Shown here: piece by piece, positions 1 to 64,000 of the stretch
How the letters are laid out: each line of letters opens with the position of its first letter
Position numbering within the stretch: position 1 is the stretch's first letter
Assembly: GCA_041393415.1 (NCBI GenBank)
Contig: JAWKKE010000001.1
Coordinates: 520,366 to 584,365, forward strand
Direction of reading: 5' to 3'
DNA length: 64,000 nucleotides
From: Thermoleophilia bacterium
GTDB taxonomy: Bacteria > Actinomycetota > Thermoleophilia > UBA2241
Notes under the pieces: generated by a model
Seen by the model: only the letters and a program-made list of their open reading frames with translations
What the model was told of the DNA's origin: nothing
The model's database searches: none
Made by a program: the position numbers and the translations under genes

Positions 1-993
1 GACCGTGAACTCAAAGTCCTGCATGTCGTGGAGCTCGCGCTCCAGAGTCGCGCGCACCTCGAGGAGCTGCTCGTACACCTCGGGGAACGCGTCCTTAAGC
101 TCGCTCACCGGCCGCGGCGTCCGCACACCTGCCACCACATCTTCGCCTTGCGCATTGACGAGGAACTCGCCGTAGAAGACGTCCTCGCCCGTGGCAGGGT
201 CGCGCGTGAAGGCGACGCCGGTGCCCGACTCATCGCCGGTGTTGCCGTAGACCATCGTCTGCACGTTGACGGCCGTACCCCAATCGTCGGGGATGTCGTA
301 CAGACGCCGGTAAGCGACGGCGCGATCGTTGGTCCAGCTGCGGAACACGGCCGCGATCGCCCCCCAGAGCTGCTCCATGGGGTCGTCGGGGAAGTCGTGA
401 CCGGTGCGCTCCTTAACCGCCGCCTTGAAGGCGACGACCAGCTCCTTGAGGTCGTCGGCGGTGAGCTCGGTGTCGATCTTGACACCCTTGCGCTCCTTCG
501 TCTCCTCAAGAATCTCTTCGAACGGATCGCGCTCATCTTCGTGCACGGGTTTGCAGCCGAGCACGACATCGCCGTACATGGCGACGAAGCGTCGGTAGCA
601 ATCGTAGGCAAAACGCGGGTTGTTCGTGGAGGCGATCACACCCTGAACGGTCTCGTCGTTGAGGCCCAGGTTGAGAATCGTGTCCATCATGCCCGGCATA
701 CTCGCGCGCGCACCCGAGCGCACGGATACCAGCAGCGGATCCGAGTTGTGACCGAAGATCTTGCCGGTGTTCTGCTCCAGCGCCGCCAGCGCCGCGCGTA
801 CTTGCTCGTCGACGCCGTCGGGGTAGTCGCCCGTGGCGGCGTAGTGATTGCAGACCTCGGTCGTGATGGTGAATCCGGGCGGCACGGGTAGCCCGATGCG
901 TGTCATTTCGGCGAGGTTGGCCCCCTTGCCGCCGAGCAGGGCCTTCATCCCCTTGTGGCCCTCGTCGAACCGGTAGACGTGCTTGCTCGCCAT
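1..993 (-). CDS. ppdK: Pyruvate, phosphate dikinase, N-terminal part; gene continues beyond the window start
   Basis: Minus-strand translation from ATG at 993 (RC GGAGGG RBS upstream) reads [48 protein letters not shown]..., the canonical PPDK N-terminal ATP-grasp region. No stop codon before position 1. Confidence 0.85.
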
Positions 994-1026
994 CAATCCC
1001 TCCTGGGGCATCCCCTGTCCCTACAC

Positions 1027-3171
1027 CTACGCCGCCGGCAGGCGGCCAAACTCGCCGATCCGGCCGATGAGGCCGGCGATCGCGGCGAGCTGCGCGAGTC
1101 TGTTGGCGCGTACCGCGGCGTCCGAGTCCATGACGAGAACGGCCTCGAAGTACGCGTCCACGGCCGGGCGCAGACCGGCCGCATGGTCGAGCGCCGCGGC
1201 GATGTCGAGGCGCGCGAGAGCGTCGTTCAGCGGCCCCTCCGCGACCGCGAACGACGCCGCCAGCGCGCCTTCGGCAGCGTCGCGGAAGAGCGTCTTGTCG
1301 ACGCCGCGCAGCGCGGCGTTCGGATCCTTGGCCGCCAGCGCGGCGCAACGGTTGTACGCGAGTACAGTCTCGTCGAGCGCGCTGGTGCCCGCCGCGGCGG
1401 CAATAGCGCGCGCCCGTGACGCCAGCGCCGGCATGTCGACGACGCGCGCGCCCAGCGCCGCCTCGACGCTCGCGAAGGGAAGTCCCTCGTCGAGTAGTGC
1501 GACTTCGAGGCGCTCGCGAATGAACGCCGCCGTCTCGGCGACGATCTCGGCACGCCGATCGTCGTCGGCAGGCAGTGCCCCCTGCAACTCGAACTGGCGC
1601 ACCGCCGCCTCGAGCAGACCGTCGAGCGGGAAGCGCAGGTGGTAAGCAAGTGCATTGCGCACAATGCCCATGGCCGCGCGCCGCAGTCCGTACGGATCGC
1701 GCGAACCCGACGGCTTCTGCCTGGCCACCCAGGCGCCGACGATGTTGTCGATCTTGTCGGCCACGGCAAGCATTGCGCCGGCCAGCGTTGTCGGCAGCGG
1801 CGCCGTCGCCGAGAGCGGACGGTAGTGCTCGCCGACGGCTTGCGCGACCTCGTCACCGGCTCCGCCGGCGGTTGCGTAAAGACCGCCCATGATGCCCTGC
1901 AGCACCGGGAACTCGATCACGACGTGACTGACGAGATCGGCCTTGGCAAGGCGAGCGGCGTCGTGCAGCGTCTGCGCCAAGGCGGAGCCGCCGTCCACCG
2001 CGGACTCGGCAGCCAGCTCGGCGACCAGGTTCTCGAGACGTCGCGACTTGTCGGCAAGCGAACCGAGCTTCTCGTGGAAGACGACCGCGTCGAGGCGTTC
2101 GGACATCGCCCCCAACCCTTCGGCGACGTCGCGGTCGAAGGCGAACTCGGCGTCGTCCAGCCGACCTTCGAGGACCTGCTGATTGCCGCGCGTGACGAGC
2201 GGGGCCGCCTGCGGACCGGCGTTGCCGACGTAGAGGAACGCCGGCAGCAGGCCGCCGTCGGCGTCGCGCAGCGGGAAGTACCGTTGGTGACTCTGCATGG
2301 CGGTCACAAGCACCGAGTCCGGGAGCCGCAAGTGTAGTTCCGCGAAACCGCCCGTCGCAACAGTCGGCCATTCCGTGAGATAGACGGCTTCCGAGAGCAC
2401 GTCACCCGGATCTGACCACGTGCCGCCGGCGGCCGCAGCAGCCGCGTCGAGTCCTGCGACGATGCGCTGCCGCCGATCGTGCTGCGACGCAATCACGGAC
2501 TGCTCGGCGAGCAAGGAGACGTAGTTCTCGGCGTGATCGATGACCACCGGAGCGCCCAGCACCCGGTGACCTTGTGAGAGATCGCCGATCGGCAGGTCAT
2601 AGAAGGTGCCGCCGATCGTGTCGCCGTCGAACTTGCAGACGAGCCAGCGGATGGGGCGCGAGAAGCGAAGGAAATCGTCGGCGCCCTCCGGCCGCCGCCC
2701 CCAACGCATGCCGCGCGGAATCTGAAGACTCGTGATGAGCCGTCCCACGAGATCGGGGAGCACTTCGGCGGTCGGGCGCCGCGACGCCTCAACGCGCACG
2801 ACGGCGAACTCGGTGCCGTCGACAACTTCACGCCGCACGTCTCCCGGAGCCGCGCCACGAGAGCGTGCAAAGCCTTCGCCGGCCTTCGTGAGCTGACCGT
2901 CCGGCCCGAAAGCGACCTCGGCCTTCGGACCCCGAAACTCGTCGACTTTCGCCGTCTGCTCTTCAGGAACACCGCGGACCTGCACGGCGATGCGCCGCGG
3001 CGACACGTAGACGGCGAGATCGGGCGCAGACGCGGAGAGAAGGCGGTTCTCCGTCAGCAGTTTCGCAACGACGCCCGGATCCTCGGCCGTCCCCTCGAGC
3101 TGGCGAATGACCGACTCACACACTTTGTAGGGCAGCTCTTCGCAGCCCACTTCGATGAGGAGCGTGCTCAT
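1027..3171 (-). CDS. glyS: Glycine--tRNA ligase beta subunit
   Basis: 714-aa ORF starting [16 protein letters not shown]..., typical GlyS N-terminus. Start overlaps glyQ stop by 4 nt (ATGA), consistent with a glyQS operon. Confidence 0.9.
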
Positions 3172-4127
3172 CGACCCGCCTCCTCGCCGGCATCGGTCGC
3201 GCCGTCGTCGGCTTCGCGTTCGGCAGCCACCTCAAGGTACATGTCGGCGGTCTTGCGCGCCAGGTCGCGGACGCGGCCGATGTGCATGGTGCGGTCGGTC
3301 ACGCTGATGACGCCGCGTGCATCGAGCATGTTGAAGGCGTGACTACACTTCAACACGTGATCGTAGGCGGGCAGCGGCAGCCGAGCCTGCAGACAGCGCT
3401 CGGCCTCGGCCTCGTACTCGCGGAAGTGGCGATACAGCATCTCGGTGTCGGCGACCTCGAAGTTGTAGTGGCTGAACTGGCGCTCGTTCTCCTGATACAC
3501 GTCGCCGTACGTGATGGTCACGGTCTTGCCGTCTTCTTCCCACTGCGACCAGACGAGGTCGAAGACGTTGTCGACGCCCTGCAGATACATCACCAGACGC
3601 TCGAGACCGTACGTGAGCTCAACCGTGATGGGATCGAGGTCGAAACCGCCGAGCTGCTGGAAGTACGTGAACTGTGTCGCCTCCATGCCGTCGATCCAGA
3701 CCTCCCAGCCCAAACCCCAGGCACCCAGCGTCGGTCCCTCCCAGTTGTCTTCGACGAAGCGCACGTCGTGCTCGCGAAGATCGATCCCGAGCGCCACCAA
3801 CGACTGCAGGTAGAGATCTTGGATGTTCGGCGGCGACGGCTTGATCACGACTTGGTACTGGTAATAGTGGCCGAGTCGATAGGGATTCTCGCCGTATCGT
3901 CCGTCCGCCGGTCGCATGCAGGGCTCGACGTATGCCGCTCTCCAGGGCTTTGCGTCGAGACAGCGCAGAAACGTTGCGGGATTGAACGTGCCGGCGCCGA
4001 CCTCCGTGTGGTACGGCTGTACGACGACGCACCCCTGCTCTTCCCAAAAAGCCTGCAAACGACGGATGGCCGACTGGAACGTGGACGTGTATTTGCGGGC
4101 GTCCTCCCCGCCTGCGTGCGCGCTCAT
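3168..4127 (-). CDS. glyQ: Glycine--tRNA ligase alpha subunit
   Basis: Highly conserved GlyQ core ([17 protein letters not shown]...[29 protein letters not shown]...). Start taken at internal ATG 4127 ([12 protein letters not shown]...), preceded by GGGAGG. The longer track ORF to 4298 is treated as an upstream extension. Confidence 0.88.
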
Positions 4128-4207
4128 GATCCTCCCGGGTAAGGGCGCCGATTCTAGCAGGGCAACGACCGGCGCCACAACGCTCGCGCCGCTCGCCGGC
4201 GCCGGCA

Positions 4208-5533
4208 GTGAGGTCAAGTGGTCGGTGTATCCTAAGATCGCGTTCGGACATCGACTGGAGAACTGCTGTGCCTCGCTTCGCTCGCGCCCACCTGCCAACT
4301 CAGGCTAATCTCGAGCAACTGCGAGAACGGGCGGTCGCCTTCGCCCAACACTCGCCGCGCGCGGCCGCCACCTGGAAGCAGTGGCGCATGGCGCGCGAAC
4401 ACGTCGAGTGGCAGGCGCGATTCCGCGGCCAGCGACACTCCCGCTTCCTCGTGCCCAGACGTGTCGTCTACGTCGCCCCGGAGCGGATTGTGGCCATCGC
4501 TCGAGGAGACTTCGCCCCGAGCGACCACTCGTGCCCAACCGAGATCTCGGGCGATTGGGATCTGCACCTGACACCCGCCGACAACGACGACTTCTACGAC
4601 GACCTGCGACTCGTCGCCGACGGCGGTTCCTGGAAGGAGACGCGCGTCTACAGACGCGCGCTGACGGCCATCGCGGACGAGGGGCTCTGGAACGGTGAGT
4701 ACTTCTCGGCAGAAGAGGTGGATGAGTACTTCTGCGCACCATACGACAACCTTCTGGCGTCCATGCGCCGCTACGGCTACTTGGCCCAACGCGACCTGGC
4801 GGCCGCGATCCCGCGCTGGTATCGCCCACTCCACGCCGACGAGGTGACCCTGGCGATTGGCCGCGACGGCGCGCTCTTCGTCCGCGAAGGCCGGCATCGC
4901 GTGGCGTGTGCCGCCGTGCTCGGCATCCCCGCCATCCCGGCGCGAGTGTTCTTCCGTCACTCAGACTGGATGGCGACCCGCGAGCTCGCCGAGGCATACG
5001 CGCAGCAACTCGGCGGCATGGCGCCGCAACCCACACTGCACCCGGATCTCGACAACATTCCGGCCCCACCGAGCTGTGACGCCGTACTCGCCGCAACCTG
5101 CGCCGCCCTGCGCAGCGCCGGCGGCGCTCTCGTCGATCTCACACCGAGTTGGGGCTACTACTGTCGGCGGCTTGAAGACATTGGATTCCCGAGCACGGCG
5201 CTCGCCAGTAACGGCGAGTCGGACGAGTTCCTGCACGCCCTGCGGGTGACACAGGCAGCGACCTTCGCGACCGCGCGTGCACACGACGCTGCCGCGCACC
5301 CTGCCTTCGCGGTGGGAGTAGCGCTCGACCCCGCGTACTTGGGACTCGGCGCCGAGCGACGACTGCTCGACCTTCTGTCAACAGTGGCGCTTGACGAACT
5401 CGTGCTCGCCGTCCCGGCAGCCTCCGCGGAGGCGTGGGACTTAGCAGCCGTGGCGCGCGCCGGTCACTTCACGACACGCGTCGAACTGCCGGCGCCGGCC
5501 GGCGCTACGCGACTGCACCACTTCGTACGCTAG
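4208..5533 (+). CDS. Hypothetical protein with central ParB/Sulfiredoxin-like (ParB N-terminal nuclease-type) domain; function unknown
   Basis: 441-aa ORF with non-repetitive composition. Segment [38 protein letters not shown] fits the ParB/Srx GxxR...AA...G..IP motif pattern. The C-terminal roughly 160 aa are unassigned. Start uncertain: alternatives are GTG near 4268 and ATG 4388. Confidence 0.5.
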
Positions 5534-5543
5534 ACCGCGAAGG

Positions 5544-6338
5544 TTACCCGTCCGGCCCCAGTGCCCGCGGCGCCGTGTACTGGTGGTCGGCGGCGCGGGC
5601 AAAGTGCAGCGCCCGCAAACGTGTTCCGGTGTGGTACTGGTAGAGATTGTGAAGATGACGCAGCCCCTCGGCGGCAGCGGGCTGCGGCTCCACCGTTGCC
5701 AGTTCCGAGAGCGGCCGCTCGAGCACCTCACGCATCAAGACGACGGCGGCCGCAGTCACGGGCACGGCATCGCCAAGGCAGTCGCGACAGACGAGGCCGC
5801 CCTGGGCGGCAGAGAAGCCGAGGCCGCGCTCGCCACCCCCACAAGCAGCGCAGTGTTCGAGAATCGGCATGTAGCCGGCGGCGTAGAGCAGCTTGAGCAG
5901 GACGCCGAGAAGCAGAGGCGCCTCCAGGGCCGACCCGGCGAAGCCGCGATCGATCGTCGTCAGCGCATTGCGCAGGAGAGCGAAGACGCGTTCCTCCGGC
6001 TCATGCATCGCCACCAGCCCGGCAACGGCCTCACAAGCGACGGAGGCTGCGATAAGGCAGTCACGGTCGCTCAAGAGCCGCGGAAACACGTCCACGGTCT
6101 GAGCCTGCGTAACGGTATACAGAGAACGGCCGTGGTGGAGCACCAGGTCACACACGTTGAACGGCTCCAGACGGCCACCCCACCTGGAGTTGGTCTTGCG
6201 CACACCCTTGACGACCGCATCCACGCGCCCCAGCTCGCGCGTATAGAGACGCAGGATACGATCGGCCTCGCCCAGCGGACGCGACGCGAGCACGACGACG
6301 CGCGCCTTCACCTGGGGAGGCACTAGGCCTCCCCACAT
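5544..6338 (-). CDS. recO: DNA repair protein RecO
   Basis: PPQVKARVVVLASRPLGEADRILRLYTRELGRVDAVVKGVRKTNSRWGGRLEPF... matches the RecO N-terminal OB-fold region, and a Cys-rich zinc region (CAACGGG...CRDC) follows. Exact start uncertain. Confidence 0.8.
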   Translation of the reverse strand: MWGGLVPPQVKARVVVLASRPLGEADRILRLYTRELGRVDAVVKGVRKTNSRWGGRLEPFNVCDLVLHHGRSLYTVTQAQTVDVFPRLLSDRDCLIAASVACEAVAGLVAMHEPEERVFALLRNALTTIDRGFAGSALEAPLLLGVLLKLLYAAGYMPILEHCAACGGGERGLGFSAAQGGLVCRDCLGDAVPVTAAAVVLMREVLERPLSELATVEPQPAAAEGLRHLHNLYQYHTGTRLRALHFARAADHQYTAPRALGPDG

Positions 6339-7250
6339 GGAGACTCGGCACTCGGTTCCTGGGCGCGAGAAGACATGGAGGACGAGCCTGCATCGACACG
6401 ACGTGCGAACACAACGCGGGCCAATCCGCCGAGATCGTTTCGTCGCTGCACGGCCGGGAACCGACCTGTGGCGGAGAACAGCGCGGCCACCGCGTCCGCC
6501 TCGCCCCAGCCGACTTCCACCGCGAGACCGCCGCCGGGACGCAGGCGGGCGGCGGCAGCCGGAATCAGAAGCCTGTAGACGTCGAGGCCGTCGCCGCCGC
6601 CGTACAGGGCGAGGCGCGGCTCGTAGTCGCGCACGTTCGGCTCGAGAGCGTCGTACTCCGCCGCCGGGATGTACGGTGGATTGCTGACGATCACATCGAA
6701 GCGTCGGTCAGACGGAAGGGCCGCAAACAGATCGCTGCGCATGAAGCTGACGCGTGCGGTGAGGCCGTGGTGGGCCGCGTTGCGGCGGGCCACGGCCAGC
6801 GCCTCCTCGTCGACGTCGACCGCGAGCACGCGTACGGTCGGATTCTCGGCCGCCAGCGCCAGAGCCACACAGCCGGAGCCGGTCCCGACATCAAGTATCT
6901 GCGGCTCCGGCACCGCCGAGTCGGTTGTCGCAGCGACAAACTCGAGCGCGACATCGACCAGCGTCTCCGTCTCTGGCCTGGGGATGAGCACCGCCGGCGT
7001 CACCTCGAGATCCAGCGTACGGAAGGTGCGCACTCCGCGAATGTAGGCGACGGGCTCATGCGCCTCACGACGTCGCAGATACCCCTCGAAACGCACGGCC
7101 TGCTCGACACCGAGCTCCACTTCAGGCGCCCGAAAGAGCGCCGTGCGATCGACGCCCAGTGCCGTCGCCAGCAGGAGTTCGGCGTCCAAACGCGGTGAAC
7201 GCGAACCGCCGGCGCGGAGACGCTGCGCCGCAGCGCGCAACGACTCGGCG
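6323..7250 (-). CDS. prmC: Release factor glutamine N5-methyltransferase PrmC/HemK
   Basis: Contains LDVGTGSGCVALALA (SAM motif I) and the NPPY catalytic motif (VSNPPYIPAAEY). Located immediately downstream of prfA. Start not resolved (no in-frame ATG near ALNVAESLRAAAQRL), so the 5' boundary is approximate. Confidence 0.8.
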
Positions 7251-7262
7251 ACGTTCAGTGCC

Positions 7263-8348
7263 TCACCCTCCCCCCGCGGCGGCGAGCTGCTTGCGCCGGT
7301 CCTCCGCCGCCAATGCCTCGGTGAATTCGTCAAGCTCGCCCTCGAGCACCTCGGCCAAGCGGTGGCTGGTAAGGCCGATGCGATGATCGCTGACGCGGTT
7401 CTGCTGGAAGTTGTAGGTGCGGATCTTCTGCGACCGATCGCCGCTGCCGACCATACTGCGCCGCGCCGACGCCTGTTCCGCGTCTTGCCGCTCGCGCTCG
7501 GCCTCGTAGAGGCGCGCCCTGAGAATCCGGAGGGCGCGCTCCTTGTTCTGCAGTTGGCTCTTCTCATCCTGACAGCTCACCACGAGCCCGGTCGGTAGAT
7601 GCGTCACGCGAACGGCCGAATCGGTGGTGTTGACGCTCTGCCCTCCCGGTCCACGCGCCCGGAACACGTCGATCTGGAGATCGTTTGGGTGAATCTCGAT
7701 CTCGATTTCCTCCGCCTCGGGCAGCACCGCGACCGTGGCGGTCGACGTGTGGATGCGGCCCGCGGCCTCCGTGGCCGGGACCCGCTGGACGCGGTGCACG
7801 CCGCTCTCGTACTTGAGCGTCGAATACGCGCCTTGGCCGCGCACCTCGAGAGTGATCTCTTTGTAGCCGCCGTCGTCGTTCTCGTTGGCGCTCAGCATCT
7901 CGACCGCAAAGCCCTTGGCCTGGGCGTAGCGTGTGTACATGCGCGTCAGGTCGGCGGCGAACAGCGACGCCTCGTCGCCCCCGGTGCCGGCGCGAATCTC
8001 GATGATCACGTCCTTGGCGTCGTTGGGATCACGCGTCACCATGCGCACGCGAATCTCCTCACTCAGTTCGTCGAGGGCGTGACGTCCCACGACCAGCTCT
8101 TCTTGAGCGAAGGCGCGCATCTCCGCGTCCGTCGACGTATCACCGAGAAGGGCTTCGGCATCGGTGACCGTCTGCTGCGCCTCACGATACCGGCGCGTGA
8201 GTTCGTACGCCGGCTGCAGTTCGGCGTGCTTGCGCGCCGCATCGGCGAAGCGCCCGCGGTCGGCGAGAAGTTCGGGATCGGCAAGCTGCGCGTTGAGGTC
8301 GTGGAACGAGCGCTCGATTTCTTCGATGAGGTTCTCGATAGCGGCCAT
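7263..8348 (-). CDS. prfA: Peptide chain release factor 1
   Basis: 361 aa with RF1 hallmarks: PATEAAGRIHTSTATVAVLPE (tripeptide anticodon region) and GGQ motif (RARGPGGQSVNTTDSAVRVTHLPTG). Confidence 0.95.
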   Translation of the reverse strand: MAAIENLIEEIERSFHDLNAQLADPELLADRGRFADAARKHAELQPAYELTRRYREAQQTVTDAEALLGDTSTDAEMRAFAQEELVVGRHALDELSEEIRVRMVTRDPNDAKDVIIEIRAGTGGDEASLFAADLTRMYTRYAQAKGFAVEMLSANENDDGGYKEITLEVRGQGAYSTLKYESGVHRVQRVPATEAAGRIHTSTATVAVLPEAEEIEIEIHPNDLQIDVFRARGPGGQSVNTTDSAVRVTHLPTGLVVSCQDEKSQLQNKERALRILRARLYEAERERQDAEQASARRSMVGSGDRSQKIRTYNFQQNRVSDHRIGLTSHRLAEVLEGELDEFTEALAAEDRRKQLAAAGGG

Positions 8349-8357
8349 GGACAGAGT

Positions 8358-9311
8358 CTACGCCATGACCTCGACGCCCTTCTCCGGCGGCTTGTCCTGT
8401 GGCTCGAGCTCGATGATCTTCTCCAGAGCCGCGATCGCTACCTCGACCTGGGCTCTGTCTGGCTTGCGAGTCGTGAGCCACTGCAGAGCCAACCCGGGCG
8501 CCATGATCGCGCGCACGACGGCACTGCCCTCGTGGCGCCCGGCAAACTTGATGATCTCGTAGCTGATGCCGGCGATGAGCGGCACGAGCACAATGCGACT
8601 GAGGATCAGGAGATACCAGGCCGGCCACTGCACGATGGCGAAGACGAGGATACTCACGACCATCACGACGAGGAGAAACGAGGTACCGCAACGCAGATGC
8701 AGCGTCGTGTACTTCTGAACGTTCTCGGGGATGAGTTCCTCGTCGTGCTCGAGCGCGTGGATGCTCATGTGCTCGGCACCGTGGTACTCGAAGACGCGGC
8801 GAAGGTCCCTGAGCTGAGTAACGGCGACGATGTAGCCGACGAAGATGACCACACGGACGAGGCCCTCAACGAGCCAGAAGACCATGCCGTCGCCGATGTG
8901 CGACTTGAGCAGACCGGTGAGAAAGAGCGGGAGGAGGAAGAAGAGCCCGATCGCCGCCGAAATGGCGATGACGAGCGTTATCCCCATCTCCTTCTTCGTG
9001 AACTCGGCTTCCTCTTCGCCGAGAGACTCGTTCGCCGAGATCGACAGTGCGCGCATGCCTAGGACCAGCGACTCGCCGAGCGCGGCGACACCGCGTATCA
9101 CCGGGAGCTTGAGAATCGGATACGCCTTCATCCAGCTCACAAGAGGGAAGGCATGCAGCGCGATCGTGTCGTCGGGTCGCCGCACGGCAACGGACCAGTT
9201 GCTGACGCCGCGCATCATGACGCCCTCGAGTACCGCTTGGCCGCCGACCTGAGCGCGGCGCGCCTCGAGCAGCGAGACGGCCAGCAGAGGGAGTAGTGCG
9301 AGGCCTCTCAC
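8358..9311 (-). CDS. DUF1385 (YqhQ-like) membrane protein, conserved neighbour of prfA
   Basis: Conserved GGQAVLEGVMMRG N-terminal motif and multiple TM segments. Start taken at GTG 9311, whose GTGA overlaps the stop of the upstream thyX. The track ORF extends to 9485 in the same frame. Confidence 0.72.
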   Translation of the reverse strand: MRGLALLPLLAVSLLEARRAQVGGQAVLEGVMMRGVSNWSVAVRRPDDTIALHAFPLVSWMKAYPILKLPVIRGVAALGESLVLGMRALSISANESLGEEEAEFTKKEMGITLVIAISAAIGLFFLLPLFLTGLLKSHIGDGMVFWLVEGLVRVVIFVGYIVAVTQLRDLRRVFEYHGAEHMSIHALEHDEELIPENVQKYTTLHLRCGTSFLLVVMVVSILVFAIVQWPAWYLLILSRIVLVPLIAGISYEIIKFAGRHEGSAVVRAIMAPGLALQWLTTRKPDRAQVEVAIAALEKIIELEPQDKPPEKGVEVMA

Positions 9312-10045
9312 CCTGCAACCGTGACGGGAGTGTCGACGTCTTGCGGGCGATACGGCCGGCCGCACGTCATCTTGCCCTCGCCACACTCGCCGTACAGGCA
9401 ATTTGGCCCGGTGCCCTCGAACAAGCCGGGCGACACCGCGCGAACCATGCTGCGCATGCGCCACGCGAGGTCGTTGATCTCCCACTGAGCACGCCGGCAG
9501 CAGCGCACCTGGAAGAAGTGACGGAGCTCGCGCGCGTTCATCGTCACCACGATCTTGGTCTCGGCGGCGTTGGGCAGAACAAACCGCGCGTCTTCCTGAA
9601 CACTCTCGCGCGTGCGACCTTCGGCAAGGCCGAGCTCGACCAGCTTGTCGTACGCGCCGCGCGCCTGCTCCATGGCCGCCAGGAAGACTCTCTCGGCCTC
9701 CGGATTGGCGCCGATACTCGGCGGCACGACGAAACTGTCGCGCTGCCCGAAGTTCACGTATCGCTGTGACTGCTGGTTGTAGCTCGCGAGACGGTGGCGC
9801 ACGATCTGGTGCGTGCAGGCTCGACTCACGCCGTCGATGGCGAAGGTGAACGACGCGTGCTCAAGGGCGGAGTGGTGCCCGGAGCGCACCAGGATACGCA
9901 CGAGCTTGGCGACGTCCGCGTCGCTCATCTCCTGCTGAAGCTCGGCCGCCGACACCGGTGCATAGCAGAGCCGGCCGGCGATGGCGACCGCCCGATCCGG
10001 GTCTGGAGTGTACTGCAGGAGCGTGACGCTGAGGCGCGCGCTCAC
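9308..10045 (-). CDS. thyX: FAD-dependent thymidylate synthase ThyX
   Basis: ThyX signature RHRLASYNQQSQRY (RHRxxSxxxxSxRY). Start taken at GTG 10045, preceded by GGAGGCGGC. The track ORF is extended upstream to 10168 by an Arg/Ser-rich tail. Confidence 0.85.
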   Translation of the reverse strand: MSARLSVTLLQYTPDPDRAVAIAGRLCYAPVSAAELQQEMSDADVAKLVRILVRSGHHSALEHASFTFAIDGVSRACTHQIVRHRLASYNQQSQRYVNFGQRDSFVVPPSIGANPEAERVFLAAMEQARGAYDKLVELGLAEGRTRESVQEDARFVLPNAAETKIVVTMNARELRHFFQVRCCRRAQWEINDLAWRMRSMVRAVSPGLFEGTGPNCLYGECGEGKMTCGRPYRPQDVDTPVTVAG

Positions 10046-10055
10046 GCCGCCTCCG

Positions 10056-10273
10056 TCAGCTCTTCTTGCTGACGGTCTTCTTGTCGAAGCGACGGTTGAA
10101 GCGCTCGACGCGACCGCCCGAGTCGACCAGCTTCTGCTTGCCCGTGTAGAACGGGTGGCACTGCGCACAGAGCTCTACGTGCAGCTCGCTCTTCGTGCTG
10201 CGCGTCGTGAACGTATTGCCGCACGAGCAGTGAACGGTCGCCTCTTCGTACTTGGGGTGGATGTCTTTCTTCA
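10056..10273 (-). CDS. rpmE: 50S ribosomal protein L31
   Basis: [63 protein letters not shown] is a full-length L31 with the CxxC...CxxC zinc ribbon. Start at internal ATG 10273. Confidence 0.9.
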
Positions 10274-10342
10274 TCGCAACGGATCCCTTCAGTGCATCCG
10301 AATGGTGGCATGGCACGGCTACGGCCTCGAGGCCGAGGGAGG

Positions 10343-10348
10343 ATCATA
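10343..10348 (-). promoter_or_regulatory. Candidate extended -10 element (TGGTATGAT on minus strand) for rpmE operon
   Basis: Minus-strand sequence tgtggTATGATcc lies about 70 nt upstream of the rpmE start. No -35 assessed. Confidence 0.3.
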
Positions 10349-10360
10349 CCACAGACGCCG

Positions 10361-10400
10361 GGGTGCGGCGCGACGCGTCCGCCTCGGGCGCGCCGCACCC
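10361..10400 (-). terminator. GC-rich hairpin (11-bp stem GGTGCGGCGCG/CGCGCCGCACC, 16-nt loop) downstream of VOC gene, no U-tract
   Basis: Perfect inverted repeat seen directly. It sits between the VOC gene stop (10410) and the rpmE promoter region. U-tract-less hairpin terminators are common in high-GC genomes. Confidence 0.35.
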
Positions 10401-10409
10401 CACGCCGCT

Positions 10410-10835
10410 TCAGCTCGCACCCTCTTCTTCCGCACTGGCGCGCCCAGTCCGCGGCACCGGCTGGAGGAGGCTGAGTCGATTCCCCTCCGGATCGACGAAG
10501 GCCGCGTAGAGGCCGATTCCCTGGATGGTCATCGGCTCCGCGAGCACAGTACCACCGGCCTCCTTGACCTTTCGCGCCGCGATCTCGACATCGTCCACCG
10601 CGATGACGAAGGACGGCGCCTGTGGCGGCGCGGCCGGATCTCGCTGGTAGAGGCCGCCGTTGATGGCGCCTGGTCTCTTGGGTCCGCCCTCGTCCGTCTC
10701 GATGGTCGTGGCGAGCACGTAGCGACCCATCTCCTCACCGAGCACCTGCATCTGCCAGCCGAAGGCCTCGCGGTAGAAGCGCACCGCACGTTGGGCGTCG
10801 TCGTACGGCATTTCGAAGTGCACAACCGGATCCAT
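10410..10835 (-). CDS. VOC family protein (glyoxalase/bleomycin-resistance fold)
   Basis: 141 aa. MDPVVHFEMPYDDAQRAVRFYREAFGWQ... and C-terminal GGTVLAEPMTIQGIGLYAAFVDPEGNRLSLLQ are typical of the VOC beta-alpha-beta-beta-beta modules. Confidence 0.7.
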   Translation of the reverse strand: MDPVVHFEMPYDDAQRAVRFYREAFGWQMQVLGEEMGRYVLATTIETDEGGPKRPGAINGGLYQRDPAAPPQAPSFVIAVDDVEIAARKVKEAGGTVLAEPMTIQGIGLYAAFVDPEGNRLSLLQPVPRTGRASAEEEGAS

Positions 10836-10909
10836 GATTCCTGCTCCCGCGTCGAGGAAGACAACTATCCCGTCACTCGCGTGGTGCTACACAGTCAACC
10901 TCGTCAAAC

Positions 10910-11854
10910 ATGCCGTGTGTCAGAATGGCGGCCATGCTCACCACCGTCGCCCTCTGGTTCGTCTGCTTCTCAGCTGGCGTGGTCCTGCAGCGACGTGTGA
11001 GCGACCCACAGCACCTCTCGCATGTGTTGTTCCGCATCGTGCTGTGGGGCGCCGTGCCGATCGTCACATTCTTTGCGTACACGACCATCACGCTCGACCA
11101 AGGCGCGGTAGAGACCCTCCCGGTAGTCATCGTCGCTTCATGGACAACGCTCGGTTTGGGCGTGCTGTGGGCGCGGCTGGGCAGCAAGGAGCCGCGCACC
11201 CAGGGGCTCCTTGCGCTGGCGACCGCGCTGGGCAACACGGCAAACGTGGGCTACCCACTGGCTGCTCTCGTCTTCGGCAGCCAGGGTCTCGCTGCCGCCG
11301 TGATCTACTCCGAGTTCCAATTCCTGATCCCCACCATCGCCGTCGCCATCGGCGTCGCGCGGCGATTCGCGGGACCCGCGTCACGCGCGCCCGCCGCGCT
11401 CCGCTTTCGCGACGTGCTCCGCAGTTGGATCGTCAACCCCCCGGTCGCCGTTGGTGCGATGGCGGTAGCGTTACGCCTCGCCGGCATCGACCTCAGTGAT
11501 GTGGTGGAGCCGATCGGACCCTACGCGGGTCTCGCCTTCGGCGTACTCGGCTTCCTTCAACTCGGTGTGGCCATGCCGCTCAAACGCCTCGCGCACGGCC
11601 GCGCCGACGTGTATCGCGCGGCCGTCACCCTGGCCCTGCGCTGTGGCGCCGCACCGCTGGTGCTCTACCTCGCCGGGCGGATCACCGGCGCCGACATACC
11701 CGGCGTCTACCTGCTGCTGGCGGCAACTCCGGTCGCCTTCAACACGATGATCGTCTCGCGCGTTTTCGACCTCGACGCCGAGCTCGCACGCCTGCTCATC
11801 GTCACTTCCACGCCTTTGGTGATCGCCGGCGTCCTCATCTGGCAGGCGCTCTAG
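10910..11854 (+). CDS. Auxin-efflux-carrier (AEC) family membrane transporter
   Basis: 314 aa, about 10 TM segments. Composition and length are typical of AEC/malate-permease-like transporters. Start may be ATG 10925 (MAAMLTT...). Confidence 0.65.
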   Translation: MPCVRMAAMLTTVALWFVCFSAGVVLQRRVSDPQHLSHVLFRIVLWGAVPIVTFFAYTTITLDQGAVETLPVVIVASWTTLGLGVLWARLGSKEPRTQGLLALATALGNTANVGYPLAALVFGSQGLAAAVIYSEFQFLIPTIAVAIGVARRFAGPASRAPAALRFRDVLRSWIVNPPVAVGAMAVALRLAGIDLSDVVEPIGPYAGLAFGVLGFLQLGVAMPLKRLAHGRADVYRAAVTLALRCGAAPLVLYLAGRITGADIPGVYLLLAATPVAFNTMIVSRVFDLDAELARLLIVTSTPLVIAGVLIWQAL

Positions 11855-11931
11855 AGCGGCGAAACGCGCCCCTTGCGCCAAGCTGCGACTGAACCCCCAC
11901 CGAGCGAGTCACGCGAGAAGCGCCACGTTCG

Positions 11932-14697
11932 TCAGGGAACGGATGCCGTCTGCAGATGCCCTTTACCATGTGCCTCCGGCCGCGCTTCCAGCCAAGAGAG
12001 CACCGCCGCGGCAGGCATGGGGCGGGCAATGTGGAAGCCCTGAGCCGCATCACACCCGAGTCCGCCGAGCATGTCGAGCGACGCCTCGTCTTCCACGCCC
12101 TCGGCCACCACCTTGAGCCCGAGATCCTGTCCCAGGCCGATCGTCGATCGTACGATGGCGGCGTCGCTGGTGTCGGTCGCCATGCGCTGAACGAACGATC
12201 GCTCGATCTTGAGATGAGTCACCGGCAGCCGCTGCAGATAGGCCAGCGACGAGTATCCGGTGCCGAAATCGTCGACGGCGACCGAGACACCGAGTTCCGA
12301 GAGACGTGCGAGCGTCTCCCGCGCGCGCTGCGGGTCCGTCATGATGCTGCCTTCGGTGACCTCGATCGTGAGCAGCGACGGCTCCACGCCGTGCTCGAGA
12401 CACAACGCCTGCAACGTCTCGAGCACCTGATGATCGTGGAGATTGCGCGCCGAGAGATTGATGCTCACCGCGACCTCATACCCGTGCTCCTGCCACGCGG
12501 CGATCTGCCGCACGACCTCGCCGACGAGCCAGAGGGTGAACGGCAGGATAAGCCCGGTCTCCTCCATGAGCGGAATGAACTCCGAAGGTCCGACACCGCT
12601 CAGCTCGTCATCTTGCCAGCGAGCCAGAGCCTCGACCGCAACAAGCCGTCTTCGCCGCACGTCGACGATCGGCTGGTAGTGCAGCGTGAAGTGGTTTGCG
12701 CGCAGTGCCTCGCGCAGACGTGACAGCAAGTGCAGGCGGTAGACGCTGTGCGGGTCCTCCTGTTGCGAGTAAAGACGCGGGCTTTCGCCCGATCGCTTCG
12801 CAACGTACATCGCGACGTCGGCGCTACGCAGAAGGCTGTGCGCGTCGGTTCCGTGATCGGGATACGTCGCGATCCCGACACTCGCCTGCAACTCGAACTG
12901 CATGTCGTCTACTTCGACCGGTGCCTCGAGGGCACGGAGAATGCGCTGAGCACCATCGCCGGCCGCGCTTGCGGAGGCGTTGGGCATGAACACCGCAAAC
13001 TCGTCTCCGCCCAGACGGGCGATCGTATCCGTGGAACGCACCATCGCCTGGAAGCGCGTGCTCAGCTCATGAAGGACGACGTCACCGACGTGATGACCGT
13101 AGGTGTCGTTGACCTCCTTGAAGCGGTCGAGATCGATGATGAGCAGGGCATGCTCATCGAGTACGCCCCGACCGCCACCGATCGCCTGGTTCATCCGCTC
13201 GTAGAGCAGCGTACGGTTGGGGAGCTCGGTGAGATTGTCGTGCAATGCTTGATACCGCAGAACCGTCTCCCACTGCGTGCGCTCCGTCACGTCACGAGCG
13301 ATGCCCTGTATGGCGACGATTTCACCGTCGCGGGTGAGCGGGCTCAGGCTGGTCTCGATCTCGACTTCGTGCCCATCTTTGGCGACAAGTGTCAGGCTGA
13401 AGACACCCTCTGGGGCGACCGAAGCAACCTGTTCCAGGCACGTCACGACCGCCGCTACATCCGCGACGGGCACGAGATCGCTCACATTCGCCCCTTGGAG
13501 CTCCTCGTTCGTGTAACCCAGCGCGGTCAAAGCGGCTCCATTGGCGGATTCAACTCGACCATCCGGCTTCAGCGTGAAGACGAAGTCGGTCGCGTTCTCG
13601 AACAGAGCGCGATACCGCGCCTCGCTTTCACTCAGAGCCAGTTCCGCCTTGCGACGGCTGGTCATGTCGCGAATCACGACGATATGCCCCGACTCTTCGT
13701 GTCCGATCTCAGAGGCGAGAAGGTCGAAGTGCCGGCGTCCTTCACCATCGTCCACTGTGGCCTGCGCACGCTGCCGTCCGGCTCCAGAGAACAGGTCGCC
13801 GAGGTTCACACCGCCAATCGCAAGTTGTGTCGCAGACTGACCTATGATCGCCGCGGCAGGCAGATCGAAGACATCGACCGCCGCCGGATTGACGTCGGCC
13901 ACTCGCCCGGCCGCGTCTACCACCACGACGCCGTCCGCCATGCCCTCGATGGCCGCGCCACGTGCCACAGGCACGAGTCCCACGAAGATGTCCAGAATGC
14001 GGAAGCGCAGTAGGCCTATGGCGAAGAGAAGACACGAGATCGACAACACGAACGGCGTCATGTCGATCTCGCGACGAGGCTGGAGATCGGCGAGGTAGAG
14101 CACGTTGGCGACAAGCGGCAGCGCCAGTCCCACGAGGATAACGGTCGTCTGGGTGCGATGGAGCTGCCGCGAGCGAATCGCCATGCGCACCAGCAGTGCG
14201 GCACCAAAGAGAAGCACGCCGTATGAGTAAGCCGTATGCACCCAGAACCAGGTACTGAAACCGGGTGAGAACGCCGGCGTGCCGGCACCCGGCGTCGTGC
14301 GCAGATCTTGCCAAACGAGGTGGTGCCATCCGTCGGTGAAGACCAGAACGATCGTGATCGCGGGCACTACCAGCAACATGACCCACTCTCGACGACCAAA
14401 GCGCGTTGTCGCACCCGAGTACTCAGCGCAGAACACAAACCACGCGACGGGCATGAACACGATGCCCAGGTACGACACCTTGGTCCACCACATGTCCCCC
14501 GACGCACCGACGCTCGAGATCGCCAGCGCGTAGGCAGTGGACCACACGAAGAGCCCGACTGCCATGGCGGCAAACGGTCGGGCCCCAGGGACAGCGAGCC
14601 GCCGGGCGCCCATGACGGCAACCAACAAGGCTATGACCGCTCCAAACCAGAGCGGCAACGTCGAGACGACGAAGTCTAGACCCGAAGGCACCGGCAA
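11932..14697 (-). CDS. Membrane sensor diguanylate cyclase/phosphodiesterase (TM sensor, PAS, GGDEF, EAL)
   Basis: 921 aa. The N-terminal roughly 300 aa are multi-TM. PAS-like segments follow, then a GGDEF motif (RLGGDEFAVFMP) and an EAL motif (EALARWQ...). The C-terminal DDFGTGYSSL is typical of the EAL domain. Confidence 0.85.
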   Translation of the reverse strand: MPVPSGLDFVVSTLPLWFGAVIALLVAVMGARRLAVPGARPFAAMAVGLFVWSTAYALAISSVGASGDMWWTKVSYLGIVFMPVAWFVFCAEYSGATTRFGRREWVMLLVVPAITIVLVFTDGWHHLVWQDLRTTPGAGTPAFSPGFSTWFWVHTAYSYGVLLFGAALLVRMAIRSRQLHRTQTTVILVGLALPLVANVLYLADLQPRREIDMTPFVLSISCLLFAIGLLRFRILDIFVGLVPVARGAAIEGMADGVVVVDAAGRVADVNPAAVDVFDLPAAAIIGQSATQLAIGGVNLGDLFSGAGRQRAQATVDDGEGRRHFDLLASEIGHEESGHIVVIRDMTSRRKAELALSESEARYRALFENATDFVFTLKPDGRVESANGAALTALGYTNEELQGANVSDLVPVADVAAVVTCLEQVASVAPEGVFSLTLVAKDGHEVEIETSLSPLTRDGEIVAIQGIARDVTERTQWETVLRYQALHDNLTELPNRTLLYERMNQAIGGGRGVLDEHALLIIDLDRFKEVNDTYGHHVGDVVLHELSTRFQAMVRSTDTIARLGGDEFAVFMPNASASAAGDGAQRILRALEAPVEVDDMQFELQASVGIATYPDHGTDAHSLLRSADVAMYVAKRSGESPRLYSQQEDPHSVYRLHLLSRLREALRANHFTLHYQPIVDVRRRRLVAVEALARWQDDELSGVGPSEFIPLMEETGLILPFTLWLVGEVVRQIAAWQEHGYEVAVSINLSARNLHDHQVLETLQALCLEHGVEPSLLTIEVTEGSIMTDPQRARETLARLSELGVSVAVDDFGTGYSSLAYLQRLPVTHLKIERSFVQRMATDTSDAAIVRSTIGLGQDLGLKVVAEGVEDEASLDMLGGLGCDAAQGFHIARPMPAAAVLSWLEARPEAHGKGHLQTASVP

Positions 14698-14841
14698 TCT
14701 CTCCCTAGGTATTCACCTTGTATTCGAAAGTGGCCCACAGAGCGGAGTATCGGCATGGGATTCAGAGCGCGATAGTCCTGGTAGACAGGAGTACCAGCGC
14801 CTCCATCCAAGATCGTCGATGACGAGTGTGAATACTGAGGG

Positions 14842-15339
14842 CTATCCGTTGAGCGTCTCCCCCAGCGACAGCGTCAACAGATCGCGCCGCACCGGCGTCA
14901 TGCCGGCAGAGGCATAGAGGTGGCGGGCGCCGACGTTGTCTGGGGAAACCTCGACGGAGAGCGCCCGCACGGCACGTGCGTGGCAGCGCTCGAGCATGTG
15001 GGCCAACGCCAGCGATCCGAGCCCGCGGCCACGGACCGCGGGCTGCACATAGAGATCGTCGAGCCAGGCCACCAGATCGCCGTACTCCATGCTCATGGCG
15101 AAGATCAGCACGTAGTACCCCACCGTGCCGCCGTCAAGAGTTATGACCCCGACTTCTCCCAACCGCATGTCGGCGAGCAGTTTCATGAACACCTCGCCGG
15201 CTCTGTCGCGGTCTAGGGTCAGATATGCCTCAGCGAAGAAGTCGCTCATGAGCTCGACGAGACGCGAGACATCGGCGACCGTCGCCTCGCGCACCGTTCC
15301 CCCCGATCCCACCCCTCGCCGCTCTCGGCCATCCATCAT
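14842..15339 (-). CDS. GNAT family N-acetyltransferase
   Basis: Acetyl-CoA binding motif VQPAVRGRGLGSLALAHML (Q/RxxGxG/A) in a 165-aa ORF. Confidence 0.7.
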   Translation of the reverse strand: MMDGRERRGVGSGGTVREATVADVSRLVELMSDFFAEAYLTLDRDRAGEVFMKLLADMRLGEVGVITLDGGTVGYYVLIFAMSMEYGDLVAWLDDLYVQPAVRGRGLGSLALAHMLERCHARAVRALSVEVSPDNVGARHLYASAGMTPVRRDLLTLSLGETLNG

Positions 15340-15460
15340 CGTCGCTCCTCTTCCGTTCTCCTGCTTTCCTCCCCAATGACACAGGGAACTGCCACTAGTA
15401 ATCTGTCGACTAGATTTCTGTTACACTCGCACCTGACGCCCACGGAGGTTCTCGCAGATC

Positions 15461-16054
15461 ATGTCCGTTCGCCACGCAATTCTGGCGCTCCTCGCCCAGC
15501 AGCCGCGGCACGGCTACGATCTTCACCGCACCTTCGAGGCCATCGTCGGCGGAAAGGCCGTCTGGGACGTCAAGCCGGCGCAGGTGTACACCACTCTGGT
15601 GCGTCTCGAAGAGGCGGGGCTGGTCGCTCAGACGACCACGCGTCGGGTGGGCGGCCCCGACCAGCACGTCTACGAGCTCACGCCCATGGGGCGCGACGAG
15701 CTCGATCGCTGGTACGCCGACGGCACGCACAGCACCCACCAACACGACGAGGTCTTTCTCAAGATCACCCTGGCGCTCGGCGATGAGCGCGTCGATCCGC
15801 TCGCAGTGCTGCGCACCGAACGCACGTCCCTCTATCGGCACCTGCATGCCCTCACCACTCGTCGCGGCGAGCTTGTGAAACCGCACAACCTCGGACATGC
15901 CCTGCTACTAGAGAAGGCAACGATGCACATCGAGGCCGATCTCCGCTGGCTCGAGATGGTCGAAGCCAAACTGCACGACATGGCGCGCCTGCCCGCACCT
16001 GGTACGCCGACACGTCGGCGAGGGCGTCCCCGCCGTTCGCCGGAGAACACGTAA
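15461..16054 (+). CDS. PadR family transcriptional regulator
   Basis: N-terminal winged-HTH ILALLAQQPRHGYDLHRTFEAIVGG...VYTTLVRLEEAGLV is a PadR signature. It directly precedes the ABC transporter genes. Confidence 0.8.
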   Translation: MSVRHAILALLAQQPRHGYDLHRTFEAIVGGKAVWDVKPAQVYTTLVRLEEAGLVAQTTTRRVGGPDQHVYELTPMGRDELDRWYADGTHSTHQHDEVFLKITLALGDERVDPLAVLRTERTSLYRHLHALTTRRGELVKPHNLGHALLLEKATMHIEADLRWLEMVEAKLHDMARLPAPGTPTRRRGRPRRSPENT

Positions 16055-16068
16055 CGAGAGGGGACGAC

Positions 16069-16797
16069 GTGCCGATCGCTCAGTGCAAAGGTCTCACGAA
16101 AGTGTACGGCTCCGGCCACGGTCAAGTGACCGCTCTCGATCACGTCGACCTCGCCCTCGAGGCAGGGGAGTTCGTCGCCGTCATGGGGCCGTCCGGCTGC
16201 GGCAAGTCAACCTTGCTCAATCTCATTGGCGGACTCGACACCCCCAGCGAGGGGTCGGTCATGATCGACGGCCGCGAGCTCGCGACAATGAGCGACAACG
16301 AGGTCACTCGTTTGCGTCGCGAGCGCATCGGCTTCGTCTTCCAGTTCTTCAACCTCATCCCGGTGCTCGACGCCACGGAGAACGCGGCGCTACCCCTCAC
16401 CCTGGACGGCCGCGGCGCGGAGGCCCGTCGCCATGCTGAGGAATGGTTGCGCAAAGTGGGCCTCGAGAAGCGCGCCCACAGTCGACCGGATCAGCTCTCA
16501 GGCGGCGAGCAGCAGCGCGTGGCCGTGGCCAGAGCGCTGGTCACGGAGCCGGCGCTCATCCTCGCCGACGAGCCGACCGGCAACCTCGACAGCCGCAGCA
16601 GCGAGGAGGTCGCTTCGCTTCTACGCCAGGTCGCCAGCGACTGGGGTAGGGCCATCCTGATGGTTACGCACGACCCGCGCATCGCCGCGCACGCCGACCG
16701 TATCGTATTCATGCGTGACGGACGCGTCGTCGACGACACCCACATCGCCGGCGTCGAGGACGCCCGCGAAGCGCTCGAGCAGGCAGGCCTCCTGTGA
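16069..16797 (+). CDS. ABC transporter ATP-binding protein (MacB/LolD-like)
   Basis: Walker [16 protein letters not shown] signature [15 protein letters not shown], and Walker B/D-loop [11 protein letters not shown]. Confidence 0.9.
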
Positions 16798-19331
16798 GCA
16801 TCCAAGTCACGCTGGCGCTGCGCTACATGCGCGGCCGCACCCTGCGTACCGCGCTCACAACGATGGCGATCGCCTTCGGCGTCATGATCATGTTCGGCCT
16901 CAACGGCATCCTCCCCGGCCTCACCGAAGCGTTGCAGCGCACCATGCTGGCGACGGCAGGACAGGTCGATCTCGCGGTCACTTCAAAGAGCGGCGGCACC
17001 TTTCCGGCGACCACGCTCACCAGCGTCACTCCCGTCGAAGGTGTCGCTGCCGCCACACCGGTGTTGCGACGCACCGTCTCTCTCCCCGAGAGCAGCAGCG
17101 CGTCTCTGGCATCGGTGGTGGTCGTCGGCATCGACCCATCGACGTCGCAGAGCGTCCTGCCGCTGACGCTCGCGAGCGGGCGACTGCTGTCGCAGAGCGA
17201 CGCTGAGTCGGTCGACGGCACCGTCGCAGCCGTGCTGCCCACGACGGTGGCCGACGCGCTTGGCGTAACCCTTGGTGAATCGCTCACACTGCCCTCTGCC
17301 GACGGCAGTGTGCAGCTCACGGTCGTCGGCCTGCTCGACATGCCGGCCGTGCCGGGCGTCGACGAGGTCTACGTAACGCTGTCCGCCGCACAGGCAATCC
17401 TCGCCGCCGAAGACCAGATCTCCGAGATCGACGTCGCCTTCGCCGCGGACGTCGATCGCAGCGCCGTCGAGACAGCCGTTGCCGATGCCCTCGGTCCGGA
17501 CTTCACCACCGGCGCGATCTCGAGCGCGTCACCGCTCAGCGCTGGCCTGCAGGTCGCGCGCTTCGTGATGACGACCCTCGGCCTGTTTGCGATCGCCATG
17601 GGCGGCTTCGTCATTCTCAACACCTTCCGCACTCTCGTCGCCGAGCGCCGTCACGACATCGGCATGCTGCGCGCCATCGGCGCCTCCCGCCGAACGGTCG
17701 CCGGCATCTTCGTCGTCGAGGGTCTGCTGCAAGGAGTCCTGGGCACCGCCGTCGGACTCGTTGCCGGCTGGCTGCTCGCCACCGGAGCATCGGCGGCCAT
17801 GCGAAGCATGGTCACCGATCTCATCCGCATCCCTGAGTCGAGCGTCATTTTCACACCGTCGATCTGGGCGCTGTCGATCGGCTTCGGCATCGGCGTAACC
17901 GTGCTCGCCGCCGTCCTGCCGGCCCGCAGCGCCGCCCGCCTCACCCCTCTCGAAGCGCTACGCCCGGCGCTCGGAGAGAACCAGGAGCCGGGAGCGGCGA
18001 GGCGCGCATGGCTGGGCCTGGCGTGCATCCTCATCGCCATCGCCGGTCTTGTCTCCGGACGTCTGAGCCTCGCCGGTATATCCGTCATCCTTCTCTTGCT
18101 GGGCCTCATTCTCGGTGCTCAGGTGGCGGTGCGGCCCATCACTACGCCGCTCTCTCGCGTTCTGGAGGCGGTGTTTCGGCGCGAGGGCGGCGTCGCGCGC
18201 GCCAACCTTCAGCGCGCGCCGGCTCGCGCCGCCGTCACCGCCTCCACCGTCATGGTCAGCATCGCGTTGATCATCGCGCTGGTCGGTACATTGAGCTCGG
18301 TCCTAGACGGGTTCACCAGCTACCTCGACAAGAGCATGGGAGCCGACTTCATCGTCGTGCCGCGCAATCTGCTCCTCTCGGGCGGTGTCGTCGGCGCCGG
18401 TCCCGAACTGCGCCAACAAGTCGCCGATGTGCCGGGAATCGGCGACGTCACAACCTTGCGCGTCGCCACCTCGCTCTTCAACGACACCCGCGTGCAGACT
18501 GTCGGTATCGAACCCGAGGCGTTCTCGAAAGTCGCAGGATTCGAGTTTGCGGAGGGCAGCTCGTCGGCCGACCTGGCTCGCCTGAGCGAACCCGGCAGCA
18601 TGATGGTCAACGGCGTCTTCGCGGCGCGCAACGGCGTCAAGAAGGGTGACAGCATCACGATGGAGACGCCACAGGGAACGCGCGAATTCTCCGTGGTCGC
18701 GATTGCCAACGACTACCTCAACGCGAAGCTCGCCACCGTGTACGTCTCGCAGGACACGCTGGCCAGCGTCTTCGGCGTGTCCACGGATGTCGTGCTCCTG
18801 GCGAACGCGGCTCCCGGAGCCGACGAAGACGCAGTCCTCGCCGAACTCTCCACGATCGTCGGCGACTACCCATCCTTCGTCCTGTACAGCACGTCACAGT
18901 GGCGAGCGACGCAGATCGGTATCTTCGACCAGATGCGAGTGCTCTACTTCGGCCTCGCCCTCGTTCTCGCTGTTCCTTCCCTACTGGCCTTGCTGAACAC
19001 TCTCGCCATCGGCGTGCTGTCACGAACACGCGAGATCGGCATGCTGCGCGCGGTGGGCTCCACACGTCGCCAGGTACGCCGCATGGTCACCGCGGAGGCC
19101 TTGCTGCTCGCCGCCCTCGGGACAATCGCCGGTCTCGTCGCTGGTCTCTGGCTCGGCTACGTCATGGTCGACGCGTTGAACGGCATCGGGTTGCCGATGC
19201 CATATCGCTTCCCGTGGGTTGGCATAGTGCTGGCGATCGCCGTTGCACTGGCCTTCGCGACCCTTGCGGCGCTCATACCTGCTCGACAGGCGGCGCGGCT
19301 CAACATCGTACGCGCCCTGCGCTACGAGTGA
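16794..19331 (+). CDS. ABC transporter permease, FtsX-like with two MacB-type permease/periplasmic modules
   Basis: 845 aa. It has two repeats of a 4-TM FtsX-like module, each preceded by a large extracytoplasmic domain. Its start overlaps the ATPase stop by 4 nt. Confidence 0.85.
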   Translation: MSIQVTLALRYMRGRTLRTALTTMAIAFGVMIMFGLNGILPGLTEALQRTMLATAGQVDLAVTSKSGGTFPATTLTSVTPVEGVAAATPVLRRTVSLPESSSASLASVVVVGIDPSTSQSVLPLTLASGRLLSQSDAESVDGTVAAVLPTTVADALGVTLGESLTLPSADGSVQLTVVGLLDMPAVPGVDEVYVTLSAAQAILAAEDQISEIDVAFAADVDRSAVETAVADALGPDFTTGAISSASPLSAGLQVARFVMTTLGLFAIAMGGFVILNTFRTLVAERRHDIGMLRAIGASRRTVAGIFVVEGLLQGVLGTAVGLVAGWLLATGASAAMRSMVTDLIRIPESSVIFTPSIWALSIGFGIGVTVLAAVLPARSAARLTPLEALRPALGENQEPGAARRAWLGLACILIAIAGLVSGRLSLAGISVILLLLGLILGAQVAVRPITTPLSRVLEAVFRREGGVARANLQRAPARAAVTASTVMVSIALIIALVGTLSSVLDGFTSYLDKSMGADFIVVPRNLLLSGGVVGAGPELRQQVADVPGIGDVTTLRVATSLFNDTRVQTVGIEPEAFSKVAGFEFAEGSSSADLARLSEPGSMMVNGVFAARNGVKKGDSITMETPQGTREFSVVAIANDYLNAKLATVYVSQDTLASVFGVSTDVVLLANAAPGADEDAVLAELSTIVGDYPSFVLYSTSQWRATQIGIFDQMRVLYFGLALVLAVPSLLALLNTLAIGVLSRTREIGMLRAVGSTRRQVRRMVTAEALLLAALGTIAGLVAGLWLGYVMVDALNGIGLPMPYRFPWVGIVLAIAVALAFATLAALIPARQAARLNIVRALRYE

Positions 19332-20209
19332 ACTGCTCCCGCGCCGCGCGGCACGCGCACGGCAAGTGCCGCCGGACGGACCACGATGTTCAGGCGCCGC
19401 ACCGCAGGCCGAGTGTCTCCGTCGACCTCGTACGGCATGGCATGAGCCAGCGAGACCGTGACAGACCTGCCCGTCGTCGTCTCAACGAACGGCGACGACG
19501 CCGGGTCACCGAGAACGGTCCTGCTCAGCATCCGCGCCCACTCCAGCGCGCCCTCAGCCGTGATCACACCGACGTCGAGGACTCCGTCGTCCGGGAGGGC
19601 GTTTGGGAAGGCGGTCATGCCTGCGATCAAATGGCCCACGTTGCCAACCAGGACACAACTCGCGAGACCAGAGAACCATGCGGCACCGTCCACTGCGACG
19701 CTGGTGTGAACCGGGTCATGCGTGACACTGCGCACGCCGACGGCGACGTAGGCCAGCGGCCCGAGCCGGTCCTTCAGCCCGGTATCGACGTCGCGCATCA
19801 AGATGGCGTCGAACCCCGTACCCGCCATGACGGCGAATGGCTCGCCGTTGACGACGCCGATGTCGATCCGTCGTGTGTCTCCAGACAGACCGATCTCGAC
19901 GGCCGCCTCGAGATCTGTCGGAATGCCGAGATTCGCGGCGAGGAGATTGGCCGTCCCCGCCGGCAACAGTGCGAGGGTGGCCGGAGTGCCGGCGAGGCCG
20001 GCAATGCACTCCTGCACCATCCCGTCGCCGCCCCACACAAAGAGCAGATCGACGCCGGCGGCGATCTGCTCCTTCACAGCCTCAGGTACGTCCTCGGCGC
20101 TGCCAGTCTCGCGCCACAGCGGCTCCACGCCACGCCGGCCGAGGACGGCGCGCAGCGCGCGAAGCCCTGGCCCAAGTGACTTGGTCGGATTCGCGACGAC
20201 GCCGATCAC
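19322..20209 (-). CDS. Diacylglycerol kinase catalytic domain family lipid kinase (YegS/DagK-like)
   Basis: DAGK_cat motifs LLFVWGGDGMVQE and PAGTANLLAANLGIP. Confidence 0.8.
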   Translation of the reverse strand: MIGVVANPTKSLGPGLRALRAVLGRRGVEPLWRETGSAEDVPEAVKEQIAAGVDLLFVWGGDGMVQECIAGLAGTPATLALLPAGTANLLAANLGIPTDLEAAVEIGLSGDTRRIDIGVVNGEPFAVMAGTGFDAILMRDVDTGLKDRLGPLAYVAVGVRSVTHDPVHTSVAVDGAAWFSGLASCVLVGNVGHLIAGMTAFPNALPDDGVLDVGVITAEGALEWARMLSRTVLGDPASSPFVETTTGRSVTVSLAHAMPYEVDGDTRPAVRRLNIVVRPAALAVRVPRGAGAVHS

Positions 20210-20309
20210 TGCCCCTCCTTCGCCAATAGGCTACCCGCTAGAGTCTTGAGACTAGCGGAAGGTTGACCACACCGAGTTGCGGCACACCGTGACGATACCG
20301 TCACCGGGA

Positions 20310-21086
20310 TCATTCCGAGACGTAGCGCGGATACGTATGCTTGGCGGCGCGTGCATGCTCAAGATCGATCGTAACGGTCGCGAACGGCGTCGCAGCATCG
20401 GTTCGCGCCAAGACCACGCCGTCGGGATCGACGATCCATCCGAGCCCGCCGCAATCGGTTTCGCTTGCCGGCGGGTACCAGAGATTCGACGAGAGGCAGA
20501 ACGCGCCCGAGCACACGGCGGCGGCGCGACCACCCGCAAGCCAGACGTCGGTCGATCCGTAGGGCGTAGCGCGCGGGACGCAAAGCACGTCGGCGCGCTC
20601 TGCCGCATAGTGTCGCGCCCATTCCATAAACCACATCTCGGTGCAAACGAGGACGCCGATACGCATGCCGAGCGCGCGACCAAGATCGAAGCGCTTCTCA
20701 CCACGGTCGTACCAGCTCGCCTCCCAGTAGCCTGGCTCGTCGGGAAGATAGTACTTTTCGCGTATCGGTACGACGTCCGCCGCGCCCTCCTCCCAGAGGT
20801 ACGCCTGATTCCGCCGGCTCCCGAGCGCCGTGACGATCGGCCGCGTACCGACGACGGCGCGAGCGCCAAGGTCGGCAAGTCTGGCCACGTGGCGCTCGTG
20901 CTCCGCCACCGAGGCGAGCCAGAGGCGCGCGTCGGGGATCCTCTCAATGGCGAGCCACGCGGAAAAGCACAACTCCGGCAGAAGCAAGAAGTCGGTTCCG
21001 GCCGCCTGCACGTGGGCACGCAAGACCGCCAGCGAGCCTTCCAGATGCCCGGGGCGCGGATCGACTTGGCAGACAGTGACCTTCAC
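20310..21086 (-). CDS. Carbon-nitrogen hydrolase family protein (nitrilase superfamily)
   Basis: MKVTVCQVDPRPGHLEGSLAVLRAHVQAAGTDFLLLPELCFSAWLA shows the catalytic-Glu context LPEL. Catalytic Lys and Cys contexts were not individually verified. Confidence 0.7.
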   Translation of the reverse strand: MKVTVCQVDPRPGHLEGSLAVLRAHVQAAGTDFLLLPELCFSAWLAIERIPDARLWLASVAEHERHVARLADLGARAVVGTRPIVTALGSRRNQAYLWEEGAADVVPIREKYYLPDEPGYWEASWYDRGEKRFDLGRALGMRIGVLVCTEMWFMEWARHYAAERADVLCVPRATPYGSTDVWLAGGRAAAVCSGAFCLSSNLWYPPASETDCGGLGWIVDPDGVVLARTDAATPFATVTIDLEHARAAKHTYPRYVSE

Positions 21087-21227
21087 GCCGCTAGCCTACC
21101 GCGCCACGAAAGACACACGTCGGACTGCGCCGTAGCGTGATGCCGCCGCGCACGCCATCCGTCGCCATCAGTCGCTCCAACTCTGCCGACCAGACGAAGC
21201 TCGCCGGCGCGAGACATACGCCGGCGA

Positions 21228-22253
21228 CTAGTCGTTCGGCCGCAGGATGACCTTGAGGCAGGCAGACGGCTGCGCGGCCATCCTGAACGCCTCACCGACC
21301 TGCTCGAGCGGGAAGCGGTGCGTGATCATGTCGTCGACCTGGACCGTCCCGCGACGCAGGAGCTCGAGCGCCTGCACATTGTCGAACGGCGCGGCGCCGT
21401 AGCAGGTCCGCAAACTGATGTCGTTGCGCCAGAAGGGATTGAAGTCGACGGCGAGCGTCTCGCCGGGCTTTCCGACGGCGAAGAAGAGCGCCGTGCCGCC
21501 GCGGCCGACGCTACGCATGGCGGCGTCGGCGGCGCTTGCGGCGCCCGTACATATGACGACATGATCGGCCGGTCTGCCGGCGTGCTCCGCGAAGCGCGCC
21601 GCGACGTCGTCGCCGGCATGAACCGCAAGGTCGGCCCCCGCCGACCGGGCCGCCGCCAGGCGGAACTCGTCGATGTCGGCCACCGCGACCACCCCGGCGC
21701 CGAGCGCCTTCGCCAGCTTCACGAACAGCAACCCCGCGAGGCCCGCGCCGTACACGAGCACGCCCTCGGTCGGCGCCAGGCGAATCGTTCGCAGTGCGCG
21801 CACGACGGTGGCCAGCGGCTCCACAAACGTGCCGGTCTCGTACGCGACCTCGTCCGGCAGTTTGAGGATACCGGTACGCACGCTGCGCCCGGTGACGCGC
21901 AGGAACTGCGCGAACCCGCCGGGCGCAAAGTTATTGACCTCCTGGAAGGTCCGACAGGCGGTCTCGTGTCCGCGCAGACATTCGCGGCACTCGCCGCAGG
22001 GCACATGGTGCGTAGCGAAGACCCTGTCGCCGACCATCAGTCCCGTCACGTCTTCGCCGACTTCGACGATGTCGCCTGTCACCTCGTGGCCGAGCACGAG
22101 AGGCGCGCGTTTGATTCGGTACCACTCCATGAGGTCCGAGCCGCAGATGCCACTGGCTCGGACCTTGATCAAGACATCGCCGGGTCTCACCACGGGACGT
22201 TCCTGCTCTTCGAGACGTACGTCGGCATTGCAGTAGTACATGCCGACCTTCAT
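21228..22253 (-). CDS. Zinc-dependent alcohol/polyol dehydrogenase (MDR family; sorbitol/threonine dehydrogenase-like)
   Basis: GICGSDLMEW...GHEVTGDIVEVG is the MDR catalytic zinc motif, followed by the structural Zn Cys cluster CGECRECLRGHETAC. Start at internal MKVGMYY. Confidence 0.8.
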   Translation of the reverse strand: MKVGMYYCNADVRLEEQERPVVRPGDVLIKVRASGICGSDLMEWYRIKRAPLVLGHEVTGDIVEVGEDVTGLMVGDRVFATHHVPCGECRECLRGHETACRTFQEVNNFAPGGFAQFLRVTGRSVRTGILKLPDEVAYETGTFVEPLATVVRALRTIRLAPTEGVLVYGAGLAGLLFVKLAKALGAGVVAVADIDEFRLAAARSAGADLAVHAGDDVAARFAEHAGRPADHVVICTGAASAADAAMRSVGRGGTALFFAVGKPGETLAVDFNPFWRNDISLRTCYGAAPFDNVQALELLRRGTVQVDDMITHRFPLEQVGEAFRMAAQPSACLKVILRPND

Positions 22254-22311
22254 GCGCCCGTCTCCACCTACTCCCTGAGTCACGTTGACTTCCCCGCGCG
22301 GCGCTGGCGAC

Positions 22312-23199
22312 TCACGCCCCGGCGCCGTCGCTGGCGAGGCCGCGATAGAGCTCGTAGCCCTCCGCGGCCGACGCCCCCTCGTGCACAACCTTGCGCACAG
22401 CCTGAATCATCGCCACCGGCGCCGCCGACTGGAAGACGTTTCGGCCCATGTCAACACCGGCGGCGCCGCGATCGATGGCGTCACGCGCCATCTGCAGCGC
22501 GGCGAGCTCGTCCAGCTTCTTCCCGCCGGCGATCACGATCGGCACCGGACACGCAGCCGTCACCCTCTCGAAATCCTCGACGTAGTACGTCTTGACGATT
22601 GCAGCGCCCAACTCCGCGAGAATGCGCGTCGCAAGACCGATGTACCGTGCGTCGCGTGTCAGCTCAGTGCCGACTGCAGTGACTCCCAGCACGGGGATGC
22701 CGTAACGACTGCACGAGTCCACCAGGCTCGTCATGTTGTGCACCGACTGCGTCTCGTGCGTCCCGCCGATGAAGACCTGTACTGCCACAGCGCTCGTGTT
22801 GAGTCGCAGGGCATCCTCGACGTCAACGGCGAGCCGTTCGTCTGACAGGTCCTTGAGAATGGAGGGTCCGCCCGAGGCTCGCAGTACGACCGCGTTCGAC
22901 GCTTCCGGATTGATGAGCGTGCGTAACACGCCGCGTGTGCACATCAAAGCGTCGGCGTACGGCACCAGCGGGCCGATCGTCACGTCGATGCGCTCGAGAC
23001 CGGTGGTCGGACCCTGGAAGTAGCCGTGATCAAACGCCAACATGACGGTCTTGCCACTGCATGGGTCGAAGACACGCGCCAGCCGATTCTTCATCCCCCA
23101 GTCGTAGCTCCCGGAGCCCTTGAGGGAGTATTCGCAGTTCCGTTGCGGAGTATCGAAGTAATACTCCTTGCGCTTCGTGGAGATGTCCTGTTCTGGCAT
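22312..23199 (-). CDS. DhnA-type class I aldolase family protein (FBA/LsrF/AroA'-like)
   Basis: 295 aa with [17 protein letters not shown] and AIVKTYY...IVIAGGKK, typical of the DeoC/FbaB (DhnA) TIM-barrel Schiff-base aldolase family. Confidence 0.7.
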
Positions 23200-23264
23200 G
23201 GAGAAGCCTCTCTCTTCACGGTCGATGCGGCGCCTCGGACTCTAGGGTTCGTCTCCGAGGCGCG

Positions 23265-24089
23265 TCAAGTTGCCGCCGACGCGTCTTTCGAGTTGGAGCG
23301 CAGATCTCTCAGTGAAGCCAAGTCGTCGACGGTGAGCGCGAAGGTGAAGCGGTAGCCGGCGCCCACGCTCACAGGCCGCAGGTCGCCGAGCTCGAGATAC
23401 GGATGCTCGTGGAAGGCGAGAGTTGCCTCACCCCTCCAGATGGGCGACACACTCACGTCACGGGACTTGAGCTGGACGAGCTCGTAGACCGCCGGCTGTT
23501 CGTGCTTCCCCGCAGCAAGCTCCGGGAAGTGCCGTGTGTTCACCGCACGCGCGAAGCTGGGCGTCGGTAATGCCTCCGCCTCCTCGCGCAGCGTGATCTG
23601 TGCTTCCGCGAGAAGCCGGTCCTTGACCGCGAGAGTGGCTCCGAAACGGCCACCGGGGCCGGCGACCGGCCCCGCTTTCGAGGGCAAGTCGTAAGCACGT
23701 GTCATCCAGGTGGAGCCGATCTGCTTGGGCCAACCCTGCGCGAGCCCTCGCATCAGGGCAACGTCCTGATCCACCCAGATGAACGGGCAGAAAGCGACGG
23801 ACGCACCCTCGTACGAAGCCGAGAGAAGGACGATGGTCTCGCGGTACTGACTGCGAATGGGGTCGAGGTACTCAAGCCCCGTGTCGCTGGCGTACTGCCA
23901 TTCAAGGAAGTAGACGGCGCAGTGATTCGAGGAGAACTCCAGGCCTTCCGGCAAGAACGCGGCCACCGCCTCCGGGCTCGCGGCGAACTCGACTGCCAGC
24001 GCGTTGCCCACGTAGTGCCATGGCGGCGCCGGTGAGAGACTCGACGTCCCACGCGGCGTGCGTGGCAGCGTGTACCCCTTCAGCATCAT
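23265..24089 (-). CDS. Acetoacetate decarboxylase (ADC) family protein
   Basis: Start MMLKGYTLPRTPRGTSSL matches the conserved ADC-family N-terminus. AGGAGG RBS precedes ATG 24089. Confidence 0.65.
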   Translation of the reverse strand: MMLKGYTLPRTPRGTSSLSPAPPWHYVGNALAVEFAASPEAVAAFLPEGLEFSSNHCAVYFLEWQYASDTGLEYLDPIRSQYRETIVLLSASYEGASVAFCPFIWVDQDVALMRGLAQGWPKQIGSTWMTRAYDLPSKAGPVAGPGGRFGATLAVKDRLLAEAQITLREEAEALPTPSFARAVNTRHFPELAAGKHEQPAVYELVQLKSRDVSVSPIWRGEATLAFHEHPYLELGDLRPVSVGAGYRFTFALTVDDLASLRDLRSNSKDASAAT

Positions 24090-25940
24090 GCCTCCTTCCG
24101 ACCTCAAGCAAGTCGTCGTCAAACCTGTAAACCGCCGCAACGGTCCTGTCTGTGAGCTTACCCCAGCGGGTAGAATAACTGCCTAGGGCGACGGCGTCTG
24201 GTTTGGACTATGCATGGGCAGCATCGGACCAGTCGTCGTGGCGGAGAGAGTTGGGTTGACCGCGTGGCGGTCGGAGGCAGCAATGAGCACTGGGTATCCC
24301 GTCAAGCCACGTCGCCGATCGCGGGCATCATTACTTGGGCTGGTCCTGGCGTTTCTGGCCGCCACGGCCCTGCTGTTCGCAGCCATCGTCGACAACGCCG
24401 AGGCGGCAGGCAAGACCGTCCTAATCGTTGCTCCCCATCCAGACGACGATCTACTCTACGGGGCCGGCGTCGCCGCCCGTGCGCTCGCCAACGGCGACAC
24501 GGTCAAGGTCGTCTTCATGACCAACGGCGACCTGCTCGGCGCCACCACGGTACGCGAAGTCGAGGGCGTCAACGCCCAGACTCAGTACATCGGCACCACC
24601 GAAGACGACCTCATGTTCCTCGGGTACCCCGACGGAGGACTCTGGCACATCCTCCACTGGCAACCCAGTGCCACCGACGTCTACGTCGCTCGCCAAGGTA
24701 CGTCTGCCACCTACGGCATTCGCGGCCTTGGACGCACCGACTACCACAACTACCGGTTCGGCACACACGCCACCTACAACCGTGCCAATATCCTCGCTGA
24801 TCTTGAGGACATCCTCGCCACCTATCGTCCGGACGACGTCTACACCACCTCACAGTACGACGGTGCCTCAGACCACGCGGCGACACGCTGGCTGGTCAAG
24901 ACGGCGCTTGCAGCGCGCGTCACCGCCGACCCCACCTACGCACCCACTTTCCACACGACCTTCGTCGATTGGCCGCACTCCAGCGACTGGCCGGCTTCCA
25001 TGAACGCCGCTGCCGACTTCACGGAGCCCTCCGGTCTCTCCAGCTACACACCGCTAGTCTGGTCGGCTCGTGAGAGCTTCCCAGTGCCCACTGCGATGCA
25101 GTCGACCGACTACCCGACCAACCCCAAGTATCTGGCCGTCAACGCCCATGTCAGCCAGGGTGGCACGTCGGGCATCCTCGGCCGCTACATCCACCGCGAC
25201 GAGTTCTTCTGGGTCGACCCAATCGTCGCCGCCGCCAATAGCGCGCCAGGAGCGAACGCCGGGCCGGCGCAGACGGCGATCGAGAAGACGGTCGCCCAAC
25301 TCGACGGCCGCAGCAGCACCGATCCCGACGGCGACCCACTGTACTACGCCTGGACACAGACCGGCGGACCCTCAGTCACTCTCTCTGACTCCACATCCGT
25401 GCGCCCGACATTCTCCGCGCCCGCCGGTACGTCCACGCTGACCTTCCAGCTGATCGTCAGTGACGGCCGGCTCTCAAGCAGCCCATCCACAGTCACCGTC
25501 TCCGTGGTGCCCGAGGGCAGCGCGTCCGTCAACGTGGCGCCTCGCGCCTGGCTCTACGCCTCCACCGAAGACCGCACCACCGGCCAGTACGCCTTCAAGG
25601 CCGTCGACGGCAGCGCCGACGGCTATCCCGGCGATTACACGCGCGAATGGGTCTCCCGCCAGACGAGCGGCGCCTGGCTCAAGCTTGCTTGGACCGAACC
25701 TACAACAGTGAGTCGCATCGTCCTCAACGACCGCCGCAACCTGAACGACCAGATCACCGGCGGGACCATCACGTTCAGCGACGGTAGCTCCATCTCCACC
25801 GGTTCGCTGCCCAACGACGGCTCACCGCTCACGCTTACGTTCACGGCCCGCACCGTGACCTGGCTGCAACTCACGGTCAATTCCGTCAGCTCGAGCACCG
25901 ACGGCATCGGCCTCGGCGAGATCGAGGTGTACGGTGGCGC

Positions 25941-26205
25941 CGCCGTCAATCAGGCGCCAACCGCGAACGCCGGCGCCAACCAGTCGGTGACCACCGGCAG
26001 CAGCGTGCAACTCGACGGCAGCGGCAGCTCCGACCCAGACGGGGATTCGCTCACCTACACCTGGACGCAGACGGAAGGGCCGGCGGTGAGCCTCTCCAGC
26101 ACGAGCGCCGCGCAACCTACCTTCACCGCACCCTCCGCGGCGACGAGTCTCACCTTCCAGCTCGTCGTCAGCGACGGTACGGTCTCGAGCGATCCGGCAA
26201 GCGTG
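25941..26205 (+). repeat. 265-nt intragenic repeat (PKD unit), copy 1; copy 2 at 26663..26927 differs at one position
   Basis: Direct comparison of the two stretches (gccgtcaatcaggcgccaaccgcgaacgcc...gatccggcaagcgtg). A shorter 84-nt identical block pairs 25751..25834 with 26471..26554. Confidence 0.85.
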
Positions 26206-26928
26206 ACGGTAGCCGTGACGGCGACCGGAGGCGGAGGCGCCGCGACCAACATTGCGCCGCTGGCAACGGTCACCGCCTCCGGACAGGTCACTTCGACGGG
26301 GCAGCTCGCGATCAAGGCCGTCGACGGCAGCGCCGACGGCTATCCCGGCGATTACACGCGCGAATGGGCGTCCGGATCCACCAAGAGCGGCACGTGGTTG
26401 AAGCTCGTGTGGACGAGCCCGTACACGGTAGATCACATCGTCCTTAACGATCGCCCCAACCTCAACGATCAGATCACCGGCGGGACCATCACGTTCAGCG
26501 ACGGTAGCTCCATCTCCACCGGTTCGCTGCCCAACGACGGCTCACCGCTCACGCTCAACTTCGCCGCCCGCAGCGTCACCAGCGCCCAGCTCACCGTCAC
26601 GTCGATCAGCTCAACGACGCAGAATATCGGCCTCAGCGAGATCGAGGTCTACACGCAGGGTGCCGCCGTCAATCAGGCGCCAACCGCGAACGCCGGCGCC
26701 AACCAGTCGGTGACCACCGGCAGCAGCGTGCAACTCGACGGCAGCGGCAGCTCCGACCCAGACGGGGATTCGCTCTCCTACACCTGGACGCAGACGGAAG
26801 GGCCGGCGGTGAGCCTCTCCAGCACGAGCGCCGCGCAACCTACCTTCACCGCACCCTCCGCGGCGACGAGTCTCACCTTCCAGCTCGTCGTCAGCGACGG
26901 TACGGTCTCGAGCGATCCGGCAAGCGTG

Positions 26929-28282
26929 GTCGTCACCGTCGATCCGCCGGCCCCCTTGCCGACACTCTCGATTAGCGACGAGACGGTCACCGAGGGCAAC
27001 TCGGGCAGCAGCAACGCAAGCTTCACGGTCACGCTCTCGGCGGCCAGCACGCAGACGGTCACCGTGAACTACGCCACTAGCAACGGGACGGCGACGGCCG
27101 GCAGCGACTACACGGCGACGAGCGGCACGCTTACCTTCACTGCCGGGCAGACGTCGAAGACCGTGAGCGTCGCGGTGCTCGGCGACACACTGGTCGAAGC
27201 GGACGAGACCTTCAGTGTGACCTTGACCAGTCCCGCCAACGCCACCCTGGCAAAGAGCGTCGGCCTCGGCACGATCCTGGACAACGACTCTACCCGGCGC
27301 TGTCGATCGCCGATGCAACCGTGGCCGAGGGCAATAGCGGCAGCAGCAACGCCGGCTTCACGGTCACCTCTCGGCGGCCTATCCGCAAGCGGTCACCGTG
27401 AACTACGCCACCAGCAACGGCACGGCGACGCCGGCAGCGACTACACGGCCACCTCGGGCACACTCACCTTCAACGCCGGCGAAACGAGCAAGACGATCAA
27501 CGTCCCCATCCTCGGCGACACCACTATCGAGAGCGACGAGACCTTCACGGTCACACTCTCGAGCCCGGTCAACGCAACGATCGCCGCTGGCTCCGCCACA
27601 GGAAGTCGTCACCGTCGATCCGCCGGCCCCCTTGCCGACACTCTCGATTAGCGACGAGACGGTCACCGAGGGCAACTCGGGCAGCAGCAACGCAAGCTTC
27701 ACGGTCACGCTCTCGGCGGCCAGCACGCAGACGGTCACCGTGAACTACGCCACTAGCAACGGGACGGCGACGGCCGGCAGCGACTACACGGCGACGAGCG
27801 GCACGCTTACCTTCACTGCCGGGCAGACGTCGAAGACCGTGAGCGTCGCGGTGCTCGGCGACACACTGGTCGAGGCGGACGAGACCTTCAGTGTGACCTT
27901 GACCAGTCCCGCCAACGCCACCCTGGCAAAGAGCGTCGGCCTCGGCACGATCCTGGACAACGACTCCTACCCGGCGCTGTCGATCGCCGATGCAACCGTG
28001 GCCGAGGGCAATAGCGGCAGCAGCAACGCCGGCTTCACGGTCACACTCTCGGCGGCCTATCCGCAAGCGGTCACCGTGAACTACGCCACCAGCAACGGCA
28101 CGGCGACGGCCGGCAGCGACTACACGGCCACCTCGGGCACACTCACCTTCAACGCCGGCGAAACGAGCAAGACGATCAACGTCCCCATCCTCGGCGACAC
28201 CACTATCGAGAGCGACGAGACCTTCACGGTCACACTCTCGAGCCCGGTCAACGCAACGATCGCCGCTGGCTCCGCCACAGGA
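26929..28282 (+). repeat. Tandem duplication of a roughly 676-nt unit encoding two Calx-beta domains (unit 1 26929..27604, unit 2 27605..28282). First halves are identical except one substitution; the second half of unit 1 carries three 1-nt deletions
   Basis: 26929..27290 equals 27605..27966 (362 nt, 1 mismatch). 27291..27604 aligns to 27967..28282 with gaps at gactc-tacc, tcac-ctctc and gacg-ccggc. Confidence 0.85.
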
Positions 28283-28714
28283 ACGATCACGAACGACGAC
28301 GCGGCAGTGACCTTGCCGACGTTGTCCATCAATGATGTGTCACGCAAAGAGGGTCGGTTGTGGTACTCGACGTTCACATTCACAGTGAGCCTGTCGGGAA
28401 CCAACACGAACACCGTCACGGTCTCGTACGCGACCGCGAGCGGCACGGCGGTCTCGGGCAGCGACTTCCTGAACACCTCAGGGACGCTGACCTTCACACC
28501 CAGCACTCGCTCGCGCACGATCAGCGTCCGCGTCTACGGGGATCGCCTCCCAGAGGCCAACGAGATCTTCTTCGTCAATCTCTCGAACGCAACCAACGCG
28601 ACGATCACCAAGGCACAGGGTATCGGGACGATTCTCAACGACGATTGACGCGCCGTTAGTACAACCGGAGCAGGACACATGCTGCCCTGGCTGGCCTCGA
28701 CTGCCTAGGAGGAC

Positions 28715-29689
28715 CTACTCCCCAGTCGAGGCCAGCCAGGGCAGCGTCAACACCGACAGCGCGGCGGCGACACAGAGCAGCACTACAGCGCTTCTCACGA
28801 ATCCGGCGCGACTCGCGAGGGCAGCAGGAACGATCCCAGCCGCACTCTCCGCTTGCGGTCGCGCCCGGAGTGTCGTGTACGCAGCCGCCAAGTCGATCGT
28901 CACGACCAGCGCAAGCACACCGGCTTTGATCCCATGGAAGACGGCATCCCACGGCCGGTCGATCGACATCAGCACCAGGAGTATCTGCCAGCACGCCACG
29001 GCCAGGGTAGCCACTGCGGCGAGCACGAACGGCCAGCGCGAGGTGCTCCGCCACGCACACAGAATCGCAACAACGACGAGCACCACCGCTGGTCCAACCC
29101 AGAAGAGCGCCACTCGAGCTGCTAGCCAAGTGGCGTCGAGTTCCGGATGCCGCAGCGCAACAGAGTCAACGGCCTGCGGTACACCGACCGACTCGAGCGG
29201 CAGAGGATCTTGAAGGACCGAGAAGTCGGCGGCACTCCACACGCCGTCAGCTCCCTGCCAGTAGAGAAACACAAGGTGCGAGCCCCGCTCTTCCACACCG
29301 TCAGTGTCCATGACGAAGTCGCCGTCAATGGTGATCAGGTACACGCGATCGGGGGTCAGAGACGAGAGTCCTGCCCTAGACACACCGAGCAGCCGCGCCG
29401 CCGAAGCCGCCGACGTCTCGACGTAGCTTGCCGAATACCGGGAGCTGTGCCCCCACTGCCGTGCGGCGTCCACCACAGCGCCCGTGAGACCGCTGGGCGG
29501 CTCGGCCGCGTACGCCGCCGGCGCGACGAGGAGCGCAACGCCGATAAGAACGATGAACCACACCAGCCGGCCAAACCGGCCAGCAGCACTCCCGCCAACC
29601 CAGGGCGACATGCACGTCGATTCGCTCATGGACCGCCATGCCCTCCCGTAGAGCCGACACGCCTCTCGGCAGACAGCGAGCGCGTGCAT
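28715..29689 (-). CDS. Hypothetical integral membrane protein
   Basis: 324-aa ORF with an N-terminal TM helix, a central soluble region and a C-terminal cluster of TM helices. No recognised family. Start uncertain. Confidence 0.45.
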   Translation of the reverse strand: MHALAVCREACRLYGRAWRSMSESTCMSPWVGGSAAGRFGRLVWFIVLIGVALLVAPAAYAAEPPSGLTGAVVDAARQWGHSSRYSASYVETSAASAARLLGVSRAGLSSLTPDRVYLITIDGDFVMDTDGVEERGSHLVFLYWQGADGVWSAADFSVLQDPLPLESVGVPQAVDSVALRHPELDATWLAARVALFWVGPAVVLVVVAILCAWRSTSRWPFVLAAVATLAVACWQILLVLMSIDRPWDAVFHGIKAGVLALVVTIDLAAAYTTLRARPQAESAAGIVPAALASRAGFVRSAVVLLCVAAALSVLTLPWLASTGE

Positions 29690-29981
29690 CCAATTACGCC
29701 ACGGCGCCCTCGCTCGTCAACACGCGGCGATGTGCTCGGGTCGCCGCGATAGCTGCCGATCTTCTGTACGACGATAGTCTTCCGAGTCTCCCCAGACTTC
29801 AATGAAAGGCATCCGAACAGATGAGTCAATACGTTGGCTCGTAGAAGGGAAGTCGCGTGAACAACCGTCAAGCCCTGAGACAGGCGCAGCGAGATGCGAT
29901 ATGGAGATGGCGTTGGCTTGGACTGCGGCAGAGTACGCCCGGCTTCAAGGGCAGTCTGATCTTGATCGGAGCTGCCGCCGT

Positions 29982-30716
29982 CTACCTCGCCTGGCGCTGG
30001 ATCGCATAGGTGAGACCAGGCTCCGGGCGCGAGGCGATGAGATGCGCGATCTCTGCGGCGACCGCGAAGGGATCGGCCAGACCACCCTCCGCATGCAGTC
30101 GCACGAAGCGATCGAGCGACGGAAACTCCGCCACGCTGGCAGCGCGAACCTCGGCCTGCATGGCAGTGTCCATGACGCCAGGATTGATGTTGATGGCACG
30201 AATTGGATGCTCGAGGGCTGCCTGCTCCAGCGCCATCGAACGAACGAGTGCCTCCAGCGCCGCCTTGCTGGCGCAGTAGAGAGACCAACCGGCGTACACT
30301 CTTTCCGCGGCTCCACTCGAGATATTCACGAAGGTCTTGGGACACTCCACCGTCTGAAAGGCGTCGACGATAGCGTTGGCGAACACGGCTGCCGTGGCGA
30401 CATTGACGGAGAAGTGCCTCGCGATGGCCGCCGCGTCCGAACTCCCCACCGGTCCGACCGGACCAAGCACGGCCGCGTTGTTGATCGCCACGAGCTCCGC
30501 GACCCGCTCCGCAACCACTGCCGCCAACGTCGCTCGCAAGACCGTCGCCGCTTCGCGCGGGGAGGCGAGATCAAGCTTCACACTGTAGCTGGACGGTGCC
30601 GTGCGCGAGAACTCGATGACCTGCCATCCTGCTTGCAGGTAGTGAGCGCACAGCGCTGCACCCAGCCCGCGCGAGCCTCCAGTAATGATTGCGACCTTTA
30701 TCGGCGCCCCTTTCAG
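29982..30716 (-). CDS. Short-chain dehydrogenase/reductase (SDR) family oxidoreductase
   Basis: Translating upstream of the track ORF in the same frame gives KVAIITGGSRGLGAALCAHY (TGxxxGxG cofactor motif). Catalytic YxxxK is present as YCASKAALEAL. Start codon unresolved; CTG 30716 or nearby. Confidence 0.72.
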   Translation of the reverse strand: MKGAPIKVAIITGGSRGLGAALCAHYLQAGWQVIEFSRTAPSSYSVKLDLASPREAATVLRATLAAVVAERVAELVAINNAAVLGPVGPVGSSDAAAIARHFSVNVATAAVFANAIVDAFQTVECPKTFVNISSGAAERVYAGWSLYCASKAALEALVRSMALEQAALEHPIRAININPGVMDTAMQAEVRAASVAEFPSLDRFVRLHAEGGLADPFAVAAEIAHLIASRPEPGLTYAIQRQAR

Positions 30717-30779
30717 TCGTCCGAAGTACTATAAGGATAAGGCCAAGCTACCGACCAGCCGACTCCCGGAGGCGCAAGA

Positions 30780-31337
30780 GTGATCAGCAAGCCAGATCAA
30801 AGAGAGCACGGGCGAGCGCGATGGTTGGTCGAATCCATCGCGCTCGTCATTCTGGCCCTTGCTCTTGCGCTCGTCTTTCGAGCCACGGTAGCGAGCGCCT
30901 TCGAGATCCCGACCCCTTCGATGTCGCCGACAATCATGGTTCACGACCGGGTAATCGCCGAGCGGATAAGCGTGCACTTCTCAGACCCCAAGCCCGGCGA
31001 CATCGTCGTCTTCGACGATCCCCTCGGTGGACCTGTGCCGCTTATCAAACGTGTTATCGCGGTGTCGGGTCAGACCGTCGACGTCCACGACGGCTCCGTA
31101 TGGGTGAACGGCGCGCGACTCAACGAACCCTACACGCACGGACTGCCTACCGAGGTCGGTTCGTTGCCACTGCCCTGCGCGATCCCCAACGGACGCATCT
31201 GGGTCATGGGTGACAACCGCACCAACAGCCTCGACAGCCGCTACTTTGGTCCCGTCGATGTCGCCACGGTGCAGGCGCGAGCAGTCGCGCTGTACTGGCC
31301 GGTGTCCCGCCTGGCGGATCTCACGGACGGCGACTAG
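30780..31337 (+). CDS. lepB: Signal peptidase I
   Basis: S26 boxes present: PSMSPTI (catalytic Ser), GDIVVF, KRVIAVSGQTV (catalytic Lys) and GDNRTNSLDSRYFG. Confidence 0.85.
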   Translation: MISKPDQREHGRARWLVESIALVILALALALVFRATVASAFEIPTPSMSPTIMVHDRVIAERISVHFSDPKPGDIVVFDDPLGGPVPLIKRVIAVSGQTVDVHDGSVWVNGARLNEPYTHGLPTEVGSLPLPCAIPNGRIWVMGDNRTNSLDSRYFGPVDVATVQARAVALYWPVSRLADLTDGD

Positions 31338-31682
31338 CCTTCCGTGAGCCAGGTTTCATTTGCCGTCGGACGGGCAGTACTAAGCTAGTACCAGCAGGTA
31401 CACGGGTCCGTAGCTCACGCTGCGGAGGTTAAGTTGGGTAGTCGGGCCGCTACCCGGACGCAAGTCGATCCGGGCAGCGGCCTTGGTGTATTTCGCGTCA
31501 TTCCGCTCCCGGGGAAGGGAGCGCAGCCTGCAATACATCGACGTTCGCGCCGACACGCCAGCCGCCACCGAAACCCGCAGCGCTCTCGTCGGCAAGCGCA
31601 CACCAAGGCCATCATCCACAGCGGAGACGCGTGCGGTGGCAGCGAGGTTCAGGCTGTGAGCCATGATCGAGGGGAGAACGCA
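31338..31682 (+). promoter_or_regulatory. Long, hairpin-rich 5' leader or candidate structured RNA upstream of DUF2795 gene; class not identified
   Basis: 345-nt non-coding gap containing several perfect inverted repeats: GTACTAagcTAGTAC, GGGTAG-N8-CTACCC, and CGCTCCCggggaaGGGAGCG. Confidence 0.3.
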
Positions 31683-31883
31683 ATGCAAGCAGATGAAATC
31701 GCCCGTTATCTAGAACACCTACAACTTCCCGCCTCAAAGAATGAAGTTGTCCACGCGGCAAAGAAGGCGGGTGCCCCGAAGGAGATCTGGAAGGCACTCG
31801 ATAAGCAACTCCCATGGCTGACCTTCCAGCACCTCGACGACATCCTCCAACCGCTTGGACTCAGCAAAGAGGATGCCGCCTGA
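31683..31883 (+). CDS. DUF2795 family small protein
   Basis: 66 aa: MQADEIARYLEHLQLPASKNEVVHAAKKAGAPKEIWKALDKQLPWLTFQHLDDILQPLG. It fits the DUF2795 pattern (Y...YPA.K.ELV..A...GA.......L..LP...F....DV) and has a GGGGAG RBS. Local GC is lower than the surroundings. Confidence 0.65.
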   Translation: MQADEIARYLEHLQLPASKNEVVHAAKKAGAPKEIWKALDKQLPWLTFQHLDDILQPLGLSKEDAA

Positions 31884-32029
31884 ACTAACCAAGGCGCCAG
31901 CCGATTCACGCGTGTAACTCAGTGAATCGGTACTAGAACAGCGAAGGTGGAGTGCTCGCCTACAGAGCGCGCGCGATGAGAGCGCACCGGAGACGACTAC
32001 TCCACCTTCGAGCGCTTGCTTGCCTCGTC

Positions 32030-32422
32030 TCAGCCGAACATCCGCCGCTGGCGCTCCATGGCCATGTTGTAGCGGAACTCCGCGGCACAGTACTCGCGAC
32101 GGATCCGAGCCTCTTCCTCCGGCGTATTGGCGGCATTCCAGCGCCGTTGCGTGTCCTTGAGTTCGCGCAGAAGCCCTACCGTCTCCGGCGCCACGCCCGC
32201 GTTAACGAGCACCCGCGCAGCCATACGAAATTCCGGCGGCAGGTGAGCGAAACGATCGGGTGGTAGCGGTTGACCGCGGAACGGCAGACGGTCAAAGACG
32301 CCTTCAGCCTGCGCTTCTTGGATACGCTGCTCCGCTATCCATGCCATCCACTCCAAGTCGACCTCCCAAGCCGGCGCCGCGCTTACACCTGGCAGACGGG
32401 GCAAACGTAGCACGGCGGACAC
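32030..32422 (-). CDS. DUF1992 (DnaJ-C28-like) domain protein
   Basis: 130 aa with WIAEQRIQEAQAEGVFDRLPFRGQPLP...ARVLVNAGVAPETVGLLRE, matching the DUF1992 conserved core. Confidence 0.6.
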   Translation of the reverse strand: MSAVLRLPRLPGVSAAPAWEVDLEWMAWIAEQRIQEAQAEGVFDRLPFRGQPLPPDRFAHLPPEFRMAARVLVNAGVAPETVGLLRELKDTQRRWNAANTPEEEARIRREYCAAEFRYNMAMERQRRMFG

Positions 32423-32632
32423 GGCCGGCTAGCGGCGCCCGCAGCCATGATCCGCTCGTACCGACCGGCAACGCCGAACAGGTCTCGTTCGTCGCTGCGA
32501 CCGCCACCGGCGACGACATCACGAACCGTCGCCAGAATCTGGTTGTAGAGAGAATCTGGGCGGCGATCGTCGTCAGCTCCGGCAGCTCGAACACAGCCCA
32601 CCTCTCTGATTCTCACGTCTCACACCCTTCTG

Positions 32633-33565
32633 CTAGAACTCGCCGCCGAACTCCTCACGGTAGCGGCGGCGAAAATCCGCCATCGAGAAGCGGTGGTTCT
32701 GGGTGCCGTCCTCAGCGATCTTGACCGCACCCAGGAGCGACGCGATCCGACCGGTCGTCGGCCAGTCCAACCCATTCGCCAGCCCGTAGAGCAAACCGGC
32801 ACGATAGGCGTCGCCGCATCCCGTCGGGTCGAGCGCCTCATCAACGGCAACGACGGGAATGTCGAACGACTCGTCGCGAGTGTGAATCACGGAACCCTGT
32901 TTGCCACGCGTGACGATTACGGCCTCGAGCTGCCGGAGGGCTGCTGCGATGGTGAGCCCGGTCCGCTCAGCGATCAGCTCCCACTCGTAGTCGTTTGCCG
33001 CCAGCCAGGTAGCTTGATCAAGAAACCGCAGCAAATCGTCGGCGTCGAACATGGGCAGCCCCTGGCCGGGGTCGAACACGAAGGGTATGCCCGCGGCGGC
33101 GAACTGTCGCGCGTGCTCGATCATGCCCTCACGACCGTCCGGAGAGACGATCCCGATACCGACACCAGCGGCGGAACCGACCTCATTGCGGTGCGAGAAG
33201 CCCATCGCCCCAGGGTGAAACGCGGTGATCTGATTGTCGTCGAGATCCGTGGTCACAAACGCTTGGCCGGTGAACGTGCCCTCAACAACCGTCACGTGTG
33301 TACGATCGATCCCGCACTCGTCCATCCACGCTGCATAAGGACCGAAGTCCTCGCCGACTGTACCCATCGGCAGCGGGTCTCCACCGAGTAGTTTGAGGTT
33401 GTAGGCGATGTTGCCGGCGCAACCGCCGAACTCCCGACGCATGGTAGGCACAAGAAACGATACGTTCAGCATGTGCACCTTGTCCGGGAGGATGTGGTTC
33501 TTGAAGCGATCGCCGAAGACCATGATGTGGTCGTAGGCGAACGAGCCGCAGATGAGCGTGCGCAT
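32633..33565 (-). CDS. PfkB-family carbohydrate/nucleoside kinase (ribokinase-like)
   Basis: Start ATG 33565 with a GGAGA RBS. N-terminal MRTLICGSFAYDHIMVF and C-terminal DPTGCGDAYRAGLLYGL (PfkB signature 2, anion hole). The track ORF is extended spuriously to 34054. Confidence 0.8.
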   Translation of the reverse strand: MRTLICGSFAYDHIMVFGDRFKNHILPDKVHMLNVSFLVPTMRREFGGCAGNIAYNLKLLGGDPLPMGTVGEDFGPYAAWMDECGIDRTHVTVVEGTFTGQAFVTTDLDDNQITAFHPGAMGFSHRNEVGSAAGVGIGIVSPDGREGMIEHARQFAAAGIPFVFDPGQGLPMFDADDLLRFLDQATWLAANDYEWELIAERTGLTIAAALRQLEAVIVTRGKQGSVIHTRDESFDIPVVAVDEALDPTGCGDAYRAGLLYGLANGLDWPTTGRIASLLGAVKIAEDGTQNHRFSMADFRRRYREEFGGEF

Positions 33566-33734
33566 TCCGTCTCCTTGCATGAATCTGTCGAGCAAAGCTT
33601 CCAGCGGCATCATAGCTCCGTGCCGGCCCCCATGCGCCACAGCACCAGTCGGCGATGTGCCCCCCGCAACATTGCCGTCGACGGCCGCGACCGGGGAGAC
33701 TCTGCGCGAGCCGGCATCTCGCCCTAACCTCCAC

Positions 33735-34295
33735 TCAGATGTCAAACATCGTTCCACCGCCGGCCGAACCCGACAGACGGCGCAACTTGTCATTGCGCAG
33801 CCGTTGATCGTCCAGGACAAGATCACGGATGGCATCCGGAAGCTGTGCCCGCTGCCATGCGCACTCGCCACGACCGGCCTCGTCGCGCCGTTCATGTTCG
33901 GCCGTCGCGCGTACCGCCAGGATGGCGTAAGCGGCGGCCCCGAGTTCATGATCGGCCATGTGCGCCACGGCGGCCGCGTGACCGGCCGCACGCGCTGCAT
34001 CTTTCGCCGCGCCGGAGGTTTCGCGCGCGGCGGCGTGCGCGGCATACGCGGCAACGCGGGCCTGCGTCATAGTGATCTCTCCGCGCCCCCAAGCACACGC
34101 CCGCTCGATCGCTCGTCGTGGACGCTTATCGTCTGGGCGCGCCTCCTCAAAGAGATGAAGCACGTGCCGAGCGCAGTCCGCAGCCCACAGAGCGAGCAAA
34201 CGATGATCCTCATCCCGCAGGGTGCCACCACGCCGCACCGTCACTAGTCTCAGATCTCGACTCCCTCTGTAGGGCGCTGGTGTGTGCATCTTCAT
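33735..34295 (-). CDS. All-alpha hypothetical protein resembling actinobacterial 'putative immunity protein' (Imm5-like) family
   Basis: 186 aa: LLALWAADCARHVLHLFEEARPDDKRPRRAIERACAWGRGEI...AAYAAHAAARE...AAGHAAAVAHMADHELGAAAYA. This is the W..DCAEHVL..FE...PRxAIE..RAW.RGE pattern, recalled from memory for that family. No toxin gene is adjacent. Confidence 0.4.
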   Translation of the reverse strand: MKMHTPAPYRGSRDLRLVTVRRGGTLRDEDHRLLALWAADCARHVLHLFEEARPDDKRPRRAIERACAWGRGEITMTQARVAAYAAHAAARETSGAAKDAARAAGHAAAVAHMADHELGAAAYAILAVRATAEHERRDEAGRGECAWQRAQLPDAIRDLVLDDQRLRNDKLRRLSGSAGGGTMFDI

Positions 34296-34447
34296 CCTCG
34301 CCTCGCCAGTCGCGAGCAGCTCGAGTGGCCGCTGACGCCCATCTAGACCTAGGCTAGTATGTGTCGCGGCAAACGCGGTGACGATACCTCGATGCCGACG
34401 CCATCGCCGACCGGCAGCCGAGAAGAGAGAAGGGCAAGGCCAGACAC

Positions 34448-34942
34448 ATGTTCAGAGATATGCGACGCGGGAAGCAACTGCTCCCAGCGGCGGAGACGAT
34501 CGCCATGCTCGAGTCGTGCTCCTCCGGTGTCTTGGCCACGCAAGGCGATGACGGCTACCCGTACGCCGTCCCTCTGAGCTTCGCATACGAGGACGGCAGG
34601 CTCTTCTTTCACTGCGCGAAGACCGGCCACAAGATAGACGCCATCGAGCGCGACGAGCGGGTCTCGTTCTGCGTCGTCGCCGCGGACGATGTGATGCAGA
34701 GCACGTTCACGACTCACTTCCGCAGCGCGATCGCCTTCGGCAAGGCCAGAGTCGTCACGGACGACACCGAGAAGCGCCACGCCCTACGCTGCCTGGCGGA
34801 GAAGTACTCGCCAGACCATCTGGGAGCAGCGGACGTCGAGATCGAGCGTGCGCTGCATCGCACCTGCGTAATAGAGCTGGTCATCGAGCATGTGACCGGC
34901 AAGGCCGCGGCCGAGATCGTCACGACCCGAGAGCACGCCTGA
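34448..34942 (+). CDS. Pyridoxamine 5'-phosphate oxidase-like FMN-binding family protein (NimA-like)
   Basis: 164 aa: AETIAMLESCSSGVLATQGDDGYPYAVPLSFAYEDGRLFFHCAKTGHKIDAIERDERVSFCVV is a typical split-barrel PNPOx-like fold sequence. Confidence 0.75.
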   Translation: MFRDMRRGKQLLPAAETIAMLESCSSGVLATQGDDGYPYAVPLSFAYEDGRLFFHCAKTGHKIDAIERDERVSFCVVAADDVMQSTFTTHFRSAIAFGKARVVTDDTEKRHALRCLAEKYSPDHLGAADVEIERALHRTCVIELVIEHVTGKAAAEIVTTREHA

Positions 34943-34968
34943 CGCTCGCCCAGACCGGCCGAATCGCA

Positions 34969-35412
34969 CTAGACCTTGCCCCAACCCGGCAATTGGCGGG
35001 CTTGCGATACCCATGCCGTGAACTGAGTCTCGTCGATCTGGTCGCCCTCGTGAATATCGAGATAGCGCACGTTGTCGTCCTTTGACTCTCCCGGAGGCAG
35101 CGGCCGCAGCGACGCACCGTTGAAGAAGGTCACCTTCACGTACTTCGTGAAGCAGTGGAAACTGAGGATCCAACCCTGACCCTCGATGCCGTAGAAGGGA
35201 GAGTTCCAGCGGACCGCTTTGCGCACCTCCGGGAATGCACGCGTGATGAGCGTGTCCAACCGCCGCCCAACGTCGCTCTTCCAGCCCGGCATAGCCTGAA
35301 TGTAGGCTTGGACCGGAGCGTCGCCGTCGGCCTTGGCGATCTGAGGATTGCCACCCGAAAGAAGAACAGGCTTCACCGCCTGCTCCGTCACTGTGAGTTC
35401 CTTGTCTTCCAT
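34969..35412 (-). CDS. DUF1801 (YdhG-like) domain protein
   Basis: 147 aa with VQAYIQAMPGWKSDVGRRLDTLITRAFPEVRKAVRWNSPFYG, matching DUF1801. Confidence 0.6.
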   Translation of the reverse strand: MEDKELTVTEQAVKPVLLSGGNPQIAKADGDAPVQAYIQAMPGWKSDVGRRLDTLITRAFPEVRKAVRWNSPFYGIEGQGWILSFHCFTKYVKVTFFNGASLRPLPPGESKDDNVRYLDIHEGDQIDETQFTAWVSQARQLPGWGKV

Positions 35413-35582
35413 CGCACACGCCTCTCGCCTCTAGTCTTCCTTCCCGCCACAATGCACATCTGTCCTACCCGTTTTCCTGAGTGACTTTGCACAGAACGTG
35501 GAAGTATCTAGTTCCACAGCGCCCAACTGGTCGGACGCGTGAACGACCTGCATCGGTACACGCCAGCGAAGGGAGCGGCTAG

Positions 35583-36047
35583 ATGTCTACCGTGATCGAC
35601 TTCACAAACGTCTCCACCGCTGGCCTGGAGGCCTCGCCCGTCGCGGACGCGCTCGCCGGCCTGCGCGCCAACGAGGCGCGGTACTTCATGAACAAGTACA
35701 AGCACGCGTTCGCCGTGATGCCGGCGAGCGAGGATCAAGACACACTGGACTACGTCAATCGCATTCTCAAGGATGAGCGCGCTCTCGAGTTCGTCGCCAA
35801 GCCCCTCGAGACGTCTCGCTTTGAGGTGGACGGCATCCGCTTCGCGTACGTCTTCTACGAGAGCGGCCTCGCGCTGAATGTGATGTACACGATCGACAAC
35901 CCCAAGAAGCGTGCCGTCGGATTCAAGCTCGCGGAGGGCATGGACGTACCCGCGGAGCTGCAGGGGAGGTTCAAGTTCGCGACGCAGAAGTCCAAGCTGG
36001 CCGGCACGATCCGAGGCTCGTTCTTCGTCATCAAAGGCGAATACTAG
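35583..36047 (+). CDS. Hypothetical protein, no recognised family
   Basis: 154-aa ORF with balanced composition and RBS GAAGGGAG. Local GC (about 60%) is below the genome average. Convergent with the next gene. Confidence 0.5.
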   Translation: MSTVIDFTNVSTAGLEASPVADALAGLRANEARYFMNKYKHAFAVMPASEDQDTLDYVNRILKDERALEFVAKPLETSRFEVDGIRFAYVFYESGLALNVMYTIDNPKKRAVGFKLAEGMDVPAELQGRFKFATQKSKLAGTIRGSFFVIKGEY

Positions 36048-36058
36048 CCCGGCGCCTG

Positions 36059-36655
36059 TCAGCCCTCTTCGCGACGCTTCTCAATGCGCAGCGCCACGTC
36101 CACGACGTGGTCTTCTGAGAATCGACAAGCCTTCGGGACGAGCGACTCGTCTTGCTCGAGGATCGCGGCGACGAGCGCCGCCAGATCGTCGCGACGCTCG
36201 TCGGGAAGCGCGGCGAGTCGCTCGTCTCGCTCCATCTTCTTGCGGATCCGCTGGCGATTCTCGCGCGCCAGCATTCCCTGCTGCACACTGTCGAACGCCT
36301 TCGCCAGCGACTCCGCGGCGGGAGGCAGGTACTTGAGGCACAACCAGACGACGGCGATCAGCGGCAGATCCTTGAGGATCTCCGGAATGACAAGCTCGAC
36401 GGACCCAGATCTGACTTGCTCTACACGTAGATGCTGCGCCGGACGCATCGCGTAGGAGCGGAATCCCCTGGGCTGCAGCCGTCCGTAAACGTGGTCGATG
36501 AGCTGTAGATACGCAGCCATGTCACGAAGCGCGAGATCCTGGCAGTCGGTGCGAACGATCAGCTCGAGGCGATCGCCGGCTTCTGCCTCCGGGACAATCA
36601 GAGTCTGGAGGGCGACAACTCCGTCGACCGGGATTCGTAGTGGCGTTGCACCCAC
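36059..36655 (-). CDS. Hypothetical protein, no recognised family; immediately downstream of a SAM methyltransferase
   Basis: Start GTG 36655 preceded by GGAGGAGG. 198 aa: VGATPLRIPVDGVVALQTLIVPEAEAGDRLELIVRTDCQDLALRDMAAYLQ...KKMERDERLAALPDERRDDLAALVAAILEQ... The 340-aa track ORF to 37081 is an out-of-frame extension across the methyltransferase gene. Confidence 0.5.
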   Translation of the reverse strand: MGATPLRIPVDGVVALQTLIVPEAEAGDRLELIVRTDCQDLALRDMAAYLQLIDHVYGRLQPRGFRSYAMRPAQHLRVEQVRSGSVELVIPEILKDLPLIAVVWLCLKYLPPAAESLAKAFDSVQQGMLARENRQRIRKKMERDERLAALPDERRDDLAALVAAILEQDESLVPKACRFSEDHVVDVALRIEKRREEG

Positions 36656-36698
36656 GGACCTCCTCCTTCCCTTCTCTCGCCTGCGCCGATGAGGGCGG

Positions 36699-37595
36699 CT
36701 ATGGCCGACCCTCGCGCTCCGTACCCTCAGACTGAGGCAGCGCTCCCTCGCGAGTAACCTTCGCGACAACGGCGAACTCGTCCGCACCCGGATCGTATGG
36801 GCTTCCCGCAACGTCGGCCCAGCATTGCACGACCTGCAACCCGCAGTCGACAAACTCGAGCTCCAGCTGAGATGGAGTGAAACACTGAAGCCAGTTGAAG
36901 ACGCGGCGAGTTCGATGGCGCTCGACGATGGTGTACTTATCCAGAAGCAGGCGCTGATCGTCGTACTTGAACGTATTGAGGAAGCCGAAATACTCGTCGG
37001 CCGACCAGAAGCCGCCCATGAGATTGAACGCATAGGTGGCGCATTCCTCTCGAGAGTCGAACATCCGCGGCGAGTAGACATCGAGGAGAACGGCGCCCCC
37101 GCTCGCGAGCATCGAGCGGAACTTGCCCAGGAGCGATGCTCGCTGAGTGGGGCTCAGAGCGCAGAAGTCGCACATGATCATAATGATGAGATCGAAACGC
37201 CGTTCGGTCTCGAAGCCCAGGTAGTCCGCCTGGACGTACTCGATGTCAAGGCCCTCATCTGCCGCCGCCTTGCGTGCGTAACTCAGGGAGTTGGCGGAGA
37301 AATCGATCCCCGTGACGTCGAGCCCCGCGCGCGCAAGGCGCTGCCCGTAGAGTCCGGGCCCACAGCCGAAATCCGCCACCCTGGCTCCTGCGCCCAGTGC
37401 GAAATGCGAGACGATCCAGTCCACCGAGCGATCGACGAACACAGGGTTGCGCGAGGCAGCGTCTACGGTCTCGTTGAGATGGTAGGCAAGCATGTGCTCC
37501 GAGGTATGAGGGTCGGTCCACAGCTCGCGAGCCGTGTACTCCGCGAAAGGTTCGGGCCGATGGTTGACGTCTTGCAGAAACTCGAACAACGGCAT
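36699..37595 (-). CDS. Class I SAM-dependent methyltransferase
   Basis: Motif I VADFGCGPGLYGQRLA and post-I acidic residue (DVTGIDFS). Start at internal MPLFEFLQD (37595). Confidence 0.75.
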   Translation of the reverse strand: MPLFEFLQDVNHRPEPFAEYTARELWTDPHTSEHMLAYHLNETVDAASRNPVFVDRSVDWIVSHFALGAGARVADFGCGPGLYGQRLARAGLDVTGIDFSANSLSYARKAAADEGLDIEYVQADYLGFETERRFDLIIMIMCDFCALSPTQRASLLGKFRSMLASGGAVLLDVYSPRMFDSREECATYAFNLMGGFWSADEYFGFLNTFKYDDQRLLLDKYTIVERHRTRRVFNWLQCFTPSQLELEFVDCGLQVVQCWADVAGSPYDPGADEFAVVAKVTREGALPQSEGTEREGRP

Positions 37596-37769
37596 CTCCT
37601 GGACTCGGCTCTTCGCTACGTGGCGAGCGAACCAAGACTCGTGAAGGTATCTTACGGGCCAGCCGCAGGTCTGAGCCAGTCTTCTTAGACCTCCCACACC
37701 GCCCCCCCGAGCCGCACGAGAGCGTCCCAGCAATCGGGTCGAGGCCTTCCGGGCGGGATGGATAGGAGC

Positions 37770-38699
37770 CTACTCGCGCAGCAGGAACTCCATGAGGCGC
37801 TCGGCAACGAGCTCGGTTTCCGCGACGACGACGTCGTGCGCCGCGCCGGGGACCAGCGCTGCCTCGACGCTGGGCATGAGTGATTCGATGCGCGCAATGG
37901 CGCCGCGTGGGTCGGCGGTAGCCCCATCGCGGTCACCGAGGATGCAGAGCGTCGGCAACGCGATGCGCCGCAGGTCGTCGTCCGCCATCACGGCCGCGCG
38001 CACCGGCGGGAACATCGCGCCGTAGCACTCGCGAACCAGCAGTATCTCGTCGATGCGCCGGTCGAACTCCTCGGGGTGCCCGACGGCAATACTCGGCATG
38101 ACCCAACGGCAGTACGCTTCGAGCGACTCGCGCCTGCCGTCAGCAGCCGGCTTGAGGCGGTCTACGAACTCCTGCGAGAGGGGCGCACCGATCATGACCG
38201 GGGCGATCCACACAAGCTTGGCGAGGCGTTCCTGAGCGTGCAACGCGTACTCGGCCGCGGCGTAGCATCCGTAGGACTGACCTCCCATCACGATGCCGTC
38301 CGTCAGATCCAGCCCGTCGAGCACGTCATCCAGCCACGACCGAAGGTCGTCGACCTCGCGCACCGAGCGAGTCGGCACGCTGCGACCCTCATCGTAGATA
38401 GCGTCGAGCGCGTACGTACGAAAGCGCGCCGAGAGGGGCCTGATCAGTCGGCGCCAGACGAGCGAGGTCGACTGTCCGCCGGGCAGCAACACAACCGGCG
38501 GTGCATCGACCGGACCGCTGCTGCGCACGAACGTCTCACCGTACCTGGTCTGCACAGTCGTGCCCTCGTGCTCGACCGGCCACGACTGTTCGAGAATCTC
38601 GAGATGCGCAAGGAAGCGGTCGCGAGCTGTTTGCGAGGTAAACGGGCGGAAGCCGGCGGGCGTGACGTTTGGCAATGTCTCCTCCTGCATCGGGGCCAT
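37770..38699 (-). CDS. Alpha/beta hydrolase fold protein
   Basis: PVVLLPGGQSTSLVWRR (oxyanion/HG-like region) and the nucleophile elbow GQSYG (GxSxG). Start ATG 38699. Confidence 0.75.
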   Translation of the reverse strand: MAPMQEETLPNVTPAGFRPFTSQTARDRFLAHLEILEQSWPVEHEGTTVQTRYGETFVRSSGPVDAPPVVLLPGGQSTSLVWRRLIRPLSARFRTYALDAIYDEGRSVPTRSVREVDDLRSWLDDVLDGLDLTDGIVMGGQSYGCYAAAEYALHAQERLAKLVWIAPVMIGAPLSQEFVDRLKPAADGRRESLEAYCRWVMPSIAVGHPEEFDRRIDEILLVRECYGAMFPPVRAAVMADDDLRRIALPTLCILGDRDGATADPRGAIARIESLMPSVEAALVPGAAHDVVVAETELVAERLMEFLLRE

Positions 38700-38844
38700 G
38701 ACGCGAGCGTCAGTATGCGCGCATGAGGGACGAAGAAACAGACTGCAATTGTGGCCAGATCCCGTGTATTCTGAGATTAGGGGAGGCTTCTTTCTGGGCC
38801 GCCCCTCGCCGGGCTCCCACTCGAGTACGCATATCCTCACCCGA

Positions 38845-39588
38845 TCAAGGGACGACGATTCGCTGCGACGAGGACACACCGGCGACGTTGTAGTTGGTAC
38901 CGGTGAACTGCGCCCGAATCAGGTACTTGCCCGGCTTCACATCGTAGTAGCTGTACGTGCACCAGGACCGCCCGTCTGTCCCGGCCCCTCCCAGGCTGGC
39001 GGGAAAGCGCGTCCAGACACCATGCACGCGGCACTGCACATCAGCGATGAACGGCGGCTTCTGCAGAGGAAGCTGATAGAAGGGCTGCTCGGGCGAGACG
39101 GTGATGCGAACCTCGGTGTGCTTCCGCGTGGTCTTCTTGACCACCAGCTTGAGCTTCGGCTTCACGCCGGCGAACATCCAGAAGCTGGAAGCGAGATAGT
39201 CGCCGTTGCCGGCCCAAGTGGCAGTGATCTGGCAGCTTCGCCGCGCTGCCGGCACGGTCGCTTGAAATGTGTTGCCGTTCATCTGATCGTAGGTCACCAC
39301 GGCCTCGGCGACGAACGTGTCGGCGCTCTCACCGACCTCTCGCTTGTGGACCCGGACCACAGCGCCGCTCAGATCTTCGTTGGCCACAATACGTCCGCTC
39401 ACGATGATGTCTCGTCCAGCCAGCGTCGCGTTTCGCGCCGAGAGCGTGATCGGCGCGCTGAGCTGATTCGTCGCCGGCGCCGATGACGCCAGGCACGCCA
39501 CCAGCAGAGCGGACGCGGCGACGGCGAGCAGTGCGCCGACAAGCGCCTTCCGTGACACCCCGACGTTGCCAGACCGTGACTTGCCCAT
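38845..39588 (-). CDS. Hypothetical secreted lipoprotein
   Basis: Start MGKSRSGNVGVSRKALVGALLAVAASALLVACLASS shows a signal peptide with a lipobox-like LVAC. The remainder has no recognised family. Confidence 0.5.
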   Translation of the reverse strand: MGKSRSGNVGVSRKALVGALLAVAASALLVACLASSAPATNQLSAPITLSARNATLAGRDIIVSGRIVANEDLSGAVVRVHKREVGESADTFVAEAVVTYDQMNGNTFQATVPAARRSCQITATWAGNGDYLASSFWMFAGVKPKLKLVVKKTTRKHTEVRITVSPEQPFYQLPLQKPPFIADVQCRVHGVWTRFPASLGGAGTDGRSWCTYSYYDVKPGKYLIRAQFTGTNYNVAGVSSSQRIVVP

Positions 39589-39956
39589 GTTCCCCCTCCG
39601 TGATCGTCCCTGACGATATGCGCTGCCAGCCATCAGATCTCTCCACACCTCGGGAGACGCGCATGCCGCCACAACGGTTCGCCCACTTTGTGTCCGACGC
39701 TCGGGACACGGTCTCCGCGTCCCGGTCATGATGGCGCGCGTCTCAACATCTACGAGCAGTCATCCGCACGCCCCGACGCCACTCTGTTCTGCTAGAATCG
39801 CTGCAATTCAAGAGGAGTTGCCGGGATAGAATCACGGTCCGGTAGGTAGTCCGGACGCACCGCCTCTGGCCATGCGGCCCACGAAGGCGCGTGTCAGTAG
39901 CCTCCCCCTTGGGTGTCCGTTCCCGGCGCGAACCCAACTGTGAGGGGAGCGCTGCT

Positions 39957-40388
39957 ATGCCTACTACCGGTCTCAGCGCCAGACTGACCGTCTACTACGA
40001 CGGCCAATTCTGGGTCGGGTTCTTCGAACACGAGGACGACGCGGGATTGGCCATCGCCCGTCACGTGTTTGGACCGGAGCCGTCACTCACCGAGATAGCG
40101 GAGCTCGTGACCAGACGGAGTTGGTCGCGACTCAATTTCGTCATGACCGGGGTGAGCGACGCCCCGGTCCACAGGCTGGCGACAAACCCCAAGCGAAGGC
40201 AGCGCGAGGCCGCCCGCGACGCGCGCGCCACCGCGCCCTCAACCAAGGCGCAAGACGCGCTGAAGGCCGCGCTCGGCGAGCAGAAGCTCGAGCGCGCGGC
40301 CGCGAGGCGCGAACGCCTTGCAGAAGCCGCCGAGGATCGCTGGCAACAGCGCGTGGCCAAACGCAAGGAGAAGAAGCGCGGCCACTAG
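39957..40388 (+). CDS. DUF2992 family protein
   Basis: LTVYYDGQFWVGFFEHEDDAGLAIARHVFGPEPS matches the conserved DUF2992 N-terminus, and a C-terminal K/R/E-rich tail follows. RBS GAGGGGAG. Confidence 0.6.
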   Translation: MPTTGLSARLTVYYDGQFWVGFFEHEDDAGLAIARHVFGPEPSLTEIAELVTRRSWSRLNFVMTGVSDAPVHRLATNPKRRQREAARDARATAPSTKAQDALKAALGEQKLERAAARRERLAEAAEDRWQQRVAKRKEKKRGH

Positions 40389-40457
40389 CGCCGGGACTGG
40401 TGGCAATCACCGACCCGGCATCCTCATACGCGCCGCGATCAAGCAGCGGCCGCCGGT

Positions 40458-40820
40458 TCATCGCGGCGCGTTCAGCCAGACCTTCACGATCGAGCCGACC
40501 GCGAGCACCAGGACGACCGCGAACATGCCGACCAGTGCCCACTGTCCCTGTTGCGCGAAGTAGCCGGGGCTGACGATCGCGGTGTAGACGAGCATCCCGT
40601 TCGCCACGAGCGCGAGTCGCGCTGCGCCTCGCGCACTACGAAACAGCATGACGCCGGCGACGATCAGCGCCACAGCCGTGACGGCCTCCGCCGCAAGGTG
40701 AAACGCGATGCGGTACGGCTCGGTTTGCAGTTCGGGGACCTGACCCGCGGCGACGAAGAACGTCCACTGTGCAAGCATGAGGGCGCCGATGACCAAGGAC
40801 GACCATGCCGCAAACTTCAT
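40458..40820 (-). CDS. Small integral membrane protein (4 TM), unknown function
   Basis: 120 aa, four hydrophobic helices. Confidence 0.45.
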   Translation of the reverse strand: MKFAAWSSLVIGALMLAQWTFFVAAGQVPELQTEPYRIAFHLAAEAVTAVALIVAGVMLFRSARGAARLALVANGMLVYTAIVSPGYFAQQGQWALVGMFAVVLVLAVGSIVKVWLNAPR

Positions 40821-40889
40821 GCCGTTCCTCCCAACCGATCAGAGTCGCCGTGCGTCCAGCGCACCGCGCTGGTCTGCCGCGCGATGACA

Positions 40890-41510
40890 CTAGTAGACAC
40901 CGGGCACCAACCGGCTGGTACGCGTTGAGTACTCCGCATAAGCACCTCCGAAATGCCGCAGGAGCGCTCGTTCCTCGACACGAATACGGTACACGACTGC
41001 GCCCAGAGGCAGCACCACCGCGACCACCCAGCTGATCCAACTGCCCGAGCACAGCCCAAAGCCCAGCATCGACAAGAGCACACCCAGGTAGGCCGGATGC
41101 CGCACGTGGCGGTAGGGACCCCGGTCCACAATACGTTGCTGCGTCGCAACGGTCACCGTAGTCGTGAACTGGCCACGCAGCGTAACCGCGGCCGCCACGC
41201 GAATGGCGACGCCGGATGCAAGGCAGGCACAACCTAACCAGCCCAACACCTGCCTCAGCACCCCCACGTCGCCCAGTCCCGCCGGTGTAGTTCGCGATTG
41301 CCAGGCGATCATCGCGAAGGCCACGCTGACGATAAGCGCCAGCCACATGCCGAGGAAACTCAGGCGATCCTCTACCTTTGCACGTCGGTTGCGTCGACGA
41401 TTCACCAAGCTGAACGCACTGATCGCCACCTCGCTCAGACACCAGACGACGAACAGAGCTACCGTGATGACATTCAGCCAGCTCATCGACGCACGATCAT
41501 GCCGTCTCAC
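40890..41510 (-). CDS. Isoprenylcysteine carboxyl methyltransferase (ICMT/PEMT) family membrane methyltransferase
   Basis: C-terminal RIVDRGPYRHVRHPAYLGVLL...EERALLRHFGGAYAEY is the ICMT-family signature. Confidence 0.75.
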   Translation of the reverse strand: MRRHDRASMSWLNVITVALFVVWCLSEVAISAFSLVNRRRNRRAKVEDRLSFLGMWLALIVSVAFAMIAWQSRTTPAGLGDVGVLRQVLGWLGCACLASGVAIRVAAAVTLRGQFTTTVTVATQQRIVDRGPYRHVRHPAYLGVLLSMLGFGLCSGSWISWVVAVVLPLGAVVYRIRVEERALLRHFGGAYAEYSTRTSRLVPGVY

Positions 41511-41636
41511 GGGCGAGAACGGCGGCGACCACGAAGATAGTCGGCGCCAACTTCACCCTCGACTCCAGGTCCGTTTGAGCAGTCCGTCTGGTCGTCCGGG
41601 CCCACACGAACCGCCGGATCTGCCGGACACGACAAG

Positions 41637-42386
41637 TCATTGCCTCGGCATCAGCGCGAACACGCCCCAGCCCAGGTATTCGCGCGTGTAGGTGGCGTAG
41701 CGCTCGGGCTCCGAGGTCAGTCTTGCTCGAACCTCCTGTGCGAAATCGTCGCCGGGGTTGGCATCGAGCCACCGACGCATCGTGAGCCACTTGGCCGCCT
41801 CGTACCTGTCCCACCCGTCCTGGTCGGCCAGCATCATCTCGACGACATCGTGGCCGAGCCGATCGAAAGATGCCAGAAGTCCTGGCAGCATGAGAAAGTC
41901 GGAGATCGCGCGGGCAAGACACCCCTTGGCGACCTCTTCTGTTGGCGGCAACTGCCGCCAGTAGGGCTCACCAATAAGAATGATCCCCCCTGCCTTGAGG
42001 CTGCGCGCCAGGAGCTCGATCGTGCCGGCGACTCCGCCTGCGATCCAGGTGGCGCCGACACAGGCCGCCACATCGACCTTCTCGCCAGAGACGTACCCAG
42101 CAGCATCGTCATGGATGAACGTGACTCGATCGGCGACGCCGACCTCTTCGGCGCGGAGTCTCGCCTGTTGCGTGAACAACCGGCTCATATCGACACCGGT
42201 ACCGATGATGCCGTGATCGCGTGCCCAGGTACACAGCATCTCTCCCGAACCGCTGCCGAGGTCGAGCACCCGGGCTCCCGGCTCCAAGCGCAACGCCGCA
42301 CCGAGCGCGGCAAGCTTGTCGGGCGTAATCGGGTTGTGGATGCGGTGAGCGCTCTCTGTGATGTTGAAGATCCGCGGAATGTCCAC
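41637..42386 (-). CDS. Class I SAM-dependent methyltransferase
   Basis: Start GTG 42386 preceded by GGGAGG. Motif I RVLDLGSGSGEML. 249 aa. Confidence 0.75.
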   Translation of the reverse strand: MDIPRIFNITESAHRIHNPITPDKLAALGAALRLEPGARVLDLGSGSGEMLCTWARDHGIIGTGVDMSRLFTQQARLRAEEVGVADRVTFIHDDAAGYVSGEKVDVAACVGATWIAGGVAGTIELLARSLKAGGIILIGEPYWRQLPPTEEVAKGCLARAISDFLMLPGLLASFDRLGHDVVEMMLADQDGWDRYEAAKWLTMRRWLDANPGDDFAQEVRARLTSEPERYATYTREYLGWGVFALMPRQ

Positions 42387-42469
42387 TACGAAGTGCCTCC
42401 CTGACTGCGCGTACACAGAATCATCCAAAGCACATTCGCTTACGCTTGAACTGCGCCGAGGACTTCGCT

Positions 42470-43114
42470 TCATACGATAACGCTTGGCGTATCGCTTGGA
42501 GGCGATTCTCCGTCCGCCGGTCGCCACCACGTCGCTACGCCCTGACTCCTGATGACCGCCGTACGCGGTACTTGATACATGAGAATCACGAGCATGATCA
42601 GGTCCGCTGCCGAGCCGAGTGCGTTGAGGACGCTCAAGCCGACCATCCACCACGCTGCCGCGGGAAGCGCCAGCGCTACGACAAAAGGCAACAGCGTGAG
42701 CGCCACGAACGGTGTCACACCACTGATCAGTTGCGCCTGGCGAGAGAGGACGCCGGTATAGGCCATGTAGGGCGTGAGGTAGCGTGGCCAGAACCCCACG
42801 ACGACGTCATCTGACGACCCGGCGATCATCGCCGGAAGCGCGTGCAGAATCTCGTGCAAAGCGATGAACCCGGTCAGCGCTGCGACGGCCACAAGCAACC
42901 CGGCTACCGAGATGGTGACTGAGATCGAGTCGGACGAGGCTCCCGAGGGAATGATGAGACTCCAGACCAAAGCCAAGACACCGGCCATCAGCACTCCGAG
43001 CGGAATCGCGATCAGAAGCAGACCGCTCGGTCGAGGTTCGCGCAGTCTTGTCCAACCATCACCCGCAGGGTCGAAATCCGGGTCGTCGGGTATGGGGCCG
43101 ATGCGGAACCTCAA
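42470..43114 (-). CDS. DUF3267-like putative membrane zincin metallopeptidase
   Basis: HExxH motif (ALHEILHALPA) embedded between TM helices. Architecture fits DUF3267. Confidence 0.6.
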   Translation of the reverse strand: MRFRIGPIPDDPDFDPAGDGWTRLREPRPSGLLLIAIPLGVLMAGVLALVWSLIIPSGASSDSISVTISVAGLLVAVAALTGFIALHEILHALPAMIAGSSDDVVVGFWPRYLTPYMAYTGVLSRQAQLISGVTPFVALTLLPFVVALALPAAAWWMVGLSVLNALGSAADLIMLVILMYQVPRTAVIRSQGVATWWRPADGESPPSDTPSVIV

Positions 43115-43159
43115 GACGTGCCCGTGCCTGCTTGGGCAACGACATGCAGCGTCATCGAT

Positions 43160-43525
43160 TCAACTCTCGTCCAACTCAGCCTGCACCAGCGCTTCCGCCT
43201 TCTGCAACGCGTTGAGCCTGTTTCTCAGCAGACTGTGCTGTGAGGTCCCGGGGGAGAACTTCGCCTGAGCCTCCCTGGTCCGGCATGCCATGGAGGCAAT
43301 CACCCGAAGGGCGTCTTCGAGATCACCCTGCGCACAATGTCGCGCATCGTGTGCTTCTTGGCTCATGAGCGCAGACGCGATGTACAAAGCCTTGAGATTG
43401 TCTCGCAGCCTCGTGTGCTGCCACGTTCCCGGTGCCAACCTCTGCTGCGCTTTCTCCGACTTGCCGATGAGCGAGGCTATCGGTCGAAGCGCTCGCTGCA
43501 GATCATCGGAGGAGTCCTCTTTCAA
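43160..43525 (-). CDS. Hypothetical 121-aa protein made of two tandem roughly 50-aa repeats
   Basis: The repeats are LQRALRPIASLIGKSEKAQQRLAPGTWQHTRLRDNLKALYIASALM and LEDALRVIASMACRTREAQAKFSPGTSQHSLLRNRLNALQKAEALV. GC is about 58%, below the local average. Confidence 0.45.
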   Translation of the reverse strand: MKEDSSDDLQRALRPIASLIGKSEKAQQRLAPGTWQHTRLRDNLKALYIASALMSQEAHDARHCAQGDLEDALRVIASMACRTREAQAKFSPGTSQHSLLRNRLNALQKAEALVQAELDES

Positions 43526-43821
43526 GCAGATCGCCGATCACCTATGCGCTTGTCACGGCATCGAGGTCGACTCCTACCACCTGTCCACCGTCGCCGAGGA
43601 GCCGGGAGACCATGTAGGTCACGTCGCCGACGCCGCAACCGACGTCGAGCACGCGCATCGTGCCTCCGATGCCTGCGTCGAGCAGAAGTCGATCCATGGA
43701 TCGTCACGAGAGTCAGCCAAATTGGACCCTTCGAACGGACGGCCCACCGTCTGAGCGCATCAGCGGACGCCTCTGCGCCCCTTGAGTACTCAAGCACGAC
43801 ACCCACTGCCCGGCACAGGAC

Positions 43822-44025
43822 TTAGGTCTGATCTTCCTTGCTCTGTGACTCACTCTCTTCAATAAGCCTTCTCACACCATCAGGAATCGAACGGCAGCTA
43901 CAGTTCTGAGAGTGCTCGATGTGCCATTGCATGCGCTGCGCATCAGATGCATTTCTTGGCATTCTGTGTGCTTGATGCCATTCCTTATTTGTCTTGCCCA
44001 TCTTCTGATCCTTTCGCCTGGGCAA
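43822..44025 (-). CDS. Small Cys/His-rich hypothetical protein (possible metal-binding), in low-GC islet
   Basis: MGKTNKEWHQAHRMPRNASDAQRMQWHIEHSQNCSCRSIPDGVRRLIEE shows a WH..H.MP.N.....R..WH.EH...C.C pattern. Coding-region GC is about 47-50%, against about 68% overall. Start is either 44025 or the internal ATG about 44001. Confidence 0.45.
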   Translation of the reverse strand: MPRRKDQKMGKTNKEWHQAHRMPRNASDAQRMQWHIEHSQNCSCRSIPDGVRRLIEESESQSKEDQT

Positions 44026-44064
44026 TTGGACAATCCGCCAGGTGTGGTACCTGAGCGTTCGCAG

Positions 44065-44489
44065 CTAATCGGTCGCCAGCATCCCGCCCTCAAGCAGGAG
44101 GGAAGGGACGTAGGCAATCTCCCACGGATGCCCGTCGGGATCACCGAAGTACCCCGTGTAGCCCCACGGCTTGTCGGCCGCAGGCGACAGCAGTAGCGCG
44201 CCGGCCGAGACGGCCCGTGCGAGCACGACATCGACCTGACGAGGCCCACTCCGCCGGAGAGGGTGAACAAGACGAAGTCTCCGCCACTTACCGAGGAGAA
44301 CGTCCATCCCAGACCATCGCGATAGAATGCCAGCGCTGCGCCCATATCGCGCACCCCAAGTGTGATGATGGTCAACCGCTGCTCCACAGGCTTCGTCCTT
44401 CCGTCCATCCAGCTCCGCGATACTACGCGCCGAAGGGCTTCCGCGACCGCCGGCCGGTGTACCGGCTCGGATGTGCCCATTATGCCCAA
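44065..44489 (-). pseudogene. VOC/glyoxalase family gene with apparent frameshift near 44215-44235
   Basis: N-terminal half (EQRLTIITLGVRDMGAALAFYRDGLGWTF...FVLFTLSGGVGL) is in one frame. The C-terminal half (RQVDVVLARAVSAGALLLSPAADKPWGYTGYFGDPDGHPWEIAYVPS) is in another. Both halves are typical VOC modules. Confidence 0.55.
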
Positions 44490-44534
44490 GCGCCCGAAGG
44501 GAAGCCCAGATCGGCAATCACGATGGCGCGCTCG

Positions 44535-45470
44535 TCAGCGATTCCGCGCCAAGACCAGAAGCCGATCTGCCATCGCCTCGATCTCCGTCGCTATCCAGAC
44601 CCTCGCGCACCACTCCGGCGGGATGCCCTCACGCCCGTAGAATGCGCCCGCGATCTGACCAGTAACGGCAGCGGTCGTGTCTGCATCATCCCCTAGATTG
44701 GCAGCCGCGAGGATCGCCCCCGCGAACGAATCCGTGTGGGCGAAGCACCAGAGCGCGGCTTCCAGGCAGGCGACGCAGTACCCCGTACCACGGATGTGCT
44801 CGCGCGACTTCCCGAGATACTCGCCGCGCGCAATCGCCGCCACCTTCGCCCCTGAGCAGGGCACATCACCGAGATCCAGGACCTCATCGATTCCAGCACC
44901 CGAAAGCGCACGCGAAGTCGCGACGCCGAGAAGCTGACAGCACTCGAGAGCCTCAGGAGCCGCATGCGTGGTGCGAGAGCTCTCGGAGCTCAACATGAGC
45001 ACCCTTTGCGAATCCGGATGCGCATACAGGACCGCCGGAGCAAGCCTCATCAACGAGCCGTTGCCCGCCGTCCAGGGATCGGTCGAACCGGCGAAAGGGT
45101 CTCCGTCTGCAAGAAATCGAGACAGAGCGACGGCGACGGTGCCACCGATGTCGAAACACTCACCTGTGGAGCTCATGTGCCCCCGCTGCCACCAGTTCAC
45201 GTAGCGACTCATCTGGTCGGCCGCATCGAATCCGCCGCACGCAATCAGGCTTTCTGCCAGACATAGCGCCATCGATGTGTCATCGGTCCATTGTCCTGCC
45301 TCAAGACGGAATGGGCCGCCGCCCACCATGTCCTCAACGGGGAGGAACGTACCGCGGGGGCGAAACTCAACAGTGGTGCCGACGGCATCTCCGCACGCCA
45401 GGCCGACGAGAGATCCGCGATAGCGGTCGATGAGATCCAAGACAGAAGACCTACCCTCCGGTGCCACCAA
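44535..45470 (-). CDS. ADP-ribosylglycohydrolase family protein (DraG/ARH-like)
   Basis: 311 aa: RYRGSLVGLACGDAVGTTVEF...GQWTDDTSMALCL...GNGSLMRLAPAVL...LGDDADTTAAVTGQIAGAFYG are the characteristic ARH metal-binding Asp/Thr motifs. Confidence 0.85.
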   Translation of the reverse strand: MVAPEGRSSVLDLIDRYRGSLVGLACGDAVGTTVEFRPRGTFLPVEDMVGGGPFRLEAGQWTDDTSMALCLAESLIACGGFDAADQMSRYVNWWQRGHMSSTGECFDIGGTVAVALSRFLADGDPFAGSTDPWTAGNGSLMRLAPAVLYAHPDSQRVLMLSSESSRTTHAAPEALECCQLLGVATSRALSGAGIDEVLDLGDVPCSGAKVAAIARGEYLGKSREHIRGTGYCVACLEAALWCFAHTDSFAGAILAAANLGDDADTTAAVTGQIAGAFYGREGIPPEWCARVWIATEIEAMADRLLVLARNR

Positions 45471-45779
45471 CGTAGTTGCCCATAAGCCGCACTCCCACGA
45501 CCTCGATCATGCGCTCTACATGATACGGCGCTCGCGCTGCAGGCCAGACGTGTTTGTTGGGTGGAGACGGCCAACGCATCACACATGCGCCGTGAGTGCA
45601 ATAATCGAGGCACCAACCGCGGCGCTGCGACGAGTCGGCTCCGTGCGCTGAATCCCAATCCACTCAAGCCGCGTCAGCTACCCACGGAAAGCGTGACGTG
45701 AGGGCTCCGGCCGGGGATACATCGATGAAGAGGCGGGGGTAGCGCAGAGCACCTTGTGGACGGAGGAGTCGCAGATCCT

Positions 45780-46282
45780 ATGGAGATCGGACCGGACCCA
45801 GACTGGATACCCTGCACCTATGAGAGCTGCGACCGCGTCAGCGGTCCGTTCTATCACGGTACCGCGGCCGCGCTGGCGCCCGGGACCATGATTGGCCCGG
45901 GCTTCGAGTCCAACTACCAAAAGGGGCGAATCTCCAACAACATCTACTTCACGGCACTGCCCGCGCCGGCAGCGGGACTGGCAGCGGAGCTTGCGGTGGC
46001 ACTGACCGGAGCCCAGCCACCAGGGCACATCTACCTGGTGGAACCGACGGGGCCTTTGAGGACGATCCGAACGTCACCAACAAGCGCTTCCCGGGGAACC
46101 CCACTAAGTCGTACCGCAGCATCCATCCACTCCGAATCATCTCTGAAGTCAAGGACTGGGAACCGAGCGATCCCGAACTGGTGAAGGTGATGCTGGAGCG
46201 CCTGGAGAAGCTCCGCGAGCACGGCGAGGACCTGATCGAGGACTGGCGGCCGAGCGCGACGCCCGATTCCATCTTCTCGTGA
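45780..46282 (+). pseudogene. arr: Arr-family NAD+-dependent (rifampin-type) ADP-ribosyltransferase, interrupted by a 1-nt deletion in a GGGGCC run at about 46053
   Basis: ATG 45780 with a GGAGGAG RBS. The N-terminal part reads MEIGPDPDWIPCTYESCDRVSGPFYHGTAAALAPGTMIGPGFESNYQKGRISNNIYFTALPAPAAGLAAELAVALTG...HIYLVEPTGP. After shifting +1 it continues FEDDPNVTNKRFPGNPTKSYRSIHPLRIISEVKDWEPSDPELVKVMLERLEKLREHGEDLIEDW, ending at TGA 46280-46282. Both parts follow the Arr consensus (DWIP, GPFYHGT, IYFTAL, AELA, IYxVEPTGPFEDDPNxTNKRFPGNPT). Confidence 0.8.
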
Positions 46283-46346
46283 GATCCTGCTGTCGTCTGT
46301 CTACTTGCCTGTTGGTCGAGCTTGTGCCGCTCTGCTCGCTTCGTCT

Positions 46347-46811
46347 TCAGGCCCTTCCCACAACCACGAGCCTCCGCCCACCGTCGGGCGACGGTCTCCA
46401 CTCGCACCTCACCACGTCGCCGATAGCCACCGGCCATCGCTCACCGGCCGGGATCTGCGCGCCCGTACCCTCGACTTCAGGATACGGTCCATCGACCCGA
46501 CAAGATCCATCTTCGAGGTCCCTGACGCAGACTGCCCGCCAGACCTCTCCCTCGACACCTAGAAGCCGCAGATACGCGGTCTCCACGGTGACGTAGCCGT
46601 CGCCCCAATGATCGCGGTCTACCTCGTAGGGATCCACGAAGAAGCCCTGGGGCTGACTCCGAAAACCGGCCTGCGTCGACAGCCTAGCCACTGCAGCATC
46701 CGCGTGCGCACGGGATGAGTAGACACCAATGAACTTCACATCCTCCGACTCGTCGTCCTGGACGTGAACGTGCTGGACTATCCAGACTGTCAACCGCATT
46801 GGCCAATCCAC
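46347..46811 (-). CDS. Hypothetical protein, no recognised family
   Basis: 154-aa ORF (MDWPMRLTVWIVQHVHVQDDESEDVKFIGVYSSRAHADAAVARL...). Composition is protein-like. Lies between arr and the DUF4386 gene. Confidence 0.45.
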   Translation of the reverse strand: MDWPMRLTVWIVQHVHVQDDESEDVKFIGVYSSRAHADAAVARLSTQAGFRSQPQGFFVDPYEVDRDHWGDGYVTVETAYLRLLGVEGEVWRAVCVRDLEDGSCRVDGPYPEVEGTGAQIPAGERWPVAIGDVVRCEWRPSPDGGRRLVVVGRA

Positions 46812-47071
46812 CTAACGTTGATGCGCACGAGCTACGCGTTTCACGATCTCAGAACAGCCGATGAGCGCCCCCGTCGGCCCGATGCTCTTGCTGAACCGCT
46901 ATTCTCGCTATTCTCCGTGTCGCGCGCATCAAAGAAGCGCGACCAGATCGCCCAGCAGCTCATCGGCAGCGGCCTCGATGTCGGCGGCGAGCGCTTCTGG
47001 GGGCACGGGCTCGGGCACCTCCGCCATCCTAGGAACCTCCGAAGGTCGTCATGCCGTGCAGACGGCCGCTC

Positions 47072-47863
47072 TCATCGCGCGCCTCCCACGACGGTCGATG
47101 CCGTCGTGTAGGGCAGGTCGGCATGCCGCCCGACGTGCTTCTTTGCCGTCTCGGACGTGTCGAAGCCCTTCGCTATCAGCCATCCGGCCAGGACCAGCTC
47201 CTGCACGAAGATGGGGAACGCGAGCGGGATGTAGCTGGTGATTCGGTTGCCGCTGAACAAGGAGAGCATGCAGGCCACGGCCAGCGAGAGTGTCGCGACG
47301 ACACCGAAGGCGGACAGCCAGCGGGGCACAAGTCGCGCTCGGAGGAACAACAGGTTGTAGAGGAAGCTGCCGACGCAGAAAGCGAACACCCCGAGTAGCG
47401 GCGCTGCGTAGGTGCGCAGGCTCATCAGCGCGTCCCCGATCGCCTGGAGTGAGACACGGTCCGCAGCCCCCGCTGCGGCATACTGCCGGCTCAGCTCGAG
47501 CAGTGCCAGCAGACTCATGGCGCCGACGAGGTAGAAGGTCGCCTCCAGTGCCCTGAACACGACAGCCCCGAGGGCCATCCCCACGTTCGCCCGCTTCAGG
47601 ACCTGGTACATGGCGACGGCGATACTCGCGCCCGCGAGTGCGGAGATGAGCTTCGCGAACACGCCCACAGCAGCCAAACCGGGGTGCGCGTGGAGCTGCG
47701 TCAAGTAGTCAGAGCCGACGACGGGACGCAGGAGCGCGTCACCTGCGAACGTCGCGACGTCGGCGACGATGAAGAGCAGGCCGGCAAACAGCGCTGCCCG
47801 CCGGCCCATATCCCTCGCATCCAGTCGAACATCAGTTTCGTGAACATCGTAGTCACGGGACAT
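47072..47863 (-). CDS. DUF4386-like integral membrane protein
   Basis: Start at internal MSRDYDVHETDV... Multiple TM helices (AALFAGLLFIVADVATFAG...). Divergent from the TetR gene. Confidence 0.55.
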   Translation of the reverse strand: MSRDYDVHETDVRLDARDMGRRAALFAGLLFIVADVATFAGDALLRPVVGSDYLTQLHAHPGLAAVGVFAKLISALAGASIAVAMYQVLKRANVGMALGAVVFRALEATFYLVGAMSLLALLELSRQYAAAGAADRVSLQAIGDALMSLRTYAAPLLGVFAFCVGSFLYNLLFLRARLVPRWLSAFGVVATLSLAVACMLSLFSGNRITSYIPLAFPIFVQELVLAGWLIAKGFDTSETAKKHVGRHADLPYTTASTVVGGAR

Positions 47864-47937
47864 CTCTCCGTTCCTCCTCCAGTCTGCCCGTCGTTGCGTC
47901 GCTGGACTCGCAAAGCCAGGCGCAATTCGAGCGATCT

Positions 47938-47990
47938 GTACTAACGCTGTTAGTATTCCCAAGTGTGATACTCTACTAACAGTGTTAGTT
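47938..47990. promoter_or_regulatory. Two palindromic operator-like sites, GTACTAACgctGTTAGTAT (47938..47956) and CTACTAACagtGTTAGTT (47973..47990), in the divergent DUF4386/TetR intergenic region
   Basis: Inverted repeats ACTAAC-N3-GTTAGT seen twice, 35 nt apart. The second overlaps the TTG start of the TetR ORF. This is classic TetR-family operator geometry. Confidence 0.5.
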
Positions 47991-48709
47991 TGTCAAGGAA
48001 GGACCGTAACGCACCTCCAACACCAACGCTCGGAGGCCACATCAGCGCTCAATCAACGGACGCCGGCCGGCCGCGGGACACGCTCAATCGGGAGCGCGTG
48101 CTGAGGGCCGCTATGGATCTCGCGGACGAGAAGGGCCTCGACGCGCTCACCATGCGCCTGCTCGGCCGAAGGCTCGGGGTCGAGGCGGCGTCGCTATACA
48201 ACCACGTTGCCGGCAAGGACGACCTCCTCGAGGGCATGTCGGATCTCGCGATGTTCGAAATCGACCTTCCTGGCGACGATGTCGGCTGGAAGGAAGCGAT
48301 GCGTCGCCGTGCGATCTCCGCGCGGGAGACCTTCGCGCGCCACAGGTGGGCTGCCGCGCTCTACGACTCTCGCGAGCCGAGCAGTCCCAGCCGGCTTGCC
48401 TTCGTGGACCGGGCTCTAGGGGCGCTCATGCGCGCGGGCTTCACCGCCACCGCTGCCGCGTACGCGCTCCTCGTGCTCGACAGCTACCTCTACGGATTCG
48501 AGCGGCAGCGACCCGACGTCGCGGCGCAGGGCAAGGGAGACAGCCCTGAGACGGCTCGGGAGGTCCTAGCGGCCATTCCCGTCGGCGAGTACCCGTTCGC
48601 AGCGAGCGTCGCCAAGGAGTACGCAGCGCACCCCTTCGACGCGGAGGACGCATTCGAGCTCGGACTCGGCATAATCCTCGACGGGTTGGAGCGCACGCTC
48701 GAACCGTAG
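47990..48709 (+). CDS. TetR/AcrR family transcriptional regulator
   Basis: HTH region RERVLRAAMDLADEKGLDALTMRLLGRRLGVEAASLYNHVAGKDDLL, with a C-terminal ligand-binding helical domain. The only in-frame start upstream of the HTH is TTG 47990. Confidence 0.8.
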   Translation: MSRKDRNAPPTPTLGGHISAQSTDAGRPRDTLNRERVLRAAMDLADEKGLDALTMRLLGRRLGVEAASLYNHVAGKDDLLEGMSDLAMFEIDLPGDDVGWKEAMRRRAISARETFARHRWAAALYDSREPSSPSRLAFVDRALGALMRAGFTATAAAYALLVLDSYLYGFERQRPDVAAQGKGDSPETAREVLAAIPVGEYPFAASVAKEYAAHPFDAEDAFELGLGIILDGLERTLEP

Positions 48710-49125
48710 CGGGTAGGTGGCCACACTCGTGGCCCTATGCTCGCCGAGCATTGGGCGACCCGTGAGGACCTACCCGCCATGCTCCAACTCGGCGTCATTC
48801 GGCCGCCCGCAGAACCGACTGAGTCTTAGTTCCGGCCAGCGCCAGAACGCCATGACACCGCTTCGGCGCGATCCATGCGTCCAACGTCTCGCACATAACC
48901 TGCGCGGGCCGCGGCTCCAGACTGCTCCAGAAGCCGTTGGGCTCGCCAGATTGATCTCGTTCCGCGAGAGGTCGACGTCCTGCACCCGCAGGCGCAGGTG
49001 GTAGAGAAGAGCAGCGCCGAGAGCGCCCGCGTCTGCGTGAAGGCGCTCACCCTGCCGTCCACGACGACGTGCGTGAGGAGCCCCCGAGGGGACCGAGTCG
49101 AACCGGGCGAACTAGATGATCGCGA

Positions 49126-50745
49126 CTAGCGCGAGTTCTTGCTCAGTGCCGCCAGGAAGTCGGCGTTGGAGTGCGTCTCGCGCACCTTCTTGATGAGCAA
49201 CTCGATGGCGGCCGAGGGCTCGAGGCTGTGGAGCACGCCACGGAGCTTCCAGACCGCCGCCGCCTCGGCCGGATCCATGAGCAGCTCCTCCTTGCGCGTG
49301 CCGGTGCCGTCAATGTCGATGGCCGGGAAGATGCGCTTGTCGGCGAGCTTGCGGTCAAGCCGAATCTCCATGTTGCCGGTACCCTTGAACTCCTCGAAGA
49401 TGACCTCGTCCATGCGCGAGCCGGTCTCGACGAGCGCCGTGGCGAGGATCGTGAGGGAGCCGCCCTCCTCGATGTTGCGGGCGGCGCCAAAGAACTTCTT
49501 CGGCGGGTACAGCGCCGTGGAGTCGACGCCGCCGGAGAGGATACGCCCAGAAGCCGGCGTGTTGAGGTTGAAGGCGCGCGCCATACGCGTGATGGAGTCG
49601 AGCAGCACTACGACGTCGCGGCCCATCTCGACCAGACGCTTCACCCGATCCAGCACCAACTCCGTAACCTGCACGTGGTTCTCGCTCGGCTGATCGAAGG
49701 TGCTGGCGACGACGGTGCCTTTGACCGAGCGCTCCATGTCGGTGACCTCCTCCGGGCGCTCGTCGACGAGCAGTACGAAGAGATCGACCTCGGGGTTGTT
49801 GCGGGCGATCGAGTTGGCGAGCTTCTTGAGAATCGTCGTCTTGCCGGCCTTCGGCGGCGAGACGATGAGACCGCGCTGACCCTTGCCGATGGGGCAGAGC
49901 AGATCCATGATGCGCGCCGCCGTGTCGTGCTCCTCGGTCTCGAGACGGAGTCGCTCCTCGGGGAAGAGCGGCGTGAGCTTCTCGAAGACAGGGCGCTTGC
50001 GCGCCTCATCGGGGTCGAGCTCGTTGACGTTGTCGATCTTCAGAAGCGCGTTGTACTTCTCGTTGTCTTTAGGCTCGCGCACGTGACCGTCGATTTCGTC
50101 ACCGCGGCGCAGCGCGAAGCGACGGATCTGGCTGAGCGACACGTAGACGTCGTTCTCGCCCTGCGTGAAGCCGTTTGTACGCAGGAAGCCGAAGCCGTCG
50201 GGCAGCACGTCGAGGATGCCGTGACAGGGAATGGGCGGACCCTCGACACGCTCTTGGCGCTGCTCGCCGCCGCGCTGCTTGCCGCGATCACGATCACGAC
50301 CACGGCGAGAGCGATCGCTCTTGCCGCCCCCCTGCTGTTGCTGCTGAGGGCGGCCGCCACCATGACTCTGACGGTCGCCGCTCGGTGCCGCCTCTTCGCC
50401 GGCGGGCGTAGCGCCGCCGGCCGGCACGACCTCTGCCGGTGAACTCGGCTCGGTGACTGCCACGGCGGGCGTAGTCACCGAAGGTTCGGCCGCCGGGGCA
50501 GCTTCTGGAACAGCGGCAGCCACGTCGACCGGTGCCGCTGCCGCAGGCGCCTCGGCAGGCGCCTCGGCGGGCGCGGCGCCGTTGCCCGAGGGCGCGCCGG
50601 GCGCGCCGGACTTCGCGGACACCTCCGGTGCGTCACTGCCCTTCTCCTCCGCCGCAGCGGGCACGGGCGTCTCGGTGACCGTCGAGTTCGACGCATCGGC
50701 ATCAGGTGCGATCGTGATCTGCTCTGTCTGTTCGTACGTTTCCAT
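49126..50745 (-). CDS. rho: Transcription termination factor Rho, with long low-complexity N-terminal extension
   Basis: C-terminal 380 aa carry all Rho motifs: Walker [17 protein letters not shown]-loop, R-loop and [24 protein letters not shown]. The N-terminal roughly 150 aa are Ala/Pro/Gly/Arg/Gln-rich, as in actinobacterial Rho. Confidence 0.95.
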
Positions 50746-51133
50746 GAGCTCCTGGGACCCCTGACATCGTCCAGGCCATCACCTTGAGTCGTGACAGCAA
50801 GAGATGTCGTGTGGATTGAGTGAATGAGGATCGAAGGCGGAATCGGCTAGGACTCCGTAGCTTCGTAGTATGTCACATGTTGCGTCGCTTTCCCACTGTG
50901 TCACCACATGTGAAGAGGGACTCTGCTTTGATGTGTGCGCCCGTCCGCGCGCCATGGAGCGAGGCTGTGAAGCACCCCAGGAGCTGCGAGCAGGATTCCG
51001 GCGAGGTCACTGCGCCGGCCAGCTGATTCAGTATATCGGACGTTTGCCCCAGAACAACAGGGGTCAAGCGAGAGAAGGGGCACGCTCGTGCTCTGTCGGG
51101 CGATTGATGGCGACCGTCGACCGGCCTCGGTCC
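50746..51133 (-). promoter_or_regulatory. Long (about 390 nt) rho leader/intergenic region with two ACATGT palindromes about 30 nt apart
   Basis: No convincing ORF; the 50870..52378 plus-strand track ORF is antisense to GDE. Contains gtCACATGTtg ... caCCACATGTga. rho genes commonly carry long autoregulatory leaders. Confidence 0.35.
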
Positions 51134-53335
51134 TCAGTCGACGATGATGATGCGCCCGGGGCCGTGCTTATCGAGCACCGCGAGCGTGGTCTGGCGGCCC
51201 TCGCGACGAAAGCGCAGATGCATGGTGGTGTGACCGACACGCAGATCGCGCAACGTGACCTCGCCGAGCCACGGCGGCAACTCGGGGTTGTGGACGTAGA
51301 CGATGTTGGCTTCGGCCTGCGCGTAGATGCCGAGCATGGACTGCAAAAGGAGGAAGAGCGCACCCGAAGACGCCGCGTCGGGCGCGCACGCCATCGGGAA
51401 CGTGACAGGACCACCGCTGGACTGACGGGCGAAGCCGCAGTAGAGCTCGGGCAACCGTGCGTACTCGTGGGCCACGGCCGCCTGCACGAGCTCCCAAGCA
51501 AGCGTGTTGGCCTCGGCGGCGAAGCCGTGCTTCTTCATGCCGAAGGCCGCGATCGCCGTGTCGAACGGCCATACGCTGCCGTTGTAGAAACTGACGGGAT
51601 TGTAGCCGTGCGCCGAACTGCTCAGGGTGCGCAGCCCCCAACCGGAGTGCATGTCGGGCTCCATGAGCCGCGCCACGACGGCCGGCACGTGCTCGTCGCT
51701 GATGATGCGCGACCAGAGCGCATGACCAATTGTCGAACAAACGGTGCGTACCTGCCGCTTGTCCCCATCGAGCGCCATCGCGTAGTAGCCCTCTTCGGGC
51801 ATCCAGAATGCCTCGTTGAAGCGCTGCCGCAGCTGCGCGGCCTCTTTCGCGAGGCGCTCGGCCTGGTGGACGTCGCCGAGCTGCCCGTAGATCCCGGCGA
51901 GGCGACGCTTGGCGTAGTACACATAGCCCTGGGTCTCGGCGAGCGCGATCGGGCCTTCCGCCGGCGTCCCGTCCTTGTGCAGGATCGCGTCGCCTCTGTC
52001 ACGCCATCCCTGGTGCGTGAGCCCGGCGCGCGATCGGCGCTCATACTCGACGAACCCGTCGCCGTCGAAGTCGCCGTCGCGGTCGATCCAATCGAGCGCG
52101 GCCGCCACCTCCTCCTGCCGCGCCACAAACCCATCGAGGTCGCCGCTCCAGAGCGTGAGTTCGCTGACGAGGAGGAGCCAGAGCGGCGTCGTGTCGATCG
52201 CGCCGTAGTACGGCGTCTGGGTAATGAGCCCCGCGCCGGCAAGCTCCCCGCGGCGCAGCTCGTGCATCACCTTGCCCGGCTGCTCTTCGCGAAAGGCACT
52301 GTCGCAGCGACCGAGGTGCGCGCCGAGAAAGTCTACAGCGGCGCGCGCCCAGCGCAGATCGAGCAGAGGCGCCATTAGGCCGCCGAAGCACATCTCGCGG
52401 CCGAACGGCGCCACGAACCACGGCACCCCTGAGAGCACCACACGCTGCCCTTCGATCTCGGCGCTCAGCGTGCGCAGGTCCTCGCGCCCACGCCGCAAGG
52501 CGTTGTTGAGGAGCTCGTTGTCGGTGCCGATGTGGGTGGCCTCCGAGTCCCAGAGTCGACGCACGGCGCCCACGCGAGTCAGACCCTCGTCGAATCCATC
52601 GCCGGAGGTCGCGGCCGGCGCGTTCACGTGCGTCTCCACTTCGAGCGTGAGGGAGACGTTCTCGCCGGGGGCGAGCCGCAGGCGATAGCGGGCTCGCCCC
52701 TCCTGCAGCGATTCGGGTGCGTCGAGGAATCTCACCACGGTCTCGCGCGTGACGCCGTCAAGGCCGATCGCTGCATACGTGACACAGCTGCGGTCGACGC
52801 GCGCCGGCAGCCGTGTACCGTGCCTGCGACGGCGAAAACCCCTCACGTCGAAGATGTCAGCGAAATCAGCGTCAACGTGCACGTCGACGAACAGCTCCAC
52901 CGCAGCGTTGTGGTAGTTGTGGACGTCGACTCGCTCGCGCAGGCGATCGTCGAGGAAGCGGGTGCAGCGGATGTGAATGGTCGCCTGCGGAAGTGGACGC
53001 CCGTCGGCGGTGCGGGACTCGAGATTCGTGAGTTCGATGGTCGCGGCATAGCCGCTCTCAGCAGTCGACGAGAGGAGCACAGGGTAGCGACCGGCGACGA
53101 CGAGTTCGAACCGGCTGAGAAAGCGCGTGTCTCGGTAGTACAGGCCGAGCTCGGAGTTCTCGCCGCCCGGGATGCGACCGACGTCGCTGGTGTAGAGAAA
53201 GCGCTCGCCTTCCTTGATCGCCAGATGCGCGTGGCGGCCGCCGCTCATGACGTACCGTTCGGCGCTGGTCAACGCAACTCGGCCGGCGCCCGCCGGAGAG
53301 CCGCCGCCCGCGGCGGCGGTGGGGCGGGCGTCCAT
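51134..53335 (-). CDS. Glycogen debranching enzyme family protein (GDE N-terminal domain plus amylo-alpha-1,6-glucosidase C-terminal domain)
   Basis: 733 aa. N-terminal HAHLAIKEGERFLYTSDVGRIPGGENSELGLYYRDTRFLSRFEL fits the bacterial/archaeal GDE_N pattern. The C-terminal half has the (alpha/alpha)6 glucosidase region (ITQTPYYGAIDTTPLW...). Start ATG 53335 lies 4 nt after the apgM stop. Confidence 0.75.
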   Translation of the reverse strand: MDARPTAAAGGGSPAGAGRVALTSAERYVMSGGRHAHLAIKEGERFLYTSDVGRIPGGENSELGLYYRDTRFLSRFELVVAGRYPVLLSSTAESGYAATIELTNLESRTADGRPLPQATIHIRCTRFLDDRLRERVDVHNYHNAAVELFVDVHVDADFADIFDVRGFRRRRHGTRLPARVDRSCVTYAAIGLDGVTRETVVRFLDAPESLQEGRARYRLRLAPGENVSLTLEVETHVNAPAATSGDGFDEGLTRVGAVRRLWDSEATHIGTDNELLNNALRRGREDLRTLSAEIEGQRVVLSGVPWFVAPFGREMCFGGLMAPLLDLRWARAAVDFLGAHLGRCDSAFREEQPGKVMHELRRGELAGAGLITQTPYYGAIDTTPLWLLLVSELTLWSGDLDGFVARQEEVAAALDWIDRDGDFDGDGFVEYERRSRAGLTHQGWRDRGDAILHKDGTPAEGPIALAETQGYVYYAKRRLAGIYGQLGDVHQAERLAKEAAQLRQRFNEAFWMPEEGYYAMALDGDKRQVRTVCSTIGHALWSRIISDEHVPAVVARLMEPDMHSGWGLRTLSSSAHGYNPVSFYNGSVWPFDTAIAAFGMKKHGFAAEANTLAWELVQAAVAHEYARLPELYCGFARQSSGGPVTFPMACAPDAASSGALFLLLQSMLGIYAQAEANIVYVHNPELPPWLGEVTLRDLRVGHTTMHLRFRREGRQTTLAVLDKHGPGRIIIVD

Positions 53336-53339
53336 CGCG

Positions 53340-54527
53340 CTACTTGGTCGCCTCAAAGAAGAGGCGCACCAGCTCCCGTCCGCTGCTCATGACGACGCCG
53401 GTCGCTTCCGCCCCCGCCTCAGTGTAGCTCGCGCTGTCGGCGCACTCGCCGGCATTGCCGGACGCAAAGACAAACGGCACCGGCGCGCCGAGATGCGTGC
53501 GCGTACGCAGCAACGTGAAGTGATCGGGAACAACCAGAACACCCGGTCGATGCTGCGATGCCAGAATGGGTCCAAGGACTTCCGCATCGATACGCTCGAT
53601 CGCCTTGAGCTTCTCCTCCAGGCTCCCCATGTGCCCCGCTTCGTCCGGAGCCTCGACGTGCACCCAGACGAAGTCGTGACGATCGAGTGCGTCGATCGCC
53701 GCCTGCGCCTTGGCGCCGTAGTCGGTGTCGAGTCCACCTGTGGCTCCGGGCACGTCCAGCACCTCGAAGCCGGCGTAGCGACCGATGCCGCGTATGAGGT
53801 CGACGGCGCCGACGACCGCCCCGCTTAGTCCGTAGAGATCACTGTAGTGAGGCATACTCGGCGCCGTACCCTCGCCCCAGAACCATGTGCTCGTCTCCGG
53901 ACGCACCGGCTTGAGCACGTCTTCGCTGCGCCGCCAGAGATCGGCCAACGTGCGTGCCGCCGACTCGTCGCCTTGGCCGGCGGCGACGCCGGGAAGGTAG
54001 TCGGCGACCGGCTGATCGAGAATGTTGTGCGGCGGAGTGCAGGCAACGACCTCGCCGCCGCGCCACACCAGCAGATTGCGGTAGCTGACGCCGGTGTAGA
54101 ACTCGAACGCGCCGCCGCCCAGCGCCGCCTCGAGGGCAGCGATACAGCGGCGACTCTCGTCCGTGCTGATATGACCGGCGGCGTGATCCTTCATGACCCC
54201 GTCGACGATGGTGACGAAGTTGCAGCGATAGGAGACATCGTGCGGTCCGAGGTCGACGCCGATACTGGCGGCCTCGAGCGGGCTACGCCCGCTGTACACG
54301 GCCGCCGGATCGTACCCGAGCACCGCCAAGTTGGCGACGTCGCTACCGGGCGGCATGCCGTCGGGCACCGTGTGCACAAGCCCCACGGTGCCGCGTCGAG
54401 CCATCGCGTCCATGTTGGGTGTGTGGGCGACGGCCAGCGGCGTGCGTCCGTCGAGCTCGGCGATCGGCTCGTCGGCCATGCCGTCTGGCACCAACAGCAC
54501 GCGCTTCGGCGTTGCTCTCTCGTCCAT
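53340..54527 (-). CDS. apgM: Cofactor-independent phosphoglycerate mutase, archaeal-type (ApgM family)
   Basis: MDERATPKRVLLVPDGMADEP...GTVGLVHTVPDGMPPGSDVANLAVLGYDP and C-terminal VVPDHFTLLRTRTHLGAPVPFV are hallmarks of the ApgM/metalloenzyme phosphopentomutase-like family. Confidence 0.8.
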   Translation of the reverse strand: MDERATPKRVLLVPDGMADEPIAELDGRTPLAVAHTPNMDAMARRGTVGLVHTVPDGMPPGSDVANLAVLGYDPAAVYSGRSPLEAASIGVDLGPHDVSYRCNFVTIVDGVMKDHAAGHISTDESRRCIAALEAALGGGAFEFYTGVSYRNLLVWRGGEVVACTPPHNILDQPVADYLPGVAAGQGDESAARTLADLWRRSEDVLKPVRPETSTWFWGEGTAPSMPHYSDLYGLSGAVVGAVDLIRGIGRYAGFEVLDVPGATGGLDTDYGAKAQAAIDALDRHDFVWVHVEAPDEAGHMGSLEEKLKAIERIDAEVLGPILASQHRPGVLVVPDHFTLLRTRTHLGAPVPFVFASGNAGECADSASYTEAGAEATGVVMSSGRELVRLFFEATK

Positions 54528-54545
54528 GTCTCCCTTTCGTCGCCC

Positions 54546-55766
54546 TCAGCCAACGAAACCGAAGAGATGCATCGGCTGCATCTCGAAGGCTTCGTACTTG
54601 GGGGTGTAGCGCTCCGTGTCGTAGAACCTGTCGACGTCGACCGTCTTCTTGTGGTCGACAACCGTCGCGATGGGCACCGAGCTGTAGCAGCCCTTACGCA
54701 GAGCCACCATACGGCCAGTCTCCCCGCGCATGATGAGATCGACGGCATGATTCCCGTAGACCGTCGGCACGATCGCATCAAGCGCGTCCGGCGGGCCACT
54801 ACGCACGAAGTACCCCAGATTCATCGAGATCATCTCGATCTTGCTGCGGGCATCGTGCGCCGGCGCCAACTCCTTGATGGCGGCGCTCACCCGCTCACCG
54901 ATGCCCCCGAGCTTGGCATGACCGTACTGATCGGTTTCGCTGCCCTTGAAGACCATGTCGCCGCCCTCCGGCATGGCACCCTCGCTCACCAAGCAGACGG
55001 AGAACCGATCCGGGTTGTCGCGGCGATCGGCGACGAGCAGCCGCGCCAGCCTGTTGGGATCGAACTTCCACTCCGGGATCACGCAGCGATTGGCGGCGCC
55101 GGCGAGCGTTGGCAGAAGCGCTGTGAAGCCCGCGTACCGACCGAAGACCTCGAGCACCACGATGCGCTCGTGCGAGGCGGCCGAGCTGCGCACCTGATGG
55201 GCCAACTCGATGGTGCGCGTCACGCAGGTACTGAAGCCCATGCAGTAGTCGGTGCCGGGGACGTCGTTGTCCATCGTCTTCGGCAACGCGACTACGGGGA
55301 AGTTGTGACGGCCGAGCTCGACGGCGTAGCTCAGCGTGTCGTCGCCGCCCATCGGCACCAGATAGTCGATCCCGAGGAAGTCGAGGTTCGCGAGAACCTC
55401 GGGCGTGAGATTGTTCTTCTCTTCCAGATAGACGTCGCGCAGATGCTCGGGCACGTCCTTCAGTGGAATGGCACTGGGGCGCGTGCGCGACGAGTGCAGG
55501 AATGTACCACCCACGTGAACGTAGCGATTCACCAGTTCTTCGGTGAGATCCATCACGCACTGACTGTTGTCGGCCTCACGGTCACGACGAACCTCGACGA
55601 GGCCGCCCCAACCGTGCCGAATGCCGACGACGTCGAAGCCGGCGTGCAGCGCTCGTAGCGTAACGGCGCGGATCGCCGGATTGAGACCCGGAACATCGCC
55701 GCCGCCGGTGAGGATACCGATCGTGCCCCGCTTGCCCTTGCGCTTCGTTTGCGATGCCATGGTCAA
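54546..55766 (-). CDS. pfkA: 6-phosphofructokinase (ATP- or PPi-dependent)
   Basis: GILTGGGDVPGLNPAIRAV, MGGDDTLSYA and PKTMDNDVPGTDYCMGFSTCV are canonical PFK active-site motifs. Start overlaps the hom stop (ATGA). Confidence 0.85.
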   Translation of the reverse strand: MTMASQTKRKGKRGTIGILTGGGDVPGLNPAIRAVTLRALHAGFDVVGIRHGWGGLVEVRRDREADNSQCVMDLTEELVNRYVHVGGTFLHSSRTRPSAIPLKDVPEHLRDVYLEEKNNLTPEVLANLDFLGIDYLVPMGGDDTLSYAVELGRHNFPVVALPKTMDNDVPGTDYCMGFSTCVTRTIELAHQVRSSAASHERIVVLEVFGRYAGFTALLPTLAGAANRCVIPEWKFDPNRLARLLVADRRDNPDRFSVCLVSEGAMPEGGDMVFKGSETDQYGHAKLGGIGERVSAAIKELAPAHDARSKIEMISMNLGYFVRSGPPDALDAIVPTVYGNHAVDLIMRGETGRMVALRKGCYSSVPIATVVDHKKTVDVDRFYDTERYTPKYEAFEMQPMHLFGFVG

Positions 55767-57040
55767 CTCTCACCTTCGACGCGAATCACGCTGGGCTCTC
55801 CGTGCACTTCGCCAAGCGCCTTGATCTTGCCCAGTGCGGTGAAGAACTGCTCCTCGCGCACCGGATGCAGCACCAGAACGAGCTCTGCCTCATCGCCGCG
55901 TCCTTCCTGGACCATCGACTCGATGCTCACGCCTTCATCGCCGAACAGCGCGCTGATGCGCGCCAAGACACCCGGCTGATCCACCACTCGCAACCGCAGG
56001 TAGAACCGCGACACCATATCGGCGTCGGGGAAGAAGCTCAGATCGCGATAGCAGAGGCAGTTGCGCGTGTAGCTGCCCTTCACCGTGTTGACGATCGAGA
56101 TGACATCGCCGATCACGGCAGAGGCCGTAGGCACGCTGCCGGCACCGGGTCCGAAGAGCATAATCTCGTCGAACGTGTCGCTCTCCAGGAACACAGCGTT
56201 GTAGGCACCCGAGACGCCGGCGAGCGGGTGACTACCGGGGAGGAAAGCAGGGTACACGCGCACGTTCATGCTGCCGTTGACCAGTTTGGCGACACCGAGC
56301 AGCTTCGCGACCAGACCGAGACGCTTGCCGTGGGCGATGTCGAGCGCCGACACATTGGTGATGCCCTCGTACTCAACGTCGGCGAGCCGCGTGCGGCTAT
56401 GGAAGGCGATGGAACTGAGGATCGCCATCTTGGCGGCCGCGTCTTTGCCGCCTACGTCCTCCGTTGGATCCGCCTCAGCGTAGCCCAAGCGCTGCGCCTC
56501 CTTGAGAACGTCATCGTACTCCGCGCCGGTCACCGCCATGGCGCTCAGCATGTAGTTCGTGGTGCCATTGACAATGCCGTAGACAGTGCGCACGTCGGCC
56601 GCGACCAACGACTCTCGCAGCACCTTGACGATCGGCACGGCGCCGACAGCGCTCGCCTCAAAGCGGAGGTGGACACCGCCTTCCTCAGCGGCATCGAACA
56701 GCTCCGCACCGTACTGCGCCAGAAGCTGCTTGTTGGCGGTGATCACATGCTTCCCGGCACGAAGCGCGCGGCGCTGAAAATCGAGGGCCGCGCCAGTCCC
56801 GCCGATGAGCTCGACGACGATGTCGATGTCAGGATCCTCAAGGATGTCCTCGAAGCGCGTCGTGAGCAGTGCCGGATCCAGATCGGGCGCGCTGAAACCC
56901 GGATCCTTCTCGAGCACTCGTTTGAGGTACACCTCTCTGCCGGTGGCGAGCCGGATGTCCTCGGCGTTGCGCGCCAGGAGCTTGCCGACACCCGAGCCAA
57001 CGGTGCCGTAGCCGAGGAGTCCGATGCCTACTCTATCCAC
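55763..57040 (-). CDS. hom: Homoserine dehydrogenase with C-terminal ACT domain
   Basis: VGIGLLGYGTVGSGV (NAD(P)-binding), GKHVITANKQLLA and NGTTNYMLSAM. Start GTG 57040 preceded by GGCGGAGGG. Confidence 0.9.
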   Translation of the reverse strand: MDRVGIGLLGYGTVGSGVGKLLARNAEDIRLATGREVYLKRVLEKDPGFSAPDLDPALLTTRFEDILEDPDIDIVVELIGGTGAALDFQRRALRAGKHVITANKQLLAQYGAELFDAAEEGGVHLRFEASAVGAVPIVKVLRESLVAADVRTVYGIVNGTTNYMLSAMAVTGAEYDDVLKEAQRLGYAEADPTEDVGGKDAAAKMAILSSIAFHSRTRLADVEYEGITNVSALDIAHGKRLGLVAKLLGVAKLVNGSMNVRVYPAFLPGSHPLAGVSGAYNAVFLESDTFDEIMLFGPGAGSVPTASAVIGDVISIVNTVKGSYTRNCLCYRDLSFFPDADMVSRFYLRLRVVDQPGVLARISALFGDEGVSIESMVQEGRGDEAELVLVLHPVREEQFFTALGKIKALGEVHGEPSVIRVEGES

Positions 57041-57201
57041 GTGGGGCCCTCCGCCTCTGTCAGCGTGGCGCCGCCAAACGGGCATGCAGCAGCCACGCAG
57101 TTCTTCCTGCTGCCGTCGAGTATATGAGAAGCGCGACGGGCCGGCGACACGCCGCGCCGTCAGCGCCGGTGCAAGTCGTACAGTTCAGCTGCGCCGGCGA
57201 T

Positions 57202-58518
57202 CTACGTGAGCGGACGTTGCAGGCGGAGCAAGTCTTCCCACGTCTCGCGCTCGATGATGACCCGCGCCTCGCCGTCCCGCACCATGATCACCGCCGGACG
57301 CGGCTGAGCATTGTAGTTGTTCGCCATCGCGTACCCGTAGGCCCCGGTGCTCGGCGTCACGAGAATGTCGCCAGGCGCCGGCGGCGCGATGTGGACGTCA
57401 CGGACAAGCACATCGCCCGATTCGCAGTGCTTGCCGGCGATCGTGACGACGTCGGTCGCGGCCACCTCGGCCTTGTTGGCGATCATCGCCTCGTAGCGCG
57501 AGCCGTACAGCATTGGCCGTAGATTGTCGCTCATGCCGCCGTCGACGGCCACGTAGGTACGCACCCCGGGAATCACCTTCACGGTGCCCACGGTATACGC
57601 AGTCACCGCAGCCTTACCGACGATGCTGCGACCGGGCTCCACGAGCAGCTTGGGCACTTCCATGCCGTGGCGCACGGCGCCGTCGTGCAGAGCATTCACG
57701 CTGACCTCGGCGAACTCCGCGATCGAGCTCGGCATGTCGGCGCTGGTGTAGCGGATGCCGAGACCGCCACCGATGTTGACGACCTGGCAGGCGAAACCGA
57801 AATCGCGCCGCCAGTTGTCGATGGCCACGAAGAGGACCTCGACCTCTCGACGATACGAGTCGAGCTCGAAGATCTGCGAGCCGATGTGCGCATGCACACC
57901 GATGAGCCTCAGGTGTGCGCAGTCGTGAATACGGCGCACCGCCTCGTCCGCCCGCCCGTCGGCGAGCCCAAGCCCGAACTTGCTGTCCTGCTGACCGGTC
58001 TGGACGAAATCGTGCGTGTTGGGGCGAACCCCGGGCGTGACACGCACCAGGACATCCCGCGCACGCCCGCGTGCCGCGGCGGCCGTCTCCAGGCGCTCGA
58101 TCTCTTCAAACGAATCGATCACGAAGTGGCCGATGTCTGAGTCTAGGCCGGCTTCGATCTCGGCCATCGACTTGTTGTTGCCATGGAAGTAGACCCGGTG
58201 CATGGGAAAGCCCGCGGCGACGGCCGCCGCAAGCTCGCCGCCGGTCGCGACATCGAGCGAGAGGTTCTCTTGCGCGACGAGCTCGCACATTGCGCGGCAG
58301 CTGAACGCTTTGCTGGCGTAGACGATCTCGTAGCGATCGGTGAGCGCACCGAACGCCTTGTGGTAGGCGCGACACTGATCGCGCAACGACTGCTCGTCGT
58401 AGATGAAGAGCGGTGTTCCGAAGGAGTCGGCCAGCTCGACCACATCGCAGCCGCCGATCTCCAGGTGGCCGGCGGCGTTGTGCGTCGTCGTATGGGGGTA
58501 GATGAGTGTGTGCGTCAT
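57202..58518 (-). CDS. lysA: Diaminopimelate decarboxylase
   Basis: PLP-site YASKAF (Lys), VHAHIGSQI, GGGLGIRY and EPGRSIVG are typical of LysA-type fold-III decarboxylases. 438 aa. Confidence 0.9.
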   Translation of the reverse strand: MTHTLIYPHTTTHNAAGHLEIGGCDVVELADSFGTPLFIYDEQSLRDQCRAYHKAFGALTDRYEIVYASKAFSCRAMCELVAQENLSLDVATGGELAAAVAAGFPMHRVYFHGNNKSMAEIEAGLDSDIGHFVIDSFEEIERLETAAAARGRARDVLVRVTPGVRPNTHDFVQTGQQDSKFGLGLADGRADEAVRRIHDCAHLRLIGVHAHIGSQIFELDSYRREVEVLFVAIDNWRRDFGFACQVVNIGGGLGIRYTSADMPSSIAEFAEVSVNALHDGAVRHGMEVPKLLVEPGRSIVGKAAVTAYTVGTVKVIPGVRTYVAVDGGMSDNLRPMLYGSRYEAMIANKAEVAATDVVTIAGKHCESGDVLVRDVHIAPPAPGDILVTPSTGAYGYAMANNYNAQPRPAVIMVRDGEARVIIERETWEDLLRLQRPLT

Positions 58519-58530
58519 GCGAGGATCCTC

Positions 58531-59058
58531 TCAGTATTCGATGCCGGGTCGAGCCAGCACACCGGCATCGTAGTAATGCTTCACCGGTCGCATCTCGGTG
58601 ACGAGGTCGGCCGCCGCGATCAGTTCCTCGGGAGCGCCGCGGCCCGTCATCACCAACTCGACCGCGGCCGGGCGCATCGCCAGAAAGGCCAGCACGGCAT
58701 CCAACGAAAGCAGCTCGAAGAACGTCGCCGTCACCAACTCGTCAAGGACAACGAGGTCGTACTCACCGCTCTGCACGAGCGCGCGCGCCTGCTCCAGACC
58801 GGCGCGTGCGGCGGCGAGGTCCTCTTCCGTGGCCTCGCCCTTGAACACCCAATGGTCCAGTCCGCACTGCACCACGGGCACACCGAGACGGCGCAGCATG
58901 ACGACTTCGCCCCAATTCGGGTCGGCCTTCATGAACTGCAGGAACGCGGGCTTGAGGCCCTGCCCGAGCGCGCGCAGAACCAGGCCCAGGGCGGCGGTCG
59001 TCTTGCCCTTGCCGTCGCCGGTGTAGACCTGAATGAAGCCTTCGCGCGTCGCCGTCAT
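58531..59058 (-). CDS. cobO: Cob(I)yrinic acid a,c-diamide / cob(I)alamin adenosyltransferase (CobA/CobO/BtuR type)
   Basis: GFIQVYTGDGKGKTTAALGLVLRALGQGLKPAFLQFMK (P-loop) and VVLDELVTATFFELL. Start ATG 59058. Confidence 0.8.
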   Translation of the reverse strand: MTATREGFIQVYTGDGKGKTTAALGLVLRALGQGLKPAFLQFMKADPNWGEVVMLRRLGVPVVQCGLDHWVFKGEATEEDLAAARAGLEQARALVQSGEYDLVVLDELVTATFFELLSLDAVLAFLAMRPAAVELVMTGRGAPEELIAAADLVTEMRPVKHYYDAGVLARPGIEY

Positions 59059-59137
59059 GGTGAACCTCGTCTGCCGTCTGCCGTGTCGAGGTCCCGAGTA
59101 TACTTCGCTCACGGCGCTCTTCGATGGAGGCCACCCC

Positions 59138-59818
59138 ATGAACAAGCCGCCCAAGATCATCAGCTGCGAAGTGCTGCGCGACGAGATAGAGTCCGTGAAC
59201 CCCGGGCTTACGATCGACTTCGTACCCGGCGCCCTGCACGACTACCCGGACAAACTGCGCGCCGCGCTCCAAGAGAGAATCGATGCGACTCCCGGCGACT
59301 GCGACATCCTGCTGTGCTGTGGTCGCTGCAGCAACGGCACCGTCGGCCTCTGCGCCCGCGGCCACCACCTTGTACTCCCGGCGGTCGACGACTGCATCGC
59401 GTTGCTCCTCGGCTCTCGCAGCCACTACCTGGCCGAGCACCGCCGCTGTCCGGGAACGTACTATTACACGCGCGGATGGATCGACTTCATCGACGACCCC
59501 TACAAGGACTATCTGAAGATCATCCCCAAGTACGGCGAGGAGAAGGCCGCGCGCATTGCCCGCATGATCCTCGCCAACTACACACGCGTAGCGGTCATCG
59601 ACACCGGCGTCGTACCTATGGAGCAGTTCCGCGACTACGTCTCCACAGTCGCCGCCTTCTACGATCTCCCGATCGCCTACCTCGAGGGCTCACTCCGCTA
59701 CATCGAGAAGCTCGTCAGCGGCCCTCGCGACCACGAATTCCTCGTCGTGCCTCCCGGCGGGGTTCTCGACGAGTCCCTGTTCTGGCACCTCGACGATCAG
59801 GCGGTCGGATCAGGCTGA
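59138..59818 (+). CDS. DUF1638 domain protein
   Basis: Start ATG 59138 with a GGAGG RBS. KIISCEVLRDEIE...ILLCCGRCSNGTVGL...CIALLLG match DUF1638, a family typically associated with corrinoid-protein and methyltransferase loci. Confidence 0.6.
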   Translation: MNKPPKIISCEVLRDEIESVNPGLTIDFVPGALHDYPDKLRAALQERIDATPGDCDILLCCGRCSNGTVGLCARGHHLVLPAVDDCIALLLGSRSHYLAEHRRCPGTYYYTRGWIDFIDDPYKDYLKIIPKYGEEKAARIARMILANYTRVAVIDTGVVPMEQFRDYVSTVAAFYDLPIAYLEGSLRYIEKLVSGPRDHEFLVVPPGGVLDESLFWHLDDQAVGSG

Positions 59819-60241
59819 GTCGCCGCCCGCCCCATCGCCGGCGCTCTCATCTGTCGCCTGTTCCATGGACTCTGCCGCCGTCTCCGTCGGCTCGGCAGGC
59901 GCTTCCGCCGCGCTCTCTGCGGCGACACCCTGCAACACCTGCGCATAGCCGAGCTGCATCTGCGCCAGAGTTGCACGAAGATCCTTGAAGGGCTCCTTGC
60001 CGGCCCCCTGCTCCACCACCCCAAGCGTTGCTCGGAGCAGTTCGATCGCCAAGTGGGCATCGTCGAGATCGCGCAACTCACGCGTCTGCTCCGTGAGACC
60101 CAGCTTCTGGTAGCCGAGTGTCACGTAGGTCACCATCATCTCGTACGCCAAGTCGGCGACTCGCATGCGCTTGACCTGCTCGCGCAACGCACGCTCGGCC
60201 TCAACGTCGGTGAGCGGGCGATCGTGTGTTTCGTCGCTCAT
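59810..60241 (-). CDS. Hypothetical acidic protein, possibly DUF1844-like
   Basis: Start ATG 60241 with a GAGGAGG RBS. MSDETHDRPLTDVEAERALREQVKRMRVADLAYEMMVTYVTLGYQKLGL..., with an acidic Ala/Glu-rich C-terminus. Family assignment is tentative. Overlaps the ybdK stop by 4 nt. Confidence 0.4.
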   Translation of the reverse strand: MSDETHDRPLTDVEAERALREQVKRMRVADLAYEMMVTYVTLGYQKLGLTEQTRELRDLDDAHLAIELLRATLGVVEQGAGKEPFKDLRATLAQMQLGYAQVLQGVAAESAAEAPAEPTETAAESMEQATDESAGDGAGGDSA

Positions 60242-61434
60242 TCTTCCTCCTCTTCGCACTCCATGACGCCGCGGCAGACGACGGCGTCTGCCCGCGCCGC
60301 GGTCACCGACTCTTCGTACACATCGCGAAGGCTCGTGCCGGCGCCGTACCGGCGCACTTGCTGCTGAGCGCCATTGCCTTCTCGCAGCATACGCTCGACG
60401 TTGTCGAGATGCGGCCCGAGCCCGAGCAGTTCTGCGTGCGGCGCCACCGAGGCAACCAGCATCCGCAGCGCATCGGCCGCCGCAACCTCCTCGCAACGCT
60501 CCCAATCGACGAACTTGCCGTCCATGCCGTATCGGATCGCGCGCCAGAGATTCTCCTCAACGTAGCGCGTCGGCAGCGGCACGCGCCGCCGGCCATCGTC
60601 GTAGTCGCGCGCAATCTCCGCCACGATCCCGACCGTCAGCGCCGAGAGCGCGAGACTCTGCCAGGCGTGGGTCTGTGCATCGCAGATGCGAATCTCGACC
60701 GTTCCGAAGCGGTGGTGCGGCCTCACCGACCACCACACCTGAGTGAACTCCTGAATGCAGTTCGTGTCGATGAGCTGCTCATAGAAGCGTCGGTGCTCCC
60801 GCCAGGAACCGAACGCATCGGGGATGCTACAGCGCGGGAACATGCGCAGAAACGTCTGCGTCCTCACGGAGTGCAACTGCGTCCAGACCCCTTCAATGAA
60901 GGGCGAGTTGGCGGATAGTGCGAGCAGATGCGGCAGATACTCGCGCAACCGGTCACACACGTAGATCGCCCGATCGAGGCCGCGCACCCCGACATGCACA
61001 TGCGCGGCCCACGTGTTGTTTCGCCAAGCTACGTACTTGAGGCGATCTTCGACGAGCCGGTAGTGCGGCGTATCGATGATCTGCTGGTCCTTCCAGCTCG
61101 AGAAGGGATGCGTGCCGACCGAACCGAGCGCATACCCCTGCTCGGAGGCCAGAGCGAAGAGCTCAGCGCGATTGATGAGCAGTTCGTGTGCCGCTTGTGC
61201 AAAGTGCAGCGTTCGCGGCGTCGACACTTCGATCTCGGAGCGCAGCAGCTCGCCGGCGATGCGAGAACGCAATCGCGGTGCCGCGGCGTCACGAAGAACC
61301 TCGAACCCAGGCGCAAGAGCAAGCGTAGCCGGGTCGAGGATTTGAAACTCTTCCTCGAGACCGAGGTCGAAATCCAAGGCCCTCTCGAAGCGCGCCTCGA
61401 CCTCATCGAAGTAGGCGGCATGGCGATCGCTCAT
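60238..61434 (-). CDS. ybdK: Glutamate--cysteine ligase family 2 (YbdK-type carboxylate-amine ligase)
   Basis: 398 aa. GLEEEFQILD..., HVHVGV and ALSANSPF are conserved GCS2 motifs. Confidence 0.8.
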   Translation of the reverse strand: MSDRHAAYFDEVEARFERALDFDLGLEEEFQILDPATLALAPGFEVLRDAAAPRLRSRIAGELLRSEIEVSTPRTLHFAQAAHELLINRAELFALASEQGYALGSVGTHPFSSWKDQQIIDTPHYRLVEDRLKYVAWRNNTWAAHVHVGVRGLDRAIYVCDRLREYLPHLLALSANSPFIEGVWTQLHSVRTQTFLRMFPRCSIPDAFGSWREHRRFYEQLIDTNCIQEFTQVWWSVRPHHRFGTVEIRICDAQTHAWQSLALSALTVGIVAEIARDYDDGRRRVPLPTRYVEENLWRAIRYGMDGKFVDWERCEEVAAADALRMLVASVAPHAELLGLGPHLDNVERMLREGNGAQQQVRRYGAGTSLRDVYEESVTAARADAVVCRGVMECEEEEE

Positions 61435-61475
61435 GTTAGCGACTGTCGCACCGGCGACGTGCCGCTCCCTCCCTC

Positions 61476-62126
61476 TCAGCCGACGCCGAGGATCTTCTTC
61501 GCCTGGGCGACGGCTTCGATGGCGTCTTCGGCGTAGCCGTCGGCGCCGATCTCCTCGGCCCAGGCACGGGTCGTGGGGGCGCCGCCGATCATCACCTTGA
61601 CGGAGTCACGCAGGCCGGCCTCTTTCAGGGCGAGGATCGTCTTCTGCTGGTTGGGCATCGTCGTCGTCAGCAGGGCGGAGAGCAGGAGCAGGTCGGCCTG
61701 CTGCTCTTTGACCGCCTCGACGAAGGTCTCGACGGCGACGTCGCAGCCGACGTCGGTGACGGTGAAGCCGGCGGCCGAGAGCATCGAGCAGACGATCGTC
61801 TTGCCGATCTCGTGGATGTCGCCGGCGACCGTACCGGCGACGGCGTTACCGAGAGAGCGACGGCCCTCGTTGGACTTGTCGAGCTCGGGCTGCAGGACGG
61901 CGACGGCGGCCTTCATGGCCTCGGCGCCCTGGACCAGCTCGGGAAGGAAGAACTCGCCGCGACCGAAGAGATCGCCGACCTCTTCGATGCCTTTGACAAA
62001 GCCCAGGTCGAGGATGTCGGCGGGGGCAAGACCGGCGGCGAGACCCTCTCGGGCGAGGCGCTCGGCGTCCTCGGGCTCGCCGTCGATGATCGTCTGTTGC
62101 ATCTGTTGGTAGAGCGCGTCTGACAC
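61476..62126 (-). CDS. Cobalamin (B12)-binding corrinoid protein, MtaC/MtbC-like (B12-binding_2 cap plus Rossmann B12-binding domain)
   Basis: DxHxxG B12-binding motif (GDIHEIGKTIV) followed by SALLTTTM and VMIGGAPTT. Start taken at GTG 62126, preceded by GAGGAGG; the track ORF starts at 62162. Confidence 0.75.
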   Translation of the reverse strand: MSDALYQQMQQTIIDGEPEDAERLAREGLAAGLAPADILDLGFVKGIEEVGDLFGRGEFFLPELVQGAEAMKAAVAVLQPELDKSNEGRRSLGNAVAGTVAGDIHEIGKTIVCSMLSAAGFTVTDVGCDVAVETFVEAVKEQQADLLLLSALLTTTMPNQQKTILALKEAGLRDSVKVMIGGAPTTRAWAEEIGADGYAEDAIEAVAQAKKILGVG

Positions 62127-62256
62127 TGGAGCCTCCTCAGCATACCGCCGTTCGCAGCCCAATTAGGGGACCTTCGCACGATCGGATACACCCCCGCGCG
62201 AGCTGCGTGTAAGGAACGCTGCGACCACCAACAGCTTCGCCGTGCGTGCGGCAAGG

Positions 62257-62297
62257 CTACAAAACGGCGGGTGCAGCGGCAAGCCGCTGCACCCGCC
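62257..62297 (-). terminator. Rho-independent terminator downstream of the 62324..62746 gene: 14-bp perfect stem GGCGGGTGCAGCGG/CCGCTGCACCCGCC, loop CAAG, followed on the minus strand by GTTTTG
   Basis: Inverted repeat read directly at 62266..62297. A T-run (TTTT) follows on the coding (minus) strand. Confidence 0.55.
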
Positions 62298-62323
62298 CAA
62301 ACATGCACCACAAGATCTCTCGG

Positions 62324-62746
62324 CTACTTCGCCGTCGCCGCGGCCACCGGCTTCGCCTTAATAAACGTCGCGATGTACGTCGCTGCGTCATCGCCTTCCT
62401 GCTTTTCGATACGACCGCGGACCTTCACCTTGGCATCGAGCGGGATGTCGGCGAGATCCGCGTCAACCGCACCCTCGTCCGTCACCAGCCGGATCTTCGC
62501 CTTGGGATCCACGGTCATCGCCAACTCCTTACCACGAAGCGCGTTGACGGTCTTCGTGCCGGACTTAACGATCACGGTGAGGGAGCCGTCGTCGACACCG
62601 CCGGCAACCGCCTTCACGGTTCCCACGAGCTCGAACTTCACCTTCCCCTGGGCCTTGCCCTTGCTCTTGCCCGCCGCCGGCGAGAACGGAGCGGCGATCG
62701 CAAGCGCAATCAAGACCACGGCGACAAGAACCATCCATCTCTTCAC
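62324..62746 (-). CDS. Secreted hypothetical protein (signal peptide, Lys-rich beta-type domain; DUF5666-like?)
   Basis: MKRWMVLVAVVLIALAIAAPFSPAAG looks like a signal peptide, followed by GTVKAV...VTDEGAV...VKVRGRI repeats. Confidence 0.5.
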   Translation of the reverse strand: MKRWMVLVAVVLIALAIAAPFSPAAGKSKGKAQGKVKFELVGTVKAVAGGVDDGSLTVIVKSGTKTVNALRGKELAMTVDPKAKIRLVTDEGAVDADLADIPLDAKVKVRGRIEKQEGDDAATYIATFIKAKPVAAATAK

Positions 62747-62913
62747 GCGAGCACCCCTCCTGTCCGCTCATCCACTCGCGGCGTCCATGACACACCGCAT
62801 CTTCTTCTGTATCGGCACCCATCGCCGCATCATGAGCTCCGGAGGGTTGCGCGCCGCCCAGCAAGGGATAGAGTTGCACGCGGCAGCGAGCCGTCGCTTG
62901 GAAAGGAGCTCTC

Positions 62914-63531
62914 GTGAGACTCAGCCTTGTTCCTCGTGAACAAGATTACTTTCGGATGTTCTCCGAGTGTGCTGCGAACCTCGAAGCGGCCGCCAAGCTC
63001 CTTCTCCGCTTCACGACCGGAGAAGGCGATCAGCGCTCACTCGCTTCCAGCATCCTCGAGCACGAGCACGTAGGCGACAAGATCGTGCACGACATCATCC
63101 AGCGTCTCAATCAGTCGTTCATCACACCCATCGACCGCGAGGACATCTACCAACTCGTGGCCAACATGGATGACGTTCTCGACCACATCGAGGCCGGCGC
63201 CGCAGCCATGGTGCTCTACAAGGTCGGCGAGCCAACTCAGCAGGTCCGTGCGCAAGCAGAGATCCTCTCGAGAGCCACGGAACTGCTGCGCATCTGCATC
63301 GACGGCCTCGCCAAGCCCAAGGGCCTCGAGCAGCACATCATCGCCATCAACAGCCTTGAGAACGAAGGCGACAGAGTGCTTCGCGAAGCCGTTGCCAGCC
63401 TGTTCGATCACAGGATCGATCCAATCGAGATCATCAAGTGGAAGGACGTATACGAGATGCTCGAGGCGGCCATCGACGAATGCGAGCACGTCGCCAACGT
63501 CATCGAGACCATCGTTATCAAGCACAACTAA
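62914..63531 (+). CDS. DUF47 (PhoU-like, YkaA/Pit accessory) protein
   Basis: 205 aa: FRMFSECAANLEAAAKLL...EHEHVGDKIVHDIIQRLNQSFITPIDREDI...ENEGDRV is the DUF47 pattern. Immediately followed by a Pit transporter gene. Confidence 0.8.
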   Translation: MRLSLVPREQDYFRMFSECAANLEAAAKLLLRFTTGEGDQRSLASSILEHEHVGDKIVHDIIQRLNQSFITPIDREDIYQLVANMDDVLDHIEAGAAAMVLYKVGEPTQQVRAQAEILSRATELLRICIDGLAKPKGLEQHIIAINSLENEGDRVLREAVASLFDHRIDPIEIIKWKDVYEMLEAAIDECEHVANVIETIVIKHN

Positions 63532-63549
63532 CGCCGCCTCAACCACATC

Positions 63550-64000
63550 GTGGTTCTCCTCATCCTTATCGTCGCCGTTGCGCTGCTCTTCGACTACACC
63601 AACGGCTTCCACGACACCGCCAACGCCATCGCAACCGCGGTGTCCACCAGAGCGATCTCGCCGCGTCTCGCCGTTGCCATGGCGGCGGTGTTCAACTTTC
63701 TCGGCGCCCTGGCTTCGACCAGTGTCGCCAGCACCGTCGGCAAGGGCATCGTCGACACGAATCTTGTAACGCTTCCGGTCGTGCTCGCCGCACTCATCGG
63801 AGCCGTCGTCTGGAACTTCGTCACGTGGGGCTTCGGCCTCCCGTCGAGTTCCTCTCAGGCGCTGTTCGGAGGACTCATCGGCGCAATGCTCGCCAGTGCC
63901 GGCATCTCCGGTGTGCAGTGGGACGGCGTCCTCACCAAGATCGTCCTGCCCATGATCATGTCGCCCGTCGTGGGATTCGCTGCGGCATGGCTCGTGATGA
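63550..64000 (+). CDS. pit: Inorganic phosphate transporter PiT family, N-terminal part; continues beyond the window
   Basis: GTG 63550. VVLLILIVAVALLFDYTNGFHDTANAIATAVSTRAISPR carries the PiT signature GFHDTANAIAT. No stop before 64000. Confidence 0.85.
   Translation, partial: MVLLILIVAVALLFDYTNGFHDTANAIATAVSTRAISPRLAVAMAAVFNFLGALASTSVASTVGKGIVDTNLVTLPVVLAALIGAVVWNFVTWGFGLPSSSSQALFGGLIGAMLASAGISGVQWDGVLTKIVLPMIMSPVVGFAAAWLVM

Follow-up and report, generated by a model that had tools for sequence, protein, structure and literature searches.

What is encoded by a gene that carries a ParB-type motif and stands alone between two housekeeping blocks? The question was raised by an earlier note on the window (the whole 64,000-nucleotide stretch of Thermoleophilia DNA analysed here), which reported a 441-aa ORF between the glyQS and recO-prmC-prfA blocks; the annotation agreed with this placement. 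The ORF at 4208-5533, 441 codons when counted from GTG 4208, was found on the plus strand. Judged from the sequence, however, the true start is most likely GTG 4268, giving a product of 421 aa (Table 1). This shorter product was identical over its full length to the NCBI entry 'MAG: hypothetical protein R2826_02355 [Thermoleophilia bacterium]'. The GC content at the three codon positions was 0.74/0.52/0.79, which resembled that of the neighbouring genes and differed from that of overlapping alternative ORFs, and the base composition of the gene was that of its flanks. The window gene is real and coding. A promoter and terminator scan at the gene returned no candidates.

Table 1. Features of the window gene and of the genes on either side, in window coordinates.
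Feature	Position	Strand	Basis
glyQ (glycine-tRNA ligase alpha), flanking gene, divergent from the window gene	3168..4127	-	annotation
Mechanical ORF as given in the earlier note	4208..5533	+	ORF list/translation
GGAG Shine-Dalgarno-like element, 7 nt upstream of GTG 4268	4257..4260	+	read from sequence
Likeliest gene, 421 aa, GTG start, TAG stop 5531-5533	4268..5533	+	sequence, NCBI match, codon-position GC
N-terminal pair of long helices, residues 12-54, variable within the family	4301..4429	+	AF2 model, domain identities
Predicted ParB/Srx-like nucleotide-binding/phosphotransfer domain, residues ~58-250	4439..5017	+	profiles, hhalign, AF2
GDWD motif; candidate catalytic or metal-binding acidic site	4550..4561	+	family alignment
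IGRDG ... REGRHR block with GxxR 'P motif' (G208, R211), equivalent of ParB Box II	4856..4900	+	alignment, profiles
RHSDW motif, directly after the fourth strand; R in 128/132, H and W invariant	4955..4969	+	family alignment
HPDLD linker motif between the two domains; H invariant, D in 131/132	5039..5053	+	family alignment
Class I (Rossmann) methyltransferase-fold domain, residues ~266-421, degenerate cofactor site	5063..5530	+	profiles, AF2, fold search
Degenerate motif I (family consensus LLDIGAxWGYF)	5129..5158	+	family alignment
recO, flanking gene, convergent with the window gene; glyQ directly follows recO in relatives	5544..6338	-	annotation, synteny

The neighbours of the gene were glyQS, recO, prmC, prfA, DUF1385 and thyX, with prmC and then prfA following past recO. 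Because recO lies on the minus strand, it is convergent with the window gene, and the stop codon of the latter (TAG 5531-5533) was separated by 10 nt from that of recO (end at 5544); the stop does not overlap the recO start, as had been claimed. No homologue of the window gene was found in any of 59 relatives' loci (0/59), and the order prmC-recO-glyQ(-glyS) was colinear in all 48 of the loci that extend to glyQ, with recO and glyQ on the same strand and 68-1178 nt apart. No relics of the gene turned up in the relatives' recO-glyQ gaps (best E 0.05). It follows that the window gene is an antisense insertion specific to this lineage in an otherwise conserved prmC-recO-glyQ-glyS array, bearing out the suggestion that it is a lineage-specific accessory gene, and the recO-glyQ junction is a variable site. 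The search for repeats flanking the insertion gave GC-rich matches at chance level only, none of them convincing. Around the window gene, neither a polysaccharide biosynthesis cluster nor a glycan partner gene was found.

The earlier note had described a central ParB N-terminal-type motif (a 24-residue peptide at nt 4877-4948) and left the regions on both sides unassigned. The motif proved genuine and is the best-conserved stretch in a family of 236 representatives. The flanking regions could, however, be assigned to one ParB/Srx-like domain and to a class I methyltransferase fold that had been missed. Pfam had no match to the window protein even at E<=10, and whole-protein scans with Pfam, NCBIfam and PADLOC returned no model at its threshold. 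Pfam ParBc (PF02195) had no significant match in any member, and 39 N-domains gave single weak matches to DndB and ParBc_2. By contrast, phrog_26387 'ParB-like partition nuclease' was matched by 15 of 39 members (best E 3.6e-4) and five more ParB-like PHROGs were matched. The NCBIfam SbnI model was matched by 12 of the 39 N-domains (best E 2.2e-4) and SerK by two, all below the equivalog cut-off; the N-domain of the window protein itself matched neither.

When the N-domain profile was compared with the PDB, the top three matches were all SbnI (E 0.006, 0.006 and 0.023), with an alignment that spanned dGellfvdGrHRlaiAklLgiekiPvrv of the profile. The program hhalign placed the family's DGxHR on GGCHR of Srx and GERRFR of Spo0J, at low probability and against single approximate sequences, and this placement is taken as supporting evidence only. 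An AF2 model built from a 66-sequence alignment was confident over both domains; a 3-sequence alignment gave a pLDDT of 43 and was discarded. The modelled domain consisted of a first strand, a helical insert (nt 4583-4807) and a beta-beta-alpha-beta core, the core running as strand-strand-helix-strand through residues 193-231 (E193-197, E203-207, H209-217, E223-231). In three fold searches, the matches were dominated by the methyltransferase domain, and no superposition of the N-domain on a ParB/Srx structure emerged. The weak but repeated sequence matches and the predicted model assign residues ~58-250 to the ParB/sulfiredoxin fold. An HTH and a ParB C-terminal dimerisation domain were absent from the window protein in both Pfam and the AF2 model, as the earlier note had stated.

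Conservation across 132 family representatives was concentrated in short motifs. In GDWD, the G was kept in 125/132, the W in 129/132 and the second D in 126/132. The GxxR of the window protein reads G208-R-H-R211, and its G and R were retained in 127/132 and 129/132 representatives. E207 of the window protein stands in place of the usual Asp of DGxHR, a position occupied by Asp in 83, Glu in 15 and Asn in 17 of the 132. All family-invariant residues of the N-domain were retained in the window protein.

The C-terminal half was compared with WbdD of E. coli O9a, a bifunctional kinase-methyltransferase that caps the O-antigen with methyl-phosphate. The methyltransferase domain of WbdD was the top PDB profile match (E 5e-6) and the top Foldseek match of the C-domain, so that two of three methods nominally rank it first among solved structures. 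A Pfam scan of 66 members gave matches to Methyltransf_11/12/23/25/31, CMAS and similar models, and no match to N6_N4_Mtase, MT-A70 or Dam. In WbdD, R36 and D82 bind SAM, and H132 and H133 contact phosphate (PMC3482155). Four features of the cofactor site were scored accordingly: the equivalents of R36, the motif I Gly, D82 and the HH pair. The single canonical member that was used to extend the WbdD alignment to R203 gave no WbdD match. All four features were present in 55 of 132 representatives; the window protein had V, T, A and no HH at these positions, scoring 0/4. Its motif I reads DLTPSWGY compared with DIGAxWGY in the family, and the end of strand 2 reads STALA compared with CTAVE. The monophyletic window clade of nine representatives likewise scored 0/4, and there were about 17 separate low-score clades among the representatives. 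The methyltransferase domain of the window protein appears to be dead or vestigial, with the fold kept and the cofactor site lost, and this half of the gene should not be annotated as active.

The nearest homologues of the window gene were 45% identical and no closer alleles were found. Synonymous sites were saturated because of this distance, and selection was gauged by domain-wise identity in place of dN/dS. Within the window clade, identity was 51% in the ParB-like domain and 36% in the methyltransferase-like domain, compared with 33% and 30% elsewhere in the family.

Word-index homologue searches gave 3, 4 and 12 proteins; the family size of 236 cluster representatives (E<=1e-30) came from an exhaustive HMM search. 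The family comprises hundreds of 50%-identity clusters, none covered by a curated model, and this two-domain combination of a ParB/Srx-like domain with a methyltransferase fold is undescribed and unnamed. About half of the informative loci lay inside polysaccharide or glycan gene clusters, and roughly half of the loci sampled, that of the window included, had no glycan neighbours. Nine glycan loci of relatives (L002, L003, L004, L008, L009, L011, L074, L077 and L078/79) exemplified the former. The recurrent neighbours were glycosyltransferases, flippases, Wzy/Wzz, sugar epimerases and methyltransferases, and the clusters were mostly of the Wzx/Wzy type, not ABC-transporter O-PS clusters. Stand-alone N-domain proteins were also found in glycan clusters. 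Cultured carriers of homologues included Paenibacillus cellulositrophicus KACC 16577 (WP_152403578.1, plasmid locus GCU45_RS30285) and Halobaculum, with genes on plasmids; one Halobaculum homologue is P0M86_RS17155 of H. lipolyticum.

Given where its relatives lie, the window gene product probably modifies sugars and is probably neither a DNA nuclease nor a defence protein. The characterised HTH-less enzymes of the ParB/Srx fold (Srx, SerK and SbnI) transfer a phosphoryl group from a nucleotide. Because they do so, and because the canonical genes sit in polysaccharide operons, we infer phosphorylation of a sugar or glycan. In canonical members, both domains look active. The ParB/Srx domain would use ATP to phosphorylate a hydroxyl of a sugar, glycan or lipid-linked intermediate, after which the new phosphate, or a group next to it, would receive a methyl group from the methyltransferase domain. 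These two steps would resemble those of WbdD, but the kinase module would not be homologous to that of WbdD. In the window clade, the ParB/Srx domain would be the only possible catalytic part because all four of the scored cofactor features of the methyltransferase have been lost, and the methyltransferase-like domain may serve as a scaffold or substrate-binding module. We tentatively propose that the window gene product is a soluble two-domain protein that quite possibly transfers phosphate from ATP to a sugar or glycan, its methyltransferase domain being vestigial. Here NTP use, kinase chemistry, the substrate and any role in the window genome are putative.

The ParB fold here might just as well serve as a switch gated by a nucleotide, with no kinase role. 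As a complete account, such a regulator would bind ATP or CTP through the ParB/Srx-like domain to switch the attached methyltransferase or a partner enzyme, with no kinase activity of its own; the window copy would sense nucleotides, and its C-domain would be structural. The conserved GxxR P motif is consistent with this, and ParB-fold enzyme fusions, including an ATP-binding SAM-methyltransferase fusion, have been read as possibly regulatory (PMC12704722). However, the N-domain remained invariant through repeated losses of the catalytic features of the methyltransferase, and stand-alone N-domain proteins occur among glycan genes. A pure regulator of the fused methyltransferase is disfavoured because it would not outlive the methyltransferase. 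The nearest curated families, SbnI and SerK, are also enzymes and not clamps, and we consider the account unlikely.

It is more doubtful still that the gene is a functionless remnant, acquired horizontally and decaying in the window genome. The orphan location with no partner genes, the dead methyltransferase site and the absence of the gene from all sampled relatives would suit a remnant. However, the 421-codon frame was intact with a host-like codon-position GC, every invariant N-domain residue was kept and the AF2 model was confident over both domains. The same motif-less architecture persisted in nine representatives that were only ~36-51% identical, pointing to long-term purifying selection.

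The earlier note had pointed towards a stand-alone ParB-like nuclease/CTPase of a defence or mobile-element module whose partner is missing, which we regard as very improbable. The ParB/Srx-like domain and the lineage-specific insertion fit this account, as does a 20-nt inverted repeat (90%) at 4190-4209 and 5485-5504; this repeat, however, was a GC-rich GCCGGCGCCGGC palindrome with one arm within the coding region. Neither the window protein nor P0002 and P0003, its two nearest homologues, matched any PADLOC model at E<=1, and no defence genes were found in the sampled neighbourhoods. No transposase, integrase or tRNA was present at the insertion site, the protein has no HTH, and the base composition did not depart from that of the flanks; an IS adjoined one locus (L001). 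The canonical member P0038 had no phage homologues, and its plasmid matches were all non-mobilizable megaplasmids bearing glycan genes. The recurrent neighbours in relatives are glycan genes, and the closest curated relatives of the N-domain are serine kinases, not nucleases. For annotation, the labels partition, nuclease and defence all look wrong for the window gene. That the protein methylates DNA or RNA, guided by a ParB-type domain as in the ParB-N6/N4-methyltransferase fusions of phages and bacteria, is barely credible, as members matched small-molecule-type models (Methyltransf_11/12/23/25, CMAS) and never the nucleic-acid models, phage homologues of P0038 were not found, the neighbours are glycan genes and the window copy has none of the SAM-site residues.

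Recent work treats the ParB fold as a general module for binding NTPs, far from confined to chromosome segregation. To our knowledge, only three of its enzymatic uses have been characterised (Srx, SerK and SbnI). If phosphotransfer is the correct reading, a ParB fold with a methyltransferase in polysaccharide operons would be a fourth, in glycan decoration, and would account for genes annotated as 'hypothetical' in numerous loci for EPS, capsule and archaeal glycosylation. It is conceivable, though doubtful, that the family represents a first sighting of widespread ParB/sulfiredoxin-fold glycan or sugar kinases, canonically fused to a WbdD-like phosphate methyltransferase. Such kinases would be a non-homologous replacement of the WbdD kinase module, placing phosphate or methyl-phosphate on exopolysaccharides, S-layer glycans or N-glycans of Gram-positive bacteria, myxobacteria and archaea, and the window clade would be kinase-only with its dead methyltransferase as a substrate-binding scaffold. 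Paenibacillus and Halobaculum offer a cultured entry point to the family.

Among known systems, the canonical CTP-dependent DNA clamps ParB, Spo0J, Noc and KorB share the N-terminal fold and the GxxR position with the window protein. However, the latter has no HTH, C-terminal dimerisation domain or GERRxRA box, and its gene has no ParA partner, adjacent parA or parS and lies away from any origin or plasmid partition locus. A PNAS 2025 survey described fusions of the ParB-CTPase fold to Methyltransf_23 and SAM-dependent methyltransferases; they were enriched in phages and read as DNA-modification or anti-defence proteins, and one bacterial fusion (Alphaproteobacteria UBA3002) binds ATP via GxxR (PMC12704722). 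Their gross architecture, a ParB-type fold with a class I methyltransferase, is like that of the window family, which by comparison yielded no phage members and is undetected by Pfam ParBc.

Sulfiredoxin is an HTH-less ParB-fold enzyme that moves the gamma-phosphate of ATP to its substrate, and its GGCHR agrees in register with DGxHR. However, it is a single small domain, and its catalytic Cys is absent from the window protein. Srx occurs in eukaryotes and cyanobacteria, where it repairs peroxiredoxin. Among curated models and solved structures, the N-domain matched SbnI (S. aureus) and SerK (Thermococcus) best in sequence, although far below the NCBIfam cut-offs. Both are free L-serine kinases of the ParB/Srx fold that act on a small-molecule hydroxyl and have no DNA-clamp role. 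They share the strand-DGxHR-helix-strand core with the family, and SbnI D58, reportedly essential, aligns with the Asp of DGxHR, a position that is acidic in the window protein too (Glu207). In comparison, the family adds a helical insert of ~110 residues, the GDWD, RHxxW and HPDL motifs and the fused methyltransferase fold, and its context is glycan synthesis, not cysteine or siderophore synthesis; kinase activity in the family is presumed.

WbdD differs from the family in its reversed domain order and in its kinase, a protein kinase of eukaryotic-type fold with no homology to the ParB/Srx domain; neither Pfam nor the AF2 model revealed a Pkinase, APH or coiled-coil region in the window protein. 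The window copy also departs from WbdD in lacking all four cofactor features and in lying outside any polysaccharide cluster. However, canonical members share with WbdD the equivalents of R36, the G(A/C)xxG motif I, D82 and H132/H133, and the logic is alike, with what would be a phosphotransfer-type module in the family fused to a methyltransferase in a polysaccharide locus.

Because the G+C content of the window is ~67%, long spurious ORFs are common there. The ORF between glyQ and recO is coding, as the earlier note had held: its codon-position GC (0.74/0.52/0.79) agreed with that of glyQ, glyS and recO, alternative ORFs overlapping it had out-of-frame patterns, and the same protein is recorded at NCBI on a 1.04-Mb contig ('MAG: hypothetical protein R2826_02355 [Thermoleophilia bacterium]'), where it is 421 aa long and begins at a GTG (4268) with GGAG 7 nt to its 5' side. 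Its stop codon and that of recO are separated by 10 nt. Since recO is on the minus strand, the two genes are convergent; the overlap with the recO start described previously was an error, and nothing overlaps that start. The 487-aa ORF antisense to prfA had no Pfam match and a codon-position GC of 0.84/0.40/0.68; most likely it is spurious, a high-GC shadow ORF. The prmC ORF has 414 aa, with PrmC_N beginning only at residue 109. Alignments of most relatives begin at residue ~100-120, and those of six (L014, L034, L039, L044, L065 and L066) at residue 5-7; some of the lineage may therefore have a genuine N-terminal extension of ~100 aa, the alternative being a wrongly called start. A 921-aa signalling protein is encoded ~6 kb from the gene under study. 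Exopolysaccharide production is often under c-di-GMP signalling control.

Coordinates of features in the window and at related loci (L numbers)
Locus	Feature	Position	Strand	Remark
Window	glyS	1027-3171	-	neighbour
Window	glyQ	3168-4127	-	neighbour
Window	recO-glyQ gap	4128-5543		1416 nt
Window	inverted repeat, arms	4190-4209 / 5485-5504		
Window	gene under study	4208-5533	+	start likely at 4268
Window	ParB-type peptide of the earlier note	4877-4948		
Window	recO	5544-6338	-	neighbour
Window	prmC	6323-7567	-	neighbour
Window	prfA	7263-8348	-	neighbour
Window	487-aa ORF	7599-9062	+	antisense to prfA and DUF1385 gene
Window	DUF1385 gene, thyX			further neighbours
Window	7TM-PAS-GGDEF-EAL protein	11932-14697	-	
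L034	sugar epimerase	2482-3453	-	in recO-glyQ gap
L023	106-aa ORF	1412-1732	+	in recO-glyQ gap
L003	MttB-like protein and ATP-grasp enzyme	6321-9468		precede homologue
L008	Halobaculum lipolyticum N-domain gene	8947-9759		adjoins DUF1616

RecO was used as an anchor for 59 metagenomic loci of relatives (L014-L072; RecO identity 49-78% over the best segment). No homologue of the window gene was found at E<=1e-5 in any of them (0/59), bearing out the earlier suggestion of a lineage-specific accessory gene: it is a lineage-specific insertion. In the 48 loci that reach glyQ, recO and glyQ shared a strand and were separated by 68-1178 nt, with prmC upstream wherever the contig extended far enough (45/48) and glyS downstream wherever reached. 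RecO matched best over its full length in L014 and L022 (74-75% identity), and in both of these relatives the gap was empty and ~120 nt long. Several others (L017-L020, L023, L026 and L027) had gaps of 600-900 nt, and a search of the longer gaps found no remnants of the gene. In the window, the gene occupies the gap and runs antisense to the array. Across this Thermoleophilia-like group the junction varies. The window gene had no integrase, transposase or tRNA beside it, and its base composition was that of its flanks. The sole flanking repeat, a GC-rich 20-nt inverted repeat (arms CGCTCGCCGGCGCCGGCAGT and ACTGCCGGCGCCGGCCGGCG, 90% complementary), roughly brackets the gene; it is probably due to chance, because its core is the palindrome GCCGGCGCCGGC and one arm lies within the coding region.

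Other observations were made at this junction. A 323-aa Rossmann-type NAD-dependent epimerase, GalE-like by motif (TGGAGYVGS, PYGETK), lies in the gap of L034 (RecO 73%, GlyQ 91% identical), antisense to the array like the window gene, and is a second glycan-related gene at this position. The ORF in the L023 gap carries paired Cys/His motifs (CDECG...HLALHGH, CAFCG...HIEANH) and is zinc-finger-like. Relatives did not match the final ~14 residues of the window RecO, which is 264 aa long (3' end of recO at 5544-5590), their alignments mostly ending at residue 244-255; the insertion only 10 nt away may have remodelled this C-terminus.

The whole protein matched nothing in Pfam, NCBIfam or PADLOC even at permissive thresholds, and a word-index search recovered two homologues only (45% identity). 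When an exhaustive HMMER search was seeded with these three sequences, 3092 cluster representatives passed E<=1e-3; a threshold of E<=1e-10 left 1767, and one of E<=1e-30 left 236. Most were 380-450 aa long and aligned end to end. The protein thus belongs to a large family that curated libraries miss. The consensus of 66 members consisted of two blocks, WVxPxxI ... GDWD ... DEVxVxIGRxGxLLFxDGxHRLAIAKLLGxxxIPVxVxxRHxxW ... HPDL and LLDIGAxWGYFCHRFExxGFxCxAVE ... FDVVLALNxFHHFLK. An architecture of two folds is very probable.

The first block corresponds, with good confidence, to a ParB/Srx fold. When a profile of 39 N-domains was searched against PDB, the sole matches under E=0.1 were to SbnI, a free serine kinase of this fold (E 0.006, 0.006 and 0.023, over the motif core). 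Scanned singly, 12 of the 39 domains matched NCBIfam SbnI (best 2.2e-4), two matched SerK, and 15 matched PHROG 26387, 'ParB-like partition nuclease' (best 3.6e-4); five other ParB-like PHROGs were also matched. By hhalign, DGxHR registered at low probability with GGCHR of human sulfiredoxin (P=0.01) and GERRFR of B. subtilis Spo0J (P=0.002). The AF2 model, built with the 66-sequence alignment, was confident (pLDDT 90.8, pTM 0.86); its predicted strand (193-197), strand (203-207), helix (209-217) and strand (223-231) make up the ParB/Srx core, with the GxxR motif at the helix start. Across 132 near-full-length representatives, 95-100% conservation was found for G and R of GxxR, the H preceding that R, R and G of IGRxG, W and the second D of GDWD, RH..W, and H and D of HPDL. 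Two points count against the assignment: Pfam ParBc was never matched in scans of family members, and no three-dimensional superposition of the N-domain was obtained because the MTase domain dominated every fold search with the full model. The ParB motif of the earlier note stands as a ParB/Srx-like domain, not as a Pfam ParBc match, and its absence of HTH and ParB dimerisation regions was confirmed. Stand-alone N-domain proteins (218-283 aa) occur in metagenomes and on haloarchaeal megaplasmids, indicating that this domain is the core functional unit. Such 'hypothetical proteins' (~220-280 aa, no MTase) recur on megaplasmids of Halobaculum, Natrarchaeobaculum, Natronorubrum and Halorubrum (plasmid matches H1-H17).

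The C-terminal half has a class I methyltransferase fold, and this domain is dead in the window copy. In the E. coli kinase-methyltransferase WbdD, R36 and D82 contact SAM, and the enzyme owes its phosphate methyltransferase character to a phosphate site made up of H132, H133 and R203 (PMC3482155). By HMM alignment, the WbdD SAM and phosphate positions fell on xRF, the E of CxAVE and the HH of NxFHHF in the family. Generic Methyltransf_11/12 consensus sequences also contain HH; the motif is compatible with phosphate methylation, not diagnostic of it. Four features (R36-equivalent basic residue, first Gly of motif I, acid after strand 2, and HH) were scored in the 132 representatives: 55 retained all four and 31 at most one. 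None remained, HH included, in the window protein or in the eight representatives closest to it; these nine form a single clade in an N-domain NJ tree. Low-scoring sequences were spread over ~17 separate groups on this tree, indicating repeated loss of the MTase site from proteins whose N-domain remained intact. Identity of the ParB-like and MT-like domains was 51 and 36% inside the window clade and 33 and 30% outside it, showing that constraint on the MT-like domain is relaxed, not absent.

Polysaccharide or sugar-modification clusters made up nine of ~16 informative homologue loci; the remaining loci held unrelated genes or were too short.

Genes around family homologues in glycan-related loci
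Locus	Genes
L078/79	sulfotransferase, MTases, Wzx-type flippase, GT4, Wzy, homologue, GT4, GT2, Wza, Wzz/BY-kinase, CpsB
L003 (another Thermoleophilia MAG)	PGA_cap, GT1, ATP-grasp, homologue, Wzz/BY-kinase, flippase, pectate-lyase fold
L004 (Myxococcales)	MTases, PglD-like, GT1/GT4, homologue, GT2, GT4
L009 (Paenibacillus plasmid)	GT4, MTase, homologue, galactosyltransferase-related, other GTs
L008 (Halobaculum plasmid; N-domain only)	oxidoreductase, epimerase, flippase, GT, GNAT
L011 (N-domain only)	sugar dehydrogenases, epimerase, GT4, TupA-like ATP-grasp
L002	epimerase, beta-helix
L074 (window-clade member)	GT1 adjacent
L077	two sugar C-methyltransferase-like genes

A canonical member with both domains apparently active (P0038) had no match in a phage search and 17 plasmid matches, all non-mobilizable. 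A tblastn search of the 64-kb window with 14 glycan-cluster proteins of L003 and L004 found nothing. The pairing of an MttB-like protein (trimethylamine methyltransferase family, 667 aa) with an ATP-grasp enzyme, seen within the EPS cluster of L003, is unusual for a polysaccharide locus. DUF1616, next to the H. lipolyticum gene in its glycosylation cluster, also lies ~4 kb upstream of a Bathyarchaeota homologue (L005).

To our knowledge, the characterised HTH-less ParB/Srx-fold enzymes (Srx, SerK, SbnI) all move phosphoryl from a nucleotide to a substrate oxygen. ATP is bound through GxxR in a bacterial ParB-fold/SAM-MTase fusion (PMC12704722). The analysis establishes both folds, conservation of the GxxR site, a dead SAM site, the glycan surroundings of relatives and the insertion, and every functional step that follows is an inference. 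By analogy with these enzymes, the N-domain would most likely bind ATP and phosphorylate a hydroxyl, phosphotransfer being a tentative choice of chemistry. The glycan neighbours of homologues suggest that the acceptor may be a polysaccharide repeat-unit sugar or a lipid-linked intermediate, and a role of the family in glycan modification is likely. The WbdD-like MTase of canonical members could then methylate that phosphate or a nearby hydroxyl, methylation of the phosphate itself being rather doubtful. The window clade has lost this last step; its proteins would act solely as kinases, or else bind in an NTP-dependent manner, and the MT-like domain would serve as a scaffold. With no partner gene in sight, a specific function in this genome is uncertain.

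The window protein is not a canonical ParB, as it has no HTH, dimerisation domain, ParA or GERRxRA box. It is also not an SbnI or SerK orthologue, since those matches were far under cut-offs. The defence component suggested earlier was not supported: PADLOC gave no match, and the protein is no known defence component. The likeness to WbdD is confined to the MTase fold, with no homology elsewhere. ParB-fold/Methyltransf_23 fusions have been catalogued, reported as phage-enriched and read as DNA-modification proteins (PMC12704722). In contrast, the present family yielded no phage members in the search with P0038 and is unseen by Pfam ParBc. Nothing relevant came up when the literature was searched for ParB-like proteins in a polysaccharide setting. 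What is new here is the glycan context of a ParB/Srx-fold enzyme fused to an MTase, together with a derived MTase-dead clade. The window copy is an orphan, derived member of this family; for the family as a whole, the hypothesis has appeal and can be tested in organisms that are in culture.

Follow-up and report, generated by a model that had tools for sequence, protein, structure and literature searches.

A predicted secreted PIG-L/LmbE-family deacetylase gene interrupted at a near-identical tandem repeat in a Thermoleophilia genome, probably through long-read assembly

The repeat-rich gene at 24283-28648 of the stretch of DNA analyzed here (the window, 64,000 nt in length) raises the question of whether its reading frame is broken in the organism or was broken in the assembly. 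The span measures 4,366 nt (3n+1) and no single open frame crosses it: ORF1 stops short, and ORF2, a mechanically called frame, overlaps it in a different frame (Table 1). The continuous protein of about 1,450 aa that a preliminary description had proposed is therefore not encoded. ORF1 specifies, in order, a signal peptide, PIG-L, PKD1, the first DUF7402 module, PKD2, the second DUF7402 module, PKD3, Calx-beta A and a partly scrambled Calx-beta B. Its 3' end consists of 15 out-of-frame codons past the junction of a tandem duplication and closes with the TAG stop at 27649-27651. The opening 69 codons of ORF2 are mostly Calx-beta B read out of frame, and the remainder comprises Calx-beta A', B' and C in their true frame. 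ORF2 is devoid of a signal peptide and probably does not represent a gene of its own. When copy 1 of the tandem unit was deleted in silico, a clean ORF of 1,252 aa was obtained. The best explanation is that the locus is a single gene encoding a secreted PIG-L/LmbE-family enzyme built of several modules. Look-ups of the exact products of ORF1 (from both starts), of ORF2 and of the downstream 304-aa gene returned none on record.

Table 1. Coordinates of the gene, its modules and its repeats within the window
Feature	Position	Strand	Remark
ORF1	24283..27651 (alternative ATG 24214)	+	signal peptide to Calx-beta B, TAG-terminated
Signal peptide or signal anchor, MSTGYPVKPRRRSRASLLGLVLAFLAATALLFAAIVDNAEA	24283..24405	+	predicted, inferred by reading the translation
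PIG-L/LmbE (PF02585) catalytic domain with HPDD motif	24421..24906	+	Pfam; aligns to TT1542 (1uan)
PKD1	25225..25505	+	about 65% identical to PKD2 and PKD3
DUF7402 module 1	25528..25932 (approximate limits)	+	about 80% DNA identity to module 2
PKD2, 267-nt block	25939..26205	+	matches PKD3 save one base, 26053
DUF7402 module 2 (PF24135)	26248..26652	+	Pfam, ORF1 residues 679-813
PKD3, 267-nt block	26662..26928	+	matches PKD2 save one base, 26776
Tandem unit copy 1, 676 nt	26929..27604	+	three 1-nt deletions
Deletion stretch, sites after 27289, 27367, 27429	27289..27430	+	47 out-of-frame Calx-beta B codons, no stop
ORF2 (mechanical ORF, 416 aa)	27398..28648	+	frame differs from ORF1; the two overlap
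Duplication junction, …CCACAGGAA / GTCGTCACC…	27604..27605	+	+1 frame break, no microhomology
Tandem unit copy 2, 679 nt, intact	27605..28283	+	frame shared with Calx-beta C
End of Calx-beta B', Calx-beta C, natural stop codon	28284..28648	+	Pfam

Domains were assigned with Pfam profiles at their curated cut-offs, which gave PIG-L, three PKD, two DUF7402 and the Calx-beta modules (two in ORF1, three in ORF2). This content agrees with the PIG-L, PKD, discoidin-like and Calx-beta modules named at the outset, DUF7402 being the discoidin-like element. The PF02585 match covers ORF1 residues 70-231 at 70.2 bits, compared to a gathering score of 28.2. The (A/P)HPDD motif of PIG-L/LmbE proteins contributes His and Asp as ligands of the metal, together with the catalytic base. 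Its counterpart at the N-terminal end of the domain is APHPDDD (residues 73-79), which aligns with VAPHPDD of TT1542. The second His ligand of the family comes from an HxDH or PDH motif farther along, in the C-terminal part of the domain; an SDH near residue 220 lies opposite the PDH of TT1542 and of 8bgn, only in low-scoring segments of the alignments. The predicted signal peptide has a basic n-region, a hydrophobic core and an AEA-type cleavage motif. Calx-beta (PF03160) passed its threshold in both frames, in two stretches of ORF1 (126.5 bits) and three of ORF2 (202.1 bits). The protein terminus (…GIGTILNDD, then the stop) falls inside the last Calx-beta domain, and simple regular expressions found no LPXTG, GlyGly-CTERM, PEP-CTERM or similar C-terminal sorting or anchor signal in the protein; the label of adhesin thus finds no support.

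The fusion had been regarded as unusual, a view that the homologue search does not sustain. The search gave 433 matches at E ≤ 1e-10, and nearly all of the 120 listed, whose domain content we read, combine PF02585, PF24135 and PKD (PF22352/PF18911). Proteins of 1,000-1,900 aa with PIG-L, PKD and DUF7402 number in the hundreds. Among the matches listed, relatives carry 2-3 DUF7402, 3-4 PKD and 0-7 Calx-beta modules; some have 3-7 of the last, and many homologues of about 1,020 aa have none. The gene is an ordinary, widespread type of secreted sugar-deacetylase gene. Four environmental proteins annotated as LmbE family N-acetylglucosaminyl deacetylase (P0001, P0003, P0004 and P0006) share its module grammar (N-terminal PIG-L, 2-3 DUF7402, 3-4 PKD and a C-terminal Calx-beta array) at 42-51% identity over some 55-60% of the query. 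They differ in having seven Calx-beta modules within an intact ORF of 1,677-1,769 aa, whereas the present gene has three in the single-copy reconstruction, or a broken five. The PF02585 and (A/P)HPDD signature is also common to Thermus TT1542 (1UAN), the archaeal diacetylchitobiose deacetylase (8BGN/8BGO) and the MshB and BshB1 family, yet the similarity to these solved single-domain deacetylases is very distant (E = 2e-6 over 78 residues). The single-domain enzymes are cytoplasmic proteins of about 230-270 aa whose substrates are small GlcNAc conjugates; the present protein is predicted to be secreted, exceeds 1,200 aa and carries putative glycan-binding and Ig-like modules. A literature search on DUF7402 and on PIG-L with Calx-beta gave nothing useful.

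The metal-dependent PIG-L/LmbE sugar de-N-acetylases form CAZy family CE14. The PIG-L domain would strip N-acetyl groups from an extracellular glycan, the putative substrate being of the GlcNAc type. Substrate binding would fall to the discoidin-like DUF7402 modules, with the PKD and Calx-beta modules as putative Ig-like spacers; the number of Calx-beta modules differs among relatives.

Two sets of long repeats, both within this gene, are the only ones in the window. One is the pair of PKD blocks, each of 267 nt rather than the 265 nt reported before, which are duplicated with the single mismatch already noted. The other, the tandem unit, begins directly after the last base of PKD3 (26928 to 26929). 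Copy 1 contains the linker from PKD to Calx-beta, Calx-beta A, and Calx-beta B short of its final six codons. Its limits had been placed correctly, but copy 2 ends at 28283 and not at 28282, and measures 679 nt. The 362-nt block within the unit (26929-27290 and 27605-27966) is duplicated with one mismatch, in line with the earlier description. The two copies are separated by one synonymous mismatch (27198 A, 27874 G) and by three 1-nt deletions, all of them in copy 1.

The frame arithmetic of the unit matters more than the deletions. Both lengths, 676 and 679 nt, equal 1 modulo 3, and because the unit is 3n+1 the junction 27604/27605 itself breaks the frame. The preliminary description had treated the deletions as the frame-breaking lesion and overlooked the length of the unit; the junction is the main lesion. 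It joins the end of Calx-beta B to the linker from PKD to Calx-beta without homology, and its left breakpoint falls exactly where the identity between PKD2 and PKD3 ends, a coincidence with a chance of about 0.0007-0.004. The junction k-mer is GGCTCCGCCACAGGAAGTCGTCACCGTCGATCC; the junction 33-mer occurs once in the window and had no match in GTDB representative genomes or JGI metagenome contigs. An unequal crossover between Calx-beta A and C at CCTTGCCGAC was considered and rejected, as it would yield a unit of 681 nt and the observed junction carries the PKD-to-Calx linker. Neither the in-register junction nor the unit length divisible by three that mark unequal homologous crossover is seen. 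The gene does resemble repeat-number-variable modular secreted or surface proteins, which evolve through recombination of near-identical modules, in its near-identical 267-nt PKD blocks, in the absence of one in-frame 723-nt unit from a sister allele and in mosaic DUF7402 modules. It differs from them in that the 679-nt duplication is off the module register, is no multiple of three and has a junction without homology.

The three deletions lie within 141 nt, close to the 140 nt first reported, and read CC to C (27289), CACAC to CACC (27367) and GG to G (27429). The corresponding k-mers are CAACGACTCTACCCGGCG, ACGGTCACCTCTCGGCGG and GGCGACGCCGGCAGCGAC for the deletion alleles, and CAACGACTCCTACCCGGCG, ACGGTCACACTCTCGGCGG and GGCGACGGCCGGCAGCGAC for the intact alleles. 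The frame was said to be broken twice and restored once; the third deletion does restore it locally, but the junction breaks it again. As the deletions sum to -3, they merely scramble 47 codons. A compensatory role, in which the deletions rescue the +1 junction, was rejected since the net shift stays +1 after all three; one or four deletions would rescue the frame and three do not, so selection for rescue is not the explanation. The run lengths at the three sites, read in the intact copy, are 2, 1 and 2 nt; the sole 5-nt homopolymers of the gene (CCCCC, at 26951 and 27627) are unaltered in both units. A pattern that allowed the base at the second site to be present or absent had no match in JGI contigs.

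Contigs from sister strains provided a baseline. Over about 25 kb of unique DNA the window differs from them by 76 substitutions and four indels, the latter either intergenic or disrupting the gene of the sister rather than that of the window, and no coding frameshift was found outside the repeats relative to these independent short-read contigs. The ratio of indels to substitutions is 3:1 between the copies, compared to 4:76 in the baseline (Fisher p = 0.0014); the 3:1 spectrum stays improbable (0.004-0.03) even with neutral indels at 10-20% of mutations. An independent Illumina contig (L013) is intact at the deletion sites, with none of the three deletions, and has an A-like patch within B. 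It differs from the window at about 10 positions that are common to both window copies, which indicates that both copies derive from the lineage of this genome or from this assembly. Among short-read assemblies of the same species, one (L001) is interrupted by a 100-N gap from 27041 to 28286 and has mosaic DUF7402 units, and two others (L004 and L005) are without a 723-nt in-frame PKD-DUF7402 unit. In other samples, two short-read contigs stop no more than 3 nt away from the right breakpoint, L012 at 28281 and the left contig of L001 at 28287. A contig from run SRR28338172 matches the window at 99.98% identity. A search of genome contigs for related loci gave only distant PIG-L genes of Clostridia and Moorella at 33% identity, with no orthologue from which to read the repeat count. 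The homologue search with ORF2 for near-identical fragments bearing the junction gave only generic Calx-beta proteins (at most 62% identity).

Could every element of this locus be real? A recent non-homologous, out-of-frame tandem duplication of 679 nt would then have truncated the gene in this strain, and the three -1 deletions would have arisen later in a weakly constrained copy 1, perhaps jointly in error-prone repair synthesis associated with the duplication. The product would still run from the signal peptide and catalytic domain through the DUF7402 and PKD modules to Calx-beta A; given the many homologues that have no Calx-beta, truncation of the tail may be close to neutral. The clean unique sequence of the assembly, the single synonymous substitution between the copies (as expected of a young real duplicate), the contig ends at the right breakpoint in other samples and the fluidity of the module array in the species (the 723-nt loss, the mosaics and the A-like patch) all favor this account. 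Against it stand the mutational spectrum, the fact that the three changes are all deletions clustered in one copy and leave the frame unrescued, the left breakpoint on the edge of another repeat, and the failure to find the junction 33-mer in the two collections searched. On balance we regard it as unlikely. There is also a slim chance that one event produced everything, namely a break-induced or template-switch tandem duplication whose error-prone synthesis (DinB/Pol IV-like and -1-biased) left the three deletions; the locus would then preserve, in the genome of an uncultured member of the Thermoleophilia, a natural scar of mutagenic repair.

A phase-variable contingency locus, in which slipped-strand mispairing at the indel sites toggles the C-terminal array, would suit a secreted protein that is rich in repeats and whose 1-nt indels change the frame. 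Such loci vary in length at homopolymers of roughly at least 7 nt or at short tandem repeats. The sites here offer no simple-sequence tract and the 5-nt runs are invariant, which makes the earlier suggestion of slip-based variation unlikely. Moreover, the junction breaks the frame whatever the state of the indels, the Illumina sister contig exists in the intact state only, and the anchor search of the protein found no cell-surface motif. We consider this explanation highly improbable. We attach still less credence to programmed ribosomal frameshifting or other recoding across the junction to give a protein with five Calx-beta modules, for which nothing speaks except the overlap of ORF1 and ORF2 in different frames. 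A +1 shift would be required within 15 codons of 27605, in a stretch (GGA AGT CGT CAC CGT CGA TCC) without a slippery heptamer or known +1 motif; the 47 scrambled codons would persist, and the homologues are plain single ORFs.

The preliminary description had posed a mis-assembled or mis-polished repeat against a recent duplication followed by decay. That framing was sound apart from its slip variant, and the evidence leans toward artefact. From the pattern of the sequence, at least the three deletions are probably errors of assembly or consensus. With slightly more reserve, we favor as the best explanation overall that the deletions, and perhaps the extra copy too, are artefacts of long-read metagenome assembly. 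The contig of the MAG, to which NCBI proteins MEZ5125094.1 and MEZ5125090.1 belong, is 1,044,619 nt long, so the assembly is probably a long-read one. In a strain-mixed population, reads from a near-identical repeat would lack a unique placement and one copy would be poorly supported. Even after polishing with short reads, residual long-read errors are known to survive specifically in repeats (Wick & Holt 2022, Polypolish, PMC8812927), and the present case is alike in that deletion-type discrepancies are limited to the near-identical copies and the unique sequence is clean. It is precisely at the repeat region that assemblies of this species from short reads fail or collapse, and a left breakpoint at a repeat edge without microhomology fits an edge of an assembly-graph node better than a random biological breakpoint.

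Several observations count against the artefact. The consensus is otherwise clean of indels, so the error process must be repeat-specific. Classic long-read errors are of homopolymer length, whereas these deletions lie in runs of 1-2 nt and the CCCCC runs are correct, which is atypical of the classic homopolymer errors of nanopore or PacBio reads. Copy 2 and the stretch 27430-27873 across the junction are free of error, and any unpolished core must thus be very small. It is uncommon for a long-read contig to contain a false tandem duplication as short as this one, of 679 nt. The contig ends near the right breakpoint could reflect a real B/C branch in natural populations, or could be due to nearby strain SNPs. 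An attempt to read the ends at 27040/27041, 27663, 28281 and 28287 as de Bruijn branch points found no single k that fits, and is suggestive only.

Whether artefact or routine strain-specific lesion, the disruption carries little biological weight. If only the deletions are false, the real allele would encode a truncated enzyme, probably still active; should the extra copy be false as well, the true gene would be an intact ORF of 1,229-1,252 aa with three Calx-beta modules. The locus is of use as a quality flag, as near-identical intragenic repeats in long-read MAGs can produce spurious pseudogenes, and it teaches that indels should not be interpreted until the effect of a duplicated unit's length on the reading frame has been worked out. 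Regardless of this locus, the secreted PIG-L/DUF7402 family, with its hundreds of members, is a reasonable target for enzymology.

The PIG-L gene examined here encodes, as read from its translation, an N-terminus with a basic n-region, a hydrophobic core and an AEA motif, and its product is probably exported. Pfam matches comprise a PIG-L domain (70.2 bits), three PKD domains, two DUF7402 modules (315 bits) and Calx-beta domains, two in ORF1 and three in ORF2, the two frames of the disrupted gene. The modules called discoidin-like in a preliminary description are present, under the Pfam name DUF7402. The protein contains the HPDD metal/catalytic motif, which lines up with Thermus TT1542 (1UAN); the match to diacetylchitobiose deacetylase (8BGN) is weaker. 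The product would be a putative secreted glycan de-N-acetylase, in which DUF7402 may bind carbohydrate and the Ig-like modules may serve as spacers. Neither LPXTG nor any other C-terminal sorting signal is present in the protein, and the earlier label of adhesin is therefore unsupported. The fusion had also been considered unusual. A search of a 5.8-billion-protein collection gave 433 matches at E<=1e-10; among the 120 matches listed, nearly all combine PF02585, PF24135 and PKD domains in 1,000-1,900 aa, and six homologs that were re-scanned have 2-3 DUF7402, 3-4 PKD and 0, 3 or 7 Calx-beta domains. These domain sets indicate a common architecture, already named "LmbE family N-acetylglucosaminyl deacetylase", with a Calx-beta tail that appears to vary naturally. 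We found no discussion of the PIG-L, DUF7402, PKD and Calx-beta architecture in the literature searched.

Exact-repeat mapping and pairwise alignment confirmed the near-identical duplications and the three single-base deletions reported at the DNA level. Two head-to-tail copies of a tandem unit differ by a single synonymous mismatch (A at 27198, G at 27874) and by the deletions, all of which lie in the upstream copy (copy 1). A PKD block also recurs, and the repeat mapping found no other long repeats in the 64-kb window. A 362-nt block that had been listed on its own is indeed repeated, but it is the opening portion of the tandem unit. At its left end (26928/26929), the 679-nt unit begins, exact to the base, right after the PKD2/PKD3 identity block; the chance of this coincidence is about 0.0007-0.004, and we found no biological explanation for it. 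The block is present in the sister MAG (GCA_036751705.1) too and is thus an independent feature. No microhomology exists at the junction, the boundaries reading G/G, A/G and A/C.

Coordinates of the features in the window
Feature	Position	Strand	Detail
ORF1	24214 (or ATG 24283) to 27651		
ORF2	27398-28648		different frame from ORF1
PKD block (PKD2/PKD3)	25939-26205; again 26662-26928		one mismatch
Copy 1	26929-27604		676 nt
Copy 2	27605-28283		679 nt
Deletion 1	after 27289		CC to C; copy 1
Deletion 2	after 27367		CACAC to CACC; copy 1
Deletion 3	after 27429		GG to G; copy 1
Three divergent genes directly upstream	21228-24140	minus	
Downstream gene	28715-29689	minus	304-324-aa protein, hydrophobic stretches
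Strain indel	13562	minus (ORF 11932-14697)	1 base missing in sister MAG; L001 18509-20888
Strain indel	32530		3 nt vs sister MAG
Strain indel	37615		10 nt vs sister MAG; intergenic in sister's annotation (hydrolase, methyltransferase genes)
Strain indel	37744		1 nt vs sister MAG; intergenic in sister's annotation (hydrolase, methyltransferase genes)
Strain indel	29812		1 nt vs L013 only

The span 24283-28648 had been taken for a single protein of about 1,450 aa. At 4,366 nt it cannot be one such protein, and it holds two ORFs in different frames. The intact and deleted units are both 1 mod 3 in length. The deletions total -3; they leave 47 codons of Calx-beta B, one of the two modules in the unit, in the wrong frame and make no stop. 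The return to frame at 27430 had been recognized correctly, but the junction at 27604/27605, where the unit length breaks the frame anew, had been overlooked; ORF1 stops 15 codons on (27649-27651). The three deletions leave this +1 junction uncompensated, where one or four would compensate. When copy 1 is taken out, one clean ORF of 1,252 aa results (1,229 aa if translation starts at the second ATG). Programmed recoding across the junction was rejected, as no slippery motif is visible and the homologs are plain ORFs. Phase variation was likewise rejected: no repeat tract exists, and in any case the frame is broken at the junction. If the lesion is real, ORF1 still encodes the signal peptide, PIG-L, both DUF7402, three PKD and Calx-beta A. 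Many homologs of ~1,020 aa, among those listed or re-scanned, are without any Calx-beta, which suggests that the truncated product could still be active and the lesion nearly neutral.

The products of neighboring genes match NCBI MEZ5125094.1 and MEZ5125090.1, labeled MAG Thermoleophilia bacterium; at 1,044,619 nt, the longest contig with these proteins suggests that the window's assembly is long-read. The products of ORF1 and ORF2 have no exact record in the protein look-up, which would fit annotation as a pseudogene. The same-species assemblies compared were the sister MAG (contigs L001, L011), SPAdes contigs ERZ724080-83 (L003-L006, L012-L014) and Logan contigs (L002, L007, L008). In unique DNA, the window and the sister MAG are separated by 76 substitutions and four indels, the latter being our natural indel baseline; the indel at 29812 was excluded, since it differs from L013 only. 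The ORF containing 13562 encodes one 921-aa HisKA_7TM/PAS-GGDEF-EAL protein in the window and is called as two pieces in the sister MAG, one of 387 aa and the other of 532 aa or more; the frameshift belongs to the sister MAG, not to the window. Over 16566-26205 there are no indels against the Illumina contigs. Together with the few against the sister MAG, this makes the window consensus clean outside the repeats.

Among the contigs compared, no independent assembly of the species gets through the repeat zone. L001 has a 100-N gap in place of window 27041-28286. Two SPAdes contigs from different samples (L004 and L005, 1-240 each; ERZ724083 and ERZ724080) join 26205 straight to 26929, lack one 723-nt in-frame PKD-DUF7402 unit (26206-26928) and end at 27040/27041. 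The missing unit is either a collapsed repeat or a real deletion allele, produced by recombination between the identical 267-nt PKD blocks. From the 3' side, L013 crosses 28283/28284 unbroken and ends at 27663, 58 nt short of the unit start. Aligned with both copies, it has none of the three deletions, matches copy 1 at the inter-copy mismatch and differs from both at the same ~10 positions. Because these differences are common to both copies, the copies are each other's closest relatives, the extra one having arisen in the window's lineage or in its assembly. L012 and the left contig of L001 end at 28281 and 28287, no more than 3 nt from the right breakpoint, which may hint at a real branch in those populations; nearby strain SNPs could also be the cause, and no single k value accounts for the contig end positions. 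Searches for the junction 33-mer gave no match in GTDB representative genomes or JGI metagenome contigs, and a pattern over deletion site 2 that allowed the base to be present or absent gave none in the JGI contigs.

The given sequence does contain the repeats and indels, and the gene is typical of an architecture already known; most likely, the anomaly is technical, and otherwise it is an ordinary strain-specific disruption. The copies differ by three deletions and one substitution, where the baseline has 4 indels and 76 substitutions (Fisher p = 0.0014); with indels at 10-20% of neutral mutations, at least three indels in four differences has p = 0.004-0.03. The three indels are all deletions within 141 nt of a single copy, and they sit in the window's only sequence lacking unique read placement. 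In long-read assemblies, errors that outlast polishing specifically in repeats are documented (PMC8812927). The deletion contexts are not homopolymers, however, CCCCC runs are correct and both copies are otherwise perfect. On balance, we consider it probable that at least the deletions are artifacts. An artifact would also accord with a left end that meets the PKD block to the base and with a junction that is out of frame and without homology. Against it, false tandem duplications as short as this unit are uncommon, and the make-up of the module array truly varies within the species. That the deletions and the extra copy are both false is possible, if doubtful. A real duplication, with the deletions as the sole errors, seems somewhat unlikely to us, and a young truncated allele or pseudogene, in which everything is real, unlikely.

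No functional link between the three upstream genes and the deacetylase is evident; they are a DeoC/LsrF-type aldolase (NCBI name 3-hydroxy-5-phosphonooxypentane-2,4-dione thiolase), an acetoacetate-decarboxylase-family gene and a zinc alcohol dehydrogenase. The downstream gene has no Pfam match on record, nor is the exact product of the window allele on record. In the sister MAG (L001 about 6540-7540), both DUF7402 units are mosaic. The end of unit 2 (window 26583-26661) is of the type seen in unit 1 of the window (EVYGG…), and unit 1 departs from the window over a short stretch (25659-25713), which points to gene conversion between modules or to chimeric assembly of short reads. A 13-nt patch of Calx-beta B in L013 (window 28133-28145) carries the Calx-beta A sequence (ACGGCGACGAGCGGCACG), suggesting short-tract gene conversion between neighboring Calx-beta units.

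Follow-up and report, generated by a model that had tools for sequence, protein, structure and literature searches.

The region at 43.16-44.06 kb of the window (the whole 64-kb stretch of DNA that was analysed) is probably a patchwork and not one unit, consisting of two independent intact genes, which we call zn59 and rep121, and two gene remnants, with zn59 as a recent import. The zn59 gene would have been acquired recently from a donor of lower GC and would not yet be ameliorated. The products of zn59 and rep121 would act independently, and neither would be a toxin, an antitoxin or a phage protein.

Base composition of the region

The original prediction described a drop in GC across 43.16-44.06 kb, from about 68% in the surrounding sequence. 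The dip is real and is the lowest in the window. Mean GC of the 64 kb is 65.1% (sd 3.7%, 200-nt windows); the lowest 200-nt window of all, 43826-44025, stands at 49%, the span 43160-44060 at 58.6%, and the stretch 43151-44050, at 58.4%, is the lowest of any 900 nt. The dip is not uniform, however, and the sequence that flanks it has a GC content of 62-65%, not 68%. Inside it, the small open reading frame (ORF) of zn59 lies at 48% (47.8%), the 121-aa gene rep121 at 59.8% and the 296-nt spacer between the two (43526-43821) at 64.2%. In a GC profile at 40-nt resolution, the low-GC tract corresponds to the zn59 coding sequence together with its ribosome-binding region.

By codon position, zn59 alone is aberrant when compared with 19 other genes in the window. 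Its GC at first, second and third positions is 50, 43 and 50%, while third-position GC (GC3) in these 19 genes ranges from 68 to 84%; for 60 codons, the zn59 value is about 4.5 sd under an expectation of 75%. The GC3 of rep121 (71%) is like that of its neighbours, namely ARH (70%), Arr (68.5%) and DUF3267 (72%), with DUF7336 and ICMT also similar, and core genes such as rho and tetR reach 81-84%. The compositional anomaly that had been claimed for both proteins is therefore strong for the small ORF and absent for the 121-aa gene, and the windowed GC and codon-position profiles place it in one gene only. Since the low-GC tract is confined to zn59 and rep121 is not foreign in composition, the supposed islet is essentially a single 180-bp gene. 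The agreement of rep121 with its neighbours suggests a longer-term resident or a donor of similar GC.

The zn59 gene and its family

The zn59 gene (43822..44001, minus strand) encodes a putative His2Cys2 zinc-binding mini-protein of 59 aa and three helices, as judged from family alignments and an AlphaFold2 (AF2) model. Between the stop codon of the adjacent VOC gene and the start of zn59 is a leader (44002..44064, minus strand) that carries an AAGGA ribosome-binding site 7 nt before the ATG at 44001. A protein of 67 aa had been proposed originally, and this longer ORF (43822-44025, minus strand) does exist, beginning at an alternative TTG at 44025 inside the leader. We nevertheless take ATG 44001 as the true start, and hence a length of 59 aa, because the Met of homologues aligns there, because AAGGA lies 7 nt upstream and because a 59-aa protein has been called on the conspecific contig L001. 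The motif reads W-H-x2-H-x-M-P-x-N ... W-H-x-E-H-x3-C-x-C, as first described save that three residues, not two, precede the first Cys. K, N, E, Q, S and H are frequent in the protein, and its C-terminal tail is acidic, that of most homologues being basic.

An exhaustive phmmer search placed zn59 in a family of 552 representative clusters at 50% identity, and a profile search returned 1690 proteins, every one of them labelled “hypothetical”. At least 472 genomic loci were found in a scan of one genome per species. The best 80 of these at least 472 loci belong to Bacteroidota, Alpha-, Beta- and Gammaproteobacteria, Spirochaetota, Acidobacteriota, Ignavibacteria and Chloroflexota, with several CPR lineages and two archaea also among them. 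Occasional members are fused to DUF1905 and OmdA, YjbR, DUF1801, GFA, HEAT or SWIM domains, which give no clear functional direction.

In alignments of 60 and 119 family sequences, H9, H30, C34 and C36 are invariant, and they are the only two histidines and two cysteines to be so; N5, W8, M14, P15, W26 and R37 are invariant or nearly so. The AF2 model (pLDDT 85) has helices at residues 6-11, 20-33 and 41-57. The invariant His/Cys set, read on this predicted structure, points to a fold of three helices that carries a His2Cys2 zinc site. H9, H30, C34 and C36 would hold one structural zinc ion, and a conserved surface comprising N5, W8, M14-P15, N17, R23, W26-H27 and R37 would bind a partner macromolecule. 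With the zinc structural and the conserved surface turned to a partner, zn59 would not be an enzyme but a mini-protein that serves in binding or as an adaptor.

The statement that neither small protein has a nameable family has held up, as profile searches (Pfam, NCBIfam) place neither zn59 nor rep121 in a known family. For zn59 there was no match in Pfam, NCBIfam, PADLOC or the PDB and no credible PHROG, and a search across 119 members of the family gave no consistent Pfam match. For the two proteins, PDB sequence searches returned chance-level matches only, to eL21 (E=0.18) and to a designed protein (E=0.012). Structure prediction, which had been suggested at the outset, yielded confident AF2 models for both proteins, all-helical for zn59 and a hairpin architecture for rep121; solved structures searched with the two models showed no informative likeness. 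A literature search for the motifs and accessions gave no match.

A duplicated helical-hairpin protein

The second intact gene, rep121 (43160..43525, minus strand), encodes 121 aa from a TTG start, which aligns with the Met of homologues. The internally duplicated protein of the original prediction is present as described: when it is aligned with itself, its halves share 48% of residues across a stretch of 50 (E=2e-14). Repeat 1 covers residues 8-57 (43355..43504, minus strand) and has the loop A-P-G-T-W-Q-H; repeat 2 covers residues 68-117 (43175..43324, minus strand) and has the loop S-P-G-T-S-Q-H. Residues P32, G33, T34, W35, Q36 and H37 are invariant or nearly so in the family, and G93, T94, S95, Q96 and H97 nearly so. 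The AF2 model (pLDDT 91, pTM 0.85; helices 2-28, 35-54, 66-87 and 95-120) has two tandem helical hairpins. These hairpins would pack as a pseudo-dimeric four-helix bundle, and both PGT(W/S)QH loops would sit at the same pole, possibly forming one composite binding site.

Homologues of rep121, each about 121 aa long, number at least 325; they share 60-69% identity with the window copy and about 77% among themselves. Others occur on Clostridium chromids and plasmids (29-34% identity), where they are annotated as “hypothetical protein”. There was no match to rep121 in Pfam, NCBIfam, PHROG or PADLOC and nothing beyond noise in the PDB, and a fold search with the model gave generic single-hairpin matches only. 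The likeness to WXG100-type hairpin dimers or to DHp-like hairpins is likewise generic, and no Pfam family matches, WXG100 included. Unlike WXG100-type dimers, rep121 has its two hairpins fused in one chain, and its loop is PGT(W/S)QH and not W-x-G.

The eight independent contexts in which homologues of rep121 were found differ entirely from each other. They include runs of small unrelated genes on the same strand, a defence-type island, NRPS neighbours, the interior of a UBact-proteasome operon and sugar-metabolism genes. The small-gene arrays were also considered as integron cassettes, a reading that does not suit the window, where the 16-60 nt between genes leave no room for attC sites.

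Flanking genes and gene remnants

The spacer between the two genes holds the first remnant, a class I SAM-dependent methyltransferase of 51 codons that retains motif I only (43542..43697, minus strand; MEZ5125118.1). Its residues 10-47 match the Pfam families Methyltransf_31, Methyltransf_25 and PCMT, at profile positions 1-37 only. Stop codons lie directly upstream of it and at 43542, and its GC content is 64.7%.

The second remnant is a pseudogene of the VOC/glyoxalase family (44065..44410, minus strand), whose N- and C-terminal halves are read in two frames that meet near 44240, about 20 profile positions having been lost. In a three-frame translation, the N-terminal part matches Ble-like_N and Glyoxalase of Pfam, and the C-terminal part, in the other frame, matches Glyoxalase_6 and Glyoxalase. 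A frameshifted VOC gene had been noted from the outset, and the defect is confirmed, as it is common to four independent assemblies. No indel separates L001, L175 and L176 from the window at VOC or anywhere else in 42200-45600, so the defect is real and not an assembly error. Both the methyltransferase stump and the frameshifted, internally deleted VOC gene would be debris from gene turnover.

The flanking genes had been described as decaying, and this applies to part of them: besides the VOC frameshift and deletion there is a single-nucleotide frameshift in Arr, and the methyltransferase remnant had escaped the original prediction, but ARH is intact. This ADP-ribosylglycohydrolase (44535..45470, minus strand) matches Pfam ADP_ribosyl_GH with E=1e-74 and scores 341 bits against NCBIfam Tri1, under the cut-off of 490. 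Metagenome loci with relatives of ARH (at most 66% identity) have no neighbours in common with the window. Arr, a rifampin ADP-ribosyltransferase (45779..46246, plus strand), is frameshifted in the window by the loss of one C at 46055; all three conspecific assemblies have the extra C and an intact ORF of 155 aa. The intact conspecific protein scores 157 bits against NCBIfam rifampin_ARR (cut-off 130), and the window copy 58.7. Rfam gave no match in the islet, nor did a promoter and terminator consensus scan.

Conspecific assemblies and the integrity of the two genes

Three other assemblies carry the region in the same layout, with 99.5-99.8% identity to the window: L001 (ENA), L175 (Logan) and L176 (GCA_036751705.1). 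Their proteins match those of the window fully or with an identity of at least 90%. Among about 15 billion proteins, the rep121 sequence (121 aa) and the window's zn59 sequence (59 or 67 aa) are not on record; only the L001 variant of the 59-aa protein is.

One or both ORFs could be non-functional in this genome, either as decaying copies or as genes that go unexpressed. Neither gene is annotated in the source metagenome-assembled genome (MAG) or called in L175 or L176, and both lie among decaying genes. The TTG start of rep121 has a distant AGGTGA box, its product does not follow the consensus at six positions where conservation is 90% or higher, and the acidic tail of zn59 sets it apart from most homologues. 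Both ORFs are, however, full length and keep every invariant residue of their families, and rep121, which is among the more divergent members, is no more so than P0003 and P0083. The few polymorphisms between strains are conservative or run toward the family consensus, as with S38P in zn59; in rep121, one falls in codon 98 (second position) and another in the third position of a codon. We consider loss of function unlikely, although it deserves some weight, and continue to regard both genes as intact.

Probable acquisition of zn59

At the level of sequence, horizontal acquisition of zn59 is well supported, the support coming from composition and discordant best matches and not from an empty site. 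Genes of the zn59 family elsewhere have a GC content of 30-70% that tracks the surrounding host DNA. This was seen in 84 matches, which come from 80 genome loci and the conspecific contig L001 and do not include the window copy; the mean difference between gene and host is -0.9% (sd 3.5). The minimum of this distribution, -14.2%, is L001, and the window copy has a GC content of 48% in a window of 65%. The closest zn59 proteins among the genomic matches come from Flavipsychrobacter (Bacteroidota), at 70 and 66% identity, and are encoded by genes of 46-51% GC. No Actinomycetota are found among the best 80 of the at least 472 genomic matches, as far as taxa are named.

The original prediction of horizontal acquisition is supported for zn59, on account of its GC3, its closest relatives in Bacteroidota and the tracking of host GC by its homologues, but not for rep121. 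The best DNA match to zn59 is only 75% identical over 105 nt and is so weak that the donor cannot be named. The three other assemblies do contain the same genes at the same place, but they are conspecific (99.5-99.8%) and have no power to date the insertion. The window contains no tRNA, the insertion has no flanking direct or inverted repeats and no mobility genes, and short repeats occur at chance level only.

The alternative would be an old resident gene whose low GC stems from the amino-acid composition of its product or from a functional constraint, for instance mRNA structure or regulation. The amino-acid bias of the protein would fit such an explanation, as would the nearly exact match of the low-GC tract to the coding sequence, the lack of insertion scars and the presence of zn59 in all conspecific strains examined. 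However, synonymous third positions of zn59 are at 50% GC compared with 68-84% in 19 other genes of the window, and the GC content of homologues that share its conserved residues rises to 60-70% in high-GC hosts such as Devosia and Pleomorphomonas. That no Actinomycetota are named in the top 80 out of at least 472 genomic homologues is a further argument against a resident gene, and we judge this explanation to be distinctly improbable.

Recent import thus remains the preferred reading of zn59. In its atypical GC and GC3, its discordant relatives, its pseudogenised neighbours and the heterogeneous contexts of its homologues, zn59 resembles other single-gene imports that are not yet ameliorated. 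It differs from them in that its locus shows no mobility genes, tRNA or repeats and no empty site was observed in a relative.

Possible role of zn59

Several small zinc-binding domains invite comparison. Zinc-binding anti-sigma factors (ZAS) have the pattern H/C...H-x3-C-x2-C; they are small and helical, with one zinc held by a distal His and by an H-x3-C...C at a helix end and the next turn. In zn59 the ligands H...(20)...H-x3-C-x-C, which sit in helices 1 and 2 and in the turn after them, recall this pattern and serve as a lead only. Like ZAS/zf-HC2 domains of the ChrR/RsrA type, zn59 is a small helical domain with a distal His some 20 residues away and an H-x3-C...C, so that it could possibly be a minimal ZAS-like anti-sigma factor or a redox-sensing regulator. 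Unlike them, zn59 has C-x-C and not C-x2-C and, at about 60 aa, stands alone as a protein; there is no profile or fold match, and no ECF sigma gene adjoins it. None of 119 zn59 members matches Pfam zf-HC2, even at E <=1, and only 1 of 80 loci has an ECF-type sigma gene at a distance from zn59 of 2.5 kb or less. A ZAS identity therefore fails on motif spacing, profile, fold and sigma-factor neighbourhood, and we regard a regulator of this kind as very unlikely.

The HHCC N-terminal domain of retroviral integrases, of about 50 aa and three helices, is stabilised by two His and two Cys. Its arrangement is H-x3-H...C-x2-C, compared with H...H-x3-C-x-C in zn59, and it is not among the PDB fold matches; zn59 also differs from it in having no transposase or integrase context. 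An HNH-like reading of H...N...H was rejected as well, the model being all-helical and neither Pfam nor fold searches giving a match.

Clustering of zn59 neighbours in 80 loci revealed no partner that more than 10% of them have in common. The only recurrent neighbour, itself uncommon, is a protein of 126-165 aa with sub-threshold similarity to baeRF family 5, which was found in 8 of the 80 loci (Devosia, Chitinophagaceae and others), lies directly upstream of zn59 on the same strand in 6 of these 8, and is absent from the window. Domains of the baeRF type, which are release-factor-like, have been tied to ribosome stalling, rescue and hibernation (Burroughs and Aravind, PMC6514570). Given this neighbour and this link, the zn59 family could be a translation-stress or ribosome-associated factor. 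The fuller proposal, in which zn59 represents an undescribed and widespread family of His2Cys2 zinc mini-proteins, with a fold that has no solved counterpart, and in which such a translation-stress or ribosome-associated factor spreads laterally, is speculative, and as a whole we hold it to be a long shot.

One module or two genes

The original prediction raised the possibility that zn59 and rep121 form a toxin/antitoxin or phage-derived module. Their GC3 values of 50 and 71% indicate separate histories. Of 80 zn59 loci, none has a rep121 homologue within 5 kb, and zn59 homologues are likewise missing from the surroundings of rep121 in its 8 independent contexts. This lack of co-occurrence in 88 other loci, together with the absence of both families from phage collections, leaves the toxin-antitoxin and phage readings unsupported.

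A toxin-antitoxin pair, or a similar two-gene addiction or defence module, would account for two small genes of unassigned function on the same strand among decaying neighbours, and some rep121 homologues lie near defence-type genes (NACHT, Eco57I, Abi_C, AAA_21). In the window, however, the two genes are 296 nt apart with the dead methyltransferase stump between them and are unlike in composition; the two families never co-occurred in the 88 other loci, each of them occurs alone in many phyla, and neither protein matches PADLOC, Pfam or NCBIfam. We consider such a module to be extremely unlikely. There is next to no chance that the islet is phage-derived or a prophage remnant, as the low GC of zn59 and the gene fragments nearby might hint, given that searches of IMG/VR and of 50,697 phage records (INPHARED) gave no relatives of either family, that the sole PHROG match is a spanin at E=0.043, which is not credible, that the window has no tRNA and no meaningful flanking repeats, and that the neighbours are metabolic or accessory genes with no integrase or phage gene among them.

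Genomic setting and annotation

The surroundings are a run of about 6 kb of small accessory genes, mostly on the same strand (ICMT, methyltransferase, DUF3267, and on to ARH, Arr and DUF7336), on the chromosome of a Thermoleophilia bacterium. The locus as a whole is an ordinary variable chromosomal region that holds two “dark” protein families. Its significance is modest, and no major open question is altered by it. Within this visibly turning-over stretch, zn59 would be a clean example of the scar-free import of a single gene, 180 bp long and with a GC3 of 50% where that of the genome is about 80%.

Neither the zn59 nor the rep121 family has coverage in Pfam, NCBIfam or the PDB. The zn59 family, which is large, spans many phyla and has a putative four-ligand site, merits a family definition. 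The locus also exposes a blind spot of annotation. The named cluster mates of the window's proteins come from a Thermoleophilia bacterium MAG, and their accessions MEZ5125115 to MEZ5125123 follow the gene order of the window. In the source MAG, ARH and DUF7336 have no protein accession between them, and from DUF3267 to ARH the sole protein in the public annotation is MEZ5125118.1, the methyltransferase stump. A dead stump of 51 aa has in this way been annotated, and two intact genes with hundreds to thousands of homologues have been missed.

Composition and public annotation of the segment

In the window, third-position GC (GC3) is 68-77% for the accessory genes running from ICMT to DUF7336 (40890-46811), as against 79-84% for the genes that flank this run, namely rho, tetR, DUF2992 and the gene for a small membrane protein. 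This difference hints that the entire stretch of ~6 kb is a variable segment.

Between DUF3267 (MEZ5125117.1) and the ADP-ribosylglycohydrolase (ARH; MEZ5125119.1), the source Thermoleophilia MAG has a single protein in its public annotation, MEZ5125118.1, which in window positions 43160-44025 corresponds to the 51-aa methyltransferase stump (43542-43697, minus strand). Both the gene rep121, encoding the 121-aa tandem helical-hairpin protein (43160-43525, minus strand), and zn59, encoding the 59-aa putative His2Cys2 zinc-binding mini-protein (43822-44001, minus strand), are intact and family-supported, and both are absent from that annotation. Neither gene is present among the gene calls on the conspecific contigs L175 and L176.

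The ARH and Arr genes

The ARH gene (44535-45470, minus strand) is intact and its product is Tri1-like, scoring 341 bits, under the cut-off of 490. It is oriented divergently from the gene for the rifampin ADP-ribosyltransferase Arr (45779-46246, plus strand), the two spanning 44535-46246 with DUF7336 adjoining. In ARH relatives of no more than 66% identity, this ARH-Arr pairing is not kept. At position 46055 the window copy of Arr carries an indel, with one C fewer (CC instead of CCC) than in three conspecific assemblies, in which the Arr reading frame is intact, encodes 155 aa and passes the NCBIfam rifampin_ARR model with 157 bits (cut-off 130). The indel is either a strain-specific pseudogenization or a homopolymer assembly error.

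Homologues in other genomes

Among the best 80 of at least 472 genomic matches to zn59, a protein of 126-165 aa is encoded next to the zn59-family gene in eight loci, its similarity to baeRF family 5 being weak and sub-threshold (E=0.012). The neighbour lies directly upstream on the same strand in six of these (L028, L036, L069, L033, L029 and L042) and nearby in L086 and L018, and the adjacency spans Bacteroidota and Devosia. A tandem zn59 paralogue was also found in three Devosiaceae loci.

Homologues of rep121 lie within a UBact-proteasome operon in L171 (6001-6453) and L172 (3423-3875), with the UBact gene on one side and a Pup-ligase-like gene on the other. In L003 (1-10119) and L006 (1-6400), they stand amid runs of small, unrelated, same-strand genes, with methyltransferase, lactamase_B, Abi_C, GNAT, PNPOx and GGACT genes among them; the runs look like putative cassette arrays.

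RNA motifs elsewhere in the window

A yjdF/azaaromatic riboswitch (39816-39936, plus strand; 63 bits, gathering score 45) was found immediately 5' of the DUF2992 gene (39891-40388), overlapping the start of its longest ORF, and an nhaA-I RNA motif lies at 31404-31455 on the plus strand (48 bits, gathering score 37).
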